Of a DNA stretch of 64,000 bases, positions 1-64,000 are shown in pieces. Both the position numbers and the translations under genes were made by a program. This DNA comes from Escherichia coli (GTDB lineage Bacteria > Pseudomonadota > Gammaproteobacteria > Enterobacterales > Enterobacteriaceae), in the NCBI RefSeq assembly GCF_048403405.1, contig NZ_CP183136.1, one strand, 5' to 3'. Numbering within the stretch: position 1 is the stretch's first letter; the number at the start of each line of letters is the position of its first letter. The notes under the pieces were generated by a model that saw only the letters and a list, made by a program, of their open reading frames with translations, was not told the origin of the DNA and made no database searches.

Positions 1-17
1 CACCACGAGGCATCCCT

Positions 18-230
18 ATGTCTAGTCCACATCAGGATAGCCTCTTACCGCGCTTTGCGCAAGGAGAAGAAGGCCATGAAACTACCACGAAGTTCCCTTG
101 TCTGGTGTGTGTTGATCGTGTGTCTCACACTGTTGATATTCACTTATCTGACACGAAAATCGCTGTGCGAGATTCGTTACAGAGACGGACACAGGGAGGT
201 GGCGGCTTTCATGGCTTACGAATCCGGTAA
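18..230 (+). CDS. mok: Mok, overlapping frame required for hok translation
   Basis: 70-aa ORF that overlaps hok in another frame and ends just inside hok, as in hok/mok/sok loci. Confidence 0.55.
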
Positions 231-234
231 GTAG
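76..234 (+). CDS. hok: Hok-family type I toxin (52 aa)
   Basis: Translation [52 protein letters not shown] matches the Hok/FlmA family from recall. Confidence 0.85.
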
Positions 235-240
235 CAACCT

Positions 241-275
241 GGAGGCGGGCGCAGGCCCGCCTTTTCAGGGCTGAT
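241..275 (+). terminator. Rho-independent terminator, hok mRNA 3' end
   Basis: GC hairpin ggcgggcgcaggcccgcc followed by a T-run. Confidence 0.6.
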
Positions 276-599
276 GCTGGTCTGACTGCACTGAAGCGCC
301 TTTATAAAGGGGCTGCTGGTTCGCCGGTGGCCCCTTTCTCCTTGCTGGCATTGTACGGGCATGAACAACCAGACTGCCAGGAAGGCCGTTTCCCTTCGGG
401 AACGGGGATGAACGTGCGCCTGCGGCGCCCGTTCTTTTCCCCCGCCTTCTCTGTTTATGACTTACCAGAAATCACATCACCTTCCCTTTGATTATTCTCT
501 TTTTCTTCCTGCTCTGACTCTGACTACTGCTGCCCTGATTGTCCTGTCTGCCTGGTCGTACCTTCGGCTCCTAGCTGCCTGGCGGTATCCGGGCGTCAG

Positions 600-1128
600 G
601 CCCGACTCCGGCGGGGCGGGCTGCTGGCGCAACGGCCAGTCCAGCGAAGCTGTCTGCGCCCTGGTTTCGGGCTGTTGCCACGGTCCGCTGACGCAAAAAC
701 CCGGGTTTGCAGCGACCGGACCGGTCGCGCCGCCCTCTGTCGCGCCGTGGCCTGCGCTCCCGGCATCCCGGCAAAAGGCGCCGGGATGTAAGGCGCAACG
801 CCGTTTCGCGAACCGCGCTTCACGTCGTTGCGGCGGGTCCCTGCCCGTTGTTGTGTCCGGTGCCATTCACCTGTTTAAGCCCCTGTCGCCGGGGGCATAG
901 ACAGCCACAACCTGCCGCACTGACTGTCCAGGGTAAATGAACAGCCCACAAAATTTTTTACCCAAAACCCGGTAAAAACTTTTGCGGTCTGCCCAGGACA
1001 GGTGCGTTTCCGGCCGTGGCAGTGATGCCCCTTGCGGCGAAGGTTCTCAAACAGGTGATGGTGAATACCGGAGGGAACAAAAGGCAGGTCCCCGCAAAAC
1101 GTCAAAACCGCGGCTCCCGAAACTCAAC
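600..1128 (+). repeat. Frpo-like leading-region repeat, copy A
   Basis: About 530 bp of GC-rich sequence near-identical to 58066..58603 and 61376..61908, with internal inverted repeats; ends about 40 bp before the next gene. Confidence 0.7.
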
Positions 1129-1168
1129 AGATGATGGGGGCTGAAAACCAGATAGAGGAGGAAGCAGG

Positions 1169-1372
1169 ATGAGTACCCGAAATATCCACGTTAACACCGC
1201 GTCGTACACGCTATCTTGTTGCCGGGAAGAGAAAAACACAACCGGGGAAGAGTGGGACGTCCTGGAATTCAGGCAGATCCTGCACATCAGAGCTGACAAG
1301 ATATCGCAAAAGCCACCCGGAAAGGATGGCTCTATCAGGTCAATAATGAGCTACGCGACTCAGTCAGGGTAG
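1169..1372 (+). CDS. Hypothetical leading-region protein (67 aa)
   Basis: ORF directly after Frpo copy A with upstream gaggagg RBS; no recognisable family. Confidence 0.4.
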   Translation: MSTRNIHVNTASYTLSCCREEKNTTGEEWDVLEFRQILHIRADKISQKPPGKDGSIRSIMSYATQSG

Positions 1373-1612
1373 CCTGGATAAGCAGTACTCCGCCATATCA
1401 GAAACATTGCGGATGAGCCGATCGCTTCAAACAGTTCCTGCGTCAGATTCAAGCGTGCCGGCCTCGATATCCGGGCGATCTGCTGACCGGATGTGATGAA
1501 TACTCCCTCCTCGGAATTGTTGTCAATCTTGTTAATGGTAGATCGAGGGGGGATGATATTAAGCGGAAAAATTTTTTATTAAATTTATTCTTTCATAAAG
1601 GAGTTAGCTGTT

Positions 1613-2435
1613 ATGCGATTAGCTTCCCGTTTTGGTCGGTATAATTCCATCCGCCGTGAACGTCCTTTAACGGATGATGAATTAATGCAGTTCGTGCCTT
1701 CGGTATTTTCCGGTGATAAACATGAGTCCCGGAGTGAACGTTATACGTATATTCCAACAATCAATATCATCAATAAGTTACGTGATGAAGGTTTCCAGCC
1801 ATTCTTTGCCTGTCAGAGTCGGATTCGTGATTTGGGACGTCGCGAATACAGTAAACATATGTTACGTCTTCGCAGGGAAGGGCATATTAACGGGACAGGA
1901 AGTTCCTGAAATTATCCTGCTTAATTCACATGATGGTTCATCCAGTTATCAGATGATCCCCGGAATTTTTCGTTTTGTCTGCACAAATGGCCTGGTGTGT
2001 GGAAATAATTTTGGCGAAATCCGCGTTCCACATAAAGGTGATATTGTCGGGCAGGTTATCGAGGGAGCGTATGAAGTGCTCGGTGTCTTTGATAAGGTCA
2101 CTGATAATATGGAGGCGATGAAAGAAATTCATCTTAACAGTGACGAGCAACATTTATTTGGCAGAGCTGCACTGATGGTCAGGTATGAAGATGAAAATAA
2201 AACGCCAGTGACACCTGAACAGATAATTACTCCCCGTCGTCGGGAAGACAAACAGAACGATCTCTGGACAACCTGGCAGCGGGTTCAGGAGAATATGATA
2301 AAAGGTGGATTATCGGGGCGAAGTGCCTCCGGGAAAAATACCAGGACAAGAGCCATTACAGGTATTGATGGTGATATAAGAATCAACAAGGCGTTATGGG
2401 TGATTGCCGAACAGTTCAGAAAGTGGAAGTCATGA
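1613..2435 (+). pseudogene. yubP: Leading-region DUF932-like protein (orf273/yubP), frameshifted
   Basis: ORFs 1613..1909 and 1713..2435 are in different frames and together span 823 nt, one base more than 273 codons plus stop; break near 1870. Confidence 0.6.
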
Positions 2436-2440
2436 TAATA

Positions 2441-2480
2441 TAAGTAAAGCCCCGAAAAAATTTTCGGGGCTTTACTTATA
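2441..2480 (+). terminator. Rho-independent terminator after yubP
   Basis: Hairpin aaagccccgaaaa/ttttcggggcttt. Confidence 0.6.
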
Positions 2481-2796
2481 TTATCATTTTGCGGCATTGC
2501 TGTGTCGTCTGATATACCTCAATTTCATCAACCGGCTTTCCGGTTGTCTGTAAATATTGTGCCCGCGAAAAATGGTCTGGCAGGAGGCTGCACAGTTACC
2601 GGGTATATATAAGATGGGTTCCCGCTTCGCGGGGCTTCGGCCAGTCAGCATTATCACTCATATGATATTTTTGTGTGTGGCCTTCCATGCCGCTGTCGCG
2701 GCATAACCGGTATTTGACAATGTCTATAAGATTAATTGTTCTGCACACTGTTAATTTGCGGAAAGTGATTTCTTCGTGGTCGGAAGCCGGATGCCT

Positions 2797-3243
2797 TTAC
2801 TGCTTTTTATCCCAGGTATAAATCCGGTAAACCTCTGATGCGTAGGCAAGACGTCTCTGGTTCTGGCGTTCGGTCTTCCTGAATCCGGCATTGTATGCAC
2901 CAACGGCCTCCCAGGTGACGCCCCATTTTTTAAAGGCTATTGCCAGATAATAAGCACCGGTATAAATGTTCATACAGGGATCTGTTGTCAGATGTTCCGG
3001 CTTAATTCCATAGCGGGCCAGTTCGTTAAAATGCTGGGAATCTACCTGCATCAGTCCGCTGCCATATCCCGTTACCGGATTAATACCGATGGCATTAACC
3101 CGGTAACGGGATTCTTGCCATGATATCGCTCTCAGTAAATCCGGGTCTATTTTGTAATCCCGACCTGCAAGATCAAAGCAATCAGTGGCTTCGCAGATCT
3201 CATTTATAAACATCAGGCAGATTGTTAACATCCATTTTTTCAT
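2797..3243 (-). CDS. Lytic transglycosylase (gene X / orf169)
   Basis: SLT-domain-like sequence ([16 protein letters not shown]...GAYNAG); start [10 protein letters not shown] preceded by gaggtgg RBS; N-terminal signal peptide. Confidence 0.85.
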
Positions 3244-3289
3244 TTTTCCACCTCTGGTGACTTTATCCGTAAATAATTTAACCCACTCC

Positions 3290-3660
3290 ACAAAAAGGCT
3301 CAACAGGTTGGTGGTTCTCACCACCAAAAGCACCACACCCTACGCAAAAACAAGTTTTTGCTGATTTTTCTTTAATATCATAGAGTAGTATATGAAAAAT
3401 TAGTATTGTCTTAACTCTCTTTATGATATTTAAAAAAGCGGTCGTCGACGCAGCTACAGCAACGCGCCGACACCGCTTTGTAGGGGTGGTACTGACTATT
3501 TTTATAAAAAACATTATTTTATATTAGGGGTGCTGCTAGCGGCGCGGTGTGTTTTTTTATAGGATACCGTCTAGGGGCGCTGCTAGCGGTGCGTCCCTGT
3601 TTGCACTATGAATTCTAGTGTTTCGAAATTAACTTTGTTTTATGTTTAAAAAAGGTAATA
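3290..3660 (-). other. oriT: oriT, R100-type; nic on minus strand at about 3334/3335
   Basis: Minus strand reads tttttgcgtagggtgtggtgcttttggtggtgagaaccaccaacctgttgagcc, matching the F/R100 nic region from recall; direct repeats taggggtgctgctagcggcgcg and ctaggggcgctgctagcggtgcg (likely TraM sites) upstream of traM. Confidence 0.8.
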
Positions 3661-3664
3661 TCTA

Positions 3665-4048
3665 ATGGCTAAGGTGAATCTGTATATCAGCAATGATGCT
3701 TATGAAAAAATAAACGCGATTATTGAAAAACGTCGACAGGAAGGGGCAAGAGAAAAAGATGTCAGTTTTTCAGCAACGGCTTCAATGCTTCTTGAACTGG
3801 GTCTTCGTGTATATGAGGCTCAGATGGAGCGCAAAGAGTCTGCATTTAATCAGGCCGAGTTTAATAAACTACTTCTTGAATGCGTTGTAAAAACACAGTC
3901 ATCAGTAGCGAAAATTTTGGGTATTGAGTCTCTCAGTCCTCATGTCTCAGGAAATCCAAAGTTTGAATATGCCAATATGGTTGAAGATATCAGAGAGAAG
4001 GTGTCGGCTGAGATGGAAAGGTTCTTTCCAAAAAATGATGATGAATAA
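3665..4048 (+). CDS. traM: TraM, relaxosome accessory protein
   Basis: 127-aa ORF MAKVNLYISNDAYEKINAIIEKRRQEG..., first gene after oriT. Confidence 0.9.
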   Translation: MAKVNLYISNDAYEKINAIIEKRRQEGAREKDVSFSATASMLLELGLRVYEAQMERKESAFNQAEFNKLLLECVVKTQSSVAKILGIESLSPHVSGNPKFEYANMVEDIREKVSAEMERFFPKNDDE

Positions 4049-4164
4049 AGGGAAATAAATTTTGACTTTGTTCAAATATCAGACTTTTTAATGGTTCAAA
4101 CTGATGACAATAATCGAGAGATAATTAGTATATTAATTACGTGGTTAATGCCACGTTAAAATTT

Positions 4165-4245
4165 GAACTTGAAAATCGCCGATGCAGGGAGCTTGTCCCT
4201 CCCTGCATCGACTGTCCATAGAATCCTTTGTGAGGAGGTTCCTAT
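4165..4245 (-). ncRNA. finP: FinP antisense RNA (approximate bounds)
   Basis: Perfect stem-loop cgatgcagggag-cttgtc-ctccctgcatcg at 4180..4210 in the traJ leader, plus a second hairpin over the traJ RBS and start; bounds inferred. Confidence 0.5.
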
Positions 4246-4938
4246 GTATCCGATGGATCGTATTCAACAAAAACATGCTCGTCAAATCAGATCTGCTGGA
4301 AAATCTGACGGCAGTTATTCAGGATTATCCAAATCCAGCCTGTATCAGGGACGAAACTGGAAAATTTATTTTTTGCAATACGCTGTTTCATGAGTCATTT
4401 CTTACACATAGATCAAAGTGCTGAAAAATGGCTTCTGTCGCAGAGAGATTTTTGTGAATTGATCTCTGTCACAGAGATGGAAGCATACAGGAATGAGCAT
4501 ACGCATCTTAATCTTGTAGAGGATGTTTTTATTCAGAACAGATTCTGGACAATATCTGTCCAGTCATTTCTTAATGGACACAGAAATATTATTACTGGTG
4601 GCAATTTTATGATGCTGCTCATGTTCGTCATAAAGACAGTTATAATCAAAAAACGATTGTCAGTGATGATATCAGAAATATAATCAGAAGAATGAGTGAT
4701 GATTCTTCTGTATCATCATATGTAAATGATGTCTTTTACTTATATAGCACCGGAATCAGTCATAATGCTATAGCAAGAATATTAAATATATCCATCTCCA
4801 CATCAAAGATAACACGCATCTCTGATATGCGACTACTTCTCTGTTTCTAATAAAGATGAGTTAATTATCTTACTCTACAATAAAAAGTTTATTTATTATT
4901 TATACGAGAAGGCTATGTGTATCATAAATACGCGTTAA
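4244..4938 (+). pseudogene. traJ: TraJ transfer activator, multiply frameshifted
   Basis: ORFs 4163..4393, 4182..4424 and 4390..4683 in three frames carry consecutive TraJ-like segments (MYPMDRIQQKHARQI / DLLENLTAVIQDYPNPACIRDETGKF / DQSAEKWLLSQRDFCELISVTEMEAYRNEH). Confidence 0.7.
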
Positions 4939-5030
4939 TAAGGTGTTGATAAAATATAGACTTTCCGTCTATTTACCTTTTCTGATTATTCTGTAAACAT
5001 AAGTGGTAACCAGAAGATAAACAGCGGGAG

Positions 5031-5441
5031 GTGTTATTGAAAAGATTTGGTACACGTTCTGCAACAGGTAAGATGGTAAAACTAAAATTACCTGTAGATG
5101 TGGAAAGTCTATTAATTGAGGCAAGTAACAGAAGCGGAAGAAGTCGATCGTTTGAGGCAGTAATAAGACTTAAAGATCATCTTCACCGCTATCCAAAGTT
5201 TAACAGGGCAGGGAATATCTATGGTAAGTCGCTGGTTAAGTATCTGACAATGCGTCTGGATGATGAAACTAACCAGCTACTTACTTGCAGCCAAAAATCG
5301 TAGTGGATGGTGTAAAACAGATGAGGCATGCAGACAGAGTTATTGATCATTTGATCAAGTTATCCTGATTTTTATAACTCGGAGAAATATTCAGGGAGGC
5401 AGATAGAAGAGGAACGATATCAACATTTAAATACACTCTAG
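5031..5441 (+). pseudogene. traY: TraY (ribbon-helix-helix), apparent frameshift at the 3' end
   Basis: GTG-start ORF MLLKRFGTRSATGKMVKLKLPVDVESLLIEASNRSGRSRSFEAVIRL stops at 5303 while TraY-like coding continues in another frame. Confidence 0.6.
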
Positions 5442-5477
5442 TTTTATTCATTTATCCGTATTAATTAGAGGTAATCT

Positions 5478-5849
5478 TATGAATGCTGTTTTAAGTGTTC
5501 AGGGTGCTTCTGCGCCCGTCGAAAAGAAGTCGTTTTTTTCTAAATTCACTCGTCTGAATATGCTTCGCCTGGCTCGCGCAGTGATCCCGGCTGCTGTTCT
5601 GATGATGTTCTTCCCTGCAGCTGGCGATGGCCGCTGGCAGCAATGGTCACGGACCTGATGGCTAAGCGGTCAGGACCACGGTTAAGGCGACCTTCGGTAA
5701 GGACTCCAGTATCGTTAAATGGGTTGTTCTGGCTGAAGTTCTGGTCGGTGCAGTCATGTACATGATGACCAAAAACGTCAAGTTCCTGGTCGGCTTTGCC
5801 ATACATCTCTGTATTTATTGCTGTGGGTATGGCCGTCGTTGGCTTCTGA
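5478..5849 (+). pseudogene. traA: TraA propilin, frameshifted
   Basis: MNAVLSVQGASAPVEKKSFFSKFTRLNMLRLARAVIPAAVLMMFFP then a frame break; pilin C-terminus ([34 protein letters not shown]) continues in other frames into ORF 5756.. Confidence 0.65.
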
Positions 5850-5863
5850 CAGGAAATAAAACG

Positions 5864-6175
5864 ATGTCGGGAGACGAGAATAAACTTAAGAAATATCGTT
5901 TCCCGGAAACACTGACCAACCAGAGCCGCTGGTTTGGCCTGCCACTGGATGAACTGATCCCCGCAGCAATCTGTATTGGCTGGGGTATCACAACATCGAA
6001 ATATCTGTTCGGTATTGGTGCAGCGGTTCTGGTTTATTTCGGGATTAAAAAACTGAAAAAAGGGCGGGGCAGTTCCTGGTTACGTGACCTGATTTACTGG
6101 TATATGCCAACAGCCCTGCTGCGCGGTATTTTTCATAATGTTCCCGATTCGTGTTTCCGGCAGTGGATTAAATAG
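5864..6175 (+). CDS. traL: TraL, pilus assembly
   Basis: [33 protein letters not shown]..., internal start within ORF 5756..6175. Confidence 0.85.
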
Positions 6176-6196
6176 AACTGATACCAGGATTGTTAT

Positions 6197-6763
6197 ATGG
6201 AACACGGTGCCCGTTTAAGTACCAGTCGTGTAATGGCCATCGCCTTTATATTTATGTCAGTGCTTATTGTTCTCAGCCTCTCTGTTAACGTCATTCAGGG
6301 GGTGAATAACTACCGTCTTCAGAATGAGCAACGCACTGCCGTGACGCCAATGGCATTTAATGCCCCCTTTGCCGTGTCACAGAACAGTGCCGACGCCTCT
6401 TATTTACAGCAGATGGCGCTGTCATTTATTGCCCTCCGTCTGAATGTTTCATCAGAAACCGTCGATGCCTCACATCAGGCGCTTCTGCAATATATCCGCC
6501 CGGGCGCACAGAACCAGATGAAAGTTATTCTGGCTGAAGAAGCGAAGCGTATTAAAAACGATAACGTGAACTCAGCCTTTTTCCAGACCAGTGTTCGTGT
6601 CTGGCCTCAGTATGGCCGTGTGGAAATTCGAGGTGTGCTTAAAACCTGGATTGGTGATTCAAAACCTTTCACTGATATCAAACATTACATCCTTATTCTG
6701 AAGCGGGAAAACGGGGTGACCTGGCTGGATAATTTCGGGGAAACAGACGATGAGAAAAAATAA
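6197..6763 (+). CDS. traE: TraE, pilus assembly
   Basis: 188-aa ORF with N-terminal membrane anchor, position in tra operon. Confidence 0.85.
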
Positions 6764-7478
6764 TACGGCAATAATATTCGGCAGCCTGTTTTTTTCCTGC
6801 AGCGTGATGGCCGCAAACGGTACGCTGGCCCCCACCGTGGTGCCAATGGTGAACGGTGGTCAGGCCAGTATTGCCATCAGCAATACCAGCCCGAATCTGT
6901 TTACCGTTCCCGGTGACCGGATTATCGCCGTGAACAGTCTGGATGGTGCCCTGACCAATAATGAGCAGACCGCCTCCGGCGGTGTGGTGGTTGCCACCGT
7001 CAACAAAAAGCCCTTTACGTTCATTCTGGAAACAGAACGTGGTCTGAATCTTTCCATTCAGGCCGTTCCCCGTGAAGGCGCGGGGCGTACCATTCAGCTG
7101 GTCAGTGACCTGCGCGGAACCGGAGAAGAAGCCGGTGCGTGGGAAACGTCCACGCCTTACGAATCCCTGCTTGTGACCATCAGCCAGGCCGTCCGTGGCG
7201 GAAAATTACCCGCAGGCTGGTATCAGGTCCCAGTGACAAAGGAAACCCTGCAGGCCCCGGCGGGGCTGTCTTCAGTGGCAGATGCCGTATGGACGGGGAA
7301 TCACCTGAAGATGGTCCGCTTTGCCGTGGAAAATAAAACGCTGTCTGCCCTGAATATCCGGGAAAGTGACTTCTGGCAGCCGGGAACCCGTGCCGTGATG
7401 TTCAGCCAGCCTGCCAGCCAGTTACTGGCAGGTGCGCGCATGGATGTGTATGTCATCCGTGACGGGGAGGGCAACTGA
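6750..7478 (+). CDS. traK: TraK, secretin-like
   Basis: 242-aa ORF with signal peptide, overlaps traE stop and traB start. Confidence 0.85.
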
Positions 7479-8905
7479 TGGCCAGTATCAATACCATTGT
7501 GAAACGCAAGCAGTACCTGTGGCTGGGGATTGTGGTTGTCGGTACAGCCTCCGCGATTGGTGGGGCACTGTATCTGTCTGATGTGGACATGTCCGGTAAC
7601 GGTGAAACCGTGGCTGAACAGGAGCCTGTGCCGGATATGACCGGTGTGGTGGATACGACCTTTGATGACAAGGTGCGTCAGCATGCCACCACCGAGATGC
7701 AGGTGACGGCAGCGCAGATGCAGAAGCAGTATGAGGAAATCCGTCGTGAGCTGGATGTTCTGAACAAACAGCGCGGTGATGACCAGCGTCGTATTGAAAA
7801 GTTGGGACAGGACAATGCCGCCCTGGCAGAGCAGGTAAAAGCCCTGGGTGCTAATCCCGTCACGGCGACCGGTGAGCCTGTACCGCAGATGCCTGCCTCA
7901 CCGCCCGGCCCGGAAGGCGAACCACAGCCAGGAAACACCCCCGTATCCTTCCCGCCGCAGGGCAGCGTTGCTGTTCCACCGCCGACGGCGTTTTATCCCG
8001 GGAATGGTGTCACGCCACCACCACAGGTGACGTACCAGTCTGTGCCGGTGCCTAACCGGATACAGCGTAAGGTGTTTACCCGTAATGAGGGAAAACAGGG
8101 ACCATCACTGCCGTACATTCCGTCAGGAAGTTTTGCGAAAGCCATGCTGATTGAAGGGGCGGATGCCAATGCCTCTGTCACCGGTAATGAATCCACGGTG
8201 CCGATGCAGCTGCGTATCACCGGCCTGGTGGAAATGCCGAACAGCAAGACGTATGACGCAACGGGATGTTTTGTGGGTCTGGAAGCCTGGGGGGATGTGT
8301 CCAGTGAGCGTGCCATTGTACGCACCCGCAATATCAGTTGCCTGAAGGACGGCAAAACTATTGATATGCCGATTAAGGGGCATGTCAGCTTCCGGGGTAA
8401 AAACGGTATCAAGGGCGAAGTGGTGATGCGTAACGGCAAAATCCTCGGCTGGGCATGGGGCGCGGGATTTGTTGACGGTATCGGTCAGGGAATGGAGCGC
8501 GCCTCCCAGCCGGCTGTCGGGCTGGGTGCCACAGCCGCTTACGGGGCTGGTGATGTCCTGAAAATGGGTATCGGTGGCGGCGCATCGAAAGCCGCACAGA
8601 CGCTCAGTGACTACTACATCAAACGTGCCGAACAGTATCACCCGGTGATACCGATTGGTGCGGGCAACGAAGTGACCGTGGTGTTCCAGGACGGCTTCCA
8701 GCTGAAAACCGTGGAAGAGATGGCGCTGGAACGCACGCAGAGCAGAGCGGAAGAAGACAATCCGGAAAGTCCGGTTCCTGTTCCGCCATCGGCTGAAAGT
8801 CATCTTAACGGCTTTAATACTGACCAGATGCTGAAGCAGCTGGGCAACCTGAATCCGCAGCAGTTTATGTCCGGCAGCCAGGGAGGGGGCAACGATGGCA
8901 AATAA
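7478..8905 (+). CDS. traB: TraB, VirB10-like
   Basis: 475-aa ORF with coiled-coil and proline-rich region typical of TraB. Confidence 0.9.
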   Translation: MASINTIVKRKQYLWLGIVVVGTASAIGGALYLSDVDMSGNGETVAEQEPVPDMTGVVDTTFDDKVRQHATTEMQVTAAQMQKQYEEIRRELDVLNKQRGDDQRRIEKLGQDNAALAEQVKALGANPVTATGEPVPQMPASPPGPEGEPQPGNTPVSFPPQGSVAVPPPTAFYPGNGVTPPPQVTYQSVPVPNRIQRKVFTRNEGKQGPSLPYIPSGSFAKAMLIEGADANASVTGNESTVPMQLRITGLVEMPNSKTYDATGCFVGLEAWGDVSSERAIVRTRNISCLKDGKTIDMPIKGHVSFRGKNGIKGEVVMRNGKILGWAWGAGFVDGIGQGMERASQPAVGLGATAAYGAGDVLKMGIGGGASKAAQTLSDYYIKRAEQYHPVIPIGAGNEVTVVFQDGFQLKTVEEMALERTQSRAEEDNPESPVPVPPSAESHLNGFNTDQMLKQLGNLNPQQFMSGSQGGGNDGK

Positions 8906-9485
8906 TATGTCGTCCCGTCAGGCGTGCCATGCCGCCCGGTATGTTGTCGCCCGGGTTCTGCGAGGACTGTTCTGGTGTCTGAAGTACACCGTCATTCTGC
9001 CACTGGCCACAATGGCCCTGATGGCTCTGTTTGTTTTATGGAAGGACAACACCACGCCGGGGAAATTACTGGTTAAGGAGATTAACTTCGTAAGACAAAC
9101 AGCACCTGCCGGACAGTTCCCGGTCAGTGAATGCTGGTTTTCTTCCTCTGATTCTTCAGGCAGATCAGAAATACAGGATATCTGCCATTACCGCGCGGCT
9201 GATGCTGCAGATTATGTCAGGGAGACTGACCGGTCACTGATGCAACTGGTCACCGCATTATGGGCAACACTGGCACTGATGTATGTCTCGCTGGCAGCGA
9301 TCACCGGGAAATATCCGGTGCGACCAGGAAAAATGAAATGTATCCGGGTGGTAACCGCAGATGAACATCTGAAGGAAGTTTATACGGAAGACGCTTCCCT
9401 GCCGGGAAAAATCAGGAAATGCCCTGTTTATCTTCCTGATGACAGAACAAACAGAAACAACGGAGATAAAAATGAACATGCGTAA
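8895..9485 (+). CDS. traP: TraP
   Basis: 196-aa membrane protein after traB. Confidence 0.75.
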   Translation: MANNMSSRQACHAARYVVARVLRGLFWCLKYTVILPLATMALMALFVLWKDNTTPGKLLVKEINFVRQTAPAGQFPVSECWFSSSDSSGRSEIQDICHYRAADAADYVRETDRSLMQLVTALWATLALMYVSLAAITGKYPVRPGKMKCIRVVTADEHLKEVYTEDASLPGKIRKCPVYLPDDRTNRNNGDKNEHA

Positions 9486-9669
9486 TATTAATGTTATTAC
9501 AGCCCTCTCTGTGCCGGGTAAAACCGTGTCAGATGATTTTATGCATGCTGTTCTCAGTAACTGCGCCACAAGAATCGTACTTCCTGCACCGGAGAAATTC
9601 GGTTCTGAGTCATTGCCGGACAATTTTAATATGACTGCTGTCGGTGTGATGAAGAATTCAGAAATATAA
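9472..9669 (+). CDS. trbD: TrbD
   Basis: Small ORF MNMRNINVITALSVPGKTV... between traP and trbG. Confidence 0.6.
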   Translation: MNMRNINVITALSVPGKTVSDDFMHAVLSNCATRIVLPAPEKFGSESLPDNFNMTAVGVMKNSEI

Positions 9670-9680
9670 GGAACCCTTCG

Positions 9681-9932
9681 ATGAATAAGCTGGTTTCTGA
9701 TGGCAGCGTCAAAAAAATAAATTATCCGGTGCTGTATGAGTCCGGAATAACACCTCCGTTATGTGAAGTCAGTGCACCAGAACCTGATGCGGGTGGGAAA
9801 CGCATTGTGGCATATGTTTATAAATCATCACGGAGTACGGTTTTTGAAAATCCTGACATTGTAAAAACCTGTACGGTCAGGGATTTGAAGAAGGATTTTG
9901 TGAACTGCGATGAGAAAGGTGAGGGACAATGA
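9681..9932 (+). CDS. trbG: TrbG
   Basis: 83-aa ORF before traV, gene order. Confidence 0.65.
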   Translation: MNKLVSDGSVKKINYPVLYESGITPPLCEVSAPEPDAGGKRIVAYVYKSSRSTVFENPDIVKTCTVRDLKKDFVNCDEKGEGQ

Positions 9933-10444
9933 AACAGATTTCTTTCTTTATTCCTCTGCTGGGGACCTTATTACTTTCCGGCTGTGCCGGAACCAGTACG
10001 GAATTTGAGTGTAACGCCACCACATCCGATACCTGTATGACGATGGAGCAGGCCAATGAGAAGGCCAAAAAACTGGAGCAGTCCTCAGAAGCAAAGCCGG
10101 TTGCGGCATCACTGCCGCGCCTGGCTGAAGGGAACTTCCGGACAATGCCGGTGCAGACCGTCACCGCGACCACTCCGTCCGGCAGCAGACCTGCGGTGAC
10201 AGCACATCCGGAGCAGAAACTGCTGGCACCTCGCCCGCTGTTTACCGCTGCCCGGGAAGTGAAAACGGTTGTTCCGGTCAGTTCAGTTACGCCGGTAACA
10301 CCTCCTCGTCCGCTAAGAACGGGTGAGCAGACGGCAGCATTATGGATAGCGCCTTATATTGATAACCAGGATGTTTATCATCAGCCATCCAGCGTGTTTT
10401 TTGTTATTAAACCGTCTGCGTGGGGAAAACCACGTATTAATTAA
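9929..10444 (+). CDS. traV: TraV lipoprotein
   Basis: Lipobox LLLSGC, 171 aa, proline-rich. Confidence 0.85.
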   Translation: MKQISFFIPLLGTLLLSGCAGTSTEFECNATTSDTCMTMEQANEKAKKLEQSSEAKPVAASLPRLAEGNFRTMPVQTVTATTPSGSRPAVTAHPEQKLLAPRPLFTAAREVKTVVPVSSVTPVTPPRPLRTGEQTAALWIAPYIDNQDVYHQPSSVFFVIKPSAWGKPRIN

Positions 10445-10578
10445 CTGGCCCTGAAGTTGTATATCAGCCGGCAATGCCGGCGGGCTTTCTGTATTCAAAA
10501 TCCGCCTGTAAAACGAGTGCCCTGTGCGTGAAAAGGGATGGGCGGTAGCGTGTCAGAACATGTCGGGAGGAATATTCC

Positions 10579-10800
10579 GTGAGTGATGAAGCCGATGAAG
10601 CATATTCAGTGACAGAACAACTGACCATGACAGGAATAAACCGGATACGCCAGAAAATAAATGCTCATGGTATTCCTGTTTATCTCTGTGAAGCATGCGG
10701 AAATCCTATTCCGGAAGCCCGGCGGAAAATATTTCCCGGTGTGACGTTGTGCGTTGAATGTCAGGCGTATCAGGAAAGACAGAGAAAACATTATGCATAA
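10579..10800 (+). CDS. traR: TraR, DksA-like zinc-finger protein
   Basis: 73 aa with CEACGNPIP...CVECQ zinc-finger motif. Confidence 0.85.
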   Translation: MSDEADEAYSVTEQLTMTGINRIRQKINAHGIPVYLCEACGNPIPEARRKIFPGVTLCVECQAYQERQRKHYA

Positions 10801-10959
10801 GTCAGTCGCAGAACATAGTGATTTAATTCCGGATGAACATGAGTGGATATTCAGAAAACAGAAATCTTTGTATATGCGCCGGGAAATGGCGCGTTAATTA
10901 CAGGTATTCCCTTCATGGCTACCGCATTTCTCGCTTTATTTTTCAACTAAGGAATTCAT

Positions 10960-13587
10960 GTGAATAACCCACTTGAGGCCGTCACTCAGGCGGTTAACTC
11001 CCTCGTCACAGCACTGAAACTGCCTGACGAATCCGCAAAGGCCAATGAAGTTCTGGGCGAAATGAGCTTCCCGCAGTTCAGCCGTCTGCTGCCGTACCGT
11101 GATTACAACCAGGAATCCGGTCTGTTCATGAATGACACCACGATGGGCTTTATGCTGGAAGCCATCCCCATCAATGGGGCGAATGAGTCCATTGTGGAGG
11201 CCCTCGATCACATGCTGCGCACCAAACTGCCGCGCGGTATTCCGTTGTGTATCCATCTGATGTCCAGTCAGCTGGTTGGTGACAGGATTGAATACGGGCT
11301 GCGTGAGTTCTCCTGGTCAGGTGAACAGGCTGAACGGTTTAACGCCATTACCCGGGCCTATTATATGAAAGCGGCAGCGACACAGTTTCCGCTGCCGGAG
11401 GGGATGAATCTGCCCCTGACCCTGCGCCATTACCGGGTGTTTATCTCGTACTGTTCTCCTTCGAAGAAAAAAAGCCGGGCCGACATTCTGGAAATGGAAA
11501 ACCTGGTGAAAATCATCCGGGCGTCGTTACAGGGGGCCAGTATCACCACACAGACGGTGGATGCACAGGCCTTTATCGATATTGTCGGGGAGATGATTAA
11601 CCATAACCCGGACTCCCTGTACCCGAAAAGACGTCAGCTGGACCCGTATTCTGATCTGAATTATCAGTGTGTGGAGGACAGTTTTGATCTGAAAGTCCGG
11701 GCTGATTACCTGACGCTGGGCCTGCGTGAGAACGGCAGGAACAGCACGGCCCGCATCCTGAATTTCCATCTGGCCCGTAACCCGGAAATCGCCTTCCTGT
11801 GGAACGTGGCCGACAACTACAGCAACCTGCTGAACCCGGAACTGTCCATCTCCTGTCCGTTCATCCTGACGCTGACTCTGGTGGTGGAAGACCAGGTGAA
11901 AACCCACAGCGAAGCCAACCTGAAGTACATGGACCTGGAGAAAAAGTCGAAGACCTCCTATGCCAAATGGTTTCCGTCCGTGGAGAAAGAGGCGAAGGAG
12001 TGGGGGGAACTGCGTCAGCGGCTGGGCTCCGGTCAGTCCTCCGTGGTGTCCTACTTCCTCAACATCACAGCATTCTGCAAGGACAATAATGAAACGGCGC
12101 TGGAAGTGGAGCAGGACATCCTGAACAGCTTTCGTAAAAACGGTTTTGAGCTGATTTCACCGCGCTTTAACCACATGCGCAATTTCCTGACCTGCCTGCC
12201 CTTTATGGCCGGGAAAGGGCTGTTTAAACAGTTGAAAGAGGCCGGAGTGGTTCAGCGCGCAGAGAGCTTTAATGTTGCCAACCTGATGCCGTTAGTGGCG
12301 GATAACCCCCTGACACCGGCAGGTCTGCTGGCACCCACCTACCGTAACCAGCTGGCGTTTATCGATATTTTCTTCCGGGGGATGAATAACACCAACTACA
12401 ACATGGCGGTCTGTGGCACCTCCGGGGCCGGTAAAACCGGGCTGATACAGCCACTTATCCGCAGCGTGCTGGACTCCGGAGGCTTTGCCGTGGTGTTCGA
12501 CATGGGGGATGGATACAAGTCCCTGTGTGAGAACATGGGCGGGGTGTATCTGGACGGTGAAACCCTGCGTTTTAACCCGTTTGCGAACATCACCGATATT
12601 GACCAGTCAGCGGAGCGTGTCCGTGACCAGTTGTCAGTGATGGCCAGCCCCAACGGTAACCTGGATGAAGTGCATGAAGGTCTGCTGTTGCAGGCGGTCA
12701 GAGCCTCCTGGCTGGCCAAAGAGAACAGAGCACGTATTGATGACGTGGTGGATTTCCTGAAAAACGCCAGTGACAGCGAGCAGTATGCCGAGTCACCGAC
12801 TATCCGCAGCCGTCTGGACGAAATGATTGTGCTGCTTGACCAGTACACTGCCAACGGCACTTACGGCCAGTATTTTAACTCTGATGAGCCGTCCCTGCGG
12901 GATGACGCAAAAATGGTGGTGCTGGAGCTGGGCGGACTGGAAGACCGTCCGTCACTGCTGGTTGCGGTGATGTTCTCCCTGATTATCTACATCGAGAACA
13001 GGATGTACCGCACGCCGCGTAACCTCAAGAAACTGAACGTTATTGATGAAGGCTGGCGTCTGCTGGACTTCAAAAATCACAAGGTCGGTGAATTTATTGA
13101 GAAAGGCTACCGTACGGCCCGCCGTCATACCGGTGCCTATATCACCATCACACAGAACATCGTCGACTTTGACTCTGATAAGGCCTCCAGTGCTGCCCGC
13201 GCGGCATGGGGTAACTCCTCCTACAAAATTATCCTCAAACAGAGTGCGAAGGAGTTCGCGAAATACAACCAACTGTATCCGGACCAGTTCCTGCCACTGC
13301 AGCGCGACATGATTGGTAAGTTTGGTGCGGCCAAAGACCAGTGGTTCAGTTCCTTCCTGCTGCAGGTGGAAAACCATTCCTCCTGGCACCGTCTGTTTGT
13401 GGACCCGTTAAGCCGCGCCATGTACAGCTCTGACGGCCCGGATTTTGAGTTTGTGCAGCAGAAGCGTAAAGAGGGGCTGAGTATTCATGAGGCAGTGTGG
13501 CAGCTGGCGTGGAAGAAGTCAGGGCCGGAAATGGCTTCGCTGGAAGCCTGGCTGGAAGAACATGAGAAATACAGGAGTGTGGCATGA
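10960..13587 (+). CDS. traC: TraC, VirB4-like ATPase
   Basis: 875-aa ORF with Walker A GTSGAGKTG. Confidence 0.95.
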   Translation: MNNPLEAVTQAVNSLVTALKLPDESAKANEVLGEMSFPQFSRLLPYRDYNQESGLFMNDTTMGFMLEAIPINGANESIVEALDHMLRTKLPRGIPLCIHLMSSQLVGDRIEYGLREFSWSGEQAERFNAITRAYYMKAAATQFPLPEGMNLPLTLRHYRVFISYCSPSKKKSRADILEMENLVKIIRASLQGASITTQTVDAQAFIDIVGEMINHNPDSLYPKRRQLDPYSDLNYQCVEDSFDLKVRADYLTLGLRENGRNSTARILNFHLARNPEIAFLWNVADNYSNLLNPELSISCPFILTLTLVVEDQVKTHSEANLKYMDLEKKSKTSYAKWFPSVEKEAKEWGELRQRLGSGQSSVVSYFLNITAFCKDNNETALEVEQDILNSFRKNGFELISPRFNHMRNFLTCLPFMAGKGLFKQLKEAGVVQRAESFNVANLMPLVADNPLTPAGLLAPTYRNQLAFIDIFFRGMNNTNYNMAVCGTSGAGKTGLIQPLIRSVLDSGGFAVVFDMGDGYKSLCENMGGVYLDGETLRFNPFANITDIDQSAERVRDQLSVMASPNGNLDEVHEGLLLQAVRASWLAKENRARIDDVVDFLKNASDSEQYAESPTIRSRLDEMIVLLDQYTANGTYGQYFNSDEPSLRDDAKMVVLELGGLEDRPSLLVAVMFSLIIYIENRMYRTPRNLKKLNVIDEGWRLLDFKNHKVGEFIEKGYRTARRHTGAYITITQNIVDFDSDKASSAARAAWGNSSYKIILKQSAKEFAKYNQLYPDQFLPLQRDMIGKFGAAKDQWFSSFLLQVENHSSWHRLFVDPLSRAMYSSDGPDFEFVQQKRKEGLSIHEAVWQLAWKKSGPEMASLEAWLEEHEKYRSVA

Positions 13588-13970
13588 GTTCAACGCAGAA
13601 ACCCGCCGACGTCATGGCAGAACGACGCAGCCACTGGTGGTGGACGGTGCCGGGATGCCTGGCAATGGTGTTACTGAACGCAGCCGTCAGTTACGGCATT
13701 GTCAGACTGAACGCACCGGTGACTGTCGCCTTCAACATGAAACAGACCGTGGATGCGTTTTTTGACAGAGCCAGTCAGAAACAACTGTCAGAAGCGCAGT
13801 CAAAAGCCCTTTCAGCGCGTTTTAACACGGCACTGGAAGCCAGCCTGCAGGCGTGGCAGCAGAAACACCACGCGGTCATTCTGGTGTCGCCTGCTGTGGT
13901 ACAGGGGGCACCGGATATCACCCGGGAAATCCAGCAGGATATTGCCCGGCGAATGAGGGCGGAACCATGA
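13584..13970 (+). CDS. trbI: TrbI
   Basis: 128-aa ORF overlapping traC stop. Confidence 0.8.
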   Translation: MSSTQKPADVMAERRSHWWWTVPGCLAMVLLNAAVSYGIVRLNAPVTVAFNMKQTVDAFFDRASQKQLSEAQSKALSARFNTALEASLQAWQQKHHAVILVSPAVVQGAPDITREIQQDIARRMRAEP

Positions 13971-14599
13971 GATGCCGGGGGCTGATTGCCCTGCTGATAT
14001 GGGGGCAGAGTGTGGCCGCCGCCGATCTTGGTACCTGGGGCGATCTGTGGCCGGTAAAGGAGCCGGACATGCTGACGGTGATCATGCAGCGCCTGACGGC
14101 ACTGGAGCAGTCCGGTGAGATGGGCCGGAAAATGGATGCCTTTAAGGAGCGGGTGATCCGCAACAGTCTGCGGCCCCCTGCCGTGCCCGGTATCGGACGC
14201 ACGGAGAAATACGGCAGCCGGTTGTTTGACCCGTCCGTCAGACTGGCTGCGGATATCCGGGATAACGAAGGGCGGGTGTTTGCCCGTCAGGGTGAAGTGA
14301 TGAATCCGCTGCAGTATGTTCCTTTTAACCAGACGCTGTATTTCATCAATGGCGATGATCCGGCGCAGGTGGCCTGGATGAAACGCCAGACGCCGCCCAC
14401 ACTGGAGAGCAAAATTATCCTCGTGCAGGGCAGTATCCCGGAGATGCAGAAGTCTCTGGACAGCCGTGTTTACTTTGACCAGAACGGTGTGCTCTGCCAG
14501 CGCCTCGGCATTGATCAGGTCCCGGCACGGGTGAGCGCCGTTCCCGGCGATCGCTTCCTGAAGGTGGAATTTATTCCGGCAGAGGAGGGCAGAAAATGA
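13967..14599 (+). CDS. traW: TraW
   Basis: MRCRGLIALLIWGQSVAAADLG signal peptide; internal start of ORF 13853..14599. Confidence 0.85.
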   Translation: MRCRGLIALLIWGQSVAAADLGTWGDLWPVKEPDMLTVIMQRLTALEQSGEMGRKMDAFKERVIRNSLRPPAVPGIGRTEKYGSRLFDPSVRLAADIRDNEGRVFARQGEVMNPLQYVPFNQTLYFINGDDPAQVAWMKRQTPPTLESKIILVQGSIPEMQKSLDSRVYFDQNGVLCQRLGIDQVPARVSAVPGDRFLKVEFIPAEEGRK

Positions 14600-15588
14600 A
14601 GCGAAGGCTGTGGCTGCTGATGTTATTCCTTTTCGCCGGTCATGTCCCTGCGGCGTCTGCGGATTCTGCCTGTGAGGGGCGTTTTGTAAACCCGATCACA
14701 GATATCTGCTGGAGCTGTATTTTCCCGCTCTCGCTGGGCAGTATCAAAGTCAGTCAGGGGAAGGTCCCCGACACGGCGAACCCGTCGATGCCCATTCAGA
14801 TTTGTCCGGCACTGCCGCCGCTGTTCAGGCGTATCGGGCTGGCCATTGGTTACTGGGAGCCGATGGCGTTGACGGACGTCACCCGGTCACCGGGATGCAT
14901 GGTGAACCTGGGCTTCAGCCTGCCGGCTTTTGGTAAAACGGCACAGGGAACGGCGAAAAAGGATGAGAAGCAGGTAAATGGGGCGTTCTATCACGTTCAC
15001 TGGTACAAATACCCGCTGACGTACTGGCTGAACATCATCACATCGCTGGGCTGTCTGGAAGGTGGTGACCTGGATATCGCTTATCTTTCTGAAATCGACC
15101 CCACCTGGACGGACAGCAGCCTGACCACCATTCTCAATCCGGAAGCTGTCATCTTTGCCAATCCGATAGCACAGGGAGCCTGCGCAGCAGATGCGATTGC
15201 CAGCGCCTTTAATATGCCTCTCGATGTTCTGTTCTGGTGTGCCGGTTCGCAGGGAAGTATGTACCCGTTCAATGGCTGGGTGAGTAATGAGTCCAGTCCG
15301 TTGCAGTCCTCCCTGCTGGTCAGTGAACGCATGGCGTTCAAGCTGCACCGTCAGGGCATGATTATGGAAACCATCGGGAAAAATAACGCCGTCTGTAATG
15401 AATATCCATCCCCAATCCTGCCCAAAGAACGCTGGCGTTACCAGATGGTGAATATGTACCCGGACAGCGGACAGTGCCACCCGTTCGGGCGCAGTGTGAC
15501 CCGCTGGGAAACCGGGAAAAATCCGCCCAATACAAAGAAAAACTTCGGCTACCTGATGTGGCGTAAACGTAACTGTGTCTTCCTGTGA
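14596..15588 (+). CDS. traU: TraU
   Basis: 330-aa ORF with signal peptide, gene order. Confidence 0.9.
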   Translation: MKRRLWLLMLFLFAGHVPAASADSACEGRFVNPITDICWSCIFPLSLGSIKVSQGKVPDTANPSMPIQICPALPPLFRRIGLAIGYWEPMALTDVTRSPGCMVNLGFSLPAFGKTAQGTAKKDEKQVNGAFYHVHWYKYPLTYWLNIITSLGCLEGGDLDIAYLSEIDPTWTDSSLTTILNPEAVIFANPIAQGACAADAIASAFNMPLDVLFWCAGSQGSMYPFNGWVSNESSPLQSSLLVSERMAFKLHRQGMIMETIGKNNAVCNEYPSPILPKERWRYQMVNMYPDSGQCHPFGRSVTRWETGKNPPNTKKNFGYLMWRKRNCVFL

Positions 15589-15593
15589 GGTGA

Positions 15594-16235
15594 ATGATGA
15601 AGCTGAGTATGAAATCTCTGGCAGCACTGCTGATGATGCTGAACGGGGCGGTTATGGCGTCAGAAAACGTGAACACTCCTGAAAACCGCCAGTTCCTGAA
15701 GCAGCAGGAAAATTTAAGCAGACAACTGCGTGAAAAACCTGACCATCAGCTGAAAGCCTGGGCGGAGAAGCAGGTGCTGGAAACCCCCCTTCAGCGTTCA
15801 GATAACCATTTCCTGGATGAGCTGGTTCGTAAACAGCAGGCTTCGCAGGACGGGAAACCCCGGCAGGGTGCCCTGTATTTTGTGTCGTTTTCCATTCCCG
15901 AAGAGGGGCTGAAACGAATGCTGGGCGAAACCCGGCACTACGGTATACCCGCCACACTGCGGGGCATGGTGAACAATGACCTGAAGACCACCGCTGAAGC
16001 CGTGCTGTCCCTGGTGAAAGACGGCGCGACTGATGGTGTTCAGATCGACCCGACGCTGTTTTCACAGTACGGCATTCGCAGTGTACCGGCACTGGTGGTG
16101 TTCTGCAGTCAGGGATACGACATCATCCGGGGAAACCTGCGGGTCGGCCAGGCGCTGGAGAAAGTGGCCGCCACGGGTGACTGCCGGCAGGTGGCTCATG
16201 ATTTACTGGCAGGGAAAGGAGATTCCGGGAAATGA
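15594..16235 (+). CDS. trbC: TrbC
   Basis: 213-aa ORF with signal peptide. Confidence 0.85.
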   Translation: MMKLSMKSLAALLMMLNGAVMASENVNTPENRQFLKQQENLSRQLREKPDHQLKAWAEKQVLETPLQRSDNHFLDELVRKQQASQDGKPRQGALYFVSFSIPEEGLKRMLGETRHYGIPATLRGMVNNDLKTTAEAVLSLVKDGATDGVQIDPTLFSQYGIRSVPALVVFCSQGYDIIRGNLRVGQALEKVAATGDCRQVAHDLLAGKGDSGK

Positions 16236-18040
16236 AACGTATTTTACCTCTGATACTGGCTCTGGTTGCCGGCATGGCACAGGCTGACAGCAACAGTGAT
16301 TACCGGGCCGGCTCTGATTTTGCTCACCAGATCAAAGGGCAGGGAAGCAGCAGTATTCAGGGCTTTAAGCCACAGGAGAGTATCCCCGGCTATAACGCGA
16401 ATCCGGACGAGACAAAATATTACGGTGGCGTGACTGCCGGCGGGGATGGCGGCCTGAAAAATGACGGCACCACGGAATGGGCGACCGGTGAAACCGGAAA
16501 AACCATCACAGAGTCATTCATGAACAAGCCGAAAGACATTCTTTCACCGGATGCACCGTTTATCCAGACCGGCAGGGATGTGGTGAACCGGGCTGACAGC
16601 ATTGTGGGAAACACCGGGCAGCAGTGCAGTGCGCAGGAGATTAGCCGGAGTGAATACACGAATTACACCTGTGAGAGGGATTTACAGGTGGAGCAGTACT
16701 GCACACGAACTGCCCGTATGGAGCTGCAGGGGAGTACCACATGGGAAACCCGGACGCTGGAGTATGAAATGAGTCAGCTACCTGCACGTGAAGTGAATGG
16801 TCAGTATGTTGTCTCCATTACCTCTCCCGTTACCGGTGAAATTGTCGATGCGCATTACAGCTGGAGTCGTACTTACCTGCAGAAGAGTGTACCTATGACA
16901 ATTACAGTACTGGGAACCCCACTGAGCTGGAATGCCAAATACTCAGCAGATGCCTCATTTACACCAGTACAGAAAACACTGACTGCCGGTGTTGCTTTTA
17001 CGTCATCTCACCCCGTCCGGGTCGGGAATACAAAATTCAAACGTCATACGGCAATGAAGCTGCGTCTGGTTGTCAGGGTAAAAAAAGCCTCGTACACCCC
17101 GTATGTTGTCTGGTCTGAAAGCTGCCCGTTCAGCAAGGAGCTGGGGAAACTGACAAAAACAGAATGTACGGAGGCTGGCGGGAACAGGACGCTGGTGAAA
17201 GACGGTCAGTCATACAGCATGTACCAGAGCTGCTGGGCATACCGGGACACGTATGTCACGCAGTCAGCAGACAAGGGAACCTGTCAGACCTACACCGACA
17301 ATCCTGCCTGTACCCTGGTGTCACACCAGTGTGCCTTTTACTCCGAAGAAGGTGCCTGTCTGCATGAATATGCCACGTACTCCTGTGAGTCAAAAACATC
17401 CGGGAAAGTGATGGTCTGTGGGGGAGACGTCTTCTGTCTCGATGGCGAATGCGATAAGGCTCAGAGCGGGCAGAGTAATGATTTTGCCGAAGCCGTTTCT
17501 CAGCTGGCGGCACTGGCCGCAGCAGGTAAGGATGTTGCGGCGCTGAACGGGGTGGATGTCCGTGCTTTCACCGGTCAGGCGAAATTTTGTAAGAAGGCTG
17601 CAGCCGGATACAGCAACTGCTGTAAGGACAGCGGCTGGGGACAGGATATCGGGCTGGCCAAATGCAGCAGTGATGAAAAGGCCCTGGCTAAAGCAAAATC
17701 AAACAAACTGACCGTCAGCGTCGGGGAGTTCTGTTCGAAGAAAGTGCTGGGTGTCTGTCTGGAGAAAAAACGCAGCTACTGTCAGTTTGATTCGAAGCTG
17801 GCGCAGATAGTCCAGCAGCAGGGGCGCAACGGTCAGTTGCGTATCAGTTTTGGTAGTGCGAAGCATCCTGACTGTCGGGGGATTACGGTTGATGAGCTGC
17901 AGAAAATTCAGTTCAACAGACTGGATTTCACTAACTTCTACGAAGACCTGATGAATAACCAGAAAATCCCGGACAGTGGCGTTCTGACGCAGAAAGTGAA
18001 AGAGCAGATTGCTGACCAGCTGAAACAGGCAGGACAGTAA
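16232..18040 (+). CDS. traN: TraN, mating-pair stabilisation protein
   Basis: 602 aa, cysteine-rich, signal peptide. Confidence 0.9.
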   Translation: MKRILPLILALVAGMAQADSNSDYRAGSDFAHQIKGQGSSSIQGFKPQESIPGYNANPDETKYYGGVTAGGDGGLKNDGTTEWATGETGKTITESFMNKPKDILSPDAPFIQTGRDVVNRADSIVGNTGQQCSAQEISRSEYTNYTCERDLQVEQYCTRTARMELQGSTTWETRTLEYEMSQLPAREVNGQYVVSITSPVTGEIVDAHYSWSRTYLQKSVPMTITVLGTPLSWNAKYSADASFTPVQKTLTAGVAFTSSHPVRVGNTKFKRHTAMKLRLVVRVKKASYTPYVVWSESCPFSKELGKLTKTECTEAGGNRTLVKDGQSYSMYQSCWAYRDTYVTQSADKGTCQTYTDNPACTLVSHQCAFYSEEGACLHEYATYSCESKTSGKVMVCGGDVFCLDGECDKAQSGQSNDFAEAVSQLAALAAAGKDVAALNGVDVRAFTGQAKFCKKAAAGYSNCCKDSGWGQDIGLAKCSSDEKALAKAKSNKLTVSVGEFCSKKVLGVCLEKKRSYCQFDSKLAQIVQQQGRNGQLRISFGSAKHPDCRGITVDELQKIQFNRLDFTNFYEDLMNNQKIPDSGVLTQKVKEQIADQLKQAGQ

Positions 18041-18063
18041 GGTATGGGAAATAACCGGGGGAA

Positions 18064-18324
18064 ATGATGAAAGTCATATTCACGTCGAACCGTTTTATTG
18101 ATTTTCTTATCCGGCTTTTGATTACAGCGATTGTCATTTCTCTGGTAATTATCTGGTCGTGGGATACGGTAAAAGAAACCACGGCAGACGGGATGCTTGC
18201 CGCTGCTTTCGTTATCCTTTACTCCGGTGTGCTCCTGTTTATTCTGTATTTTTGTTTTTCTGCCCTGACTGACCTGCAGAAACCTGATGAAAGAAAAAGT
18301 GATGAAAGGAATGAAGATGAATAA
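18064..18324 (+). CDS. trbE: TrbE
   Basis: 86-aa membrane protein after traN. Confidence 0.75.
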   Translation: MMKVIFTSNRFIDFLIRLLITAIVISLVIIWSWDTVKETTADGMLAAAFVILYSGVLLFILYFCFSALTDLQKPDERKSDERNEDE

Positions 18325-19060
18325 AGCATTACTGCCACTGTTACTCTGCTGCTTTATTTTTCCGGCGTCAGGAAAAGATGCAGGCTGGCAGTGGTATAAC
18401 GAGAAAATAAATCCGAAGGAAAAAGAAAATAAACCTGTACCTGCAGCCCCCCGTCAGGAACCGGATATTATGCAGAAACTGGCCGCACTGCAGACGGCAA
18501 CAAAGCGGGCGCTGTACGAAGCCATTCTGTATCCCGGCGTGGATAATTTTGTGAAATATTTCCGGCTGCAAAATTACTGGACTCAGCAGGCCGGGCTTTT
18601 CACCATGAGCGCCAGAAAGGCCATGCTGGCACATCCTGAACTGGACTATAACCTGCAGTACAGCCATTACAACGGCACGGTACGGAACCAGCTGGCAGCA
18701 GACCAGGCGCAGCAGCGACAGGCCATTGCGAAACTGGCTGAACACTACGGCATCATGTTTTTTTACCGGGGGCAGGACCCCATCGACGGGCAGCTGGCGC
18801 AGGTCATTAATGGCTTCCGGGATACCTATGGTCTGAGTGTTATTCCCGTTTCCGTGGATGGCGTGATTAATCCGCTGTTGCCGGATTCCCGGACTGACCA
18901 GGGGCAGGCGCAGCGCCTCGGCGTGAAATATTTCCCGGCCATGATGCTGGTTGACCCGAAACAGGGTAGTGTTCGTCCGTTATCATACGGTTTTATTTCG
19001 CAGGACGACCTGGCAAAACAGTTCCTGAATGTCTCTGAGGATTTTAAACCGAATTTTTAA
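18317..19060 (+). CDS. traF: TraF, thioredoxin-fold pilus assembly protein
   Basis: MNKALLPLLLCCFIFPASG signal peptide; internal start of ORF 18287..19060. Confidence 0.85.
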   Translation: MNKALLPLLLCCFIFPASGKDAGWQWYNEKINPKEKENKPVPAAPRQEPDIMQKLAALQTATKRALYEAILYPGVDNFVKYFRLQNYWTQQAGLFTMSARKAMLAHPELDYNLQYSHYNGTVRNQLAADQAQQRQAIAKLAEHYGIMFFYRGQDPIDGQLAQVINGFRDTYGLSVIPVSVDGVINPLLPDSRTDQGQAQRLGVKYFPAMMLVDPKQGSVRPLSYGFISQDDLAKQFLNVSEDFKPNF

Positions 19061-19073
19061 CCAAAGGATATAT

Positions 19074-19415
19074 ATGCATACAGGGGATTTGTGTTTTTTT
19101 ACAGGTGCCAGCCTGTTTATCGTGGGGGTTGTTGGTTATTTCTTTACAGGACTAAATAATAAAGGAGTTTATCTACTGAGCTCGTTTGTCTTCTTTGTAG
19201 TAAATGTCATAAGTGTATGTATGCTGCCAGATAATTTCTTGTTTCTTTGTGGTGCGGTTATGAATCAGTGTGCCGTACCGGTTGTTTCAATGGCAGTCAG
19301 CACCATGCCGATTATCACGAAGTTTGACAGTTTCAGAAGGATGTTTATTTGTATTATGTTGTCAGCCATATGGTCTGGAGTGATGTGGTTTTTTATTATT
19401 TCATTAGTGAAATGA
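19074..19415 (+). CDS. trbA: TrbA-like membrane protein
   Basis: Hydrophobic ORF after traF, RBS aaagga before ATG at 19074. Confidence 0.55.
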   Translation: MHTGDLCFFTGASLFIVGVVGYFFTGLNNKGVYLLSSFVFFVVNVISVCMLPDNFLFLCGAVMNQCAVPVVSMAVSTMPIITKFDSFRRMFICIMLSAIWSGVMWFFIISLVK

Positions 19416-19731
19416 CTGGTGCTAATTTGTCATAAATGCCAAATCCAATAGTGAGGTTGATTACCACAGACCAGAGGATAAACCAGACTGCTATCCAGTG
19501 ACTTCTGAATAAATCACAAAAATAAACATAGATGATTAGAAATAGCCATATCACAACAGCGATAATTGCTATAAATAACAGTATCGTCACAAATAAATCA
19601 GCAAAGGTTTTAATGGGGAGAGTGTGCAATAATGAATACACCAGTAAAGCAAAAGCCGCATTACCTGATAATGACTCTCTTATGATGTTTCTCACTATTT
19701 CCAGTTTTTCTTTAAAAGATCGCTTTTCCAT
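19396..19731 (-). CDS. artA: ArtA-like membrane protein, antisense to the tra operon
   Basis: 111-aa hydrophobic ORF on the opposite strand between trbA and traQ, as in F. Confidence 0.5.
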   Translation of the reverse strand: MEKRSFKEKLEIVRNIIRESLSGNAAFALLVYSLLHTLPIKTFADLFVTILLFIAIIAVVIWLFLIIYVYFCDLFRSHWIAVWFILWSVVINLTIGFGIYDKLAPVISLMK

Positions 19732-19811
19732 TTGTACCTCTGACTAATATCACACAAACGCGAATATTACAGACATGAATACTCTCATGTAAATAATAAC
19801 CGGAGTTTAAC

Positions 19812-20096
19812 ATGATAAGTAAACGCAGATTCTCTTTACCCCGGCTTGATATTACGGGAATGTGGGTATTTTCCCTGGGCGTCTGGTTTCATATCGTCGC
19901 CCGTCTTGTTCACAGCAAACCCTGGATGGCTTTTTTTCTGGCGGAGCTGATTGCGGCCATCCTTGTGCTGTTCGGCGCATACCAGGTGCTGGATGCATGG
20001 ATTGCCCGTGTCAGCCGGGAAGAGCGTGAGGCACTGGAAGCCAGGCAACAGGCCATGATGGCAGAGCAGCAGGAGGGCGGACATGTCTCTCACTAA
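19812..20096 (+). CDS. traQ: TraQ, pilin chaperone
   Basis: 94-aa ORF MISKRRFSLPRLDITGMWVF... Confidence 0.85.
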   Translation: MISKRRFSLPRLDITGMWVFSLGVWFHIVARLVHSKPWMAFFLAELIAAILVLFGAYQVLDAWIARVSREEREALEARQQAMMAEQQEGGHVSH

Positions 20097-20637
20097 ATTA
20101 CTGCCGGTTATTCTGTTGATGATGGCCACAGGTGTGCAGGCCTCCACCCGGGATGAAATTGAACGACTCTGGCATCCGCAGGGTATGGCTGCGCAGCCTG
20201 CACAACCGGCAGCAGACACGCCAGCCAGGACAGACAAGACAGAAAAGCCGGCTCCCCGCTGGTTCCGCCTCAGCAACGGCAGGCAGGTTAACCTGGCCGA
20301 CTGGAAGGTGGTGCTGTTTATGCAGGGGCATTGCCCTTACTGTCACCAGTTTGACCCGGTACTGAAGCAGCTGGCACAGCAGTACGGCTTTTCCGTTTTT
20401 CCCTACACTCTGGATGGTCAGGGGGATATGGCCTTTCCGGAAGCATTACCGGTGCCACCGGACGTGATGCAGACCTTCTTCCCGAATATCCCGGTGGCCA
20501 CACCGACCACCTTCCTGGTCAACGTCAACACGCTTGAGGCATTACCGCTTTTACAGGGGGCAACGGATGCCGCCGGTTTTATGGCGCGGATGGATACCGT
20601 TCTGCAGATGTACGGAGGGAAAAAAGGTGCGAAATAA
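20083..20637 (+). CDS. trbB: TrbB, thioredoxin-like disulfide isomerase
   Basis: CPYC motif, signal peptide, 184 aa. Confidence 0.85.
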   Translation: MSLTKLLPVILLMMATGVQASTRDEIERLWHPQGMAAQPAQPAADTPARTDKTEKPAPRWFRLSNGRQVNLADWKVVLFMQGHCPYCHQFDPVLKQLAQQYGFSVFPYTLDGQGDMAFPEALPVPPDVMQTFFPNIPVATPTTFLVNVNTLEALPLLQGATDAAGFMARMDTVLQMYGGKKGAK

Positions 20638-20941
20638 GCAGGTGGTGTTACTCATTGCCGGAATATCCGGCATCGCGACGGGAATAATCGTCAGCCTGAA
20701 TATTCCCTTTATCCGTCAGGGGCTTTTTTATCCCGCCAGTCCTGTAGAAATAGTCGTTTCGCTGTGTCTTACCTTTTCTGTTTCTGTTGTGTTTTTTGTG
20801 GGGGCAATTGTGGGATGGATTTCGGTGTCTGAAATATATTACAGCCGCATGACCGGTCTGAATGAATCATCAGTAATATCAGAGGAAACTTATAATGACA
20901 AAAAACAAAAAGAATCAGGAATTCAAAATCAGAAAAATTAG
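20627..20941 (+). CDS. trbJ: TrbJ
   Basis: GTG start after ggaggg RBS; small membrane protein. Confidence 0.6.
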   Translation: MRNKQVVLLIAGISGIATGIIVSLNIPFIRQGLFYPASPVEIVVSLCLTFSVSVVFFVGAIVGWISVSEIYYSRMTGLNESSVISEETYNDKKQKESGIQNQKN

Positions 20942-21287
20942 ACGGAATATTGAGTATAGTTTCAGAGGTTCTGACAGATATTTTTATTTGTTTATTGTTT
21001 TCCTTGTTGCCGGAATTGTTTTATGGGCTGTTATGCACGTTATTTTCGATGTCTGTATTGATTCGTGGATGGCCGACCCGAAATTACTTAATTTCCAGTA
21101 TATGTGGAATGTTCTGATGAAAGTCATTCCGTTTACGTTATGGGCGCTGGCAGCAAGGTTTCTTGTTACATTTTTTCTGTCCCCAATGTGCGAATTAATA
21201 TTCGGAAATATCATGATATTCCTGCTGAAACGCCGTATGCGCCGGGAGAACACATTAAGGGAGGGCAAGAATGATGCCACGCATTAA
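20895..21287 (+). CDS. trbF: TrbF
   Basis: 130-aa membrane protein before traH. Confidence 0.65.
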   Translation: MTKNKKNQEFKIRKIRRNIEYSFRGSDRYFYLFIVFLVAGIVLWAVMHVIFDVCIDSWMADPKLLNFQYMWNVLMKVIPFTLWALAARFLVTFFLSPMCELIFGNIMIFLLKRRMRRENTLREGKNDATH

Positions 21288-22660
21288 ACCTCTTCTGGTT
21301 CTTTGTGCTGCTTTACTGACGGTCACACCCGCAGCGTCAGCGGATGTGAACAGCGACATGAATCAGTTCTTTAACAAGCTGGGCTTCGCCTCCAATACCA
21401 CCCAGCCGGGCGTCTGGCAGGGGCAGGCCGCCGGCTATGCTTACGGTGGCTCCCTGTATGCCCGTACTCAGGTTAAAAATGTTCATCTGATTTCCATGAC
21501 GCTGCCGGATATCAATGCCGGATGTGGCGGCATCGACGCCTATCTCGGCTCGTTCAGCTTTATTAATAGCGAGCAGTTGCAGCGTTTTGTTAAGCAGATT
21601 ATGAGCAATGCTGCCGGTTACTTCTTTGACCTTGCCCTGCAGACAACGGTGCCGGAAATCAAAACCGCAAAAGACTTCCTGCAGAAAATGGCAAGCGACA
21701 TTAACAGTATGAACCTCAGTTCCTGCCAGGCGGCACAGGGGATTATCGGCGGGCTTTTCCCCCGGACGCAGGTGTCCCAGCAGAAAGTCTGTCAGGACAT
21801 TGCCGGTGAGAGCAATATTTTTGCTGACTGGGCTGCTTCCCGGCAGGGATGTACCGTTGGCGGGAAATCTCGACAGCGTCAGGGATAAAGCCAGCGACAA
21901 GGATAAGGAGCGGGTGACCGAAAAACATCAACATCATGTGGAATGCGCTTTCCAAAAACAGAATGTTTGACGGCAACAAAGAGCTGAAAGAGTTTGTGAT
22001 GACGCTGACCGGCTCACTGGTGTTTGGTCCCAGACGGCGAAATCACACCGCTATCGGCGCAGAACCACTGACCGCTCATATTATCCGGGCCATGATGGAA
22101 GGCGGTACAGCAAAAATTTATCACTGCAACGATTCTGACAAATGCCTGAAAGTGGTGGCAGACACACCGGTGACCATCAGCCCGGGATAATGCACTGAAG
22201 TCTCAGATTACTAAACTTCTGGCCAGCATTCAGAACAAGGCTGTCAGTGACACGCCTCTGGATGACAAGGAAAAAGGCTTTATTTCCAGTACCACCATCC
22301 CCGTCTTCAAATACCTGGTTGACCCGCAGATGCTCGGTGTTTCCAACAGTATGATTTACCAGCTGACGGACTATATCGGTTACGACATCCTGCTGCAGTA
22401 CATTCAGGAGCTGATACAGCAGGCCCGGGCGATGGTGGCCACCGGGAAATTATCGACGAAGCAGTTATCGAACAGTATTAACTGGACAATATGAATGATG
22501 CCACCGCGGCAGATTGCGGCGTTTCCAGTCACAGGTACAGGTGCAGCAGGATGCGCTGCTGGTCGTCGACCGTCAGATGAGCTACATGCGTCAGCAGCTT
22601 TCCGCCCGCATGCTCAGTCGTTACCAGAACAACTATCACTTCGGAGGGAGCACGCTGTGA
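21271..22660 (+). pseudogene. traH: TraH, frameshifted
   Basis: N-terminal 205 aa in ORF 21271..21888; later TraH-like segments (MWNALSKNRMFDGNKELKEF..., NDSDKCLKVVADTPVTIS) lie in other frames; total span is not a multiple of 3. Confidence 0.7.
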
Positions 22661-25348
22661 ATGAAGTTTATGTGATTGCCGGTGGTGAATGGTTGCGGAA
22701 TAACCTGAACGCCATTGCCGCCTTTATGGGAACCAGGACGTGGGATTCCATTGAAAAAATTGCTCTCACCCTGTCTGTTGTTGCGGTGGCCTTTATGTGG
22801 GTACAGCGGCACAACGTGATGGATTTGCTGGGCTGGGCGGCGGTGTTTGTGCTTATCAGCCTGCTGGTTAATATCCGTACGTCGGTGCAGATTATTGATA
22901 ACAGTGACCTGGTCAAAGTCCATCGGGTGGATAATGTGCCGGTCGGACTGGCGATGCCACTTTCACTGACGACCCGTATCGGGCATGCAATGGTGGCCAG
23001 TTACGAGATGATCTACACGCAACCGGACAGTTTCACCTACAGCAAAACGGGGATGCTGTTTGGCGCAGAACCTGGTATGCAAAAAGCACCGACTTTTTGT
23101 CCCGCAATCCGGAAATCGCCAATCTTTTTCAGGATTATGTGCAGAACTGTGTGATGGGGGATATTTACCTGAACCACAAATACACGCTGGAGGAGCTGAT
23201 GGCCTCCGCTGATCCCTACACGCTGATTTTTTCCCGCCCCAGTCCGCTGCGGGGCGTTTATGACAGCAATAATAATTTCGTGACCTGTAAGGACGCGTCG
23301 GTTTCGCTGAAAGACAAGCTGAATCTGGACACACAGACGTGGCGGCAAAACCTGGCATTATTATGTGCAGCAGATATTTGGCGGTCAGCCCGGATCCGGA
23401 CCTGTTATTCAGTGCAACTGGTTGAGTGACAGTTACCGTTATTTCTACGGCTCCAGCCAGTCTGCCAGTCAGATCATGCGCCAGAACGTCACCATGAATG
23501 CGCTGAAGGAGGGTATCACCAGTTATGCAGCCCGTAACGGTGACTACCGCCAGCCTGGTGAATCTGGCCACCACGTCATCGATGGAGAAGCAACGTCTGG
23601 CACATGTCTCCATTGGTCATGTGGCTGATGCGAAACACTGCCGATGGCGCAGACCATTCTGGTGGGCATTACCATCGGTATTTTCCCGCTCCTGGTACTG
23701 GCGGCTGTCTTCAACAAACTGACGCTGTCTGTTCTGAGAGGCTATGTGTTTGCCCTGATGTGGTTGCAGTCATGGCCAATGTTGTATGCCATTCTGAACA
23801 GCGCCATGACATTTTATGCGAAGCAGAATGGTGCACCGGTGGTGCTCTCGGAAATTTCACAGATACAGCTGAAATACTCCGATCTGGCTTCCACTGCCGG
23901 GTATCTTTCCATGATGATACCCGCCATTATCCTGGATGATGGTCAGAGGCCTTGGCGCCGGTTTTTCCAGCGTGTACAGCCATTTCGCTTCCTCTGCTAT
24001 CAGCCCGACTGCCAGTGCGGCAGGCAGTGTGGTTGACGGTAATTACTCCTACGGCAACATGCAGACGGAAAACGTGAACGGCTTCAGCTGGAGCACCAAC
24101 AGCACCACGTCGTTTGGTCAGATGATGTACCAGACCGGCAGTGGCGCAACTGCCACACAGACCCGTGACGGTAATATGGTGATGGATGCAAGCGGAGCGA
24201 TGTCCCGTTTACCGGTTGGTATCAATGCAACGCGTCAGATTGCAGCGGCACAACAGGAAATGGCCCGGGAGGCGTCGAACAGAGCAGAAAGCGCCCTGCA
24301 TGGTTTCAGCAGCAGTATTGCCAGTGCCTGGAACACGCTCAGTCAGTTTGGTTCTAACCGGGGGAGCAGTGATTCTGTCACCGGTGGCGCTGACAGCACC
24401 ATGAGTGCACAGGACTCCATGATGGCCAGCCGTATGCGCAGTGCAGTGGAAAGCTATGCGAAGGCGCATAATATCAGTAATGAGCAGGCGACTCAGGAAC
24501 TGGCATCAACAGGTTCTAGGTTCTCGTCTGGCGGAATGTATGCAGATGCTCATGCTGAATGGGGGATTAAACCTGAAATTCTTGGTGTTGGTGGTGGGGT
24601 TGGTGTCAGAGGCGGGTTTAAGGGAAGTCTTGGATGCGAACGGATGATGACTCACATTCTGCAAGTAGTGGCAGCAGAGCTACCCATGATGCTCGCCATG
24701 ATATTGACGCTAAAGCCAGTACAGGACTTTAAAGAAGCCAGCGATTACTTTACCAGTCGCAAGGTCAGTGAGTCCGGCAGCCATACTGACAATAATGCTG
24801 ACTCCCGGGTGGACCAGTTGTCTGCAGCCCTGAACTCAGCGAAACAGAGTTACGACCAATACACGACGAATATGACCCGCAGCCATGAATATGCGGAAAT
24901 GGCCTCCCGTACTGAAAGCATGAGCGGGCAGATGAGTGAAGACCTGTCGCAACAGTTTGCACAGTATGTGATGAAACGCGCACCGCAGGATGCAGAAGCT
25001 ATTCTGACAAATACCAGTTCGCCGGAGATTGCAGAACGTCGTCGGGCGATGGCATGGTCTTTTGTGCAGGAACAGGTACAGCCTGGTGTTGATAATGCCT
25101 GGCGGGAATCCCGTGGCGATATTGGTAAAGGAATGGAGAGCGTACCTTCGGGTGGTGGCAGTCAGGATATTATTGCTGACCATCAGGGACATCAGGCCAT
25201 TATTGAGCAAAGAACGCAGAACAGTAATATCCGTAATGATGTAAAACATCAGGTTGATAATATGGTCACAGAATATCGTGGCAATATCGGAGATACTCAG
25301 AACAGTATCCGTGGCGAGGAAAATATTGTAAGACGGGCAGTATTCTGA
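22657..25348 (+). pseudogene. traG: TraG, mating-pair stabilisation / entry exclusion, multiply frameshifted
   Basis: Starts at GTG (VNEVYVIAGGEWLRNNLNAIAAF); successive segments in ORFs 22495..23154, 23097..23429, 23365..23628, 23644..24036 and 23936..25348 in different frames. Confidence 0.7.
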
Positions 25349-25502
25349 ACTGCAAAATCATCATAAAACAGGAGGCATTATCTACAGAATAATAAATATA
25401 ATGAAGAGCAAGAAACGTCAGAAGATTAATACCTGACGCCATCAGAAGAGGCTGTGAAAACAGATGGTGGATGATAAGAAGGATACGACTGAAGGGGCCA
25501 TT

Positions 25503-25911
25503 ATGATCACTCACTATGATATAAAAACGGAGACACAGAAACTAAAGGATGTACTCTCTGTAGAGGGAGTTAATATTCCGCCATTATTACAAGTCATAAA
25601 GCCAGGGAACTGTATGTGTTTTTATGGGTTTTATTATGGCCAACTTTTCTGCGTTTAGCTATCAGTTAAAAGTTGATGTCCGGGATGCTGGCTTTGATAT
25701 ATGTGCTAGTGGCATGATGGGGTTCCTCCTTTTTGTGGCCATTACAAATGGAATGATGTTATACCTTGCGATTCCTGATAGTTTCAGAAATGAGTCGAAA
25801 ATAATAACTTTTATGTATGATAAGAACAAAACTTATATCTTGTCGTTTGTGATTGTTTTTTCTATGGTTTCCTTTGCTGCATACGTATCTTATTTGGGTT
25901 TTTGCATCTAA
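25503..25911 (+). pseudogene. traS: TraS-like entry exclusion protein, possible frameshift
   Basis: Hydrophobic ORFs 25464..25658 and 25624..25911 in two frames between traG and traT; identification by position only. Confidence 0.4.
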
Positions 25912-26036
25912 TGATTACTATTCGTAATTATTTCTCTTGGTGTATACCATAGATATAAATCGTTATAATCTCTCTGCAATAGTCTCAGTAATAGGTCTGT
26001 TCAAAAAAGAGTCTGTTAGTTAAAAGGATATTCTGG

Positions 26037-26768
26037 ATGAAAACAAAAAAATTGATGATGGTTGCACTGGTCAGTTCCACTCTGGCCCTTTCAGGGTGTG
26101 GTGCGATGAGCACAGCAATCAAGAAGCGTAACCTTGAGGTGAAGACTCAGATGAGTGAGACCATCTGGCTTAAACCCGCCAGCGAACGCACGGTATTTCT
26201 GCAGATCAAAAACACGTCTGATAAAGACATGAGTGGGCTGCAGGGCAAAATTGCTGATGCTGTGAAAGCAAAAGGATATCAGGTGGTGACTTCTCCGGAT
26301 GCAGCCTACTACTGGATTCAGGCGAATGTGCTGAAGGCCGATAAGATGGATCTGCGGGAGTCTCAGGGATGGCTGAACCGTGGTTATGAAGGCGCAGCTG
26401 TTGGTGCAGCGTTAGGTGCCGGTATTACCGGCTATAACTCAAATTCTGCCGGTGCCACACTCGGTGTAGGCCTTGCTGCTGGTCTGGTGGGTATGGCTGC
26501 AGATGCGATGGTGGAAGATGTGAACTATACCATGATCACGGATGTGCAGATTGCAGAGCGTACTAAGGCAACGGTGACAACGGATAATGTTGCCGCCCTG
26601 CGTCAGGGCACATCAGGTGCGAAAATTCAGACCAGTACTGAAACAGGTAACCAGCATAAATACCAGACCCGTGTGGTCTCAAATGCGAACAAGGTTAACC
26701 TGAAATTTGAAGAGGCGAAGCCTGTTCTCGAAGACCAGCTGGCCAAATCAATCGCAAATATTCTCTGA
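26037..26768 (+). CDS. traT: TraT, surface exclusion / serum-resistance lipoprotein
   Basis: 243 aa, lipobox LALSGC, matches TraT from recall. Confidence 0.9.
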
Positions 26769-27032
26769 TTATCTTCCGGAGGCTGGTCTGACCGGCCTCC
26801 TGACTGACGCCTCGCTTTGCTCGTTGTCCAACCCCGGAAAGAAATAAAATAAATTTTATTTCTCCCCGGCGTTTCCGAAATAAATATGAAAACACTGAGC
26901 GGTTGTGCAAATTCTTTGTGCGACCGTGAAGTGTTGCCGGCGAAGCCCGGAATTCTGAACGTGATTATTGAATCTTATTGCGATACGATGTGAATAATCA
27001 GTCCGACTGACTTTTTTCTTCGGAATATCATC

Positions 27033-29367
27033 ATGAGTTTTAACGCAAAGGATATGACCCAGGGCGGTCAGATTGCGTCCATGCGTATCCGCATGTTCAG
27101 CCAGATCGCCAATATCATGCTTTACTGCCTGTTTATTTTTTTCTGGATACTCGTTGGTCTGGTTTTATGGGTAAAAATAAGCTGGCAGACGTTTGTGAAC
27201 GGCTGTATTTACTGGTGGTGTACCACGCTGGAAGGCATGCGGGATTTAATCAAGTCCCAGCCGGTATATGAGATCCAGTATTACGGCAAAACCTTCCGGA
27301 TGAACGCTGCTCAGGTACTGCATGATAAATATATGATTTGGTGCGGAGAGCAGCTATGGTCCGCATTCGTTCTGGCCACAGTTGTGGCACTGGTTATTTG
27401 CCTGATTACCTTCTTTGTTGTCTCCTGGATTCTGGGGCGTCAGGGTAAACAACAGAGCGAAAATGAAGTCACAGGTGGTCGTCAGCTGACAGACAATCCG
27501 AAAGACGTTGCCCGGATGCTGAAAAAAGACGGCAAGGACTCCGATATCCGGATTGGCGACCTGCCGATTATCCGGGATTCCGAAATCCAGAACTTCTGTC
27601 TGCACGGCACGGTCGGGGCCGGTAAGTCGGAGGTTATCCGTCGTCTGGCCAACTACGCCCGTCAGCGCGGTGATATGGTGGTGATTTATGACCGTTCAGG
27701 GGAATTTGTTAAAAGTTACTATGATCCCTCCATCGATAAAATCCTGAATCCGCTGGATGCCCGCTGTGCCGCATGGGATTTGTGGAAGGAGTGCCTGACA
27801 CAGCCGGATTTTGATAATACCGCAAATACTCTGATCCCGATGGGTACAAAAGAGGACCCGTTCTGGCAGGGTTCAGGACGTACCATTTTTGCGGAAGCGG
27901 CGTACCTGATGCGTAATGACCCCAACCGCAGCTACAGCAAACTGGTGGACACACTGCTTTCCATCAAAATCGAAAAACTGCGTACCTTCCTGCGTAATTC
28001 ACCGGCGGCCAACCTGGTGGAAGAGAAAATCGAGAAAACGGCGATTTCCATCCGTGCTGTGCTGACCAACTACGTGAAAGCCATCCGTTACCTGCAGGGG
28101 ATTGAGCATAACGGTGAGCCCTTCACCATCCGTGACTGGATGCGTGGTGTCCGGGAAGATCAGAAAAACGGCTGGCTGTTTATCTCATCGAACGCCGACA
28201 CCCATGCCTCCCTGAAGCCGGTGATCTCCATGTGGCTGTCCATTGCCATTCGTGGTCTGCTGGCAATGGGAGAAAACCGTAAACGTCGTGTGTGGTTTTT
28301 CTGTGACGAGTTACCCACGTTACACAAACTGCCGGATCTGGTGGAGATCCTGCCGGAAGCCCGTAAGTTCGGTGGCTGTTATGTGTTTGGTATCCAGTCC
28401 TATGCCCAGCTGGAAGATATCTACGGTGAGAAAGCGGCGGCCACGCTGTTTGACGTCATGAACACCCGTGCTTTTTTCCGTTCTCCCGAGCCATAAGATT
28501 GCAGAGTTCGCTGCCGGTGAGATTGGTGAGAAAGAGCACCTGAAAGCCAGCGAGCAGTATTCCTACGGTGCTGATCCGGTACGTGACGGGGTATCGACCG
28601 GTAAGGATATGGAGCGTCAGACGCTGGTCAGTTATTCCGACATTCAGTCTCTGCCGGATCTGACCTGCTATGTCACTCTGCCCGGACCGTATCCGGCAGT
28701 AAAACTCTCTCTGAAATATCAGGCACGACCGAAGGTCGCTCCGGAGTTTATTCCGCGTGACATCAACCCGGAAATGGAGAACCGTCTGAGTGCCGTACTT
28801 GCCGCAAGGGAAGCAGAAGGTCGTCAGATGGCCAGCCTCTTCGAACCGGAGGTTGCCTCCGGAGAAGATGTGACTCAGGCTGAACAGCCACAACAGCCAC
28901 AACAGCCACAACAGCCACAACAGCCACAACAGTCACAACAGCCACAACAGCCACAACAGCCACAACAGCCACAACAGCCACAACAGCCACAACAGCCACA
29001 ACAGCCACAACAGCCACAACAGCCACAACAGCCACAACAGCCACAACAGCCACAACAGCCACAACAGCCACAACAGCCACAACAGCCAGTGTCTCCTGCC
29101 ATCAACGATAAGAAGTCAGATGCAGGTGTGAGTGTTCCGGCAGGGGGGATCGAGCAGGAGCTGAAAATGAAACCGGAAGAAGAGATGGAACAGCAACTGC
29201 CACCCGGGATCAGTGAATCCGGTGAAGTGGTGGATATGGCCGCTTATGAGGCATGGCAACAGGAAAATCATCCGGACACCCAGCAGCAGATGCAGCGTCG
29301 TGAAGAGGTGAACATTAATGTGCACCGGGAGCGCGGGGAGGATGTTGAGCCGGGAGATGATTTCTGA
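27033..29367 (+). pseudogene. traD: TraD coupling protein, one frameshift near 28480
   Basis: ORF 27033..28496 (Walker A GTVGAGKS) and ORF 28468..29367 (continuing ...[23 protein letters not shown]) are adjacent TraD segments in different frames; contains the QQP repeat. Confidence 0.75.
28885..29086 (+). repeat. 9-bp tandem repeat (cagccacaa), about 22 units, encoding the TraD C-terminal QQP tract
   Basis: Directly visible periodicity, with one variant unit cagtcacaa. Confidence 0.9.
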
Positions 29368-32300
29368 TGTTGAGTTTCAGCGTTGGTTAAATCGGCAGGC
29401 AGTGCCGGAAACTATTACACCGACAAGGATAATTACTATGTGCTGGGCAGCATGGGAGAACGCTGGGCTGGTCAGGGGGGCTGAACAGCTTGGGACTGCA
29501 GGGCAGCGTCGATAAGGATGTTTTTACCCGTCTTCTGGAGGGCAGGCTGCCGGACGGAGCGGATTTAAGCCGCATGCAGGATGGCAGTAATAAGCATCGT
29601 CCCGGCTACGACCTGACCTTCTCCGCCCCCAAAAGTGTCTCCATGATGGCCATGCTCGGGGGCGATAAACGCCTGATTGATGCACATAACCAGGCCGTGG
29701 ATTTTGCTGTCCGTCAGGTGGAGGCGCTGGCTTCCACACGGGTGATGACGGACGGACAGTCAGAAACGGTGCTGACCGGTAATCTGGTGATGGCACTGTT
29801 TAACCATGACACCAGTCGCGATCAGGACCCACAGTTACACACGCATGTAGTGGTGGCTAATGTCACGCAGCATAACGGCGAGTGGAAGACACTGAGCAGT
29901 GACAAAGTGGGGAAAACCGGATTTATCCGAGAACGTGCTACGCGAACCGGATTGCGTTCGGGAAGATCTATCAGAGTGAGTTACTGTCAGCGCAGGTTGA
30001 GGCGCTGGGTTATGAAACCGAAGTGGTCGGTAAGCACGGTATGTGGGAGATGCCGGGCGTACCGGTGGAGGCCTTTTCCAGTCGTTCACAGGCTATCAGG
30101 GAGGCCGTCGGTGAAGACGCCTCGCTGAAATCCCGGGATGTGGCGGCACTGGATACGCGAAAATCCAAACAGCACGTCGATCCGGAAATCAGAATGGCTG
30201 AATGGATGCAGACGCTGAAGGAAACCGGGTTCGACATCCGGGCATATCGTGACGCGGCGGATCAGCGTGCGGAGACCCGCACGCAGGCGCCCGGGGCTGT
30301 TTCACAGGAGGGGCCGGATGTGCAGCAGGCGGTGACACAGGCCATTGCCGGATTAAGTGAACGAAAAGTGCAGTTTACGTACACGGACGTGCTGGCCAGA
30401 ACGGTCGGTATACTGCCGCCGGAAAATGGTGTGATTGAACGGGCACGCGCCGGTATCGATGAGGCCATCAGTCGTGAGCAGCTTATCCCCCTCGACCGTG
30501 AGAAGGGGCTGTTCACATCAGGAATTCATGTGCTCGATGAGCTGTCCGTCCGGGCACTCAGTCGTGACATCATGAAACAGAACCGGGTGACCGTACATCC
30601 GGAGAAAAGTGTCCCCCGGACGGCTGGTTACAGCGATGCGGTCAGTGTTCTGGCACAGGACCGTCCGTCGCTGGCCATTGTGTCCGGGCAGGGCGGTGCA
30701 GCCGGGCAGCGTGAGCGGGTGGCTGAACTGGTCATGATGGCCCGGGAGCAGGGGCGGGAGGTGCAGATTATCGCTGCTGACCGTCGCTCGCAGATGAACC
30801 TGAAGCAGGATGAACGGCTGTCCGGTGAGCTGATAACCGGACGTCGTCAGCTGCAGGAGGGCATGGTCTTCACGCCGGGCAGTACTGTTATCGTCGACCA
30901 GGGCGAAAAACTCTCCCTGAAAGAGACGTTAACCCTGCTGGACGGTGCCGCACGTCATAACGTACAGGTCCTGATAACCGACAGCGGGCAGCGAACCGGT
31001 ACAGGCAGTGCGCTGATGGCCATGAAGGATGCCGGGGTGAACACGTATCGCTGGCAGGGCGGAGAACAGCGACCGGCAACCATCATCAGTGAACCGGACC
31101 GGAATGTCCGCTATGACCGGCTGGCCGGAGATTTTGCGGCCAGCGTGAAAGCCGGAGAAGAGAGCGTGGCACAGGTCAGCGGGGTACGGGAACAGGCCAT
31201 ACTGACACAGGCCATTCGCAGTGAGCTGAAAACACAGGGCGTGCTCGGACACCCGGAGGTGACCATGACCGCCCTGTCACCGGTCTGGCTGGACAGCCGG
31301 AGCCGTTATCTGCGGGATATGTACCGACCGGGGATGGTGATGGAGCAGTGGAACCCGGAGACACGCAGTCATGACCGCTATGTTATCGACCGGGTGACGG
31401 CGCAGAGTCACAGCCTGACCCTGCGGGATGCGCAGGGCGAAACGCAGGTGGTGCGTATTTCCTCCCTGGACAGCAGCTGGTCGCTGTTCCGGCCGGAAAA
31501 AATGCCGGTGGCAGACGGCGAGCGACTGAGGGTGACAGGGAAAATTCCCGGACTCCGCGTCTCCGGCGGTGACCGCCTGCAGGTGGCATCCGTCAGTGAA
31601 GATGCGATGACGGTTGTTGTGCCGGGGCGGGCTGAACCGGCCACCCTGCCTGTGGCTGATTCACCGTTCACGGCACTGAAGCTGGAGAACGGCTGGGTGG
31701 AAACGCCCGGGCATTCCGTCAGTGACAGTGCGACGGTGTTTGCCTCCGTCACACAGATGGCAATGGACAACGCCACCCTGAACGGTCTGGCCCGCAGCGG
31801 TCGTGATGTCCGGCTGTATTCCTCACTGGATGAAACCCGTACTGCGGAAAAACTTGCCCGCCATCCCTCCTTTACGGTGGTTTCTGAGCAGATAAAGGCG
31901 CGGGCCGGTGAGACATCGCTGGAAACCGCTATCAGTCTGCAGAAAACCGGGCTGCACACGCCGGCACAGCAGGCCATTCATCTGGCCCTTCCTGTGCTGG
32001 AAAGTAAAAACCTGGCCTTCAGCATGGTGGACCTGCTGACAGAGGCGAAGTCGTTTGCTGCAGAAGGAACCGGTTTTACTGAACTGGGAGGGGAAATCAA
32101 TGCGCAGATAAAACGCGGTGACTTACTGTATGTGGATGTGGCAAAAGGCTATGGCACAGGCCTGCTGGTTTCTCGTGCGTCGTATGAGGCAGAAAAAAGT
32201 ATTCTTCGCCATATTCTCGAAGGTAAGGAGGCGGTCACGCCGCTGATGGAGAGAGTACCCGGCGAACTCATGGAGACGTTAACGTCGGGACAGCGTGCCG

Positions 32301-34645
32301 CCACCCGTATGATACTGGAAACGTCCGACCGTTTCACGGTGGTACAGGGTTATGCCGGTGTGGGTAAGACCACACAGTTCCGGGCGGTGATGTCAGCCGT
32401 GAACATGCTGCCGGCGAGTGAGCGTCCCCGAGTTGTGGGGCTGGGGCCCACGCACCGTGCGGTCGGTGAGATGCGCAGCGCCGGCGTGGATGCACAGACG
32501 CTGGCGTCCTTTCTGCATGACACGCAGCTGCAGCAGCGCAGCGGAGAAACGCCGGATTTCAGCAACACGCTGTTCCTGCTCGATGAGAGCTCAATGGTGG
32601 GCAATACCGACATGGCACGGGCATACGCCCTGATTGCGGCCGGTGGCGGTCGTGCCGTGGCCAGTGGTGACACGGACCAGCTGCAGGCCATCGCGCCCGG
32701 TCAGCCTTTCCGTCTCCAGCAGACGCGCAGTGCTGCCGATGTGGTCATCATGAAGGAGATTGTGCGTCAGACGCCGGAACTGCGGGAGGCGGTATACAGC
32801 CTGATTAACCGGGATGTGGAAAAGGCACTGTCCGGGCTTGAGAGTGTGAAACCGTCTCAGGTGCCACGTCTGGAGGGCGCATGGGCACCGGAGCACTCCG
32901 TGACGGAGTTCAGTCACAGCCAGGAAGCGAAACTGGCAGAAGCGCAGCAGAAGGCGATGCTGAAAGGTGAGACTTTTCCGGATGTCCCCATGACACTGTA
33001 TGAAGCCATTGTCCGCGACTATACCGGCAGGACACCGGAAGCACGGGAGCAGACGCTGATTGTCACGCACCTGAATGAGGACCGGCGCGTACTGAACAGC
33101 ATGATTCATGATGCACGGGAAAAGGCCGGTGAGCTGGGGCAGGAGCAGGTCATGGTGCCTGTCCTGAACACAGCGAATATACGTGACGGGGAGCTGCGTC
33201 GTCTCTCCACCTGGGAGAATAACCCGGATGCCCTTGCCCTGGTGGATAGTGTGTATCACCGGATTGCCGGTATCAGCAAGGATGACGGGCTGATAACCCT
33301 GGAGGATGCGGAAGGTAACACGCGGCTGATTTCGCCCCGGGAGGCGGTGGCTGAAGGTGTCACACTGTACACCCCGGACAAAATCCGGGTGGGGACCGGC
33401 GACCGGATGCGCTTCACGAAGAGTGACCGGGAGCGCGGTTATGTGGCCAACAGCGTCTGGACGGTGACAGCGGTTTCCGGTGACAGTGTCACGCTGTCAG
33501 ACGGACAGCAGACCCGGGTGATTCGCCCCGGCCAGGAGCGGGCAGAGCAACATATTGACCTGGCTTATGCCATCACCGCCCACGGTGCGCAGGGGGCGAG
33601 TGAAACCTTTGCCATCGCGCTTGAAGGCACGGAAGGTAACCGGAAACTGATGGCCGGCTTTGAGTCAGCCTACGTGGCCCTGTCGCGTATGAAGCAGCAT
33701 GTGCAGGTGTACACCGATAACCGTCAGGGCTGGACGGATGCCATTAACAATGCCGTACAGAAAGGAACTGCCCACGATGTGCTGGAGCCGAAACCGGACC
33801 GGGAGGTCATGAATGCGCAGCGGCTGTTCAGTACGGCACGGGAACTGCGGGACGTGGCGGCAGGCCGTGCCGTTCTCCGTCAGGCAGGGCTGGCCGGGGG
33901 AGACAGCCCTGCACGGTTTATTGCACCGGGACGTAAATATCCGCAGCCGTATGTGGCACTGCCGGCGTTTGACCGTAACGGCAAGTCAGCTGGTATCTGG
34001 CTGAACCCACTGACCACGGATGACGGAAACGGGCTGCGGGGATTCAGTGGTGAAGGACGGGTGAAAGGCAGCGGGGATGCGCAGTTCGTGGCCCTGCAGG
34101 GCAGCCGTAACGGAGAGAGCCTGCTGGCTGATAATATGCAGGATGGCGTCCGGATTGCCCGTGATAATCCTGACAGCGGTGTGGTGGTGAGAATTGCCGG
34201 TGAAGGTCGTCCGTGGAATCCCGGTGCCATCACCGGTGGCCGCGTGTGGGGGGATATCCCGGATAACAGCGTCCAGCCGGGGGCCGGAAATGGCGAACCG
34301 GTCACGGCAGAGGTACTGGCACAGCGGCAGGCTGAAGAGGCCATCCGCCGTGAAACGGAACGCCGCGCAGATGAAATTGTCAGGAAAATGGCAGAGAACA
34401 AACCTGACTTGCCGGACGGCAAAACAGAGCTGGCTGTCAGGGATATTGCCGGGCAGGAACGTGACCGGACTGCCACTTCTGAACGGGAAACCGCACTGCC
34501 GGAGAGTGTGCTGCGTGAATCACAACGGGAGCGGGAAGCGGTCCGGGAGGTTGCCCGGGAAAATCTGCTGCAGGAGCGTCTGCAGCAGATGGAGCGGGAT
34601 ATGGTTCGTGACCTGCAGAAAGAGAAAACCCTGGGCGGAGACTGA
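29367..34645 (+). pseudogene. traI: TraI relaxase-helicase; 5' relaxase-domain region frameshifted, remainder intact
   Basis: ORF 30023..34645 (1540 aa) is the intact C-terminal part; ORF 29490..30128 carries relaxase-domain sequence (…HDTSRDQDPQLHTHVVVANV…) in another frame; the first ~40 codons are also broken. Confidence 0.8.
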
Positions 34646-34664
34646 TACAGGAAGACAAACACTG

Positions 34665-35411
34665 ATGACAACGGATAACACGAACACGACACGTAACGAT
34701 TCACTGGCTGCACGGACCGATACCTGGTTGCAGTCGTTTCTGGTCTGGTCACCCGGACAGCGGGATATCATCAAAACGGTGGCGCTGGTGCTGATGGTAC
34801 TGGACCACATCAATCTGATATTCCAGCTGAAGCAGGAATGGATGTTTCTGGCCGGGCGAGGAGCCTTTCCGCTGTTTGCCCTGGTGTGGGGGCTGAATCT
34901 GTCCCGTCATGCGCATATCCGGCAACCGGCCATTAACCGGCTGTGGGGATGGGGAATTATTGCCCAGTTCGCATATTATCTGGCCGGCTTTCCCTGGCAT
35001 GAGGGGAATATCCTGTTTGCCTTTGCAGTGGCGGCACAGGTGCTGACGTGGTGTGAAACGCGCAGTGGGTGGCGTACAGCAGCGGCCATTCTTCTGATGG
35101 CCCTGTGGGGGCCTTTGTCCGGCACCAGTTACGGCATTGCCGGGCTGCTGATGCTGGCGGTCAGTTACCGACTGTACCGGGCGGAAGACAGAGCGGAACG
35201 TCTGGCGCTGCTTGCATGCCTGCTGGCCGTTATTCCGGCACTTAACCTTGCCTCCAGTGATGCAGCGGCGGTGGCCGGTCTTGTAATGACGGTGCTGACC
35301 GTTGGTCTGGTGTCGTGTGCAGGAAAATCATTACCCCGTTTCTGGCCCGGGGATTTTTTCCCGGTATTCTACGCCTGTCATCTGGCTGTGCTGGGCGTTC
35401 TGGCGTTGTGA
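34665..35411 (+). CDS. traX: TraX, pilin N-acetylase
   Basis: 248-aa polytopic membrane protein after traI. Confidence 0.85.
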   Translation: MTTDNTNTTRNDSLAARTDTWLQSFLVWSPGQRDIIKTVALVLMVLDHINLIFQLKQEWMFLAGRGAFPLFALVWGLNLSRHAHIRQPAINRLWGWGIIAQFAYYLAGFPWHEGNILFAFAVAAQVLTWCETRSGWRTAAAILLMALWGPLSGTSYGIAGLLMLAVSYRLYRAEDRAERLALLACLLAVIPALNLASSDAAAVAGLVMTVLTVGLVSCAGKSLPRFWPGDFFPVFYACHLAVLGVLAL

Positions 35412-35469
35412 CTGGTATGATACTGACGCTGATTCTGATTATTAATAAACAACATAACACAGGATATTT

Positions 35470-36330
35470 ATGAAAATTACGGATCACAAACTCTCTGAAG
35501 GTATTGCCCTGACATTTCGTGTTCCTGAAGGAAATATAAAACATCCTTTGATTATCTTATGCCATGGGTTTTGCGGTATCAGGAATGTTCTGCTCCCTTG
35601 CTTTGCGAATGCCTTCACAGAAGCAGGATTCGCAACGATTACTTTTGATTATCGAGGATTCGGTGAGAGTGATGGAGAACGAGGGCGTCTGGTTCCTGCA
35701 ATGCAGACCGAAGATATTATTTCAGTTATCAATTGGGCAGAAAAGCAGGAATGTATTGATAATCAGCGTATTGGGTTATGGGGAACATCGCTGGGAGGGG
35801 GGCATGTCTTCAGTGCAGCTGCGCAGGACCAACGCGTAAAATGTATTGTCAGCCAGCTGGCTTTTGCTGACGGTGATGTTCTGGTTACCGGAGAGATGAA
35901 TGAATCGGAGAGAGCGTCTTTTCTGTCCACGCTGAATAAAATGGCAGAGAAGAAGAAAAACACCGGGAAAGAGATGTTTGTGGGGGTTACCCGGGTACTG
36001 AGTGATAATGAATCAAAGGTATTCTTCGAGAAGGTAAAAGGTCAGTATCCTGAAATGGATATAAAAATACCTTTCCTTACGGTTATGGAGACGTTGCAAT
36101 ATAAACCGGCAGAGAGCGCAGCCAAAGTACAGTGCCCAGTTTTGATTGTTATTGCCGGCCAGGATAGTGTTAATCCACCAGAACAGGGAAAAGCCTTATA
36201 TGATGCTGTTGCTTCTGGTACTAAGGAATTATACGAGGAAGCTGACGCATGCCATTATGATATTTATGAAGGCGCGTTTTTTGAACGTGTGGCGGCAGTA
36301 CAGACGCAATGGTTTAAAAAACATCTTTAA
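35470..36330 (+). CDS. Alpha/beta-fold hydrolase
   Basis: HGFCG oxyanion-hole-like motif and GTSLGG nucleophile elbow. Confidence 0.7.
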   Translation: MKITDHKLSEGIALTFRVPEGNIKHPLIILCHGFCGIRNVLLPCFANAFTEAGFATITFDYRGFGESDGERGRLVPAMQTEDIISVINWAEKQECIDNQRIGLWGTSLGGGHVFSAAAQDQRVKCIVSQLAFADGDVLVTGEMNESERASFLSTLNKMAEKKKNTGKEMFVGVTRVLSDNESKVFFEKVKGQYPEMDIKIPFLTVMETLQYKPAESAAKVQCPVLIVIAGQDSVNPPEQGKALYDAVASGTKELYEEADACHYDIYEGAFFERVAAVQTQWFKKHL

Positions 36331-36432
36331 TTGTCGGTATTAATATGTCAGAGGTCGTTGAGGTCAGCTTAATATCATAGTGAGTAGTTTCAACGACCTG
36401 GAGGACATATTTTCACAAAGGTCAGGGCAATC

Positions 36433-36993
36433 ATGACAGAGCAGAAACGACCGGTACTGACACTGAAACGGAAAACGGAAGGGGAAACACCGACCCGGAG
36501 CCGGAAAACCATCATCAATGTCACCACGCCACCAAAATGGAAGGTGAAAAAGCAGAAACTGGCGGAGAAGGCTGCCCGGGAAGCAGAGCTGACAGCAAAA
36601 AAAGCGCAGGCCAGACAGGCGCTGTCCATTTATCTGAACCTGCCCTCGCTGGATGAGGCCGTGAACACCCTGAAACCCTGGTGGCCGGGATTATTTGACG
36701 GTGACACACCCCGACTTCTGGCCTGCGGTATCCGGGACGTGTTACTGGAAGACGTGGCGCAGCGGAATATCCCGCTCTCGCATAAAAAACTGCGCAGGGC
36801 GCTGAAGGCCATCACCCGTTCAGAAAGCTATCTGTGTGCCATGAAAGCCGGTGCCTGCCGGTATGACACGGAAGGGTATGTGACGGAGCATATTTCTCAG
36901 GAGGAAGAAGTGTATGCGGCAGAGCGTCTGGATAAAATCCGCCGCCAGAACCGGATAAAGGCAGAACTTCAGGCCGTGCTTGATGAACAATAA
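36433..36993 (+). CDS. finO: FinO fertility-inhibition RNA chaperone, apparently intact
   Basis: 186 aa, basic N-terminus; matches FinO from recall. Confidence 0.85.
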
Positions 36994-36994
36994 A

Positions 36995-37025
36995 AAAGCC
37001 TCCTTCACACTAAAGGAGGCGGAAA
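36995..37025 (+). terminator. Rho-independent terminator after finO
   Basis: Hairpin gcctcctt...aaggaggc. Confidence 0.6.
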
Positions 37026-37577
37026 AATAAGGCTTCTCTGAAACCTTCTTCCATACCCGGCAGAAGAAGGTTATAAAAATTTATAACACATTCACCGGCC
37101 TGGATTAAAGGGGGAAGGAAAATGAACGGAACAGGGCGTGATTCGCAAAACTCCGGGGTATGGCGCTACCGGCAGGTCGGACGCCGGGCTGTCCGGCTGG
37201 AAGTCAGGGGGACTGGCCGGGAGCCGCTGAGGCATGGCTACGGGCTGCGCAGTCTGCTCCCCGGACAGACTGGCAGCAGTTTGCCCGAAAAAGGGCTGAA
37301 CACTGCCACCGGCGCTGCCGGGGAAGGGTGTAACGAAAAAGCAGCCTTCATTACTCCAGGGATTCAGAAGGCTGAATAATGCATGAGATTTGCTTTTTTT
37401 AATATCCGGTCGGAAAGTATGACCGGACAGTTCTGAGTAGCACAGAGTTTTTTCCATATTAAGTCGTGATTTTATATTTTGTGATTAATTTCACAAAATA
37501 AGGTGTTATTCAGTGTGTGCTGCGATATTCAGGATTACCTGAAATACAGGTGCCATTTATCTGATATGGAGAATAAC

Positions 37578-38039
37578 ATGAGGAAATATATTCCACTGGT
37601 ATTATTTATCTTTTCATGGCCGGTATTGTGTGCAGATATTCATGGACGGGTTGTTCGTGTACTGGACGGTGATACCATCGAGGTCATGGACTCACGGAAG
37701 GCAGTGCGGATCAGGCTGATAAATATTGATGCACCGGAAAAGAAACAGGATTATGGCCGGTGGTCAACGGACATGATGAAATCACTGGTTGCAGGAAAAA
37801 CGGTTACCGTCACATATTTTCAGCGAGATCGTTATGGTCGTATTCTCGGGCAGGTTTATGCACCAGACGGAATGAATGTTAATCAGTTTATGGTCCGGGC
37901 CGGGGCTGCCTGGGTATATGAGCAGTACAACACAGATCCCGTGCTGCCTGTCCTTCAGAACGAAGCCAGACAACAAAAACGTGGGCTCTGGTCAGATGCT
38001 GATCCGGTTCCCCCCTGGATATGGAGACACCGTAAATAA
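37578..38039 (+). CDS. Secreted thermonuclease (micrococcal-nuclease family)
   Basis: Signal peptide MRKYIPLVLFIFSWPVLCA and SNase-like motifs (VLDGDTIEV, RLINIDAPE). Confidence 0.75.
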   Translation: MRKYIPLVLFIFSWPVLCADIHGRVVRVLDGDTIEVMDSRKAVRIRLINIDAPEKKQDYGRWSTDMMKSLVAGKTVTVTYFQRDRYGRILGQVYAPDGMNVNQFMVRAGAAWVYEQYNTDPVLPVLQNEARQQKRGLWSDADPVPPWIWRHRK

Positions 38040-38084
38040 AGCGATGGCAATCTTATCATTCATCTGTTCTCAGCGGGAATAAAA

Positions 38085-38294
38085 ATGGCGAAAACAAAAC
38101 AGGAATGGCTGTATCAGTTACGGCGATGTTCATCAGTCAATACGCTGGAAAAAATTATTCATAAAAACAGAGACAGTTTATTAAACAGTGAACGTGAATC
38201 ATTTAATTCAGCAGCAGACCACCGGTTAGCGGAATTAATCACCGGAAAGTTATATGACAGGATACCAAAAGAGATATGGAAATATGTAAGGTAA
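38085..38294 (+). CDS. Hypothetical protein (69 aa)
   Basis: ORF only. Confidence 0.3.
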   Translation: MAKTKQEWLYQLRRCSSVNTLEKIIHKNRDSLLNSERESFNSAADHRLAELITGKLYDRIPKEIWKYVR

Positions 38295-38331
38295 TAATTC
38301 AGAATAATTAATTACCAGGAGCAGATAAACA

Positions 38332-38922
38332 ATGAAGCTGATTATTTTTATTCTCATTGTTCTGATTATTGCAGCGTTACTTATCCGGATTATCCTCAAA
38401 AGTGTAAATCAGCATTCTCCTTTGCTGATGCAGTTGCATGCGGCAGGTATACGGACCGGTGATGCAGAGCGAATACTGTCCGGCGGTGAATACTGGCAAC
38501 GTCAGAAGACGCTGCTGACAGAAAGGGAAGTCAGTTTTATGAAAGGACTGTTCAGAATTGTGGATATGAAGCGGTGGTATCTGTGTCCGCAGGTACGGGT
38601 CGCGGATATCGTCCAGCTGAACGGGAATATCCGGCCACGATCACGCCAGTGGTGGCAGTTATTCAGGATGGTGTCTCAGTGGCATGTTGATGTGGTTATC
38701 GTTGAGCGGCGTTCGTTCAGTATTGTTGCAGCAGTAGAGCTGGATGATGCCAGCCATTTACGACCGGAACGCAGACGCCGGGATATTCTTCTGGAAGAGG
38801 TTCTGAGGCAGGCTGGTATTCCGTTGCTCAGAAGCCACGATGCCAGAAAACTGCTGCAGATGACCGGAGAATGGCTGAATACAACAGGAACTGATCAGCA
38901 ATCACCGGAACATCGTAGCTGA
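38332..38922 (+). CDS. DUF2726-like protein with N-terminal transmembrane helix
   Basis: 196-aa ORF with hydrophobic N-terminus; family assignment from recall. Confidence 0.55.
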   Translation: MKLIIFILIVLIIAALLIRIILKSVNQHSPLLMQLHAAGIRTGDAERILSGGEYWQRQKTLLTEREVSFMKGLFRIVDMKRWYLCPQVRVADIVQLNGNIRPRSRQWWQLFRMVSQWHVDVVIVERRSFSIVAAVELDDASHLRPERRRRDILLEEVLRQAGIPLLRSHDARKLLQMTGEWLNTTGTDQQSPEHRS

Positions 38923-39161
38923 CGCCTTCGCGTTGCTCAGTTGTCCAACCCCGGAAACGGGAAAAAGCAAGTTTTCCCCGCTCCCGGCGTTTCCATAACT
39001 GAAAACCATACTATTTCACAGTTTAAATCACATTAAACGACAGTAATCCCCGTTGATTTGTGCGCCAACACAGATCTTCGTCACAATTCTCAAGTCGCTG
39101 ATTTCAAAAAACTGTAGTATCCTCTGCGAAACGATCCCTGTTTGAGTATTGAGGAGGCGAG

Positions 39162-39419
39162 ATGTCGCAGACAGAAAATGCAGTGACTTCCTCATCTGGC
39201 GCAAAACGAGCATACAGAAAGGGTAAACCTTTGAGTGAAGCAGAACGACAGAGAGCAGCTTCTGCGCGCAAACGATCTGTATGTAAAGAGATCAAGGTTT
39301 TCGTCAGACCAGAACTGAAAAACTACCTTACCAGTCTGTGTGCAGAGGAAGGGGTAACTCAGGCAGAGTTGATAGAAAGGCTTATCGAGAAAGAGGCCTG
39401 TCACAGGAACATGATGTGA
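39162..39419 (+). CDS. copB: CopB (RepA2) replication repressor
   Basis: 85-aa ORF MSQTENAVTSSSGAKRAYRKGKPLSEAERQRA..., IncFII CopB from recall. Confidence 0.85.
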   Translation: MSQTENAVTSSSGAKRAYRKGKPLSEAERQRAASARKRSVCKEIKVFVRPELKNYLTSLCAEEGVTQAELIERLIEKEACHRNMM

Positions 39420-39469
39420 TGGGATCACATTCTTGCTAGTTTTTTCTGTCAGTGCTAGATTACTGATCG

Positions 39470-39570
39470 TTTAAGGAATTTTGTGGCTGGCCACGCCGTA
39501 AGGTGGCAGGGAACTGGTTCTGATGTGGATTTACAGGAGCCAGAAAAGTGAAAACCCCGATAATCTTCAG
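39470..39570 (-). ncRNA. copA: CopA antisense RNA (approximate)
   Basis: Position between copB and tap/repA1 in a RepFII replicon; bounds not resolved. Confidence 0.4.
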
Positions 39571-39654
39571 CAAGTTTGGCGACTAAGAAGAAGATTAACG
39601 GGGCTAACAAGAAACCGCATAGAAGCTGTTGCTCTATGCGGGGAGTATAGTTAT

Positions 39655-39729
39655 ATGCCCGGAAAAGTTCAAGACTTCTTTCTGTGCTCACTCCTTCTGT
39701 GCAACATAAGTGCAGGATGGTGTGACTGA
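39655..39729 (+). CDS. tap: Tap (RepA6) leader peptide
   Basis: 24-codon [27 protein letters not shown] whose stop overlaps the repA1 start. Confidence 0.7.
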
Positions 39730-40579
39730 TCTTCACCAAACGTATTACCGCCAGGTAAAGAACCCGAATCCGGTGTTTACACCCCGTAAAGGTGCCGGAA
39801 CGCTGAAGTTCTGCGAAAAACTGATGGAAAAGGCGGTGGGCTTCACCTCCCGTTTTGACTTCGCCATTCATGTGGCGCATGCCCGTTCGCGTGGTCTGCG
39901 TCGACGCATGCCACCGGTGCTGCGTCGACGGGCAATTGATGCGCTGCTGCAGGGGCTGTGTTTCCACTATGACCCGCTGGCCAACCGCGTCCAGTGCTCC
40001 ATCACCACACTGGCCATTGAGTGCGGACTGGCGACAGAGTCCGGTGCAGGAAAACTCTCCATCACCCGTGCCACCCGGGCCCTGACGTTCCTGTCAGAGC
40101 TGGGACTGATTACCTACCAGACGGAATATGACCCGCTTATCGGGTGCTACATTCCGACCGACATCACGTTCACACCGGCACTGTTTGCCGCTCTCGATGT
40201 GTCTGAGGTGGCGGTGGCTTCCGCACGCCGCAGTCGTGTGGAATGGGAAAACAGACAGCGCAAGAAGCAGGGACTGGATGCACTGGGCATGGATGAACTG
40301 ATAGCGAAAGCCTGGCGTTTTGTTCGTGAGCGTTTTCGCAGTTATCAGACAGAGCTTAAGTCCCGGGGAATAAAGCGTGCCCGTGCGCGTCGTGATGCGG
40401 ACAGGGAACGTCAGGATATTGTCACCCTGGTGAAACGGCAGCTGACGCGCGAAATCGCGGAAGGGCGCTTCACTGCCAATCGTGAGGCGGTAAAACGCGA
40501 AGTTGAGCGTCGTGTGAAGGAGCGCATGATTCTGTCACGTAACCGTAATTACAGCCGGCTGGCCACAGCTTCCCCCTGA
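39722..40579 (+). CDS. repA1: RepA1 replication initiator (IncFII)
   Basis: 285 codons from [29 protein letters not shown]..., matches R100/R1 RepA1 from recall. Confidence 0.9.
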
Positions 40580-40589
40580 AAGTGACCTC

Positions 40590-40850
40590 CTCTGAATAAT
40601 CCGGCCCGCGCTGGAGGCATTCGCACGCCTGAAGCCCGTCGATGCACAAAAAAACAGCACCACATACAAAAAACAACCTCATCATCCAGCTTCTGGTGCA
40701 TCCGGCCCCCCCTGTTTTCGATACAAAACACGCCTCACAGACGGGGAATTTTGCTTATCCACATTAAACTGCAAGGGACTTCCCCATAAGGTTACAACCG
40801 TTCATGTCATAAAGCGCCAGCCGCCAGTCTTACAGGGTGCAATGTATCTT
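40590..40850 (+). other. oriR: oriR vegetative origin region
   Basis: Directly downstream of repA1; DnaA box ttatccaca at 40755..40763. Confidence 0.6.
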
Positions 40851-41298
40851 TTAAACACCTGTTTATATCTCCTTTAAACTACTTAATTACATTCATTTAA
40901 AAAGAAAACCTATTCACTGCCTGTCCTGTGGACAGACAGATATGCACCTCCCACCGCAAGCGGCGGGCCCCGACCGGAGCCATTTTAGTTACAACACTCA
41001 AATACAAGCACCGGGAAAACCCCAGTCCAGCGCAGAACTGAAACCACAAAGCCCCTCCTCATAACTGAAAAGCGGCCCCGCCCCGGCCCGAAGGGCCGGA
41101 ACAGAGTCGCTTTTAATTATGAATGTTGTAACTACATCATCATCGCTGTCAGTCTTCTGGCTGGAAGTTCTCAGTACACGCTCGTAAGCGGCCCTGACGG
41201 CCCGCTAACGCGGAGATACGCCCCGACTTCGGGTAAACCCTCGTCGGGACCACTCCGACCGCGCACAGAAGCTCTCTCATAGCTGAAAACGGGTATAG

Positions 41299-41430
41299 TC
41301 TGGCAGGGCAAGGGATGGGTAAGGTGAAATCTATCAATCAGTACCGGCTTACGCCGGGCTTCGGCGGTTTTACTCCGGTATCACATGTAACCACAGCGTG
41401 CCGCCTTCCATGCCGCTGGCGCGGCATAAG
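41299..41430 (+). repeat. Conserved motif, copy 2 of 3 (gggtaaggtgaaatctatcaatcagtaccggcttacgccgg ... gccttccatgccgctggcgcggcataa)
   Basis: Shares blocks with 49934..50050 and 2620..2710. Confidence 0.5.
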
Positions 41431-41645
41431 CATATGTTGGTGGCTGTGTCTGAAAGGTTATATACTCTGCATAAAACCTGACAACACGCAGATTGCCAGG
41501 CAAATGAGCATTATGCATCCGGTTATCGCCTGCCTGTGAAACAATATCACCGGGGCGAATATCGATACTCTGACTCGTTATACCCATGCGTGCGGCATCA
41601 AAAAACCTGCAATTGCCCTTTATTGAATGAAAGGGGGAGTCAATT

Positions 41646-41909
41646 ATGAATAGCACCACACATTACGAAAACGCCAATTTCCTGCGCGAGCTGGCCGAAA
41701 GCCTGCCTCGTATTTTTCCAGAAGGCAGTACAGACAAGTCTGCACTATTGCAACGCCTCGCTAATGAAGAACTGGCACGGGCGGAATACGACGAACAGAT
41801 CCGAGCGAAAGTTGCCGCTGCCCGCGCCGATAAGCGGCCGGGAATGAGTTCCGCGCAACTGCGCCAGCAACTACAGGGACGTTATCAGGAACTGCGCAAT
41901 GAGTTATGA
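41646..41909 (+). CDS. yacA: Antitoxin (YacA-like)
   Basis: 87-aa ORF overlapping the toxin start. Confidence 0.65.
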   Translation: MNSTTHYENANFLRELAESLPRIFPEGSTDKSALLQRLANEELARAEYDEQIRAKVAAARADKRPGMSSAQLRQQLQGRYQELRNEL

Positions 41910-42198
41910 AATAGAATGGCGACCAGGTGCGATTGAGGATATAACGGCGTTGTTTGAATATCTGGTCGAGAATGCATCTCTTTGGGATGCAAGGAACGTG
42001 ACAGAGCGTCTGATCACTGCAACCGATCGCCTGGCTGATTACCCCAGGCTGTATGAAACGGATGAACGCTATGGTGAAGGGGTTCGCCGTATTAGCTTAC
42101 TTGGACAGCATGTACTTTATGAAGTGAATGATGAGGCCAGTCGTGTCAATATCCTGGCGGTTGTAGGCCAGCGTCAGAATCCCCGATTCATTCTTTGA
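41899..42198 (+). CDS. yacB: RelE/ParE-family toxin (YacB-like)
   Basis: 99-aa ORF overlapping the antitoxin stop; RelE/ParE-like size and C-terminus. Confidence 0.7.
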   Translation: MSYEIEWRPGAIEDITALFEYLVENASLWDARNVTERLITATDRLADYPRLYETDERYGEGVRRISLLGQHVLYEVNDEASRVNILAVVGQRQNPRFIL

Positions 42199-42233
42199 GT
42201 GTCCGGCTTGGAACTCCATCTTCAGAGAATCGA

Positions 42234-42899
42234 TCAACGTTCTTTAGCTCCTTCCACTAACAGCCGACCTATCTCAAACACCGCAGCTGACCGTCCCGAC
42301 TTCACCGCTTCGGCTTTCTGTCCCTCAACAAACCAGTTATTACCGTCCGTTCGGACCAACTCAAACATCCATGACATATCGTAAACGTGTTCCGGGATCA
42401 GCGACCCTTCTCCGGCCAGAATACCCGCCGTTATGGAGTGGTTGCCCCCGTGCACAAAGCCAATACGCCAGGGCAACCACAGGTCAACATAGTGGTTGTT
42501 TTTATCTTGCTTCCACGGCTTCCCCTTATGGGTTCCAATGCGTGAAACGTTATCGATATAGCGTGGTAGGCTCCAAGGCCACGGCAGCACTATGTCGCTT
42601 GCCAGCGACAACGGATAATCAGCGCCGTTCATCTCACACTCTTTCATCTTTTCGTAAGATTGTATTTGGGTAAGTCCCTTAAAGAAGAACTCCTGCGGGG
42701 TCATATCCGGGCGGGCATCTGTTCCCTCCTCAGCTACCGCCAGCAAGAAATCACTCTGTACTGGCCGCACGATAGCGCGAATGAGATCTGGTAGCGCCTT
42801 AACGGGTAGTTTCTCTGCCACAGAAAGCAGATGATTGAAGCGTTTTTTTTCATTGGCTATAGTTGCTTTATCTTTCTTGTTTCGGTTCCAGAACATCAC
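42234..42899 (-). CDS. Hypothetical protein (221 aa)
   Basis: Long ORF; no family recognised. Confidence 0.5.
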   Translation of the reverse strand: MMFWNRNKKDKATIANEKKRFNHLLSVAEKLPVKALPDLIRAIVRPVQSDFLLAVAEEGTDARPDMTPQEFFFKGLTQIQSYEKMKECEMNGADYPLSLASDIVLPWPWSLPRYIDNVSRIGTHKGKPWKQDKNNHYVDLWLPWRIGFVHGGNHSITAGILAGEGSLIPEHVYDMSWMFELVRTDGNNWFVEGQKAEAVKSGRSAAVFEIGRLLVEGAKER

Positions 42900-43468
42900 T
42901 GTCTGTAGCCCTCCTTATCGTGATCAGGATGATGGTTTTCATTCTAATGGTGTAGTAGTTTCACGTCACGCGCACGTGCATATTCTTCGAAAGCTTCGGC
43001 GTTAGCCGGTCAACCAGGGGGTTGAGGCCCAACCGTACGAGATCGTACGCTAAGTTCATTTTTTGAGCAGAAGAGGTGAGTAAAGAAAACGAGGGTTTTG
43101 TTTACTCTTCCCGTCAATGCCAGTAGCCATGCGGTTTCAGGGACTTTCAGTGTTAATAAACTCGGTAATCAAATCAACGTAAACCTGCCTAACAACGCCA
43201 CGACTTTATTGACTTAAAATCATATAGTTAGCTTCTTAGCGTACGTTTCCGCTCCATTGGGCTTCAAACCCCACACCCAATGACATGAGAAAAGCTGGAT
43301 CTGATTCTCAAAATGCTGGGATACCCATCGAGATGGAGAACTCAGTCAATGTTCCATTCTTTCTGAAATATGTGTGGGGACACTGATCTGTCGGGAGCCG
43401 GATGCGGTAGTTCCGCAGGTCCGGTTCTGAGGAGGGGCCCGTCCGGGCAACCGGCGGGTCTACTCACC

Positions 43469-44032
43469 TCATCCCCCTACAACCACTCCCATTCGTTTAA
43501 GTATTTTTAAACCTGCTTCCTGTGGTATCTTTATAGATAAGATCCTGTTTATCTCAGGATTTATATCGAGACCTTCTGTCATTGAAAAATCACAGTGAGA
43601 CAAATCAGAATGTCTGAACTCTGTATTATTAAACTCCGAACCAGTAAAATCAGATTTACGAAGGTCTGTTTCCTCAAATAAACAATCACGGAAGCGACTG
43701 GATAAAAAAATAGATTTCTGTAACCGTAAACTAATAAAATCAACAAATCTCAAATCACAATTTACAAGAGAAAAAGTACAGGGAAACATAATGTCTGCTG
43801 CATTTACTCCTTGTAATAAACAATCTTTGAATTCACAGTCAATAAGTTTAAAAAAATTAAGTTTTAAATTCTTTATTGAGCAGTTTACGAAGCGACATTT
43901 TTCGAACTCACAATCGCGAAAGTTAAAGTTGTCAAGCTGTATTCGTTCAAATATACAATTGTAATAATTTACACCTGATAATTCACTTTCACTGAGGTGT
44001 CGTTTTGTGATTCTTTTTTCTATTATATCCAT
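43469..44032 (-). CDS. mcbG: McbG, pentapeptide-repeat microcin B17 immunity protein
   Basis: 187 aa with pentapeptide repeats; last gene of the mcb operon. Confidence 0.85.
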   Translation of the reverse strand: MDIIEKRITKRHLSESELSGVNYYNCIFERIQLDNFNFRDCEFEKCRFVNCSIKNLKLNFFKLIDCEFKDCLLQGVNAADIMFPCTFSLVNCDLRFVDFISLRLQKSIFLSSRFRDCLFEETDLRKSDFTGSEFNNTEFRHSDLSHCDFSMTEGLDINPEINRILSIKIPQEAGLKILKRMGVVVGG

Positions 44033-44035
44033 GTG

Positions 44036-44767
44036 TCAGTCTCCTGTTCCCATAACTTCTTTAATAAATGCCTTTTCTGGAGTTGTTTCATTATTGGATT
44101 GAATAAAATCACTCATATCAGAATAACGATTTATACTATTTTTTGAAAGCATATAGAAGGGGATTTTATCTCTTGTTAATTCATCAAAAATATGAGTTGA
44201 GAAAAATACAGTTTTCCCGTCAGCGGTGATCTTATTTATCAGTTCCCATAACATCATTCTGTACTGAATATCAATGCCTACAGTTGGTTCATCCAGTAAA
44301 AATAAACGGGCATTTTTGCAAAGCGTTAGCATCAAAGATATGATAAGCCAACGCTTCTCTCCATAACTTACCGTGTAAGTCCTTTTACGTCTTATTTTAT
44401 CATAGCGAATGAAAAAATTATCATTCCATTTATGATTAAGCTCTGTCCATGCCTGTTTTTTAGTTAACTTATTGAAGCAGCAAATCAAATCAAGAACCTC
44501 CTCATTCCTTAGTGTACCTGAAAGATTTATGACTTGAGGTAGACTTACTAATTCTCCATCAGAGAAATTTCGCTTGAGGGTCCCTTCATAATTACTGACT
44601 CCGCCCCTGATAAGGTTAAAAAGAGTGGTCTTCCCGGCTCCATTTTCTCCAAGCAGACCTATCAACTCTCCCTGCTCAATCTTAAGCGACAGATTATTGA
44701 AAACAGGGGGTAAATTTACTTTATATGAAAAGCTCAGAGAGTTGATTTCTAAAAGAGGTATGGTCAT
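44036..44767 (-). CDS. mcbF: McbF, ABC transporter ATP-binding subunit
   Basis: Walker A GENGAGKTT, ABC signature. Confidence 0.85.
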   Translation of the reverse strand: MTIPLLEINSLSFSYKVNLPPVFNNLSLKIEQGELIGLLGENGAGKTTLFNLIRGGVSNYEGTLKRNFSDGELVSLPQVINLSGTLRNEEVLDLICCFNKLTKKQAWTELNHKWNDNFFIRYDKIRRKRTYTVSYGEKRWLIISLMLTLCKNARLFLLDEPTVGIDIQYRMMLWELINKITADGKTVFFSTHIFDELTRDKIPFYMLSKNSINRYSDMSDFIQSNNETTPEKAFIKEVMGTGD

Positions 44768-45489
44768 TGAGAACTCCAGACTGGCTCAGTTTTGAAGGTT
44801 AGTGCTGAAATAATACTTATGATTAACATTATACTATAGAAAAATATCGTCATCAGAGACAACTCCTGATCTGACTGGAGTATTGTAGAATAGATGGCGA
44901 TAGGATTAACCTGATTTATCCAGTAAACGATCCCCTCATTATATTTTAATGATACAATTCCTGATACCATACAGACAGTTATTAATACAGAATAGATAGT
45001 GCTGGCTGTTTGGAATGTGACTCTGAACGATGCCATGAAAGTGAGTGAAACCATCATAAATGCATTTATGTATATCGATTTTAAAATAATCATTACTATT
45101 TGATAATCTGGACTTGCCTGGAATCCTGTTAGTACGACTAAAATGAAAAAAAACACATACAAAATAGACATGATAAGTGAGGCTATTAATTGAGAACGAA
45201 TAAATAATAGTCGACCATCCATATTATGCACGAAGGTAGCAATAAAACCACTTTCTCTTCTTCCGACCAGATACAGACAGTAATTAAACAGAACAACAGA
45301 AAAAGAAATGTAGCCTACAAACCATGATATTTGTTTTCCGAGCCATGCTGTATCACCATAATGAAGTTCAATTTCATTGAAATGAAGGAAAAAGAACAAC
45401 ACTGTAGGTGACATAATTGTCCATATTAAGCTGAAAGGGGTTCTGATTTGTTCCATCAGAAAAATTATCGCCATTTTTAATGTAACCAT
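44764..45489 (-). CDS. mcbE: McbE, ABC transporter permease
   Basis: 241-aa polytopic membrane protein. Confidence 0.8.
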   Translation of the reverse strand: MVTLKMAIIFLMEQIRTPFSLIWTIMSPTVLFFFLHFNEIELHYGDTAWLGKQISWFVGYISFSVVLFNYCLYLVGRRESGFIATFVHNMDGRLLFIRSQLIASLIMSILYVFFFILVVLTGFQASPDYQIVMIILKSIYINAFMMVSLTFMASFRVTFQTASTIYSVLITVCMVSGIVSLKYNEGIVYWINQVNPIAIYSTILQSDQELSLMTIFFYSIMLIISIISALTFKTEPVWSSQ

Positions 45490-45498
45490 TTGTTATCC

Positions 45499-46689
45499 TT
45501 ATGGGAATGGTACCATCTTTGATTCTCTGACTTTAATACCGTCCCCGGTATGGTAAATTTTATTATTAATGTTTATTGCACCTGAGTTATTCATATGAAG
45601 GAAAAAATCAGGGCTTACTATTTTTGTGTACCAGACAAGGCTGTTACTTACTCTTTCCCTGGCATAGTAAACAAAAATATTATCAGAAATTTGTTGAAGA
45701 TAGTTTAATAAATTTGTGTCTGACGTAATATTTTCCTCAAGCGTTAACTTGACATCATCAGACAGTAGTACCGTATTTTCACACAAATCCGTAAACGACT
45801 CGTACTTGTTGCATGACATAAAGTGACGCTGGTAACTATCAATGATGTCATCATCAGTATAACCGCCAATAAGAAAGTTGTGCAGGCATATATACGATTG
45901 CCACAATTCCACTACGGATTTACAAAGTGCTTTTTTCAGACTATTAGCATAGGATAATCCGGTACTGTATTTTATTCGACTGATTTTGTTTTTTGTGCCA
46001 TACAGGGTTAGTACTGCGTGTCCAGGAGCTCCGGGCAGGGTGATATCGAAAATCCTGATATCTCCTTCTGACCTGAGAGCCAGTAAAATCTCATCTATAT
46101 GATTTATGCCTGTTACTATTTCACTGGATATTTCAGTATTGGCTTTTCCCTGTAACCAGTAAAGAAGGAGGGACTGTCTCTCCATAAATTCACACAAGGA
46201 ACCTTCTATGGCATCGTTCAAACTACCATGAAAGCTACATCCGCATGTATCTCTGTCAGGATAAAATTTCAGATCATCTGCAGCGGTTATATTGTCGAGT
46301 GCAATTATGACTGCAGGTATTTCTTGTTGTTCAAGGCTAAACAGATTAAAGGCTCTGACCGTTTTAAATTTATGGGTTATGATTTCATCGCGGGTCAGTG
46401 ATGAGATCTGAAAAAATGCTTCGGTAAAAGCCTTTGCAGCAGATGGAGGCATCATCTCATATAATGTTTTCTGACCACCGGTGACTATCTCATTAAAAAA
46501 ATGACGGCGTTCAAAATATTCACCTATTGCCCCCTGAATTGACTTCAGAGTTTCACCGGCCGCGCTGGCTGGTGTAATACGCTCATAGTCCCATATCTGA
46601 GAAAACGTTGGCATATTTCTGTTCAGTTTTGGACTCATGGCCATTGTGGCCGGCCATGCGGACATAAGGTTACTGTAGACATTTATCAT
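45499..46689 (-). CDS. mcbD: McbD, YcaO-type cyclodehydratase
   Basis: 396 aa, operon position. Confidence 0.85.
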   Translation of the reverse strand: MINVYSNLMSAWPATMAMSPKLNRNMPTFSQIWDYERITPASAAGETLKSIQGAIGEYFERRHFFNEIVTGGQKTLYEMMPPSAAKAFTEAFFQISSLTRDEIITHKFKTVRAFNLFSLEQQEIPAVIIALDNITAADDLKFYPDRDTCGCSFHGSLNDAIEGSLCEFMERQSLLLYWLQGKANTEISSEIVTGINHIDEILLALRSEGDIRIFDITLPGAPGHAVLTLYGTKNKISRIKYSTGLSYANSLKKALCKSVVELWQSYICLHNFLIGGYTDDDIIDSYQRHFMSCNKYESFTDLCENTVLLSDDVKLTLEENITSDTNLLNYLQQISDNIFVYYARERVSNSLVWYTKIVSPDFFLHMNNSGAININNKIYHTGDGIKVRESKMVPFP

Positions 46690-47488
46690 CGTTTACATCT
46701 CCAAAAAACTGAACGATCAGTGGCGCTACAGTCCTCTGATCCAGATTCATTGTTTTTGCTACGTATGAATCGGTATATCCCGCCCATACCCGGTTTTTCA
46801 GTCCTATTTGATCTGCAACCAATACTGCGTTCTGATACATCGAACCTGTTTCCATTAAGGCCATCCGGTATCCTCTGTAGCGATATTTGAACAAAGCTTT
46901 TTCAAAAATAATGCAATAGACGAGAGCAAAATGGGGTTTACCAAGACGTTCCGAATCCCCACCGGACAGGCTTCGGTAGAGTGACTGAGTATTACATGTA
47001 GCAACAGGTTCCAGTGCCTGACTTAGCGGCAGGTAGTGATAAACATTAGTTCCTGCCTGCCAGTTTTCTGTATTTTCAGATAATCTGCATAAAAAAACTT
47101 CAATCGGGTACAATGCCCCCCCAGAAGGATAAGGTCTTCTTACAGAGCCAGGATCAGGTGAGCTGAATGCATTGACTAATAACTTTTCAATAGTACGAAT
47201 GGAAAGTTTATTTTTGTCGCAAAAGTTTATTCCTGATGGGAGCCTTTCACGACTAAAATTATGTGATGAGGATATGTTTATTACGGAGCTGAAACCTGGC
47301 CTGAAGAGAACTTCTTTATTTTCAAATTTCTCCAGATGGGCAAGAGGTACCGCGGACACGAAAGTTCGTTCAGCAAATTCGGGGAGGGAAGCAAAGTTAC
47401 CTCTGACATGAAAATCTTTAACAATGGCCAGAACTTCAGGATCTGTGTAATGCGTTACTTCCACTAAAGAGAGTTCGTGTTTTGACAT
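46670..47488 (-). CDS. mcbC: McbC, FMN-dependent dehydrogenase
   Basis: 272 aa, operon position. Confidence 0.85.
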   Translation of the reverse strand: MSKHELSLVEVTHYTDPEVLAIVKDFHVRGNFASLPEFAERTFVSAVPLAHLEKFENKEVLFRPGFSSVINISSSHNFSRERLPSGINFCDKNKLSIRTIEKLLVNAFSSPDPGSVRRPYPSGGALYPIEVFLCRLSENTENWQAGTNVYHYLPLSQALEPVATCNTQSLYRSLSGGDSERLGKPHFALVYCIIFEKALFKYRYRGYRMALMETGSMYQNAVLVADQIGLKNRVWAGYTDSYVAKTMNLDQRTVAPLIVQFFGDVNDDKCLQ

Positions 47489-47489
47489 G

Positions 47490-48277
47490 TTATCTCTCCA
47501 GACAGCTGCAAGCCTGCCAGTGAATTACCGGCTCTTTACATAAAATACAGGTGATTAAATCAGCGCTAACAGATGACATAAAGTTATCGACATGACTTTT
47601 AACCAGTGAAGTACCTGTCAACTCCTGAAGTCGCCGTTTTATTAAATGATAGCTGAATCCTCTTTCTGATTCGCCTAAAGCCAATGCTGGTAGTGTCATT
47701 TGGTATTTTTTCAGTAACTGAAGTAAGTTTGCCCAGGACATTTCGTTACGTCTGAAGCTTTTTTCTTCCCTGCTCAGCCATCTATCTATATGACAAAAAT
47801 GGCAGGGAGTACCAAGATCAGGTGAATATACTCCATCTATCCTGAATGACTCCTTTAGGTAGTAGCTTTGGATGAAGGCAACACCAGGGTTACTTTCAAA
47901 TTTTGAATAGATTCTTTTTACAATGTCTGAATGATAGTTTTCGAGATGTAACCAGATTAGTGTTGAATCGCTCACATTAATATTATTATCTTTTATATCA
48001 ATGATATGAGAAACAAAAACACCATCAGATTTCCATTGTTCCCGGGCATTACTGAAAAGATGTGGAACATCGCTTATTATGACTGAGTTTACCCAGAGAG
48101 GTGATGTTTTCGTTTTATTTATCACGCCTGTGGTAATAAGAAACTCTTTGCCCTTGTCTTTATCAATAAGCGATTCGTCCAGTAGTTTATCAAGGAGGTA
48201 TTCAGAAATAATACCCTGTTTGGATCGTAGGCTTTCGAGTACTTTTTTCATTCCCTCATGTGTAATGTCTACTGAAG
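47490..48277 (-). pseudogene. mcbB: mcbB 3' fragment, interrupted by IS903
   Basis: Reading frame continues upstream of the ORF's first Met to the IS903 boundary; rejoins the 5' fragment exactly when IS903 and one copy of the 9-bp duplication are removed. Confidence 0.8.
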
Positions 48278-48286
48278 AAATGTAGG

Positions 48287-49343
48287 GGCTTTGTTGAATA
48301 AATCGAACTTTTGCTGAGTTGAAGGATCAGATCACGCATCTTCCCGACAACGCAGACCGTTCCGTGGCAAAGCAAAAGTTCAAAATAACCAACTGGCCCA
48401 CCTACAATAAAGCCCTCATCAACCGTGGCTCCATAACTTTCTGGCTGGATGATGAAGCTATTCAGGCCTGGTATGAGTCAGCAACACCTTCTTCACGAGG
48501 CAGACCTCAGCGCTATTCTGACCTTGCCATCACGACTGTGCTGGTCATTAAACGCGTATTCAGGCTGACCCTGCGCGCTGCGCAGGGCTTTATTGATTCC
48601 ATTTTTTCTCTGATGAACGTTCCGCTACGCTGCCCGGATTACAGCTGTGTCAGCAGGCGGGCAAAGTCGGTTAATATCAGTTTCAAAACGCCCACCCGGG
48701 GTGAAATCGCACACCTGGTAATTGATTCCACCGGGCTGAAGGTCTTCGGTGAAGGCGAGTGGAAAGTCAAAAAGCATGGTCAGGAACGCCGCCGTATCTG
48801 GCGTAAGCTGCATCTGGCAGTTGACAGCAACACACATGAAATCATCTGTGCAGACCTGTCGCTGAACAATGTGACGGACTCAGAAGCCTTCCCGGGTCTT
48901 ATCCGGCAGACTCACAGAAAAATCAGGGCAGCATCGGCAGACGGCGCTTACGACACCCGGCTCTGTCACGATGAACTGCGGCGTAAGAAAATCAGCGCGC
49001 TTATCCCACCCCGAAAAGGCGCGGGTTACTGGCCCGGTGAATATGCAGACCGTAACCGTGCTGTTGCGAATCAGCGAATGACCGGGAGTAATGCGCGGTG
49101 GAAATGGACAACAGATTACAACCGTCGCTCGATAGCGGAAACGGCGATGTACCGGGTAAAACAGCTGTTCGGGGGTTCACTGACGCTGCGTGACTACGAT
49201 GGTCAGGTTGCGGAGGCTATGGCCCTGGTACGAGCGCTGAACAAAATGACGAAAGCAGGTATGCCTGAAAGCGTGCGTATTGCCTGAAAACACAACCCGC
49301 TACGGGGGAGACTTACCCGAAATCTGATTTATTCAACAAAGCC
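48287..49343 (+). mobile_element. IS903 (IS5 family), 1057 bp, 18-bp terminal inverted repeats, 9-bp target duplication AAATGTAGG
   Basis: IR ggctttgttgaataaatc at 48287 and its reverse complement ending 49343; identical aaatgtagg at 48278..48286 and 49344..49352. Confidence 0.9.
48319..49287 (+). CDS. IS903 transposase
   Basis: 322-aa ORF filling the element; IS903/IS102 transposase from recall. Confidence 0.9.
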   Translation: MKDQITHLPDNADRSVAKQKFKITNWPTYNKALINRGSITFWLDDEAIQAWYESATPSSRGRPQRYSDLAITTVLVIKRVFRLTLRAAQGFIDSIFSLMNVPLRCPDYSCVSRRAKSVNISFKTPTRGEIAHLVIDSTGLKVFGEGEWKVKKHGQERRRIWRKLHLAVDSNTHEIICADLSLNNVTDSEAFPGLIRQTHRKIRAASADGAYDTRLCHDELRRKKISALIPPRKGAGYWPGEYADRNRAVANQRMTGSNARWKWTTDYNRRSIAETAMYRVKQLFGGSLTLRDYDGQVAEAMALVRALNKMTKAGMPESVRIA

Positions 49344-49410
49344 AAATGTAGGTAATAAGCAGGGTCTTTGTATTTCTGGAAATTATCTCAAACGGCAGAA
49401 TATTGATCAT
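49344..49410 (-). pseudogene. mcbB: mcbB 5' fragment (first 22 codons, MINILPFEIISRNTKTLLITYI)
   Basis: Minus-strand ATG at 49410 with RBS; coding continues to the IS903 junction. Confidence 0.75.
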
Positions 49411-49469
49411 ATCTTTTCCTTTTTTAATATCAGGGAGCACCATGCTCCCTGAACGGTTAATTCAACGTA

Positions 49470-49679
49470 TCAGATATGTGAACCACTTCCGCCGCTGCCA
49501 CCGTTTCCACCACTACAACCGTTGCTGCAACCACCACAACCGCCACCTTGACCACCGCAGCTACCGCCGCCGCCGCCGCCGCCACCACCACCAATGCCAA
49601 CACCTAATGGAGACTGGCGTGATAATTTAAGAGCATCAACGGACAAAACTACACCAAATTCACTCGCTTTTAATTCCAT
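49470..49679 (-). CDS. mcbA: McbA, microcin B17 precursor
   Basis: 69-aa translation with leader MELKASEFGVVLSVDALKLSRQSPLG and Gly/Ser/Cys-rich core, matches McbA. Confidence 0.95.
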   Translation of the reverse strand: MELKASEFGVVLSVDALKLSRQSPLGVGIGGGGGGGGGGSCGGQGGGCGGCSNGCSGGNGGSGGSGSHI

Positions 49680-49900
49680 AAGGACTCCTTTTTTAAGGGA
49701 AATTAATGCTTATGACATCTGAATAGTATGTTGGCCAACACTAGTTACTTGCCGTAATTAACTATATTTTGCAATGATAATTTGAACTAAATTTGTACGC
49801 TTGTTAAATATTTAATAATAATATCAGTTGGTTATGTTTATGCTGTTATTGTTTTTTTACAAAAATTAATATTGTGTTTACATTTTGCTTTCAGTTGCTG
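49680..49900 (-). promoter_or_regulatory. AT-rich mcb promoter region
   Basis: AT-rich sequence directly upstream of mcbA; inferred from position. Confidence 0.4.
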
Positions 49901-49933
49901 TCAGGATGTCACACTACCCCTTTAAGCCCCCAC

Positions 49934-50050
49934 TGGTCTGGCAGGGCCGGGGGTGGGTAAGGTGAAACCTGTCAATCAGTACCGGCTTACGCCGGTATCA
50001 TATGCAACAACTGAGTGCCGCCTTCCATATCATATCATTTGCCCGTTTCC
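49934..50050 (+). repeat. Conserved motif, copy 3 of 3
   Basis: tctggcagggccgggggtgggtaaggtgaaacctgtcaatcagtaccggcttacgccgg ... tgccgccttccata, similar to 41299..41430. Confidence 0.5.
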
Positions 50051-50208
50051 CGCCGTGCAGATCCGGTTTCCGGCTGAAGTGGATCCAGACCTGATTTGTT
50101 GCTGAGTATCGGTAAAAGAGCGGCTTATAATCTATTCTGAAACATGGCAAGTGAATCTGGGCTGTATAATTCCGGCAAGTGTCATCTGTATTTAAAGGTC
50201 GTGTGAGT

Positions 50209-50661
50209 ATGAAATTTATGGAATGTGCTGTCCGGGATGTGATTTATGGGACCAATGTCCGTATTGTCAAACCGGTCAACATTTATGAATGTGAACTCAG
50301 GGACAATGTGTTTGTCGGCCCCTTCGTTGAGATACAGAAAGGCTGTGTCATTGGTAGTGGAAGCCGGATACAGTCGCACACGTTTATTTGTGAGAACGTA
50401 ACACTGGGGGAGAACTGCTTCATTGGTCATAACGTGACGTTCGCCAACGATCTGTTTCGTTCAGGAGCACCAGATCCGTCACCGGATAACTGGATCAGCA
50501 TTACCCTGGGGGATTCGGTTACTGTTGGCAGTGGAGCCATTATTCTGTCTCCGTATATATGCAGCGGAGCTGTTATTGGTGCGGGGGCAGTTGTAGTAAA
50601 ACCGATTGAGAACAAAGGCATTTATGCAGGAAACCCGGCAAGACTGATCAGAATATTATGA
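50209..50661 (+). CDS. Hexapeptide-repeat acyl/acetyltransferase
   Basis: Left-handed beta-helix hexapeptide repeats; start at MKFMECAVRD is inferred. Confidence 0.65.
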   Translation: MKFMECAVRDVIYGTNVRIVKPVNIYECELRDNVFVGPFVEIQKGCVIGSGSRIQSHTFICENVTLGENCFIGHNVTFANDLFRSGAPDPSPDNWISITLGDSVTVGSGAIILSPYICSGAVIGAGAVVVKPIENKGIYAGNPARLIRIL

Positions 50662-50665
50662 AAAA

Positions 50666-50696
50666 GAAAAGGGCCGTTACTGGCCCTTTTTATCAG
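50666..50696 (+). terminator. Rho-independent terminator
   Basis: Hairpin gggccgttactggccc flanked by A and T runs. Confidence 0.6.
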
Positions 50697-51063
50697 AGGT
50701 AGGTCTGTGAATACGGCAGGTGTACAGAAATCGACTGCCGGGGATCGATTTCCAGGGCCGCCCGGTATTCTGCGTCAGTGATATCACCTTTTTTCAGTAA
50801 ATAACCGAGAGCATCGTTTCCCAGCCCTGACAGTATGCGTATTCTGGCGATCCGGACTGGCAAATAACCCATCAAAAACGTTATTGCCAGACATTGCGAA
50901 CTCACCAATTTTGATTATTGGAGCCACTTTTTCATAAGTTCCGTGAAATTATTTCATAATAACGACCCTGTTTATTTTATGTAATGACTGGCAATAAAAT
51001 AACTTGATTAAGTTCCCTTTATCCAGCCTGATAGTGGATAAAGGAAACTCAATCATAATTTAA

Positions 51064-51417
51064 TTAGTTTATTAACTTCATCGCATTCTTTTTTGTCTCC
51101 TCATCACTTTTTTGCTCCGATTGTGAAGAGGACTGAATGATTGTTGAAGAATTTAAATCGGCCATCTCTTTTGGAAATAGCGATCTCAATATATTCACGA
51201 TATCTGAAAATGTGGTTTCTTTCGTCAGCAGTTCACATAAAAGGAAAGGGGCCCTGGGATCTTGTCTGTATAAGGCCAGACCTGCCGTCAGTGCAGCCCG
51301 GTTAAGGCGGCTGCGTTCCCCTTGCGGGATACTGTCCAGTGTATCACAAACAATTTTATCTGTTTGATTTACATCTGGATTTAGCTTAAAGGCAATGGTT
51401 CTGCGCTTGTCCATCAT
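51064..51417 (-). CDS. parR: ParR (StbB) centromere-binding protein
   Basis: 117-aa ORF downstream of parM. Confidence 0.8.
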   Translation of the reverse strand: MMDKRRTIAFKLNPDVNQTDKIVCDTLDSIPQGERSRLNRAALTAGLALYRQDPRAPFLLCELLTKETTFSDIVNILRSLFPKEMADLNSSTIIQSSSQSEQKSDEETKKNAMKLIN

Positions 51418-52379
51418 TAATTACCTATGAGATACATACCGTTAACTAAATCATATTGAGAGTTATTGGTTTTAAAAAAACGTTCATCACGAATCTGTGT
51501 GTGTTTTTTTACTGCATCGCATATTAATTCTGCGCCACCACCTATAACCATAACATGAGTATAACCAGAAAATTCATTGAGTGTATTTAATACACGTTGC
51601 TCAAGTTTACGAAGTGCTTCATTCATTGCTTCGGTGACTATTGATATTTTGTTCTCATCATTAATTCGTTGCTTCAGATAGTTATTATCTTTTCTGTGAA
51701 TAATTATATCATCAGCAAGATAGCTACTTCCTTTTGTTCTCGCAAGAGAAAGGGCATCTTTTACTGCAGATGTGACCAGAGATACACCAAGAGATGAGTC
51801 TCCGTATATTTTACTGATCCCCGATAATTTCCCCATTACCTGAGAAATATCTAATGTGGTGCCCCCGAGATCTATAATTAATAAAGAATCTAACTCATCC
51901 AGTTCTTGTAGAACTTCATAACCTGCCGGTATAGATTCAGGCATGACTTTTACATCTTTTATTGTGAATGTATCCCCACCATTTAATGTAATTTTTTTCC
52001 GGAAGTTTGCTTTCTTACGCTCAATATTTTCCGTATTGGGTTGGTTATTCCTGTCGTAATACTCTGTCAGAGGAAGTGTGCAAACAATATCCACTTCGCT
52101 TACCGGCAGACCACTGGTCAGTAAGGCGTGGTGCACCGCAACGACATTAACGTCGCTGTATTGCCATGCGATATTGGTTGTGACTACAGCATCCGGGCTG
52201 ATTGGATCAAATGAATACTGTTCGCCGTTCAGTGTGTAGTTAAAGACCTTTTTATCACCAAAAGAAACTGCCCACTCGCGTTTGAAGCTGTTCGGGCTAA
52301 TGTGCTGTTTAATTGTTCCGTCGCTTTCCTGCCACTGTAGTTTGATGTTTGTTGAACCGTCATCAATGAATACCAACAT
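51417..52379 (-). CDS. parM: ParM (StbA) actin-like partition ATPase
   Basis: 320 aa, [16 protein letters not shown]... with actin-fold phosphate motifs ([16 protein letters not shown]). Confidence 0.9.
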
Positions 52380-52384
52380 TTATA

Positions 52385-52560
52385 AAACTCCTTATGGTGT
52401 TTTTTTGGTGTTTGTTTGGGTGTGTTTTGGGCTTTAAATGGGTTTATTTGTCAAGTTTACCCCATTTTAACTATCAATCAATGATTATTTGTCTTGTTTT
52501 GGTGTTTTGTTGGGCTTGGTATGGGTTGTTTTTGGGTTTTGTTTGGCGGATAACAAAAGA
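52385..52560 (-). other. parC: parC centromere
   Basis: Tandem short iterons (ggtgtttgtttgg variants) directly upstream of parM. Confidence 0.65.
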
Positions 52561-52870
52561 TGTCGCCGGGCTCCTCTTTTTACTGCGCCGGCTGACGCGG
52601 CGCGGCATAAACGCTGCCTGTGGTCAGTGTCCCGCGTCCGGTGGGCACGGGACGGGCGCTTTTACCGCTCCCGGCTGGCGTCGGTGACAGTGTACGCCAG
52701 CCTGTCGCCCTTTTCTGATGAACGCCCTTCAAGCCGCTTTCGCGGCATAGCCTTGCCGTCAGAAAGACGACGGCTGCGGTATTCCACGGTCGGCCTGACC
52801 CGTTACCGGACGCGGTGAACAGCCCACAGGCAGCGGGGAACGGGCGCCACAGGGGCGCCCTCCCGATGCT
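52555..52870 (+). repeat. About 320-bp leading-region repeat, family 2, copy 1
   Basis: Near-identical to 53855..54185; GC-rich; ends at the start codon of the downstream gene. Confidence 0.8.
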
Positions 52871-52873
52871 CCT

Positions 52874-53815
52874 GTGAGGATAATTCCCATGCCAAACTGG
52901 TGCTCGAATCGTATGTATTTTTCTGGTGAACCGGCACAGATCGCTGAGATTAAACGACTGGCCAGCGGTGCAGTCACACCGCTTTATCGCCGCGCCACAA
53001 ATGAAGGTATTCAGCTGTTTCTGGCCGGAAGTGCCGGACTTCTGCAGATCACTGAAAATATCCGCTCTGAGCAGTGCCCCGGAGTGACGGCTGCCGGACG
53101 TGGTGCTGTATCACTGGAAAATATCGCGTTCACCCGCTGGCTGACACACCTGCAGAACGGTGTACTGCTGGATGAGCAAAACTGCCTGATGCTGCATGAA
53201 CTCTGGCTGCAGAGCGGTACTGGACAGCGTCGCTGGGAAGGGTTACCGGATGATGTCAGGGAAACTATCACTGTGCATTTCACCGCAAAAAGAGGTGACT
53301 GGTGTGACATCTGGGGTAACGAGGATGTATCGGTGTGGTGGAACCGTCTGTGTGACAACGTACTGCCGGAAAAAACCATGCCGTTTGACCTGCTGACGGT
53401 TTTGCCGACCCGCCTGGATATTGAAGTGAATGGCTTTAACGGCGGTGTTCTGAACGGTGTTCCTTCTGCATATCACTGGTATACAGAACGGTATGGCGTG
53501 AAGTGGCCTTGTGGGTATGACCTGAATATCAGCAGTCAGGGGGAAAACTTCATTCAGGTGGATTTCGACACGCCGTGGTGTCAGCCGGAAAGCGACGTTG
53601 TTGCAGAATTAAGCCGCCGTTTCGGCTGCACGCTGGAGCACTGGTACGCCGAACAGGGCTGCAATTTCTGTGGCTGGCAGTTGTATGAGCGCGGAGAGCT
53701 TGTTGATGTGCTGTGGGGGGAACTGGAATGGTCTTCCCCGACAGATGACGATGAGCTGCCGGAAGTCACCGGACCTGCGTGGATAGTCGACAATGTGACG
53801 CATTATGGCGGATGA
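52874..53815 (+). CDS. Hypothetical leading-region protein (313 aa)
   Basis: Long ORF bracketed by the family-2 repeats; no family recognised. Confidence 0.6.
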   Translation: MRIIPMPNWCSNRMYFSGEPAQIAEIKRLASGAVTPLYRRATNEGIQLFLAGSAGLLQITENIRSEQCPGVTAAGRGAVSLENIAFTRWLTHLQNGVLLDEQNCLMLHELWLQSGTGQRRWEGLPDDVRETITVHFTAKRGDWCDIWGNEDVSVWWNRLCDNVLPEKTMPFDLLTVLPTRLDIEVNGFNGGVLNGVPSAYHWYTERYGVKWPCGYDLNISSQGENFIQVDFDTPWCQPESDVVAELSRRFGCTLEHWYAEQGCNFCGWQLYERGELVDVLWGELEWSSPTDDDELPEVTGPAWIVDNVTHYGG

Positions 53816-53854
53816 AGTATGACGGAGACGGGCGGGCAACCGCCCGTTTCTTTT

Positions 53855-54185
53855 CCGACAAAGGATGTCGCCGTGCTCCTCTTTTTACTGCGCCGGCTGA
53901 CGCGGCGCGGCATAAACGCTGCCTGTGGTCAGTGTCCCGCGTCCGGCGGGCACGGGGCGGGCGCTTTTACCGCTCCCGGCTGGCGTCGGTGACAGTGTAC
54001 GCCAGCCCGTCGCCCTTTTCTGATGAACGCCCTTCAAGCCGCTTTCGCGGCATAACCTTGCCGTCAAAAAGACGACGGCTGCGGTATTCCACGGTCGGCC
54101 TGACCCGTTACCGGACGCGGTGAACAGCCCACAGGCAGCGGGGAACGGGCACCACAGGGGTGCCCTCCCGGTGCCCTCTGTAAGA
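53855..54185 (+). repeat. About 320-bp leading-region repeat, family 2, copy 2
   Basis: Near-identical to 52555..52870; abuts the methyltransferase start. Confidence 0.8.
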
Positions 54186-54198
54186 GAAGGAGTTTCGT

Positions 54199-54882
54199 AT
54201 GTCCCGTTTTGTCCTCGGTAACTGCATCGATGTTATGGCCCGTATTCCTGATAACGCCATTGATTTCATCCTCACCGACCCGCCATATCTCGTCGGTTTC
54301 CGTGACCGTTCCGGGCGCACCATCGCCGGCGATAAAACCGATGAGTGGCTGCAACCGGCCTGTAATGAAATGTTCCGCGTGCTGAAAAAAGACGCGTTAA
54401 TGGTGAGCTTCTACGGCTGGAACCGCGTCGATCGCTTTATGGCCGCCTGGAAAAATGCGGGATTCAGCGTTGTTGGTCACCTGGTCTTCACCAAAAACTA
54501 TACATCGAAGGCCGCATATGTGGGCTATCGCCACGAATGCGCCTACATCCTGGCAAAAGGCCGTCCACGTCTGCCACAAAACCCGCTGCCGGACGTGCTG
54601 GGCTGGAAATATTCGGGCAATCGCCATCACCCGACGGAAAAGCCCGTTACCAGCCTGCAACCGCTGATTGAGAGCTTCACACACCCGAACGCAATTGTGC
54701 TGGACCCGTTTGCAGGCAGCGGCTCAACCTGCGTCGCCGCCCTCCAGTCCGGACGCCGGTATATCGGTATCGAGCTGCTTGAGCAGTATCACCGTGCCGG
54801 GCAGCAACGCCTTGCCGCCGTGCAACGGGCCATGCAGCAGGGGGCCGCGAATGATAACTGGTTTATGCCGGAGGCTGCGTAA
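54199..54882 (+). CDS. Orphan DNA methyltransferase (beta-class amino-MTase, DPPY motif)
   Basis: Motifs ILTDPPY and VLDPFAGSGST; no adjacent restriction endonuclease. Confidence 0.8.
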   Translation: MSRFVLGNCIDVMARIPDNAIDFILTDPPYLVGFRDRSGRTIAGDKTDEWLQPACNEMFRVLKKDALMVSFYGWNRVDRFMAAWKNAGFSVVGHLVFTKNYTSKAAYVGYRHECAYILAKGRPRLPQNPLPDVLGWKYSGNRHHPTEKPVTSLQPLIESFTHPNAIVLDPFAGSGSTCVAALQSGRRYIGIELLEQYHRAGQQRLAAVQRAMQQGAANDNWFMPEAA

Positions 54883-55104
54883 ATGAACTATGCAGGACAC
54901 GAAAAACTGCGCGCCGAAGTGGCGGAGGTGGCCAATGCCATGTGCGACCTGCGTACAACCATGAATGAGATGGAGCAGCGGTACAGCTTTAATGCCGACA
55001 CCCTGCCGGAACGTCTGGTGCGTCAGACGCTGTTTCGCGCAAACCGCCTCCTGATGGAGGCATATACCGAAATTCTGGAACTGGATGCGTGCTTTAAAGA
55101 TTGA
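54883..55104 (+). CDS. Hypothetical protein (73 aa)
   Basis: ORF directly after the methyltransferase. Confidence 0.4.
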   Translation: MNYAGHEKLRAEVAEVANAMCDLRTTMNEMEQRYSFNADTLPERLVRQTLFRANRLLMEAYTEILELDACFKD

Positions 55105-55117
55105 GAAGGAGACGAGA

Positions 55118-55552
55118 ATGTACGGAACATGCGAAACGCTATGCCGGGAGCTGGCAGTAAAGTATCCGGGAGACATGCCGCTGATGCTGGTTATCTGGTC
55201 CCCGGAAGAGATTCAGGCCCTCGCTGACGGAATGGATATTTCCCTGTCCGATCATGAAATCAGAACCGTCCTGGCGCGCCTGGAGGACATCCCGGAAGAC
55301 CAGCGGACTGAATCCGGTATTTCTTCCGGCGTGGCGATGGAGATCATCAATAACGTGAGCGAAAACCGCCAGGTGACCGTCCCTGCTGAACTGCTGGCGT
55401 CCCTGATTCAGACCGCTGAACAGGCATTGTGGAAACGTGAATGGGCCGCCCGGGATCATGGCCTCGCCGTCCCGGAATGCGTCACCCGCCGTCAGGCGGT
55501 GATTAATCAGGCCCGCACCCTGCTGAAAAACAACAGACACGAAAACGACTGA
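55118..55552 (+). CDS. Hypothetical protein, paralogue of 57260..57679
   Basis: RBS ggagacgag before ATG; shares the RQVTVPA motif and N-terminal MY.T pattern with 57260..57679. Confidence 0.55.
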   Translation: MYGTCETLCRELAVKYPGDMPLMLVIWSPEEIQALADGMDISLSDHEIRTVLARLEDIPEDQRTESGISSGVAMEIINNVSENRQVTVPAELLASLIQTAEQALWKREWAARDHGLAVPECVTRRQAVINQARTLLKNNRHEND

Positions 55553-55597
55553 TGTTATCGCCGCCTCCGGGCGGCGATTCAGGGAGAACGATTAATC

Positions 55598-56374
55598 ATG
55601 AACGAAAACACAACGCTGAACGCACTGATTTGTCGCCACGCCCGTAACCTGCTGCTGGCGCAGGGCTGGCCGGAAGAGACGGATGTTGACCAGCGAAATC
55701 CGAACCATCCGGGCTGGATCAGCATTTACGTGCGGCTGGATGCGCCCCGGCTGGCGACGTTACTTATCAACCGTCACGGCGGCGTACTGCCGCCGGTCCT
55801 GGCGTCTGCCATGCAAAAACTGACCGGAACCGTGGCGGAACTTGTACTGTCCGGCAGCCAGTGGCAGGCGCTGCCGGTACTTCCGGCAGACGGAACGCAG
55901 GTGTTTTTCCCGTATGCCGGTGAATGGCTGACGGAGGAAGAAATCAGGGCAGTTCTTGATGCGGTGCGCAATGCAGTACGAAGCATCTGTTACCAGGTGG
56001 CAGACGATGCGCGGCGTATCCGGGCGGCGCTGACCACCACCGGTCAGACGTTGCTGACCCGGCAGACGCGCCGCTTTCGTCTGGTTGTGAAGGAAAGCGA
56101 TTACCCCTGCTGGCTTGATGAAGATGACGAAAATCTGCCCGTGGTGCTCGATGCCATTCTGAACCGTGGCGCCCGTTTTTCCTCTGTGGAAATGTACCTG
56201 GTCTGTGAGTGTGTGGAGCATATCCTGGCCAGTGGTCTGGTCTGTGATGTGCTGCGTATACCGGATGAACCGTCCCGTCGCTGGTTTGACAGGGATATTC
56301 TGCGGGAGGTTGTTCTGGAGGCACGGGATGAAATCCGCAGCATGGCGGATGCACTGGCGAAAATCAGGGGCTGA
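55598..56374 (+). CDS. Hypothetical protein (258 aa)
   Basis: Long ORF in the leading region. Confidence 0.55.
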
Positions 56375-56379
56375 TGATG

Positions 56380-56790
56380 GCGGGGAAAATCCCCGCCTTT
56401 TTCCTGCCGGTCCCCGGACAGAGCACAAAGGAAGTCGCCGCCGGCTCCGCTTTACCCGGCCATGCGGGGCATGGCCTTGTGGGGGTTCAGTTATGTGGCC
56501 TCAGCGTCGTGTGCGGGCTGTGCCGTGCCTCCATCGTAGCCGGGCTTCTGCGGGCGGGTTGCAAGGTAAGGTGAACCGCTGCGGTCACCCGGTCCCTCCT
56601 TCCCGTCTGCCGTGATTTTCCGGTCGTTCACCCGCTCAGATTTCGCGGTCTCACCCTCCAACTCCCGCCAGCCGTGTGCGTCAGGCTGCGGCTTCCCTTG
56701 CGCCCTTGCAACCCTGCAGGCCCGGCAAAGATGGAGGCACGGCACCGCCCGGTGTCGCGGAATATGTGAACAACGGAGGAAAACATCATG
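56380..56790 (+). promoter_or_regulatory. Structured GC-rich intergenic region upstream of the klcA homologue
   Basis: Long-range inverted repeats (tgccgtgcctccatc at 56519.. pairs with gatggaggcacggca at 56730..; ttgcaagg / ccttgcaa). Confidence 0.5.
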
Positions 56791-57213
56791 CAATATGCGA
56801 AACCTGTCACTCTGAACGTTGAAGAGTGTGACCGTCTCTCCTTTCTGCCTTACCTGTTTGGCAACGATTTTCTGTATGCCGAGGCGTATGTGTACGCGCT
56901 GGCGCAAAAAATGATGCCGGAATATCAGGGAGGCTTCTGGCATTTCATCCGCCTGCCGGACGGTGGCGGTTACATGATGCCGGATGGCGACCGTTTTCAT
57001 CTGGTCAACGGTGAAAACTGGTTTGACCGCACTGTGAGTGCTGATGCCGCAGGTATCATCCTGACTTCCCTTGTGATTAACCGCCAGTTGTGGCTGTACC
57101 ACGACAGCGGGGATGCGGGACTGACACACCTTTACCGGATGCGCGATGCGCAGTTGTGGCGTCACATCGAATTTCACCCCGAATGCAATGCGATTTACGC
57201 GGCACTGGACTGA
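56788..57213 (+). CDS. klcA: KlcA/ArdB-family anti-restriction protein homologue
   Basis: 141 aa, resembles KlcA/ArdB from recall (LSFLPYLFG...[15 protein letters not shown]...[12 protein letters not shown]). Confidence 0.7.
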
Positions 57214-57259
57214 TTAACGGACGGGGCGGCGATGCCGCCCCTGTAAAGGAGACGAGAAC

Positions 57260-57679
57260 ATGTACTGTACTGTTAAAGAAATTATCCGCGAAGTGCTGGA
57301 TACAGACGTGCCGGACAGTGAATGCGTTTTTGCCGTGGTGCTGACCCGTGGGGATGTGCGTCACATAGCCCAGGACTGGAGTCTGACAGACGATGAGCTG
57401 GAAACCGTCATGCAGCGGCTGGACGATGCCTTTGAGCATGGTGCTGATGTCAGCATTGTTCACGACGTTGTTTGTGAACTGATGGAAGAAAAGCGCGCCA
57501 GCCGTCAGGTGACAGTCCCGGCGGTGATGCTGGAAAAAGTGATGGCGCTGGCAGGCAGTGAAATGAAGCGCCTGTATGCCGTCGGGAGTGAGAACGGGGG
57601 CGACGGTGACGCATTTGTCAGGGAAGAACGTGAGATTATGCGGGTGATGCGTCAGGCGCTGGACGGGGAGAATGGGTAA
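57260..57679 (+). CDS. Hypothetical protein, paralogue of 55118..55552
   Basis: RBS aaggagacgag; shared RQVTVPA motif. Confidence 0.55.
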   Translation: MYCTVKEIIREVLDTDVPDSECVFAVVLTRGDVRHIAQDWSLTDDELETVMQRLDDAFEHGADVSIVHDVVCELMEEKRASRQVTVPAVMLEKVMALAGSEMKRLYAVGSENGGDGDAFVREEREIMRVMRQALDGENG

Positions 57680-57870
57680 TGAATATCAGCAAGGAAACCC
57701 GCGAAATTCTGCGTAATTACAGGGCCGTGATTAATGCGCGGCGTCGTGAAATGGGGCAGAAACCGCTCACCACCGCGCAGATTGTTGATGAAATATGTGA
57801 TTTTGTGGTGAATCAGCAGGCTGTTTTCCTCGGTGGTCACTACATCCTTCAGGGCAGCAGGCACAGGTGA
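57679..57870 (+). CDS. Hypothetical protein (63 aa)
   Basis: ORF overlapping the previous stop. Confidence 0.35.
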   Translation: MNISKETREILRNYRAVINARRREMGQKPLTTAQIVDEICDFVVNQQAVFLGGHYILQGSRHR

Positions 57871-58065
57871 TACAGGGCAGGCGGTGGAGGCCGCCTGTCA
57901 GCCCGCGCGAAAACCCCTGGCAGGCTGGCGCCTGCCGGAAGGGAAGCGGGCCACGCTGGCGCGTCGCCCGTTACCCTTCCCGTTTGTGATGTGTCCGGAA
58001 TGTTTTTTCCTGATGTTATGTTTCTGTGGTTACTGTTCTTCTTCTTCCTCTTCTTTCCGTTCCTC

Positions 58066-58603
58066 TCCTGTTTATGCCTTTTCCGGGCGTCCCCCTGGCG
58101 GGGCGGGCTGTCGTGAACGGAGCCAGCGGAGCTGTCTCCGCCCTGGCGGGCTTCCATCCCTGACGCAAAACCCCGGGTTTGCAGCGACCGGAACGGTCGC
58201 GCCACCCCTGTCGCGCCGTGGCCTGCGCTCCCGGCATCCCGGCAAAAAGACGCCGGGATGTAAGGAGCAACGCCGTTTCGCAAACCGCGCTTCACGTCGT
58301 TGCAGCGGGTCCCTGCTCATTGCCTGCCGGGTGCCACACACCCGTATGAGTCCCTGTCGCCGGGGGCTGATACAGCCACAACCTGCCGCACTGACTGTCC
58401 AGGGTAAATGAACAGCCCACAAAATTTTTTACCCAAAACCCGGTAAAAAATTTTGCGTTCTGCCCAGGACAGGTGCGTCAGGCCGTGGCAGTGATGCCCC
58501 TTGCGGCGAAGGTTCTCAAACGGGTGAAGTTCATACCACAGGGAATACAGCAGCAGGTTCCCGCGAAACGTCAAAACCGCGGCTCCCGAAACTCAACGGG
58601 TGA
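58066..58603 (+). repeat. Frpo-like leading-region repeat, copy B
   Basis: Near-identical to copy C at 61376..61908 and similar to copy A. Confidence 0.8.
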
Positions 58604-58837
58604 TGTTCTTTAAAAATCAGGATTTATTTCAGGCTCCGGCAATACGCATTTATGTGTTCTGTCAGTCATCCGGCTGGCAGGTAATGAAAACGCAGGAACA
58701 GAAGGAGGAAAACACCGGAAAGCGTCAGATGCAGATATGAAAAAAAGCAGGTCAGGGACCTGCTTAATCCACGCCGTAAGAATTGTGCGACCAATTTTGA
58801 CGGCATTGTTAACCAATTTGTCATAAGGAATCCATTT

Positions 58838-59068
58838 ATGACTGTAAGCATTGTTTCACCTTCCGCAGCGGCTGTAAAGCCCCGCCGTCATCCCCGTTTC
58901 AGACGCGAAGACATCCCCGCGCCGGAACTTGACCCCGTGCTGAAAGCCTTCGGGCGACACATTGCCCGGAGTTTTCGCCGGGGGCGTGGTGTACACATCC
59001 CCGCCATGAAAAACACGGCCTTCGGGCAGGTGCTCCGCACACTCGAACTGAAACGCGCTTTTAACTGA
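58838..59068 (+). CDS. Hypothetical basic protein (76 aa)
   Basis: ORF downstream of Frpo copy B. Confidence 0.4.
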   Translation: MTVSIVSPSAAAVKPRRHPRFRREDIPAPELDPVLKAFGRHIARSFRRGRGVHIPAMKNTAFGQVLRTLELKRAFN

Positions 59069-59119
59069 TGAGGTGAGCCGCCCCGCGAGGGGCGGCAACA
59101 GACGGAAGGAGAACATTTT

Positions 59120-60481
59120 ATGACATTAGCAGCAATCACCATGACCGCCCCGGAAGCCGCCAGCCCGGTGCAGATGTACCGCGCGACCTACTCACCGGAT
59201 GACAACAAACTGCGCCTGTATGCCGTGTCACGTCTTGACCCGGAGACGTATAAAAAAGTGCATGATGCCGGTTTTCGCTGGGCACCAGAACAGGCGCTGT
59301 TTGTGGCTCCAGCCTGGACACCGGGCCGGGAAGACGTGCTCCTCTCACTTGCCGGAGAGATTGAGGATGAAGACAGCACGCTCGCTGAACGTCAGGAAGC
59401 ACGGGCGGAGCGGTTTACCGGATACAGCGGAAAGCGGGCCAGTGAATCCGCACAGGCACTTGATGAAGTGGAAAGACTGGCCGCGATGATCCCGCCCGGT
59501 CAGCCCATTCTTGTGGGGCATCACAGCGAACGCCGCGCCCGTCGTGATGCGCAGCGTATTGAAAACGGCATGAAACGTGCCGTGATGCTCTTTGAACGTG
59601 CGGAATACTGGGAAGAACGTGCGCGGTCGGCACTGCTTCACGCGAAGTATAAAGAACGTCCGGACGTTCGCTGGCGTCGTATCAAAAAAATCGAAGCTGA
59701 TTTGCGCAAGGCTGAAAAGACCATCGCACAGTCGCAGAAATATCTGACGATGTGGCGGGCTGAATCGCTGGATCTGAATATGGCAAAACTCATCAGCAGT
59801 CATGACCATATCAGCGCCTGTTTCCCGCTGGATACGTATCCGCGCCCGGCAGAAAAAAGCCAGTATGAAGGAAGTCGATCGTTATGGTCGGCCCTGGATG
59901 ATGACATCATCACCACGGAGCAGGCCCGCGAAATTGCGATCCGCTGTCATGAACGGCAGATTCAGCATCAGCAACGCTGGGTTAACCACTATCAGAACCG
60001 CCTGATCTATGAGCGTGCCATGCTGGACGAAAGCGGCGGCGTGGTTACCCGGACACAGGATTTTGAGCCGGGCGGACAGGTTTTCAGCCGGGGCGAGTGG
60101 CTGACCATCATCCGCGTGAACAAAAGCAACGGGGCGGTGAGTTCAGTCACAACGCCGAATTACAGTTTTCTCGGGTACAGCGGCACGATGAAAGTGACGC
60201 CCGATCGCATCACGGACTACAAAGCACCATCGGCAGAAGAGGCTGCCGTCGCCAGCCAGGCCGCGAAGCGTCCGCCGGTAGTCAACTATCCGGGGGAAGG
60301 TTTCCGGGAAATGACAAAGGCGCAGTGGGCCGCCCTGCCCCGGGACTGTAAGGCCGTGCGCAGTGTGGCAGAGACAGAAGACCACGGGGCATACCGCTAC
60401 CGCCGCACAATGGACAATAATTTCCGCCTGGTGAATGTGTATATCACCGACATGAAAATCACGGAAATCCCGCAGAAATAA
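59120..60481 (+). CDS. Hypothetical leading-region protein (453 aa)
   Basis: Long ORF with RBS ggaaggag; no family recognised. Confidence 0.6.
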   Translation: MTLAAITMTAPEAASPVQMYRATYSPDDNKLRLYAVSRLDPETYKKVHDAGFRWAPEQALFVAPAWTPGREDVLLSLAGEIEDEDSTLAERQEARAERFTGYSGKRASESAQALDEVERLAAMIPPGQPILVGHHSERRARRDAQRIENGMKRAVMLFERAEYWEERARSALLHAKYKERPDVRWRRIKKIEADLRKAEKTIAQSQKYLTMWRAESLDLNMAKLISSHDHISACFPLDTYPRPAEKSQYEGSRSLWSALDDDIITTEQAREIAIRCHERQIQHQQRWVNHYQNRLIYERAMLDESGGVVTRTQDFEPGGQVFSRGEWLTIIRVNKSNGAVSSVTTPNYSFLGYSGTMKVTPDRITDYKAPSAEEAAVASQAAKRPPVVNYPGEGFREMTKAQWAALPRDCKAVRSVAETEDHGAYRYRRTMDNNFRLVNVYITDMKITEIPQK

Positions 60482-60527
60482 GGTATATCCCCCCGGGAAA
60501 TCCCCGGGGGATGACGGAGATAATGAT

Positions 60528-61091
60528 ATGCACAGTCAGTTAAAAGAACGTATCCGGCTGATGCGCGCAAGGCTGGATAACGCCGCGCCGGTTGCTGAAA
60601 TCCGGGCTGAATCTCAGCTTTTTGTGACTCCTGCCCCGGTCTGTGATCGCCTGGTGACGCTGGCGGAGATCAGCAACCGTGATCACATTCTGGAACCCTC
60701 TGCCGGCACCGGGGCCATACTGCGGGCGATTCGTCATGTCGCGCCGGGGGCCATGTGTGATGCGGTGGAGATTAACAGCGGGCTGGTCCGGTATCTGCGG
60801 GATAATTTTAACGGTGTCAGGGTTCAGTGTGGCGACTTCATGGAATGGCAGCCGGTGCAGTATTACAGCCGGATTATCATGAATCCGCCGTTCAGTCACG
60901 GGCAGGATATCCGGCATATCCTGCGGGCTTTTTCCCTGTTGCGTCCGGGTGGTGTGCTGGTTGCCGTCTGTCTGAACGGGCCGCGCCAGCAGGAGAAGCT
61001 GTTACCGTTTTCTGATGTCCGCGAGGTGCTGCCGTGCGGCACATTTGCTTATACCCGTGTTCCGACGATGATTATTCGTCTGCGTGCCTGA
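60528..61091 (+). CDS. Putative SAM-dependent methyltransferase (NPPF motif)
   Basis: Motifs EPSAGTGA and IIMNPPF. Confidence 0.65.
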   Translation: MHSQLKERIRLMRARLDNAAPVAEIRAESQLFVTPAPVCDRLVTLAEISNRDHILEPSAGTGAILRAIRHVAPGAMCDAVEINSGLVRYLRDNFNGVRVQCGDFMEWQPVQYYSRIIMNPPFSHGQDIRHILRAFSLLRPGGVLVAVCLNGPRQQEKLLPFSDVREVLPCGTFAYTRVPTMIIRLRA

Positions 61092-61270
61092 TGACTCCGG
61101 GCAGGCGGGAGGATAAATGCCCGTCTGCCCGCGCCGGGAAAAGACCGCGCGCCGGTGGCGCTGAAAGGGGCCGCGCTTACGCGCCGCCCCTTTCATTACG
61201 CGGACGTTCTGCTGTGGGCTTCTGTCTTTTCAGACCTGTCATTTGCTTGTTACTGATGATGTTGTTGTTC

Positions 61271-61327
61271 CTGCTACTGCTACTGCTACTGCTACTGCTA
61301 CTGCTACTGCTACTGCTACTGCTACTG
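61271..61327 (+). repeat. Hexanucleotide microsatellite (CTGCTA), about 9.5 units
   Basis: Directly visible perfect period-6 repeat. Confidence 0.95.
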
Positions 61328-61375
61328 TTCTTCTTTTTTCTGCTGCTCTGATTACTGTCTGTTTTGTTGTTCTCC

Positions 61376-61908
61376 TGCTTATGCCTTTTCCGGGCGTCCC
61401 CCTGGCGGGGCGGGCTGTCGTGAACGGAGCCAGCGGAGCTGTCTCCGCCCTGGCGGGCTTCCATCCCTGACGCAAAAACCCGGGTTTGCAGCGACCGGAA
61501 CGGTCGCGCCACCCTTGTCGCGCCGTGGCCTGCGCTCCCGGCATCCCGGCAAAAGACGCCGGGATGTAAGGAGCAACGCCGTTTCGCAAACCGCGCTTCA
61601 CGTCGTTGCGGCGGGTCCCTGCCCGTTGTTCTGTCCGGTGCCATTCACCTGTTTAAGCCCCTGTCGCCGGGGGCATAGACAGCCACAACCTGCCGCACTG
61701 ACTGTCCAGGGTAAATGAACAGCCCACAAAATTTTTTACCCAAAACCCGGTAAAAAATTTTGCGTTCTGCCCAGGACAGGTGCGTCAGGCCGTGGCAGTG
61801 ATGCCCCATGCGGCGAAGGTTCTCAAACAGGTGATGGTGAATACCGGAGGGAACAAAAGGCAGGTCCCCGCAAAACGTCAAAACCGCGGCTCCCGAAACT
61901 CAACAGAT
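61376..61908 (+). repeat. Frpo-like leading-region repeat, copy C, upstream of ssb
   Basis: Near-identical to copy B; ends about 40 bp before the ssb start. Confidence 0.8.
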
Positions 61909-61945
61909 GATGGGGGCTGAAAACATCAACAGAAGGAGACACATC

Positions 61946-62473
61946 ATGGCAGTTCGTGGCATTAACAAGGTCATTCTTGTCGGTCGTCTGGGAAAAGATC
62001 CGGAAGTCCGTTACATCCCCAACGGGGGCGCAGTGGCAAACCTGCAGGTGGCCACGTCAGAAACCTGGCGCGACAAACAGACGGGGGAAATGAAGGAGCA
62101 GACGGAATGGCACCGCGTGGTGCTGTTCGGCAAGCTCGCGGAAGTGGCAGGTGAATATCTGCGTAAGGGGGCGCAGGTCTACATTGAAGGCCAGCTTCGC
62201 ACCCGTAGCTGGGAAGATAACGGTATTACCCGTTACGTCACCGAAATCCTTGTTAAAACCACGGGCACCATGCAGATGCTGGGGAGTGCACCACAGCAGA
62301 ACGCTCAGGTGCAACCGCAGCCTCAGCAGAATGGTCAGTCACAGAGTGCTGACGCGACGAAAAAAGGGAGCGCGAAAACGAAAGGCCGTGGACGTAAGGC
62401 TGCGCAGCCGGAGCCTCAGCCGCAACCACCGGAGGGGGAGGATTACGGGTTTTCAGACGATATCCCGTTCTGA
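61946..62473 (+). CDS. ssb: Plasmid single-stranded DNA-binding protein
   Basis: [28 protein letters not shown]... OB fold and acidic tail DDIPF. Confidence 0.9.
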
Positions 62474-62491
62474 CTGGCCTGACTGTGATAA

Positions 62492-62764
<273 letters not shown>

Positions 62765-62823
62765 GAGAGGTGCCGGACGGGGATCACGTCCGGCAGACAT
62801 TAACTACACAATAAGGGGATAGT

Positions 62824-64000
62824 CATGTCAGTAACAAAGTCTGAACCAAAATCTACCCGTAAAGCAAGCCGTAAACCTGCAAAAACGCAGGAAACTGTCC
62901 TGTCTGCCCTGCTGGCGCAGACGGAGGAAGTGAGCGTGCCGCTGGCCTCGCTGATTAAGTCACCACTGAATGTGCGCACGGTGCCGTATTCTGCGGAGTC
63001 CGTCAGCGAACTGGCTGATTCCATTAAGGGGGTCGGCCTGCTGCAGAATCTGGTTGTTCATGCCCTGCCAGGTGACCGCCACGGTGTCGCCGCAGGTGGT
63101 CGCCGACTGGCAGCACTCAACATGCTGGCAGAGCGTGGCATCATTCCGGCTGACTGGCCTGTCCGCGTGAAAATTATTCCGCAGGAACTGGCGACGGCCG
63201 CATCGATGACCGAGAACGGTCATCGTCGGGATATGCACCCAGCCGAACAGATTGCCGGATTCTGTGCAATGGCGCAGGAAGGCAAAACACCTGCACAAAT
63301 CGGTGATTTGCTGGGCTATTCACCCCGCCACGTTCAGCGAATGCTGAAACTGGCTGACCTTGCGCCTGTCATCCTCGATGCGCTGGCAGAAGACCTCATC
63401 ACCACCGAGCACTGTCAGGCGCTGGCGCTGGAGAACGACACCGCGCGTCAGGTGCAGGTGTTTGAAGCCGCCTGTCAGTCGGGATGGGGCGGTAAACCGG
63501 AAGTACAGACCATTCGTCGTCTGGTGACCGAAAGTGAAGTGGCGGTGGCAGGGAACAGTAAATTCCGCTTCGTGGGGGCTGATGCCTTCTCGCCAGATGA
63601 ACTGCGCACTGACCTGTTCAGCGACGACGAGGGTGGCTATGTGGACTGCGTGGCGCTCGATGCCGCCCTGCTGGAAAAACTCCAGGCTGTTGCTGAACAC
63701 CTTCGGGAAGCCGAAGGCTGGGGATGGTGCGCCGGACGCATGGAGCCTGTCGGTGAGTGCCGTGAGGATGCCGGAACATACCGCTGTCTGCCGGAGCCGG
63801 AAGCGGTGCTGACGGAGGCGGAAGAAGAACGTCTGAACGAACTGATGACGCGTTACGACGCGCTGGAAAACCAGTGTGAGGAATCTGACCTGCTGGAAGC
63901 AGAAATGAAGCTGATGCGCTGCATGGCGAAGGTCAGGGCGTGGACGCCGGAGATGCGTGCCGGAAGCGGTGTGGTGGTGTCCTGGCGTTATGGCAACGTG
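62824..64000 (+). CDS. ParB-like nuclease-domain protein, 3' end beyond the window
   Basis: Open frame from ATG at 62824 to the window end; ParB N-terminal-like motif (VHALPGDRHGVAAGGRRLAAL) and HTH region. Confidence 0.7.

Follow-up and report, generated by a model that had tools for sequence, protein, structure and literature searches.

Antibiotic resistance in E. coli, Klebsiella and Salmonella is carried mainly by F-type plasmids. The genes that are probably among the first to be expressed when such a plasmid reaches a new host include a block in which five of seven have no known function. Which of the ORFs in this block are genes, to which families they belong and what their products might do in the recipient are the questions raised by positions 54883-57870 of a 64,000-nt stretch of Escherichia coli DNA (contig NZ_CP183136.1; hereafter, the window), an interval that forms the centre of an IncF leading region. 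Here we show that five of six ORFs previously listed as uncharacterised in this interval are real genes, that they are arranged with an orphan methylase gene and klcA in two operons, each with a large conserved single-strand hairpin ahead of it, and that the block is orthologous to that of plasmid F. The genes and the idea that they help in establishment are already in the literature, and the genes themselves add nothing to the published catalogue. What the analysis adds is a gene map freed of one spurious ORF and the refutation of two misleading database labels ("methyltransferase" and "ArdA"), together with a confidently predicted YchA fold that has no solved relative, gene synteny reaching down to 22-49% identity, and an apparently ancient linkage between KlcA and one DUF1380 protein. 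Knowing the targets of these proteins could bring to light host barriers that conjugating plasmids have to overcome, and possible means of stopping their spread.

Two operons in the IncF leading region

A preliminary description, made from the sequence alone, had placed six ORFs of no recognisable family between an orphan DPPY methyltransferase gene and a copy of the Frpo element, with a KlcA/ArdB homologue in their midst. The coordinates and + strand orientation given there were confirmed for all ORFs (Table 1), and the landmarks are what they were said to be. The methylase matches NCBIfam NF010253 (E=1e-150) and PADLOC MTase_II (E=3.9e-144); the product of 56788-57213 matches KlcA in the PDB (2kmg, E=2.7e-18; also 2wj9, E=2.2e-8) and the PHROG named "anti-restriction protein"; and the element beyond position 57870 recurs at 61326-61912, upstream of ssb, with 90-96% identity between the copies and a transferred-strand (T-strand) fold of z=-10. 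A 192-aa ORF running over this element (57833-58411) was considered as a member of Pfam DUF1472 and rejected, as it gave no match.

Table 1. Genes and structured elements of the block and its borders (window coordinates).
Feature	Position	Strand	Remarks
Putative ssDNA promoter hairpin, operon 1	53858..54157	+	second copy of 300-nt direct repeat
Orphan DPPY N6-adenine DNA methyltransferase	54199..54882	+	first gene of operon 1, just outside interval
orf73	54883..55104	+	small acidic protein; phrog_4830
DUF1380 paralogue A (YcgB/YubF)	55118..55552	+	144 aa, acidic, predicted all-helical
YchA/YubG/NgrC-family protein	55598..56374	+	258 aa, last gene of operon 1
66-aa ORF, judged spurious	56374..56574	+	overlaps terminator and left arm of klcA-upstream hairpin
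Intrinsic terminator closing operon 1	56379..56402	+	GGCGGGGAAAATCCCCGCC then TTTTT
Putative ssDNA promoter hairpin, operon 2 (klcA)	56500..56765	+	32-nt arms
KlcA/ArdB anti-restriction protein (YubI)	56788..57213	+	PDB 2kmg, phrog_10132
DUF1380 paralogue B (YcjA/YubJ)	57260..57679	+	139 aa, strongly acidic
orf63	57679..57870	+	small basic protein
Frpo-type repeated element ("copy B")	58019..58605	+	downstream boundary of block

Methylase, orf73, DUF1380-A and YchA make up the first operon and KlcA, DUF1380-B and orf63 the second, with a single intrinsic terminator between them. The genes are tightly packed: the ATG of orf73 follows the stop codon of the methylase without a gap (TAAATG), and the start codon of orf63 overlaps the stop codon of DUF1380-B (TAATG). 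The uncharacterised ORFs thus do lie among anti-restriction genes, sharing operons with the orphan methylase and with KlcA behind conserved hairpins. From the methylase to ssb, gene order on the + strand matches that of F, where oriT lies beyond psiB; the block genes point toward oriT, so that the transferred strand is their template. The placement in the leading region stands: the block genes lie no more than about 28 ORFs from oriT and are transcribable from the T-strand, the position and strand used by Samuel et al. 2024.

In plasmid F the same block occupies positions 54166-57837 of NC_002483, and it agrees with the window in the order and orientation of its genes as well as in the intergenic hairpins and the terminator. 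Amino acid identities to F are 93% for the methylase, 77% for orf73, 92% for DUF1380-A and 88% for YchA in the first operon, and 98.6% for KlcA, 93% for DUF1380-B and 94% for orf63 in the second, and the two intergenic stretches that hold the hairpins are 90-96% identical at the nucleotide level. Beyond orf63, the stretch 57871-58837 has its counterpart in F just ahead of ssb, at 90% identity. In F, orf63 is followed by one Frpo and then directly by ssb, whereas in the window a further segment with its own Frpo at the head precedes the ssb copy of Frpo and encodes orf76, a DUF3560 protein of 453 aa and a SAM methylase of 187 aa. The block genes are named YubF, YubG, YubI and YubJ in F, and ycgA/B-ychA-klcA-ycjA in the R100/IncFII style (PMC10654068).

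All five uncharacterised genes are under purifying selection, with dN/dS of 0.12-0.28 against pO157 and substitutions biased to third codon positions. For orf73 the substitutions are distributed 9/6/27 over the three positions (dN/dS 0.16) and for orf63 2/3/10 (dN/dS 0.12); DUF1380-B has a dN/dS of 0.19, and the two anti-restriction genes values of 0.12 (methylase) and 0.08 (KlcA). Between divergent plasmids YchA has changed faster than its neighbours, which fits a protein whose partners vary from host to host. The claim of six ORFs nevertheless holds for five only. The sixth, 56374-56574, has substitutions spread evenly over codon positions (8/8/6) as well as indels, and is closed after six codons in pO157, in which the terminator hairpin is kept, unlike the overlapping ORF. 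It has no family match in NCBIfam, PHROGs or PADLOC and is called by DFAST-style annotation but absent from RefSeq PGAP. On its codon-position pattern and the pO157 stop, we judge this ORF to be spurious.

One could ask whether the remaining ORFs are likewise hitch-hiking or decaying sequence that merely accompanies klcA, the methylase gene and the promoter hairpins; the one ORF that is indeed spurious would agree with this, as would pO157, which is typed non-mobilizable and still keeps the whole block. The constraint on all five genes argues against it, as does the distribution of the block, which is matched by at least 5000 plasmids in PLSDB at 90-97% DNA identity (orf73 is present in at least 5000, and orf63 in at least 5000 at 90% identity or more), the range of its families being Enterobacterales. 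Homologues remain syntenic at 22-49% identity: the order YchA-hairpin-KlcA-DUF1380B persists over this range, and the longer order DUF1281-YchA-hairpin-KlcA-DUF1380B is kept where YchA is only 22% and KlcA 43% identical. Given also the confident prediction of the YchA fold, we regard passive carriage as highly improbable.

Families of the uncharacterised proteins

The two ORFs proposed to be paralogues are indeed a pair. Their products align with 32% identity over 111 aa (BLASTP, E=2e-10), and both have an MY.T N-terminus and an identical RQVTVPA motif. The ribosome-binding site 13-mer AAGGAGACGAGAA occurs exactly twice in the 64 kb, once ahead of each paralogue (at 57246-57258 for paralogue B), against a chance expectation of 0.06, and two matches were reached in none of 100 shuffles. 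Both proteins belong to Pfam DUF1380 (PF07128), paralogue A with E=2.8e-52 over the full model and paralogue B with E=3.8e-4 over model positions 1-102, and RefSeq names the latter "DUF1380 family protein"; "no recognisable family" was therefore wrong for the pair. It was also wrong for orf73, which matches its PHROG with E=3.9e-34 and, while unmatched in our local Pfam copy, is annotated as PF27407, a newer Pfam accession, where it forms part of fusion artefacts in precomputed annotations; and for the 258-aa ORF, which UniProt and AFDB assign to the YchA/YubG/NgrC family. YchA and DUF1380-A, too, have PHROG families. For orf63, no family reached the thresholds used in NCBIfam, PHROGs, PADLOC and Pfam, the only Pfam match being DUF7420 at E=0.024. 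The idea that orf73 and orf63 form a second paralogue pair was rejected, since no alignment was found.

Nor are these proteins undescribed, because DUF1380-A, YchA, DUF1380-B and probably orf73 already figure in the list by Samuel et al. 2024 of the 14 largest T-strand-encoded families enriched in leading regions (PMC11541004, Supplementary Table 1). DUF1380-A is family 7 of that table (DUF1380/YcgB/YubF; 3957 members, median ORF position 19 from oriT), YchA family 10 (YchA/YubG; 3556 members, position 18) and DUF1380-B family 14 (YcjA/YubJ/PF07128; 3145 members, position 15), and orf73 is probably family 11 (YfcA; 3388 members, position 20), as judged by position and the YfcA name. For the genes of the block the table gives median positions of 15-21 with strand=1; the families are listed as uncharacterised, and anti-defence roles are proposed for leading-region-enriched families (PMC11541004). 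Hence, of the suggestion in the preliminary description that these are undescribed anti-defence or establishment factors, the leading-region company stands and the word "undescribed" does not. Our literature searches found no functional study of these genes: the gene names yubF-K and ychA returned mostly unrelated papers, and papers naming DUF1380 do not, by title and abstract, have its function as their subject.

The same table carries the label "adenine-specific methyltransferase" on families 7, 11 and 14 and "ArdA" on family 10 (PMC11541004). These labels come from database names or from few members, an ArdA match being found in only 10 of the 3556 members of family 10 (PMC11541004, Supplementary Table 1), and they fail for the DUF1380 and YchA proteins of the window. 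Searches of NCBIfam, PADLOC and Pfam gave no methylase family for either DUF1380 paralogue, while the true methylase beside them reaches E=1e-150, and the DUF1380 profile aligns to the adjoining methylase with an hhalign probability of 0.2%; the AF2 model of DUF1380-A, which is all-helical, also speaks against the SAM-binding Rossmann fold and the DPPY and FxGxG motifs of a methyltransferase, the DUF1380 model being only moderately confident (pTM 0.45). YchA has no Pfam match, even at E<=10, and no match to PDB sequences with either a single sequence or a profile. Its predicted model is confident (pLDDT 90), and no solved structural neighbour of that model was found. A phage link, which the PHROG matches might suggest, was also rejected: no DUF1380 was found in IMG/VR, and the GenBank phage set yielded only a 245-nt fragment.

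More broadly, searches of the five proteins in Pfam, NCBIfam, PHROGs and PADLOC returned only families of unknown function, with no enzyme family in Pfam, NCBIfam or PADLOC and no match to the defence proteins of PADLOC-DB, where only the methylase matched. Against the PDB, single sequences and profiles gave nothing significant; in particular, none of the flanking ORFs matched KlcA/ArdB, the product of 56788-57213 being the only member (PF03230), and no sequence or fold similarity to solved anti-defence proteins was found. Four of the products are acidic (orf73, pI 4.9; DUF1380-B, pI 4.45 and net charge -15) and one, orf63, is basic (pI 10.0); none has a catalytic motif.

A DUF1380-B copy of 46-49% identity follows klcA in the divergent plasmids L005 and L006, an adjacency kept where KlcA itself is only 43% identical, and the linkage of the two genes, judged by these alignments, is ancient. 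Such persistence might mean that the DUF1380 copies are dedicated partners, A of the methylase and B of KlcA, which they would tune, target or stabilise, all the more so as each paralogue shares an operon with one anti-restriction gene and the two have an identical 13-nt ribosome-binding site. Other plasmids speak against this: the IncI-like contig L003 has klcA followed by ardA, with no DUF1380 found on the contig, and L005 is without the methylase, while its 156-aa ORF at position A, tried as a divergent DUF1380, was rejected (hhalign probability 4%). Published tests of anti-restriction in vivo were made with KlcA or ArdB as the only protein of the group expressed, and the klcA or ardB genes of IncP and IncN plasmids are not known to be accompanied by DUF1380, both of which count against such a partnership. 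We therefore consider a dedicated partner role unlikely.

Hairpins as putative single-stranded promoters

A large conserved T-strand hairpin lies directly upstream of each operon and in the Frpo-type element beyond them (z=-5.5, -5.3 and -10), Frpo/ssi elements being class 1 of the leading-region ssDNA promoters, and the assignment of these elements as putative ssDNA promoters in the window draws on homology to F and pESBL. Ahead of operon 1 the hairpin lies in a 300-nt direct repeat, whose first copy (52553-52852, upstream of a DUF1281 gene) is 97% identical to the second, each copy containing a 30-31-nt inverted repeat. On the T-strand, 53840-54200 folds with -102.9 kcal/mol (z=-5.5 against shuffled controls), and the surrounding intergenic stretch, 53816-54198, is 96% identical to F. 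A class 3 ssDNA promoter has been described upstream of the M.EcoGIX homologue, the class having been mapped by 5' RACE in pESBL, and is reported to be conserved in F (Wen et al. 2025, PMC12672017); the operon 1 hairpin would belong to this class.

Ahead of klcA, the two arms of the hairpin (56514-56545 and 56720-56751) are 91% complementary, and the T-strand of 56375-56800 folds with z=-5.3 against shuffled controls. This hairpin is also found in pO157 and two divergent plasmids, and its counterparts in L003 and L005 fold with z=-3.0 and z=-6.3. Across divergent plasmids, 13 of 52 pairs have changed on both sides with pairing kept, and GCCGTGCC and GGCACGGC are invariant across the plasmids compared. 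In pESBL a class 2 ssDNA promoter was mapped 5' of klcA by 5' RACE, and it is conserved in F (PMC12672017). Read by eye, the hairpin alignment also has a conserved -10-like hexamer (TACGAT, TACAGT or TATAGT). The spacing between candidate -35 and -10 elements is inconsistent between plasmids, and we make no claim for a -35/-10 pair in this hairpin.

RNA-seq of F showed that transcripts rise in transconjugants for the pair of operons that lies upstream of Frpo2 and codes for the homologues of KlcA and M.EcoGIX (Wen et al. 2025, PMC12672017), and we infer that every gene drawn in our two operons belongs to these induced transcripts. While the DNA is single-stranded in the new host, the hairpins would stand in for double-stranded promoters and allow brief expression, ending upon complementary-strand synthesis. 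Both operons would be transcribed toward oriT off the incoming transferred strand, the first from the hairpin at 53858-54157 through methylase, orf73, DUF1380-A and YchA to the terminator at 56379-56402, and the second from the hairpin at ~56500-56765 through KlcA, DUF1380-B and orf63. In the first minutes of establishment, the five soluble proteins would then act as stoichiometric binders of host proteins and so, beside KlcA and the methylase, be accessory factors that counter defence or modulate the host. We hold this account as a whole to be somewhat probable; its protein-binding mode of action and anti-defence role are inferences.

The proteins might instead act on the plasmid itself, in leading-region expression, in conversion from single to double strand or in recircularisation. 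The small basic orf63, with its pI of 10 and its start overlapping the DUF1380-B stop, would be the first to consider as a regulator that binds nucleic acids; the genes lie between several structured DNA elements, and SSB and the ParB-like HerB, leading-region products too, have DNA or host transcription as their target. However, four of the five proteins are acidic and Pfam detected no DNA-binding domain in any of them, and we think an action on the plasmid distinctly unlikely.

Comparison with known early-entry systems

Among known systems, KlcA/ArdB (PF03230; 2kmg) has a member within the block itself. It resembles the uncharacterised ORFs in operon, leading-region location and early expression, and in being small, acidic and non-enzymatic, and differs from them in having no sequence or fold similarity; data on alleviation of type I restriction in vivo come from other KlcA/ArdB members only. 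DNA mimics of the ArdA/Ocr type are likewise small acidic proteins made early off entering DNA, and DUF1380-B is similarly acidic. A bolder and rather doubtful extension is that YchA and/or DUF1380, deployed from ssDNA promoters, may be founders of new anti-defence families that inhibit non-restriction immunity or DNA surveillance, or may extend the in vivo-only activity of KlcA/ArdB.

A precedent of another kind is HerB/YfjB, a leading-region protein of F characterised in 2026, which reprograms host transcription instead of blocking a defence (PMC13370423); since it acts on host transcription, leading-region location alone does not imply anti-defence. Expressed from Frpo, HerB/YfjB resembles ParB and binds both CTP and DNA (PMC13370423), whereas the block ORFs have no ParB, HTH or nucleotide-binding signatures. 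It is conserved and zygotically induced, as the block genes probably are too, and had no assigned function before 2026; its case indicates that deletion combined with multi-omics can solve such genes.

Genes of the block and their families

Between the orphan DPPY N6-adenine methyltransferase gene and a Frpo-type element lies a block whose ORF coordinates, as listed in the preliminary description, agree with the ORF listing. The methylase (NF010253, E=1e-150), the KlcA/ArdB homologue (2kmg, E=2.7e-18) and the bounding element 3' of orf63 (fold z=-10), duplicated 5' of ssb, were likewise correctly named. The proposed paralogue pair is upheld on all points: DUF1380-A and DUF1380-B share 32% identity over 111 residues (BLASTP, E=2e-10), both carry the MY.T N-terminus and the RQVTVPA motif, and in 56 aligned family members M1, Y2, T4 and the residues of R-x-V-x-V-P-A vary little or not at all. 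Their near-identical ribosome-binding sites comprise a 13-mer, AAGGAGACGAGAA, just 5' of both starts, found nowhere else in 64 kb (two occurrences observed vs 0.06 expected by chance). The view that these ORFs have no recognisable family had to be abandoned, as both paralogues belong to Pfam DUF1380 (E=2.8e-52 for A, 3.8e-4 for B). PHROG families are matched by orf73, DUF1380-A and the 258-aa ORF; the latter belongs to the YchA/YubG/NgrC family, and for orf73 the precomputed annotation of frameshift fusions gives the newer Pfam entry PF27407.

Six unknown ORFs had been proposed. Five of them (orf73, DUF1380-A, YchA, DUF1380-B and orf63; the five proteins) are under purifying selection, with dN/dS of 0.12-0.28 vs pO157, and ORFs devoid of function are disfavoured by these values. 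The sixth (56374-56574, 66 aa) is not a gene: compared with pO157 it has indels, and its substitutions are split 8/8/6 among the three codon positions, whereas true genes show a clear third-position excess, and its frame is shut there after six codons while the overlapping terminator hairpin is retained. The annotation of one relative, L001, includes it, but RefSeq PGAP does not. This stretch, which bears no coding signature, overlaps both the terminator of operon 1 and the left hairpin arm upstream of klcA.

Hairpin-headed operons and their counterparts in F

The genes are arranged in two operons. Operon 1 runs from the methylase through orf73 and DUF1380-A to YchA, with abutting methylase stop and orf73 ATG (TAAATG), 13 nt between orf73 and DUF1380-A, and a GC-rich stem-loop before YchA; operon 2 contains klcA, DUF1380-B and orf63, whose start overlaps the DUF1380-B stop. 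Both GC-rich stem-loops may be intra-operon processing/stability elements, or single-strand structures.

Features of the block and its borders (window positions, + strand; identity is to the F orthologue)
Feature	Position	Description	Identity
Operon 1 upstream element	53858-54157	300 nt; 97% direct repeat of 52553-52852; T-strand (transferred strand) fold z=-5.5	
Methylase	54199..54882		93%
orf73	54883..55104		77%
DUF1380-A	55118..55552		92%
Stem-loop, DUF1380-A/ychA gap	55556-55577	ATCGCCGCC-TCCG-GGCGGCGAT; GC-rich, no T-tract	
YchA (258 aa)	55598..56374		88%
Intrinsic terminator	56379-56402	GGCGGGGAAAATCCCCGCC-TTTTT; canonical, 3' of YchA stop	
Operon 2 upstream hairpin	56514-56545, 56720-56751	arms; z=-5.3	
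KlcA	56788..57213		99%
Stem-loop, klcA/DUF1380-B gap	57217-57240	GGGGCGGC-GAT-GCCGCCCC; GC-rich, no T-tract	
DUF1380-B	57260..57679		93%
orf63	57679..57870		94%
Frpo-type copies	58019-58605, 61326-61912	90-96% identical; second copy 5' of ssb	

The other copy of the operon 1 element lies 5' of the DUF1281 gene; both copies are themselves long inverted repeats. RefSeq places 'hypothetical proteins' at these elements in relatives (2985-3296 and 4290-4601 in L002), and the window has ORFs there (52489-52818, 53779-54123); such annotations probably stem from spurious translation of the hairpin DNA.

The stretch 54883-57870 is common to at least 5000 plasmids (megablast vs PLSDB), matched at full length with 90-97% nucleotide identity, mostly in conjugative plasmids of Escherichia, Klebsiella, Salmonella and Shigella; all four plasmid records inspected carried IncF replicons. 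Annotated relatives and the F plasmid share one gene order: partition genes (ParM/StbA-type in two records, sopA/sopB in pO157 and F), DUF1281 gene, DNA methylase, small hypothetical, DUF1380, 258-aa hypothetical, 'antirestriction protein', DUF1380, small hypothetical, and the ssb/psiB part of the leading region. Each window protein of the block has an orthologue in F, the two hairpin-bearing intergenic stretches are 90% and 96% identical to those of F, and by sequence comparison the block genes are near-identical orthologues of F genes.

After eliminating the donors, Wen et al. 2025 (PMC12672017) carried out RNA sequencing on transconjugants. On pESBL, six leading-region operons were induced up to about 500-fold, and 5' RACE placed starts inside hairpins, among them new promoters of 'class 2' ahead of klcA and ardA and one of 'class 3' ahead of M.EcoGIX. 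Both classes were stated to be conserved in F, where transcripts rose in transconjugants for the two operons upstream of Frpo2 that code for homologues of KlcA and M.EcoGIX (PMC12672017). Because the window block matches F in identity, we infer that these induced operons correspond to operons 1 and 2. The best-supported reading is that the five proteins would belong to the F-type establishment programme as zygotically expressed accessory proteins, co-transcribed with the protective methylase and with KlcA from putative ssDNA hairpin promoters.

Clustering of leading-region genes from 21,907 elements (Samuel et al. 2024, PMC11541004, Supplementary Table 1) yielded the corresponding families, given here with members and median position from oriT: family 7 (DUF1380/YcgB/YubF; 3957, 19), 8 (the methylase; 3753, 21), 9 (KlcA; 3645, 16), 10 (YchA/YcfA/YubG; 3556, 18), 11 (YfcA, probably orf73; 3388, 20) and 14 (YcjA/YubJ/PF07128; 3145, 15). 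All are T-strand, and the non-annotated ones were marked uncharacterised with likely anti-defence roles (PMC11541004). The preliminary description was largely correct in its observation and reasonable in its interpretation, both already in the literature to family level, so that its 'undescribed' factors had been described (PMC11541004). No study on the function of these five proteins turned up in the literature searched; the question of function, actively pursued, is no more testable after this finding than before.

Clues to function

None of the five proteins matched an enzyme, defence or anti-defence family (Pfam, NCBIfam, PHROG and PADLOC HMM searches), or a solved structure by sequence. 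The predicted YchA model is of very high confidence (pLDDT 90.4, pTM 0.84) and is two-lobed alpha/beta, ending in long helices; all 50 Foldseek matches listed vs AFDB50 were YchA/NgrC/YubG-named or unnamed, those with a named organism all from Enterobacterales. Its conserved residues (W24, P25, A144, R155, W229, R243) suggest no catalytic centre. Four of the five proteins are acidic (pI 4.45-5.24; DUF1380-B net charge -15). Since they are small, charged and without catalytic motifs, and YchA diverges faster than its neighbours, a binding role is favoured for the five proteins; their most likely partners would be host proteins, in the earliest minutes following entry. Plasmid DNA processing or regulation is another possible role, especially for orf63, which is basic (pI 10).

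Two database labels were not upheld. Many DUF1380 proteins (P0112 and others) are publicly named 'adenine-specific methyltransferase', a name carried by Samuel families 7 and 14, the latter a putative methylase in the Fig. 1c legend (PMC11541004). The DUF1380 proteins of the window gave no methylase HMM match, hhalign vs the neighbouring methylase gave a probability of 0.2%, and the model is all-helical; the label looks like a name spread from the neighbouring gene. An ArdA label for YchA failed sequence and fold testing, and family 10 has an ArdA match in only 10 of 3556 members (PMC11541004 Supplementary Table 1).

Searching 1.84 billion representatives without a profile yielded only 184 YchA relatives, many fragmentary. 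Contigs with distant YchA (22-27% identity, tblastn) retain the order DUF1281, a variable part, YchA, a 350-420-nt gap, KlcA. That gap holds the same hairpin type (z=-3.0 and -6.3); in a four-version alignment GCCGTGCC/GGCACGGC is invariant and 13 of 52 pairs are changed on both sides. Two divergent relatives with a Rep3-type replicon (L005, L006) carry KlcA (43% identical) followed by a DUF1380-B-type protein (46-49% identical; motif RTVTIPA; hhalign probability 98.7%), while the IncI-like L003 has ardA after klcA, in place of DUF1380-B. In the main rival, the DUF1380 paralogues would work for the anti-restriction genes beside them; it draws on the conserved KlcA-DUF1380B linkage and the ribosome-binding site common to both paralogues, and is weakened by plasmids that have klcA without DUF1380.

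Neighbouring features and the Frpo-flanked segment

GT-rich repeats with 11-nt spacing (52386-52550), immediately 5' of the parM/stbA gene (51417-52379, - strand), resemble parC centromere iterons of the ParMRC system. Elsewhere Rfam identified traJ 5' UTR/FinP, AS-traG, AS-traI, AS-pc02 and CopA (4139-4250, 23379-23467, 32224-32300, 37230-37413, 39546-39637); the window therefore extends beyond the leading region to include the tra region as well as an IncFII-type replicon, and is probably most of one plasmid.

The Frpo copies contain variable simple repeats, a CTG/CTA triplet tandem run in the ssb-proximal one (61248-61355) and a TTC-rich run at the equivalent place of the other (58039-58066). 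Within 57871-61912, the two copies enclose orf76, a 453-aa DUF3560 protein and a 187-aa class I SAM methylase. Just 5' of orf76, and overlapping its start, is a match to Rfam AS-pc01 ('antisense to pHK01_035') at 58742-58843, - strand (79.4 bits vs a gathering score of 79); a terminator-like hairpin lies at 58765-58745, - strand. The inter-Frpo segment is absent from F, in which a single Frpo separates orf63 from ssb, so that the plasmid of the window has an additional operon headed by Frpo.

Follow-up and report, generated by a model that had tools for sequence, protein, structure and literature searches.

The locus raises the question of what an apparently empty spacer of 413 bp (56375-56787), lying between an ORF for a yffB-like protein of 258 aa (55598..56374) and the ORF of a klcA/ardB-type anti-restriction gene (56788..57213), contributes to the Escherichia coli plasmid that carries it. 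We propose that it contains a long hairpin, formed in the strand that is transferred during conjugation, and that this hairpin is very probably the class 2 ssDNA promoter (ssp2) of the F-like leading region. The element itself is already known, having been published in 2025-2026 as a class 2 promoter and roadblock. The term window is used here for the whole stretch of 64,000 nucleotides that was analyzed, and all coordinates are those of the window.

A leading-region hairpin upstream of klcA

The region is 100% identical to the E. coli plasmid pPA45B (IncFIA/FIB/FIC, MOBF), and no fewer than 5,000 plasmid records contain it with 80-100% identity, 4,371 conjugative plasmids being among those listed. 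Its gene order runs from ParAB, a DNA methylase, DUF1380 and the yffB-like gene through the hairpin to klcA and a second DUF1380 gene, followed by ssb, psiB, hok, a DUF932 gene and an SLT transglycosylase, which is how the leading regions of F and pESBL (an IncI1 plasmid) are also arranged. Judged by this gene order, the window represents the leading region of an F-like plasmid, with oriT beyond its right end. In F the minus strand carries the motif GGGGTGTGGTGCTTT, which we take to be the oriT nic-region motif, at a position to the right of the leading region. Hence the minus strand is the transferred strand (T-strand), and it is the template for all of the plus-strand leading genes, klcA included. 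The 141-aa klcA/ardB ORF matches the Pfam family Antirestrict PF03230 (2.8e-26) as well as the PDB entries for KlcA (2kmg, 2.7e-18) and ArdB (2wj9, 2.2e-8), and the orthologous gene is annotated as 'antirestriction protein' in pPA45B, F and pESBL. The NCBIfam search gave no family for this ORF or for the neighboring ORFs at 55598-56371 and 57260-57676. The parts of the unit are as follows.

56379..56397, plus strand: terminator-like hairpin GGCGGGGAAAATCCCCGCC followed by TTTTT, from the promoter/terminator scan, at the end of the yffB-like gene
56425..56508, minus strand: conserved flank module, located 3' of the hairpin when the transferred strand is read
56514..56566, minus strand: distal arm of the main hairpin, the 3' arm on the transferred strand, with a putative non-template role
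56533-56538, minus-strand reading: predicted -10, TACGAT, in the distal arm
56559-56564, minus-strand reading: predicted -35, TTGCAA, in the distal arm
56567..56703, minus strand: apical domain, branched, imperfectly paired and G-rich on the transferred strand
56602-56623: 22-mer used as search seed, CCCGTCTGCCGTGATTTTCCGG, within the apical domain
56704..56751, minus strand: proximal arm, the 5' arm on the transferred strand, putative promoter template, contiguous with klcA
56739..56787, plus strand: predicted transcript leader, unstructured, with the Shine-Dalgarno sequence GGAGG at 56775-56779
56788..57213, plus strand: klcA/ardB-type anti-restriction gene, 141 aa, from the ORF and its Pfam and PDB matches

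The terminator-like hairpin at 56379-56397 is outside the promoter and marks where transcription from upstream would end. At the other end of the unit, klcA starts 37 nt beyond the hairpin, and the transferred strand has no appreciable structure at 56752-56800 (-1.1 kcal/mol).

The repeat search places the main arms of the hairpin at 56514-56545 and 56720-56751 (32 nt, 91% complementary, 174 nt apart), with a nested pair inside them consisting of GGGTTGCAAGG at 56556-56566 and CCTTGCAACCC at 56704-56714 (11 nt, 100%). A first-pass annotation of this DNA, made from the sequence alone, had described inverted-repeat arms here together with nested pairs and a hairpin of roughly 230 nt. The arms are real, with tgccgtgcctccatc (56521-56535) and gatggaggcacggca (56730-56744) both falling inside the computed arms, the nesting is borne out by the perfect 11-nt pair, and the computed span (56514-56751) is 238 nt. 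It had also called for both strands to be folded as ssDNA, and both strands of the 248-nt hairpin prove to be stable, the minus strand at -76.3 kcal/mol (z = -6.91) and the plus strand at -71.6 kcal/mol (z = -6.69), with none of 200 shuffles matching this stability. The folds of the 411-nt spacer are at -109.6 kcal/mol (z = -5.68) and -103.7 kcal/mol (z = -4.67). No Rfam family was found over the hairpin even at a permissive threshold, at which a match to PrrB/RsmZ at 56300-56405 is at chance level (E = 0.95).

Only 10 inverted repeats in the 64-kb window have arms of 20 nt or more that are separated by no more than 400 nt, and the repeat upstream of klcA ranks second among them in length. The longest is at 43017-43272 (38-nt arms, 76% complementary, 180 nt apart), outside the leading region, in intergenic DNA flanked by a hypothetical gene and an adhesin-regulator gene.

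Conservation and identity of the element

The spacer is 90.5% identical by BLAST to the yffB-yfgB spacer of F over its whole 413 bp, and alignment with F by MAFFT gives a mean column identity of 95% over a 441-bp stretch. A four-way alignment that includes F and both copies from pESBL, which are located upstream of klcA and of ardA, is continuous from ~56428 to ~56771. The predicted stabilities of the two hairpins are -76.3 kcal/mol for the window and -80.2 kcal/mol for F. In addition, the primers for ssp2/yffB given in the preprint 10.64898/2026.01.09.698686 map in yffB, just upstream of the F spacer. Queries with Frpo1 and Frpo2 of F match the window at 641-1168, 58106-58605 and 61413-61945, and a query with ssp3 of F matches 52575-52878 and 53880-54193 only; neither type of query hits 56425-56787, which matches only itself. 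The first-pass annotation was right in stating that the hairpin is not a copy of either repeat family, and its suggestion of a third and divergent type of ssDNA promoter, one that drives the anti-restriction gene, is supported, since the element is an orthologue of F ssp2 and of the klcA and ardA hairpins of pESBL. What it had left unspecified is the functional strand, which is the minus strand.

Class 2 ssDNA promoters were defined by Wen et al. (NAR 2025, PMC12672017) on the klcA and ardA hairpins of pESBL. In that work donors were eliminated, RNA-seq was performed on fresh transconjugants, and start sites in pESBL were mapped by 5' RACE. According to the same paper, class 2 has no sequence relationship with either class 1 (Frpo/ssi) or class 3 (the M.EcoGIX promoter) and is conserved in F, where the operon of the klcA homologue is induced early as judged by RNA-seq. 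The F element is named ssp2 in the text of the preprint mentioned above (10.64898/2026.01.09.698686), where it controls yfgB, which encodes an ArdB homologue. There it is reported that complementary-strand synthesis halts exactly at the end of the ssp2 stem, that the stall is independent of transcription (rifampicin has no effect) and is relieved by UvrD, that it doubles the PsiB output from the downstream Frpo2, and that deletion of ssp2 lowers transfer into restriction-proficient strains. Early induction, start sites, roadblock and UvrD dependence are all results of others on F and pESBL and would extend to the window by analogy. The structure, homology, strand, gene association, covariation and lack of a predicted duplex promoter come from our own analysis.

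The gene association is seen in relatives that were found with the 22-nt apical seed, at 9 loci in species genomes, several of which are evidently plasmid contigs binned into unrelated MAGs, and at no fewer than 120 loci in metagenomes, these being close relatives. Among the matches listed, all 122 scorable relatives have klcA (95) or ardA (27) as the downstream gene, in one orientation, and the distant relatives on Klebsiella and Enterobacter plasmids also precede klcA. A distant class 2-like hairpin on the Erwinia persicina plasmid pEP1 (NZ_CP022726.1 93534-93729), which is 89% identical to the 'Frpo* 3' of Samuel et al., precedes a DNA methylase, and the class is thus tied to anti-restriction functions generally and not to one gene family.

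Close relatives say little about pairing, as RNAalifold on 74 unique sequences finds the stems to be almost invariant, with only 1 of 62 pairs changed on both sides, and this alignment is uninformative on structure. A stronger test of covariation used lower-stem constructs from 11 lineages, including the candidates of Samuel et al. and plasmid relatives, and across 6 representative lineages the identity of the arms to those of the window falls from 84% to 51%. In these constructs, which were trimmed by each sequence's own fold, a procedure that leans towards pairing, 88.7% of the cells are paired compared with 34-38% after a shift of the partners by 1-3 columns, both sides have changed in 18 of 44 pairs compared with 2-7 in the shifted controls, and the observed values are reached in none of 500 shuffles. 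When arms are swapped between lineages, native pairs have a mean of -45.4 kcal/mol and cross-lineage chimeras -29.3 kcal/mol, with the native partner the best in 11 of 12 cases. The first-pass annotation had staked its reading on pairing being conserved across homologous plasmids, and it is, with compensatory changes in the Klebsiella, Enterobacter and Erwinia relatives.

The two strands of the hairpin are not equivalent. In all 74 variants the minus strand gives the more stable fold of the two, by a mean of 8.2 kcal/mol, and the stem cells read in the minus-strand orientation include 15 G.T and 4 A.C. This asymmetry is suggestive of the minus strand as the functional one, although the sequences are related and it may partly reflect base composition.

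The apical domain is near-invariant among the aligned relatives, some of which have an alternative apical allele. A sub-hairpin within this domain (alignment columns 108-135, window ~56622-56649) has a second allele in about ten relatives, in which GGGGACGGACGCG-TTTT-CGCGGACGGCC replaces GGGTGAGACCGCGAAATCTGAGCGGGTGAAC, and one covarying pair, U-A to G-C, suggests that the sub-hairpin is also maintained. Four metagenome loci (L061, L086, L103, L116) have unrelated sequence in place of the distal arm and the flank module. They retain klcA together with the proximal arm and the apical domain, but their hairpin is broken. These loci could be used as natural loss-of-structure controls.

The predicted promoter, its alleles and competing explanations

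The distal arm reads CCTTGCAACCCGCCCGCAGAAGCCCGGCTACGATGGAGGCACGGCAC on the minus strand, 5' to 3'. In the 74 unique variants five of the six positions of the -10, T-A-[C/A]-G-A-T, are invariant, and five of the six template-arm columns that face it are variable, as would be expected if sigma reads the non-template strand and a bubble aids opening. In the window the facing bases are AAAGAT in the plus-strand reading (56727-56732), and their partial mismatch gives a small pre-opened bubble. Every lineage has the pattern TTGnnn ... TAnnnT, and the order of -35, -10 and stem base would direct transcription out of the hairpin towards klcA. The assignments of -35, -10 and +1 are our own predictions from the sequence, made apart from the published box positions, and they would place the start near A56739, 7 nt past the -10, with a leader of 49 nt. 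No sigma-70 duplex promoter is predicted on either strand of 56300-56850 by a consensus scan, which is no measure of activity.

We envision the following sequence of events. During conjugation the minus strand of the window would enter the recipient as single-stranded DNA, and bases 56751 to 56514, about 12 kb behind the nick, would fold into the hairpin of ~238 nt. Its lower stem would imitate a double-stranded sigma-70 promoter, in which the distal arm provides the non-template-like TTGCAA (-35) and TACGAT (-10), the proximal arm acts as the template, and the mismatches facing the -10 serve as a small bubble. Host RNA polymerase would initiate near 56739 and exit at the base of the hairpin into klcA/ardB, and transcription of ssDNA from the hairpin would mean that the anti-restriction protein is made before the complementary strand exists. 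The stable, G+C-rich hairpin would also block the complementary-strand polymerase that comes from the low-coordinate side, with UvrD opening the ssp2 block, and once the DNA is double-stranded the hairpin would be gone and the promoter off. We infer that the window allele behaves in the same way as its relatives in F and pESBL, that the start is exactly where we have placed it, and that these hexamers are the ones read by RNA polymerase.

The version of the hairpin in the window, here termed allele A, differs from allele B of F and pESBL in the -35/spacer segment, and this difference is the sole new detail of our analysis. In allele B GGCGGGGATGCA is paired with TGCATCCCCGCC and there is a bulge of 4-5 nt on the template arm, while the pair described above in allele A, GGGTTGCAAGG with CCTTGCAACCC, is accompanied by an extra 5-6 nt on the non-template-like arm. 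As a consequence of where the extra bases lie, TTGCAT and TAAGAT of allele B are separated by 15 nt on the non-template-like arm, and TTGCAA and TACGAT of allele A by 20 nt on that arm and by 15 nt on the template arm. The spacing is 15 nt in the Klebsiella, Enterobacter and Erwinia relatives and in the Frpo* sequences as well, and neither the 20 nt of the window nor the 15 nt of all other lineages examined is the canonical 17. Alleles A and B agree in the length of the helix that separates the boxes, about 15 rungs, and in the location of an asymmetric internal loop, which separates the -35 helix from the 7-bp helix GCCCGGC. The distal arm of allele A is present in 1,283 plasmid records (1,200 conjugative) compared with 4,624 for the F-type arm, and among the matches listed allele A accounts for 37 of the 122 metagenomic instances, always with klcA next.

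Natural A/B chimeras make up 7 of the 122 instances among the matches listed, and these fold equally well (mean -74.6 kcal/mol), from which it follows that matching of the alleles is not required; indeed, the template arm of the window pairs even better with the non-template arm of F. Co-adaptation of the arm alleles was considered and was dropped, as the chimeras fold as well as matched pairs do.

Might the hairpin of allele A be structural only, for example a roadblock or a priming signal, with the promoter lost when the loop shifted to the other arm? Such a loss is suggested by the distance of 20 nt between -35 and -10 on the arm that sigma would read, in place of the 15 nt of other lineages, and with a stability so near that of F the roadblock would survive loss of the promoter. 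Nevertheless, we consider this improbable, since allele A is common and is always found before klcA, the -10, the TTG and the 15-rung helix between the boxes are all kept, and klcA, for which no other promoter is predicted, would be left with none.

Still less probable is a role at the RNA level, in which the repeat would be a leader, attenuator or terminator in a plus-strand read-through transcript from the upstream gene. The plus strand does fold well, but this is true of any inverted repeat, and the terminator-like hairpin with its T-run at 56379-56397 precedes the element. Moreover, the Rfam search found no family over the hairpin, both the greater stability of the minus strand in 74 of 74 variants and the excess of G.T over A.C argue for the other strand, and the klcA and ardA copies of the hairpin unit in pESBL follow unrelated upstream genes. 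Published deletion and 5' RACE data likewise put the start site within the class 2 hairpins. We give almost no credence to a miniature transposable element or IS remnant, which two 32-nt arms 174 nt apart superficially resemble in having terminal inverted repeats, or to a chance repeat, because the element is single copy in the window, is directly before an anti-restriction gene in one orientation in all 122 scorable relatives listed, has no target duplication seen at the arm ends and covaries along the whole of its arms, including internal helices that transposon ends do not need, and because no shuffle out of 200 folds as well.

With the class 2 promoter as the preferred reading, the flank module (56425-56508, 85 nt) is of interest in that it is as conserved as the hairpin, being highly conserved in 108 unique relatives. 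It accompanies the hairpin in both the klcA and the ardA copies, and the homology between these two copies in pESBL begins here. The module includes a small hairpin at 56458-56476, GGCCATGC-GGG-GCATGGCC, in which the sequence of the stem differs and the pairing is kept in the Klebsiella, Erwinia and Enterobacter relatives, and at its outer end is the motif AAGGA[A/T]GTC, or GAC[A/T]TCCTT in the minus-strand reading. Folded as a whole, the 56425-56508 segment is not significantly structured (z = -0.53). We found no description of it in the main text of the literature on class 2 ssDNA promoters. The flank might, for example, be where a helicase, SSB or the primosome engages.

It is conceivable, though in our estimation rather unlikely, that allele A is a functionally distinct version of ssp2 and that the flank at 56425-56508 is an undescribed functional part of the unit. 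The moved loop, and with it the change from 15 to 20 nt in the distance between -10 and -35, could tune the strength of the promoter, that of the roadblock, or both, and if this is true the natural A/B recombinants would give intermediate settings. For both of these activities, the strength to be expected of allele A would be that suggested by homology with F and pESBL.

The physiological importance of ssDNA promoters is that they allow anti-restriction, anti-SOS and methylase genes to be expressed within the first minutes after entry, before the DNA is double-stranded, and ssp2 additionally sets the duration of this period of early expression, which bears on the establishment of resistance plasmids in restriction-proficient hosts. 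For annotation, the value of the assignment is that an 'empty' spacer of 413 bp becomes a defined regulatory element. The allele difference, the association with klcA and ardA, and the covariation represent modest comparative support for the published work, the picture of which is unchanged.

Comparison with other ssDNA promoters

The leading region holds all three classes of ssDNA promoter, with one class 2, two class 3 and two class 1 elements. Three class 1 Frpo copies are present in the window (84-93% identical to Frpo1/Frpo2 of F), of which two are in the leading region. The other, at 641-1168, is ~55 kb away, near the gene for a group II intron reverse transcriptase and fimbrial genes, and from this setting it looks like an orphan outside any leading region. 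The class 1 element at 58106-58605 is closely followed, on its downstream side, by a minus-strand match to the Rfam family AS-pc01 (RF02875, antisense to pHK01_035) at 58742-58843, which scores 79.4 bits against a gathering score of 79. The two class 3 (M.EcoGIX-type, ssp3) copies are 95-96% identical to the F copy. That at 53880-54193 is just upstream of a DNA methylase ORF (54199..54882) and that at 52575-52878 precedes a different short region. A 'hypothetical protein' of pPA45B, at 53819-54130 in the window (ORF 53779..54123), overlies the second class 3 hairpin and is probably not a real gene.

The principle of a promoter formed by a DNA hairpin is also known from the early promoters of coliphage N4, which need single-stranded character and SSB. 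The N4 hairpins are of 5-7 bp, are extruded from supercoiled duplex and are read by the virion RNA polymerase, and, unlike the element in the window, they do not mimic a sigma-70 promoter with -35 and -10.

Closer in kind are sequences listed by Samuel et al. (Nature 2024, PMC11541004) in Supplementary Table 2, where they are computational candidates grouped with Frpo and are given no separate class. One of them, Frpo' 4, which is carried by a Klebsiella grimontii plasmid at 100% identity, is a clear class 2 homologue. The GCCCGGC-TAnnnT / TTGnnn architecture is also seen in Frpo* 1 and Frpo* 3, which are more distant than Frpo' 4. The arms of these sequences are only 51-79% identical to those of the window. 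The class 3 element ssp3 is, like the hairpin upstream of klcA, a leading-region hairpin promoter for an anti-restriction function, in this case an M.EcoGIX-type methyltransferase, and is unrelated in sequence; according to the text of the preprint it is of similar strength and has no roadblock activity (10.64898/2026.01.09.698686).

Class 1 comprises Frpo1/ssiD and Frpo2 of F and ssi1-3 of ColIb-P9 (Masai and Arai 1997; Bates et al. 1999; Couturier et al. 2023, PMC9849209). In principle it resembles what is proposed for the window element, in that the transferred strand of a leading region folds into an extended, imperfect hairpin and thereby rebuilds -35 and -10. Class 1 is active only on single-stranded DNA, with transcription heading for oriT and establishment genes as its targets, and the same would apply to the window element. 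The class 1 and window elements have no detectable sequence similarity, however, and Frpo drives operons of the ssb/psiB/ygeA type, unlike the element upstream of klcA. They also differ with regard to replication, as the text of the preprint has the Frpo transcripts priming complementary-strand synthesis, whereas ssp2 blocks it (10.64898/2026.01.09.698686). The closest known systems are F ssp2 and the class 2 promoters of pESBL, which occupy the same locus as the window element, between the yffB-like gene and klcA/ardB. The hairpin is built in the same way in all of them, with the same strand transferred and with the outer stem, the predicted -10 and the apical domain in common.

Follow-up and report, generated by a model that had tools for sequence, protein, structure and literature searches.

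A hypervariable CTGCTA microsatellite upstream of the Frpo2-type block and ssb of an F-like plasmid is an ortholog of the Escherichia coli O157 typing locus VNTR-37

We analysed a 64,000-nucleotide stretch of Escherichia coli DNA, hereafter the window, that covers most of an F-like conjugative plasmid. A motif at 3327–3343 that reads GTAGGGTGTGGTGCTTT on the minus strand is presumably the F-type nic site (F/R100 oriT), and the transferred strand is thus the minus strand. The transferred strand serves as the template for ssb and other leading-region genes (PMC11541004). An array of the hexanucleotide CTGCTA lies between the stop codon of a leading-region methyltransferase ORF (61091; the ORF contains IIMNPPFSHG and ends in a TGA at 61089–61091) and a Frpo-homologous block that starts at about 61376 and is followed by ssb at 61946. 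This is the position, between an NPPF methyltransferase stop and the Frpo element of ssb, at which the initial annotation had correctly placed it. The features of the interval are collected in Table 1.

Table 1. Features between the methyltransferase gene and ssb, in window coordinates
Feature	Coordinates	Strand	Basis
187-aa ORF for a class I SAM-dependent methyltransferase of the leading region, NPPF motif	60528–61091	+	ORF list, translation, annotation of relatives
Three GC-rich inverted repeats directly 3' of the methyltransferase stop	61099–61130, 61149–61161, 61163–61194 (span 61099–61194)		Sequence reading, three-copy alignment
VNTR-37 forward primer site, 2 mismatches	61183–61209	+	Primer from PMC3321953, pattern search
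T-rich, A-poor low-complexity spacer holding the CTGCTA array	61205–61380	+	Composition scan, single-strand DNA fold
(GAT)2(GTT)3 trinucleotide tract adjoining the CTGCTA array	61255–61269	+	Locus comparison
CTGCTA microsatellite, ortholog of MLVA locus VNTR-37 / O157-37	61271–61327	+	Direct reading, Tandem Repeats Finder, shuffles, relatives, primers
VNTR-37 reverse primer site, exact match	61342–61378	-	Primer from PMC3321953, pattern search
Peripheral structured domain of the Frpo-homologous block, transferred strand; predicted fold unstable	61376–61549	-	Fold, three-copy conservation
Main Frpo2-type stem-loop (single-strand promoter), transferred strand	61551–61899	-	Fold (z = -10), alignment to F Frpo2
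Plasmid ssb, 175 aa, ATG at 61946 (mechanical ORF list: 61907)	61946–62473	+	Reading, ORF list, annotation of relatives

Direct reading of the array gives 9.5 perfect copies over 57 nt with 0 deviations, and Tandem Repeats Finder (TRF) reports a period of 6, 9.5 copies, 100% matches and a score of 114. No other perfect period-6 array in the window is as long. When the sequence was shuffled 200 times with dinucleotides preserved, the longest array of this kind had a mean of 13.7 nt and a maximum of 17 nt. A perfect microsatellite of about 9.5 units had been reported from the initial reading, and its exact coordinates were confirmed by reading, TRF and shuffles.

The surrounding spacer is composed, on the plus strand, of 10% A, 25% C, 19% G and 46% T; on the transferred strand it is purine-rich and, by single-strand DNA folding, predicted to be unstructured. 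Hairpins comparable to the inverted repeats that open the interval also precede the low-complexity tracts at the two other Frpo copies of the window (A and B). No T run follows these inverted repeats on the plus strand, and the sole site that a terminator scan returned near them is on the minus strand (61161–61149). Terminator-like sites overlapping the CTGCTA array were not found, the only nearby ones lying elsewhere, and no sigma-70-like promoter was found in 60900–62000, so that the array does not sit between promoter hexamers. Rfam likewise yielded no family at the array. The single Rfam match in the 52–64 kb part of the window is to AS-pc01 ('Antisense to pHK01_035') at 58742–58843 on the minus strand, between Frpo copy B and a small ORF at 58838–59068, scoring 79.4 bits where the gathering score is 79.

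A comparison with typing schemes that use variable-number tandem repeats at multiple loci (MLVA) revealed that the locus is already known. The primers published for VNTR-37, GCCGCCCCTTACATTACGCGGACATTC and GCAGGAGAACAACAAAACAGACAGTAATCAGAGCAGC (PMC3321953), have convergent sites around the array with a predicted amplicon of 196 bp. The reverse primer matches with 0 mismatches, and the forward primer, which has 2 mismatches in the window, matches exactly and at the same position in three pO157 loci (L002, L003 and L007) that share the methyltransferase / repeat / ssb arrangement. VNTR-37 is a 6-bp repeat on pO157, recorded as 'inside ORF L7083' (Table 1 of PMC3321953), for which 202 German O157 strains yielded 11 alleles, with 3–17 repeats, and a diversity index of 0.82 (PMC3321953). 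Under the name O157-37, it mutated at 8.5e-5 mutations per generation during serial passage, and EDL933 is listed with 7 units (PMC3777172).

The 6-bp unit, the flanking primer sites, the residence on a pO157-type / F-like plasmid and a polymorphic copy number are all found here as well. On these sequence features, the CTGCTA array is orthologous to VNTR-37 / O157-37, an established MLVA marker for E. coli O157, with which it shares the unit, the flanks, the position between methyltransferase and ssb and whole-unit polymorphism. It differs in that its host is a conjugative-type F-like plasmid of ~60–70 kb, in the two forward-primer mismatches and in its first unit, since pO157 alleles start with the variant ATGCTA. 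The array also resembles other hexanucleotide MLVA loci of E. coli O157, such as the non-coding VNTR-25/TR4, in being a short perfect 6-bp array that changes by whole units, but loci of that type are chromosomal whereas the CTGCTA array is carried across species on F-like plasmids. Hexanucleotide VNTRs of O157 have mutation rates of ~1e-4 to 1e-5 per generation, and no function is known for them (PMC3777172, PMC3321953).

The initial annotation had anticipated that array length might vary between isolates and had proposed comparing repeat number across related plasmids. That comparison shows that the number differs. Direct counts at 17 orthologous loci from E. coli, E. albertii, K. pneumoniae and Salmonella range from 1.5 to 19.5 perfect units: 1.5 (L009, L010), 2.5 (L008), 3.5 (L001), 5.5 (L012), 7.5 (L013 and the pO157 loci L003 and L007), 9.5 (L006, equal to the window), 10.5 (L004, L018), 12.5 (L005 and the pO157 locus L002), 17.5 (L017) and 19.5 (L016). 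pO157 loci thus differ among themselves (12.5 vs 7.5 units). Arrays are perfect in all fetched loci with the sole exception of the ATGCTA first unit of the pO157 lineage. The adjoining (GAT)n(GTT)n tract also differs between loci, by 3 or 6 nt (CTGATGATGTTGTTGTTC, CTGATGTTGTTGTTC, CTGATGATGTTC).

A larger sample revealed the same pattern. A megablast search of PLSDB with 61000–61950 matched at least 5000 records, and in the best 40 of these the flanks are nearly identical and differences from the query are almost solely gaps. Match lengths in the best 40 (914, 915, 933, 939, 945, 951, 956, 963 and 969 nt) comprise at least eight length classes, and all except 914 and 956 are offset from 951 nt by multiples of 6. 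With a shorter query (61000–61450), 4,553 plasmid records matched, including 3601 from Escherichia, 655 from Klebsiella, 149 from Salmonella and 119 from Shigella; of 5,426 complete E. coli genomes, 3,073 had matches to the same query, in 3,573 records. An allele of 8.5 units is constant in a set of plasmids from Klebsiella and E. coli that share a length of 70,656 bp, so that over short epidemiological spans the tract seems to be stable, and over longer ones diverse.

In one relative (L011, pDEC5B-5 of E. coli O55:H7), the sequence after the methyltransferase stop (990–1700) diverges past the first hairpin and contains extra annotated small ORFs, and a pattern search of that segment did not find the CTGCTA array.

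Long-read assemblies are error-prone at low-complexity tracts, traD of the window has a 1-nt frameshift and the match length of one relative (956 nt) is not offset by a multiple of 6, all of which could be taken to mean that repeat length is an assembly or sequencing artefact. This is barely conceivable given that 451 nt containing the 9.5 units are 100% identical in an independent record (pCREC774-5), that most near-identical relatives differ by whole units and that fragment sizing by PCR in the MLVA literature gives the same polymorphism (PMC3777172, PMC3321953).

Length differences in whole units between otherwise identical flanks support the slipped-strand expansion that had been suggested for the array. 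The observations are the variation itself and the mutation rate measured for the pO157 ortholog, and it is from these that we infer slippage. Because pO157 is typed as non-mobilizable in database records, variation can arise without conjugation, during ordinary vegetative replication. Copy number changes in whole 6-bp units, most likely through strand slippage in ordinary plasmid replication.

Hypermutable tandem repeats near promoters call to mind the simple-sequence contingency loci of phase-variable genes in Haemophilus, Neisseria and Campylobacter. Unlike those loci, the CTGCTA array lies neither in a demonstrable gene nor between -35 and -10 hexamers, has a unit that is a multiple of 3 and therefore cannot shift a reading frame, and is associated with no known on/off phenotype.

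Identical short tandem units in a plasmid intergenic region could also be binding sites for a plasmid or host protein, in the manner of iterons or centromere-like sites. Such arrays would be expected to have a conserved unit number and spacing and a cognate protein. The units here follow one another directly at a 6-bp period, which mismatches helical phasing, and number anywhere from 1.5 to 19.5 among related plasmids. The corresponding positions at Frpo copies A and B contain different motifs, and no candidate cognate protein was identified. A binding-site role is extremely improbable.

We next consider the coding capacity of the tract. The array could encode poly-Ser (on the minus strand, as L7083 of pO157; 61177–61644 in the window) or a poly-Leu hydrophobic tail (on the plus strand, from an ATG at 61091). 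The placement of VNTR-37 within L7083 in the MLVA literature (PMC3321953) speaks for this, as do the hypothetical proteins annotated over the array in many RefSeq records, the frame-keeping 6-nt unit and, in the window, a TGATG overlap of the methyltransferase stop with a start codon. Five of the six frames are open across the array in each locus, however, and open frames are thus uninformative here. The 45 variable sites among seven orthologs show no excess at third codon positions in any candidate ORF; at codon positions 1, 2 and 3, the minus-strand ORF has 11/15/10 such sites, the plus-strand poly-Leu ORF 9/8/5 and a plus-strand Ala-Thr ORF 7/6/2. Orthologs carry frame-breaking 1-nt indels within the minus-strand ORF (at 61509 and 61556), which is for the most part the antisense of the Frpo stem-loop, and the overlapping ATG is lost (TGAAG) in L008–L010.

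RefSeq annotation across the array is itself inconsistent, with a minus-strand 'hypothetical protein' or 'pilus protein' in some records and plus-strand hypothetical proteins in others. The annotated strand and frame switch between plasmid lineages, and the ORF over the array is flagged 'frameshifted' in four records (L006, which is identical to the window, L016, L017 and L018). NCBIfam matches were not found for any ORF across the array. Length changes observed at the array are all multiples of 3, as a coding region would need, but motifs of 3 and 6 nt explain this equally well. Three candidate ORFs, namely the minus-strand poly-Ser ORF 61177–61644, the plus-strand poly-Leu ORF 61091–61351 and the plus-strand Ala-Thr ORF 61243–61470, were thus rejected in view of frame openness, codon-position counts, 1-nt indels, lack of start-codon conservation, inconsistent or frameshift-flagged annotation and the lack of NCBIfam matches. 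A coding role for the array is very unlikely, and we conclude from these sequence comparisons that the CTGCTA tract is non-coding and that the 'inside ORF L7083' label reflects an over-called ORF.

ORFs annotated as hypothetical proteins in RefSeq are routinely called inside or antisense to Frpo stem-loops, at 61714–61920 (plus strand) and 61177–61644 (minus strand) and at the equivalent positions of the other copies. The WP_000547965 family just 5' of ssb is an example. Such ORFs are probably over-annotation of structured non-coding DNA.

Frpo, or ssi, single-strand promoters of F-like and IncI1 plasmids were reportedly described by Masai and Arai in 1997. The block downstream of the array is conserved in three paralogous copies in the window (~700–1150, 58070–58600 and 61376–61925). 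As single-stranded DNA, the minus strand of 61200–61945 folds with a free energy of -180 kcal/mol (z = -10). Of 251 aligned positions, 242 are identical between 61659–61908 and the Frpo2 fragment of the F plasmid in the published Frpo-acrIIA4 construct (sequence from supplementary file 11 of PMC11541004), and the designation of this block as the ssb Frpo copy in the initial annotation is therefore correct. The F fragment aligns to 61659–61908 only, so that the published reporter fragment begins ~330 nt downstream of the array.

The array is thus the direct upstream neighbour of an Frpo2 homolog but, in comparison with Frpo / ssi promoters (PMC9849209; PMC11541004), lies outside the folded element, and neither the paralogous copies nor the published Frpo2 reporter fragment contain it. 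Homology among the three copies begins only at ~61376, and the array region does not align with copies A and B. When the transferred strand is folded, the centroid structure leaves the array unpaired, with a mean pairing probability of ~0.33 vs 0.70 for the Frpo part. When the array was set in silico to between 0.5 and 25.5 units, the minimum free energy (MFE) shifted by only a few kcal/mol and the MFE structure of the Frpo part remained at least 95.6% identical position by position; over this range, no dependence of the predicted Frpo fold on unit number was found. In the MFE fold of the transferred strand, 61355–61375 pairs with 61920–61932, before the ssb ribosome-binding site, and closes the Frpo block; this helix is missing in the centroid structure and could be an artefact of the prediction.

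We also considered that the purine-rich spacer of the transferred strand might act as an insulator that protects Frpo folding. This idea was rejected, as the main stem-loop was retained to ~99% with random or shuffled spacers, which altered just the poorly determined peripheral domain of the Frpo block.

These results bear on whether the array could be a tuning element. Its place directly upstream of the Frpo-homologous block is compatible with such a role, and pyrimidine-rich tracts are found at the same edge of every Frpo copy in the window. Complementary-strand synthesis moreover runs from the repeat through Frpo to ssb, and a different stem-loop, ssp2, stalls it (preprint 10.64898/2026.01.09.698686). 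The predicted insensitivity of the Frpo fold to unit number and spacer sequence argues against tuning, as do the span of 1.5 to 19.5 units across related plasmids and the location of the array away from promoter hexamers. An anti-CRISPR under an Frpo promoter has been tested in conjugation assays (PMC11541004), and the published Frpo2 reporter fragment lacks the array region. The Frpo2 reporter result shows that the array is dispensable, while being compatible with a modulating effect. Deletion of Frpo2 or ssb is without significant effect on the conjugation frequency of F (PMC9849209), and selection on fine tuning at the array would thus be weak.

We accordingly regard a tuning role as unlikely, and the effect of unit number on ssb expression is, judged indirectly, probably nil. 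If unit number did affect early leading-region expression, the alleles would constitute a natural allelic series for plasmid establishment, though nothing here suggests it.

The paralogous Frpo copies provide a view of how the array may have originated. Their low-complexity tracts differ, reading CTGCTCTGACTCTGACTACTGCTGCC at copy A and TTCTTCTTCTTCCTCTTCTTTCC at copy B. The position upstream of copy B holds a CTT/CCT-rich tract with (TTC)x6.7 at 58036–58055 (TRF, alignment), in agreement with the short CTT-rich tract noted there earlier. The array is still present in lineages that have a different downstream Frpo variant (L004, L009–L013), which assigns it to the spacer on the methyltransferase side. 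The sequence of the 1.5-unit allele, TTC-CTGCTA-CTG-TTC, looks like an unexpanded form, and in the simplest account a proto-repeat of this kind would have expanded by slippage inside a slippage-prone tract.

The copy-B tract (58027–58060) is also length-polymorphic, with an additional 21 nt in p1493-3 (L015) and an additional 30 nt in a pO157-like plasmid (L014).

On the plus strand, a pyrimidine content of 70% or more per 120 nt is confined in the window to the segments 328–938, 56491–56954, 57914–58405 and 61118–61490. Three of these four are the upstream edges of Frpo copies, and the remaining one (56491–56954) is upstream of an antirestriction gene (56788–57213). Judged by a yffB-like ORF at 55598–56374 and the primers of the preprint 10.64898/2026.01.09.698686, that segment would be the expected place of ssp2 of F. 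The shared composition could hint that spacer composition, rather than the repeat, is under some constraint.

Complementary-strand synthesis in F runs in the direction of leading-gene transcription and stalls at the foot of the ssp2 stem-loop (preprint 10.64898/2026.01.09.698686). A pyrimidine-rich tract at the foot of a promoter might then be functional or a by-product of the stem-loop, in that pausing at the hairpin foot drives slippage or that tract length tunes the single-stranded time and the induction of ssb and psiB. We consider this quite unlikely. The support found for slippage driven by hairpin pausing consists of co-location, and variation arises in a non-mobilizable plasmid too. 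VNTR-36 of pO157 (L019, 24394–24523) provides a further counterexample, as it lies downstream of a TolA-domain gene with no adjoining Frpo. VNTR-36 primer sites are absent from the window, and a general tie between pO157 VNTRs and Frpo hairpins was rejected.

Considered together, these observations favour, with a probability of roughly 85%, a hypervariable microsatellite in a non-coding spacer, orthologous to VNTR-37 / O157-37, that most likely has no sequence-specific function and a near-neutral length. The array would be tolerated because it lies neither in the folded promoter nor in any real gene, and its length may drift almost neutrally.

As it stands, the locus is of small importance, having long been in use as an epidemiological typing marker of E. 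coli O157. What the present analysis adds is its placement in non-coding DNA upstream of Frpo2 and ssb, where the MLVA literature calls VNTR-37 intragenic (L7083), the evidence against the ORFs called across it and its broad distribution on F-like plasmids. The marker is not specific to pO157, since thousands of records of F-like plasmids from four genera match its flanks and repeat. MLVA signal at this locus can thus move horizontally, and the locus could help to tell closely related resistance plasmids apart.

Three other regions of the window drew our attention. traD appears to be split into two ORFs (27033–28496 and 28468–29367; region 27033–29367). The reading frame passes through '...NTRAFFRSP' and then meets an extra C in CGT TCT CCC GAG CCA TAA (CCC at 28485–28487), and removal of one C restores the frame. 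Either traD is truly frameshifted, in which case the plasmid would be transfer-defective, or the assembly has an error in a homopolymer. A second, larger tandem array at 28883–29088 has a 9-bp unit, AACAGCCAC (TRF; 22.9 copies, 98% matches, perfect run of 155 nt), and encodes a (QQP)n tract of TraD, in its C-terminal part; the array is probably also length-variable. Finally, two T/G-rich clusters of degenerate 11-mers, GGTGTTTTTTG x3.2 and TTGTGTTTGGG x4.9, lie either side of an AT-rich stretch at 52396–52546 and are followed by a GC-rich segment (52560–52870) upstream of an ORF at 52874–53815. This region may be an array of binding sites, or it may be a further single-strand promoter region at the distal end of the leading region.
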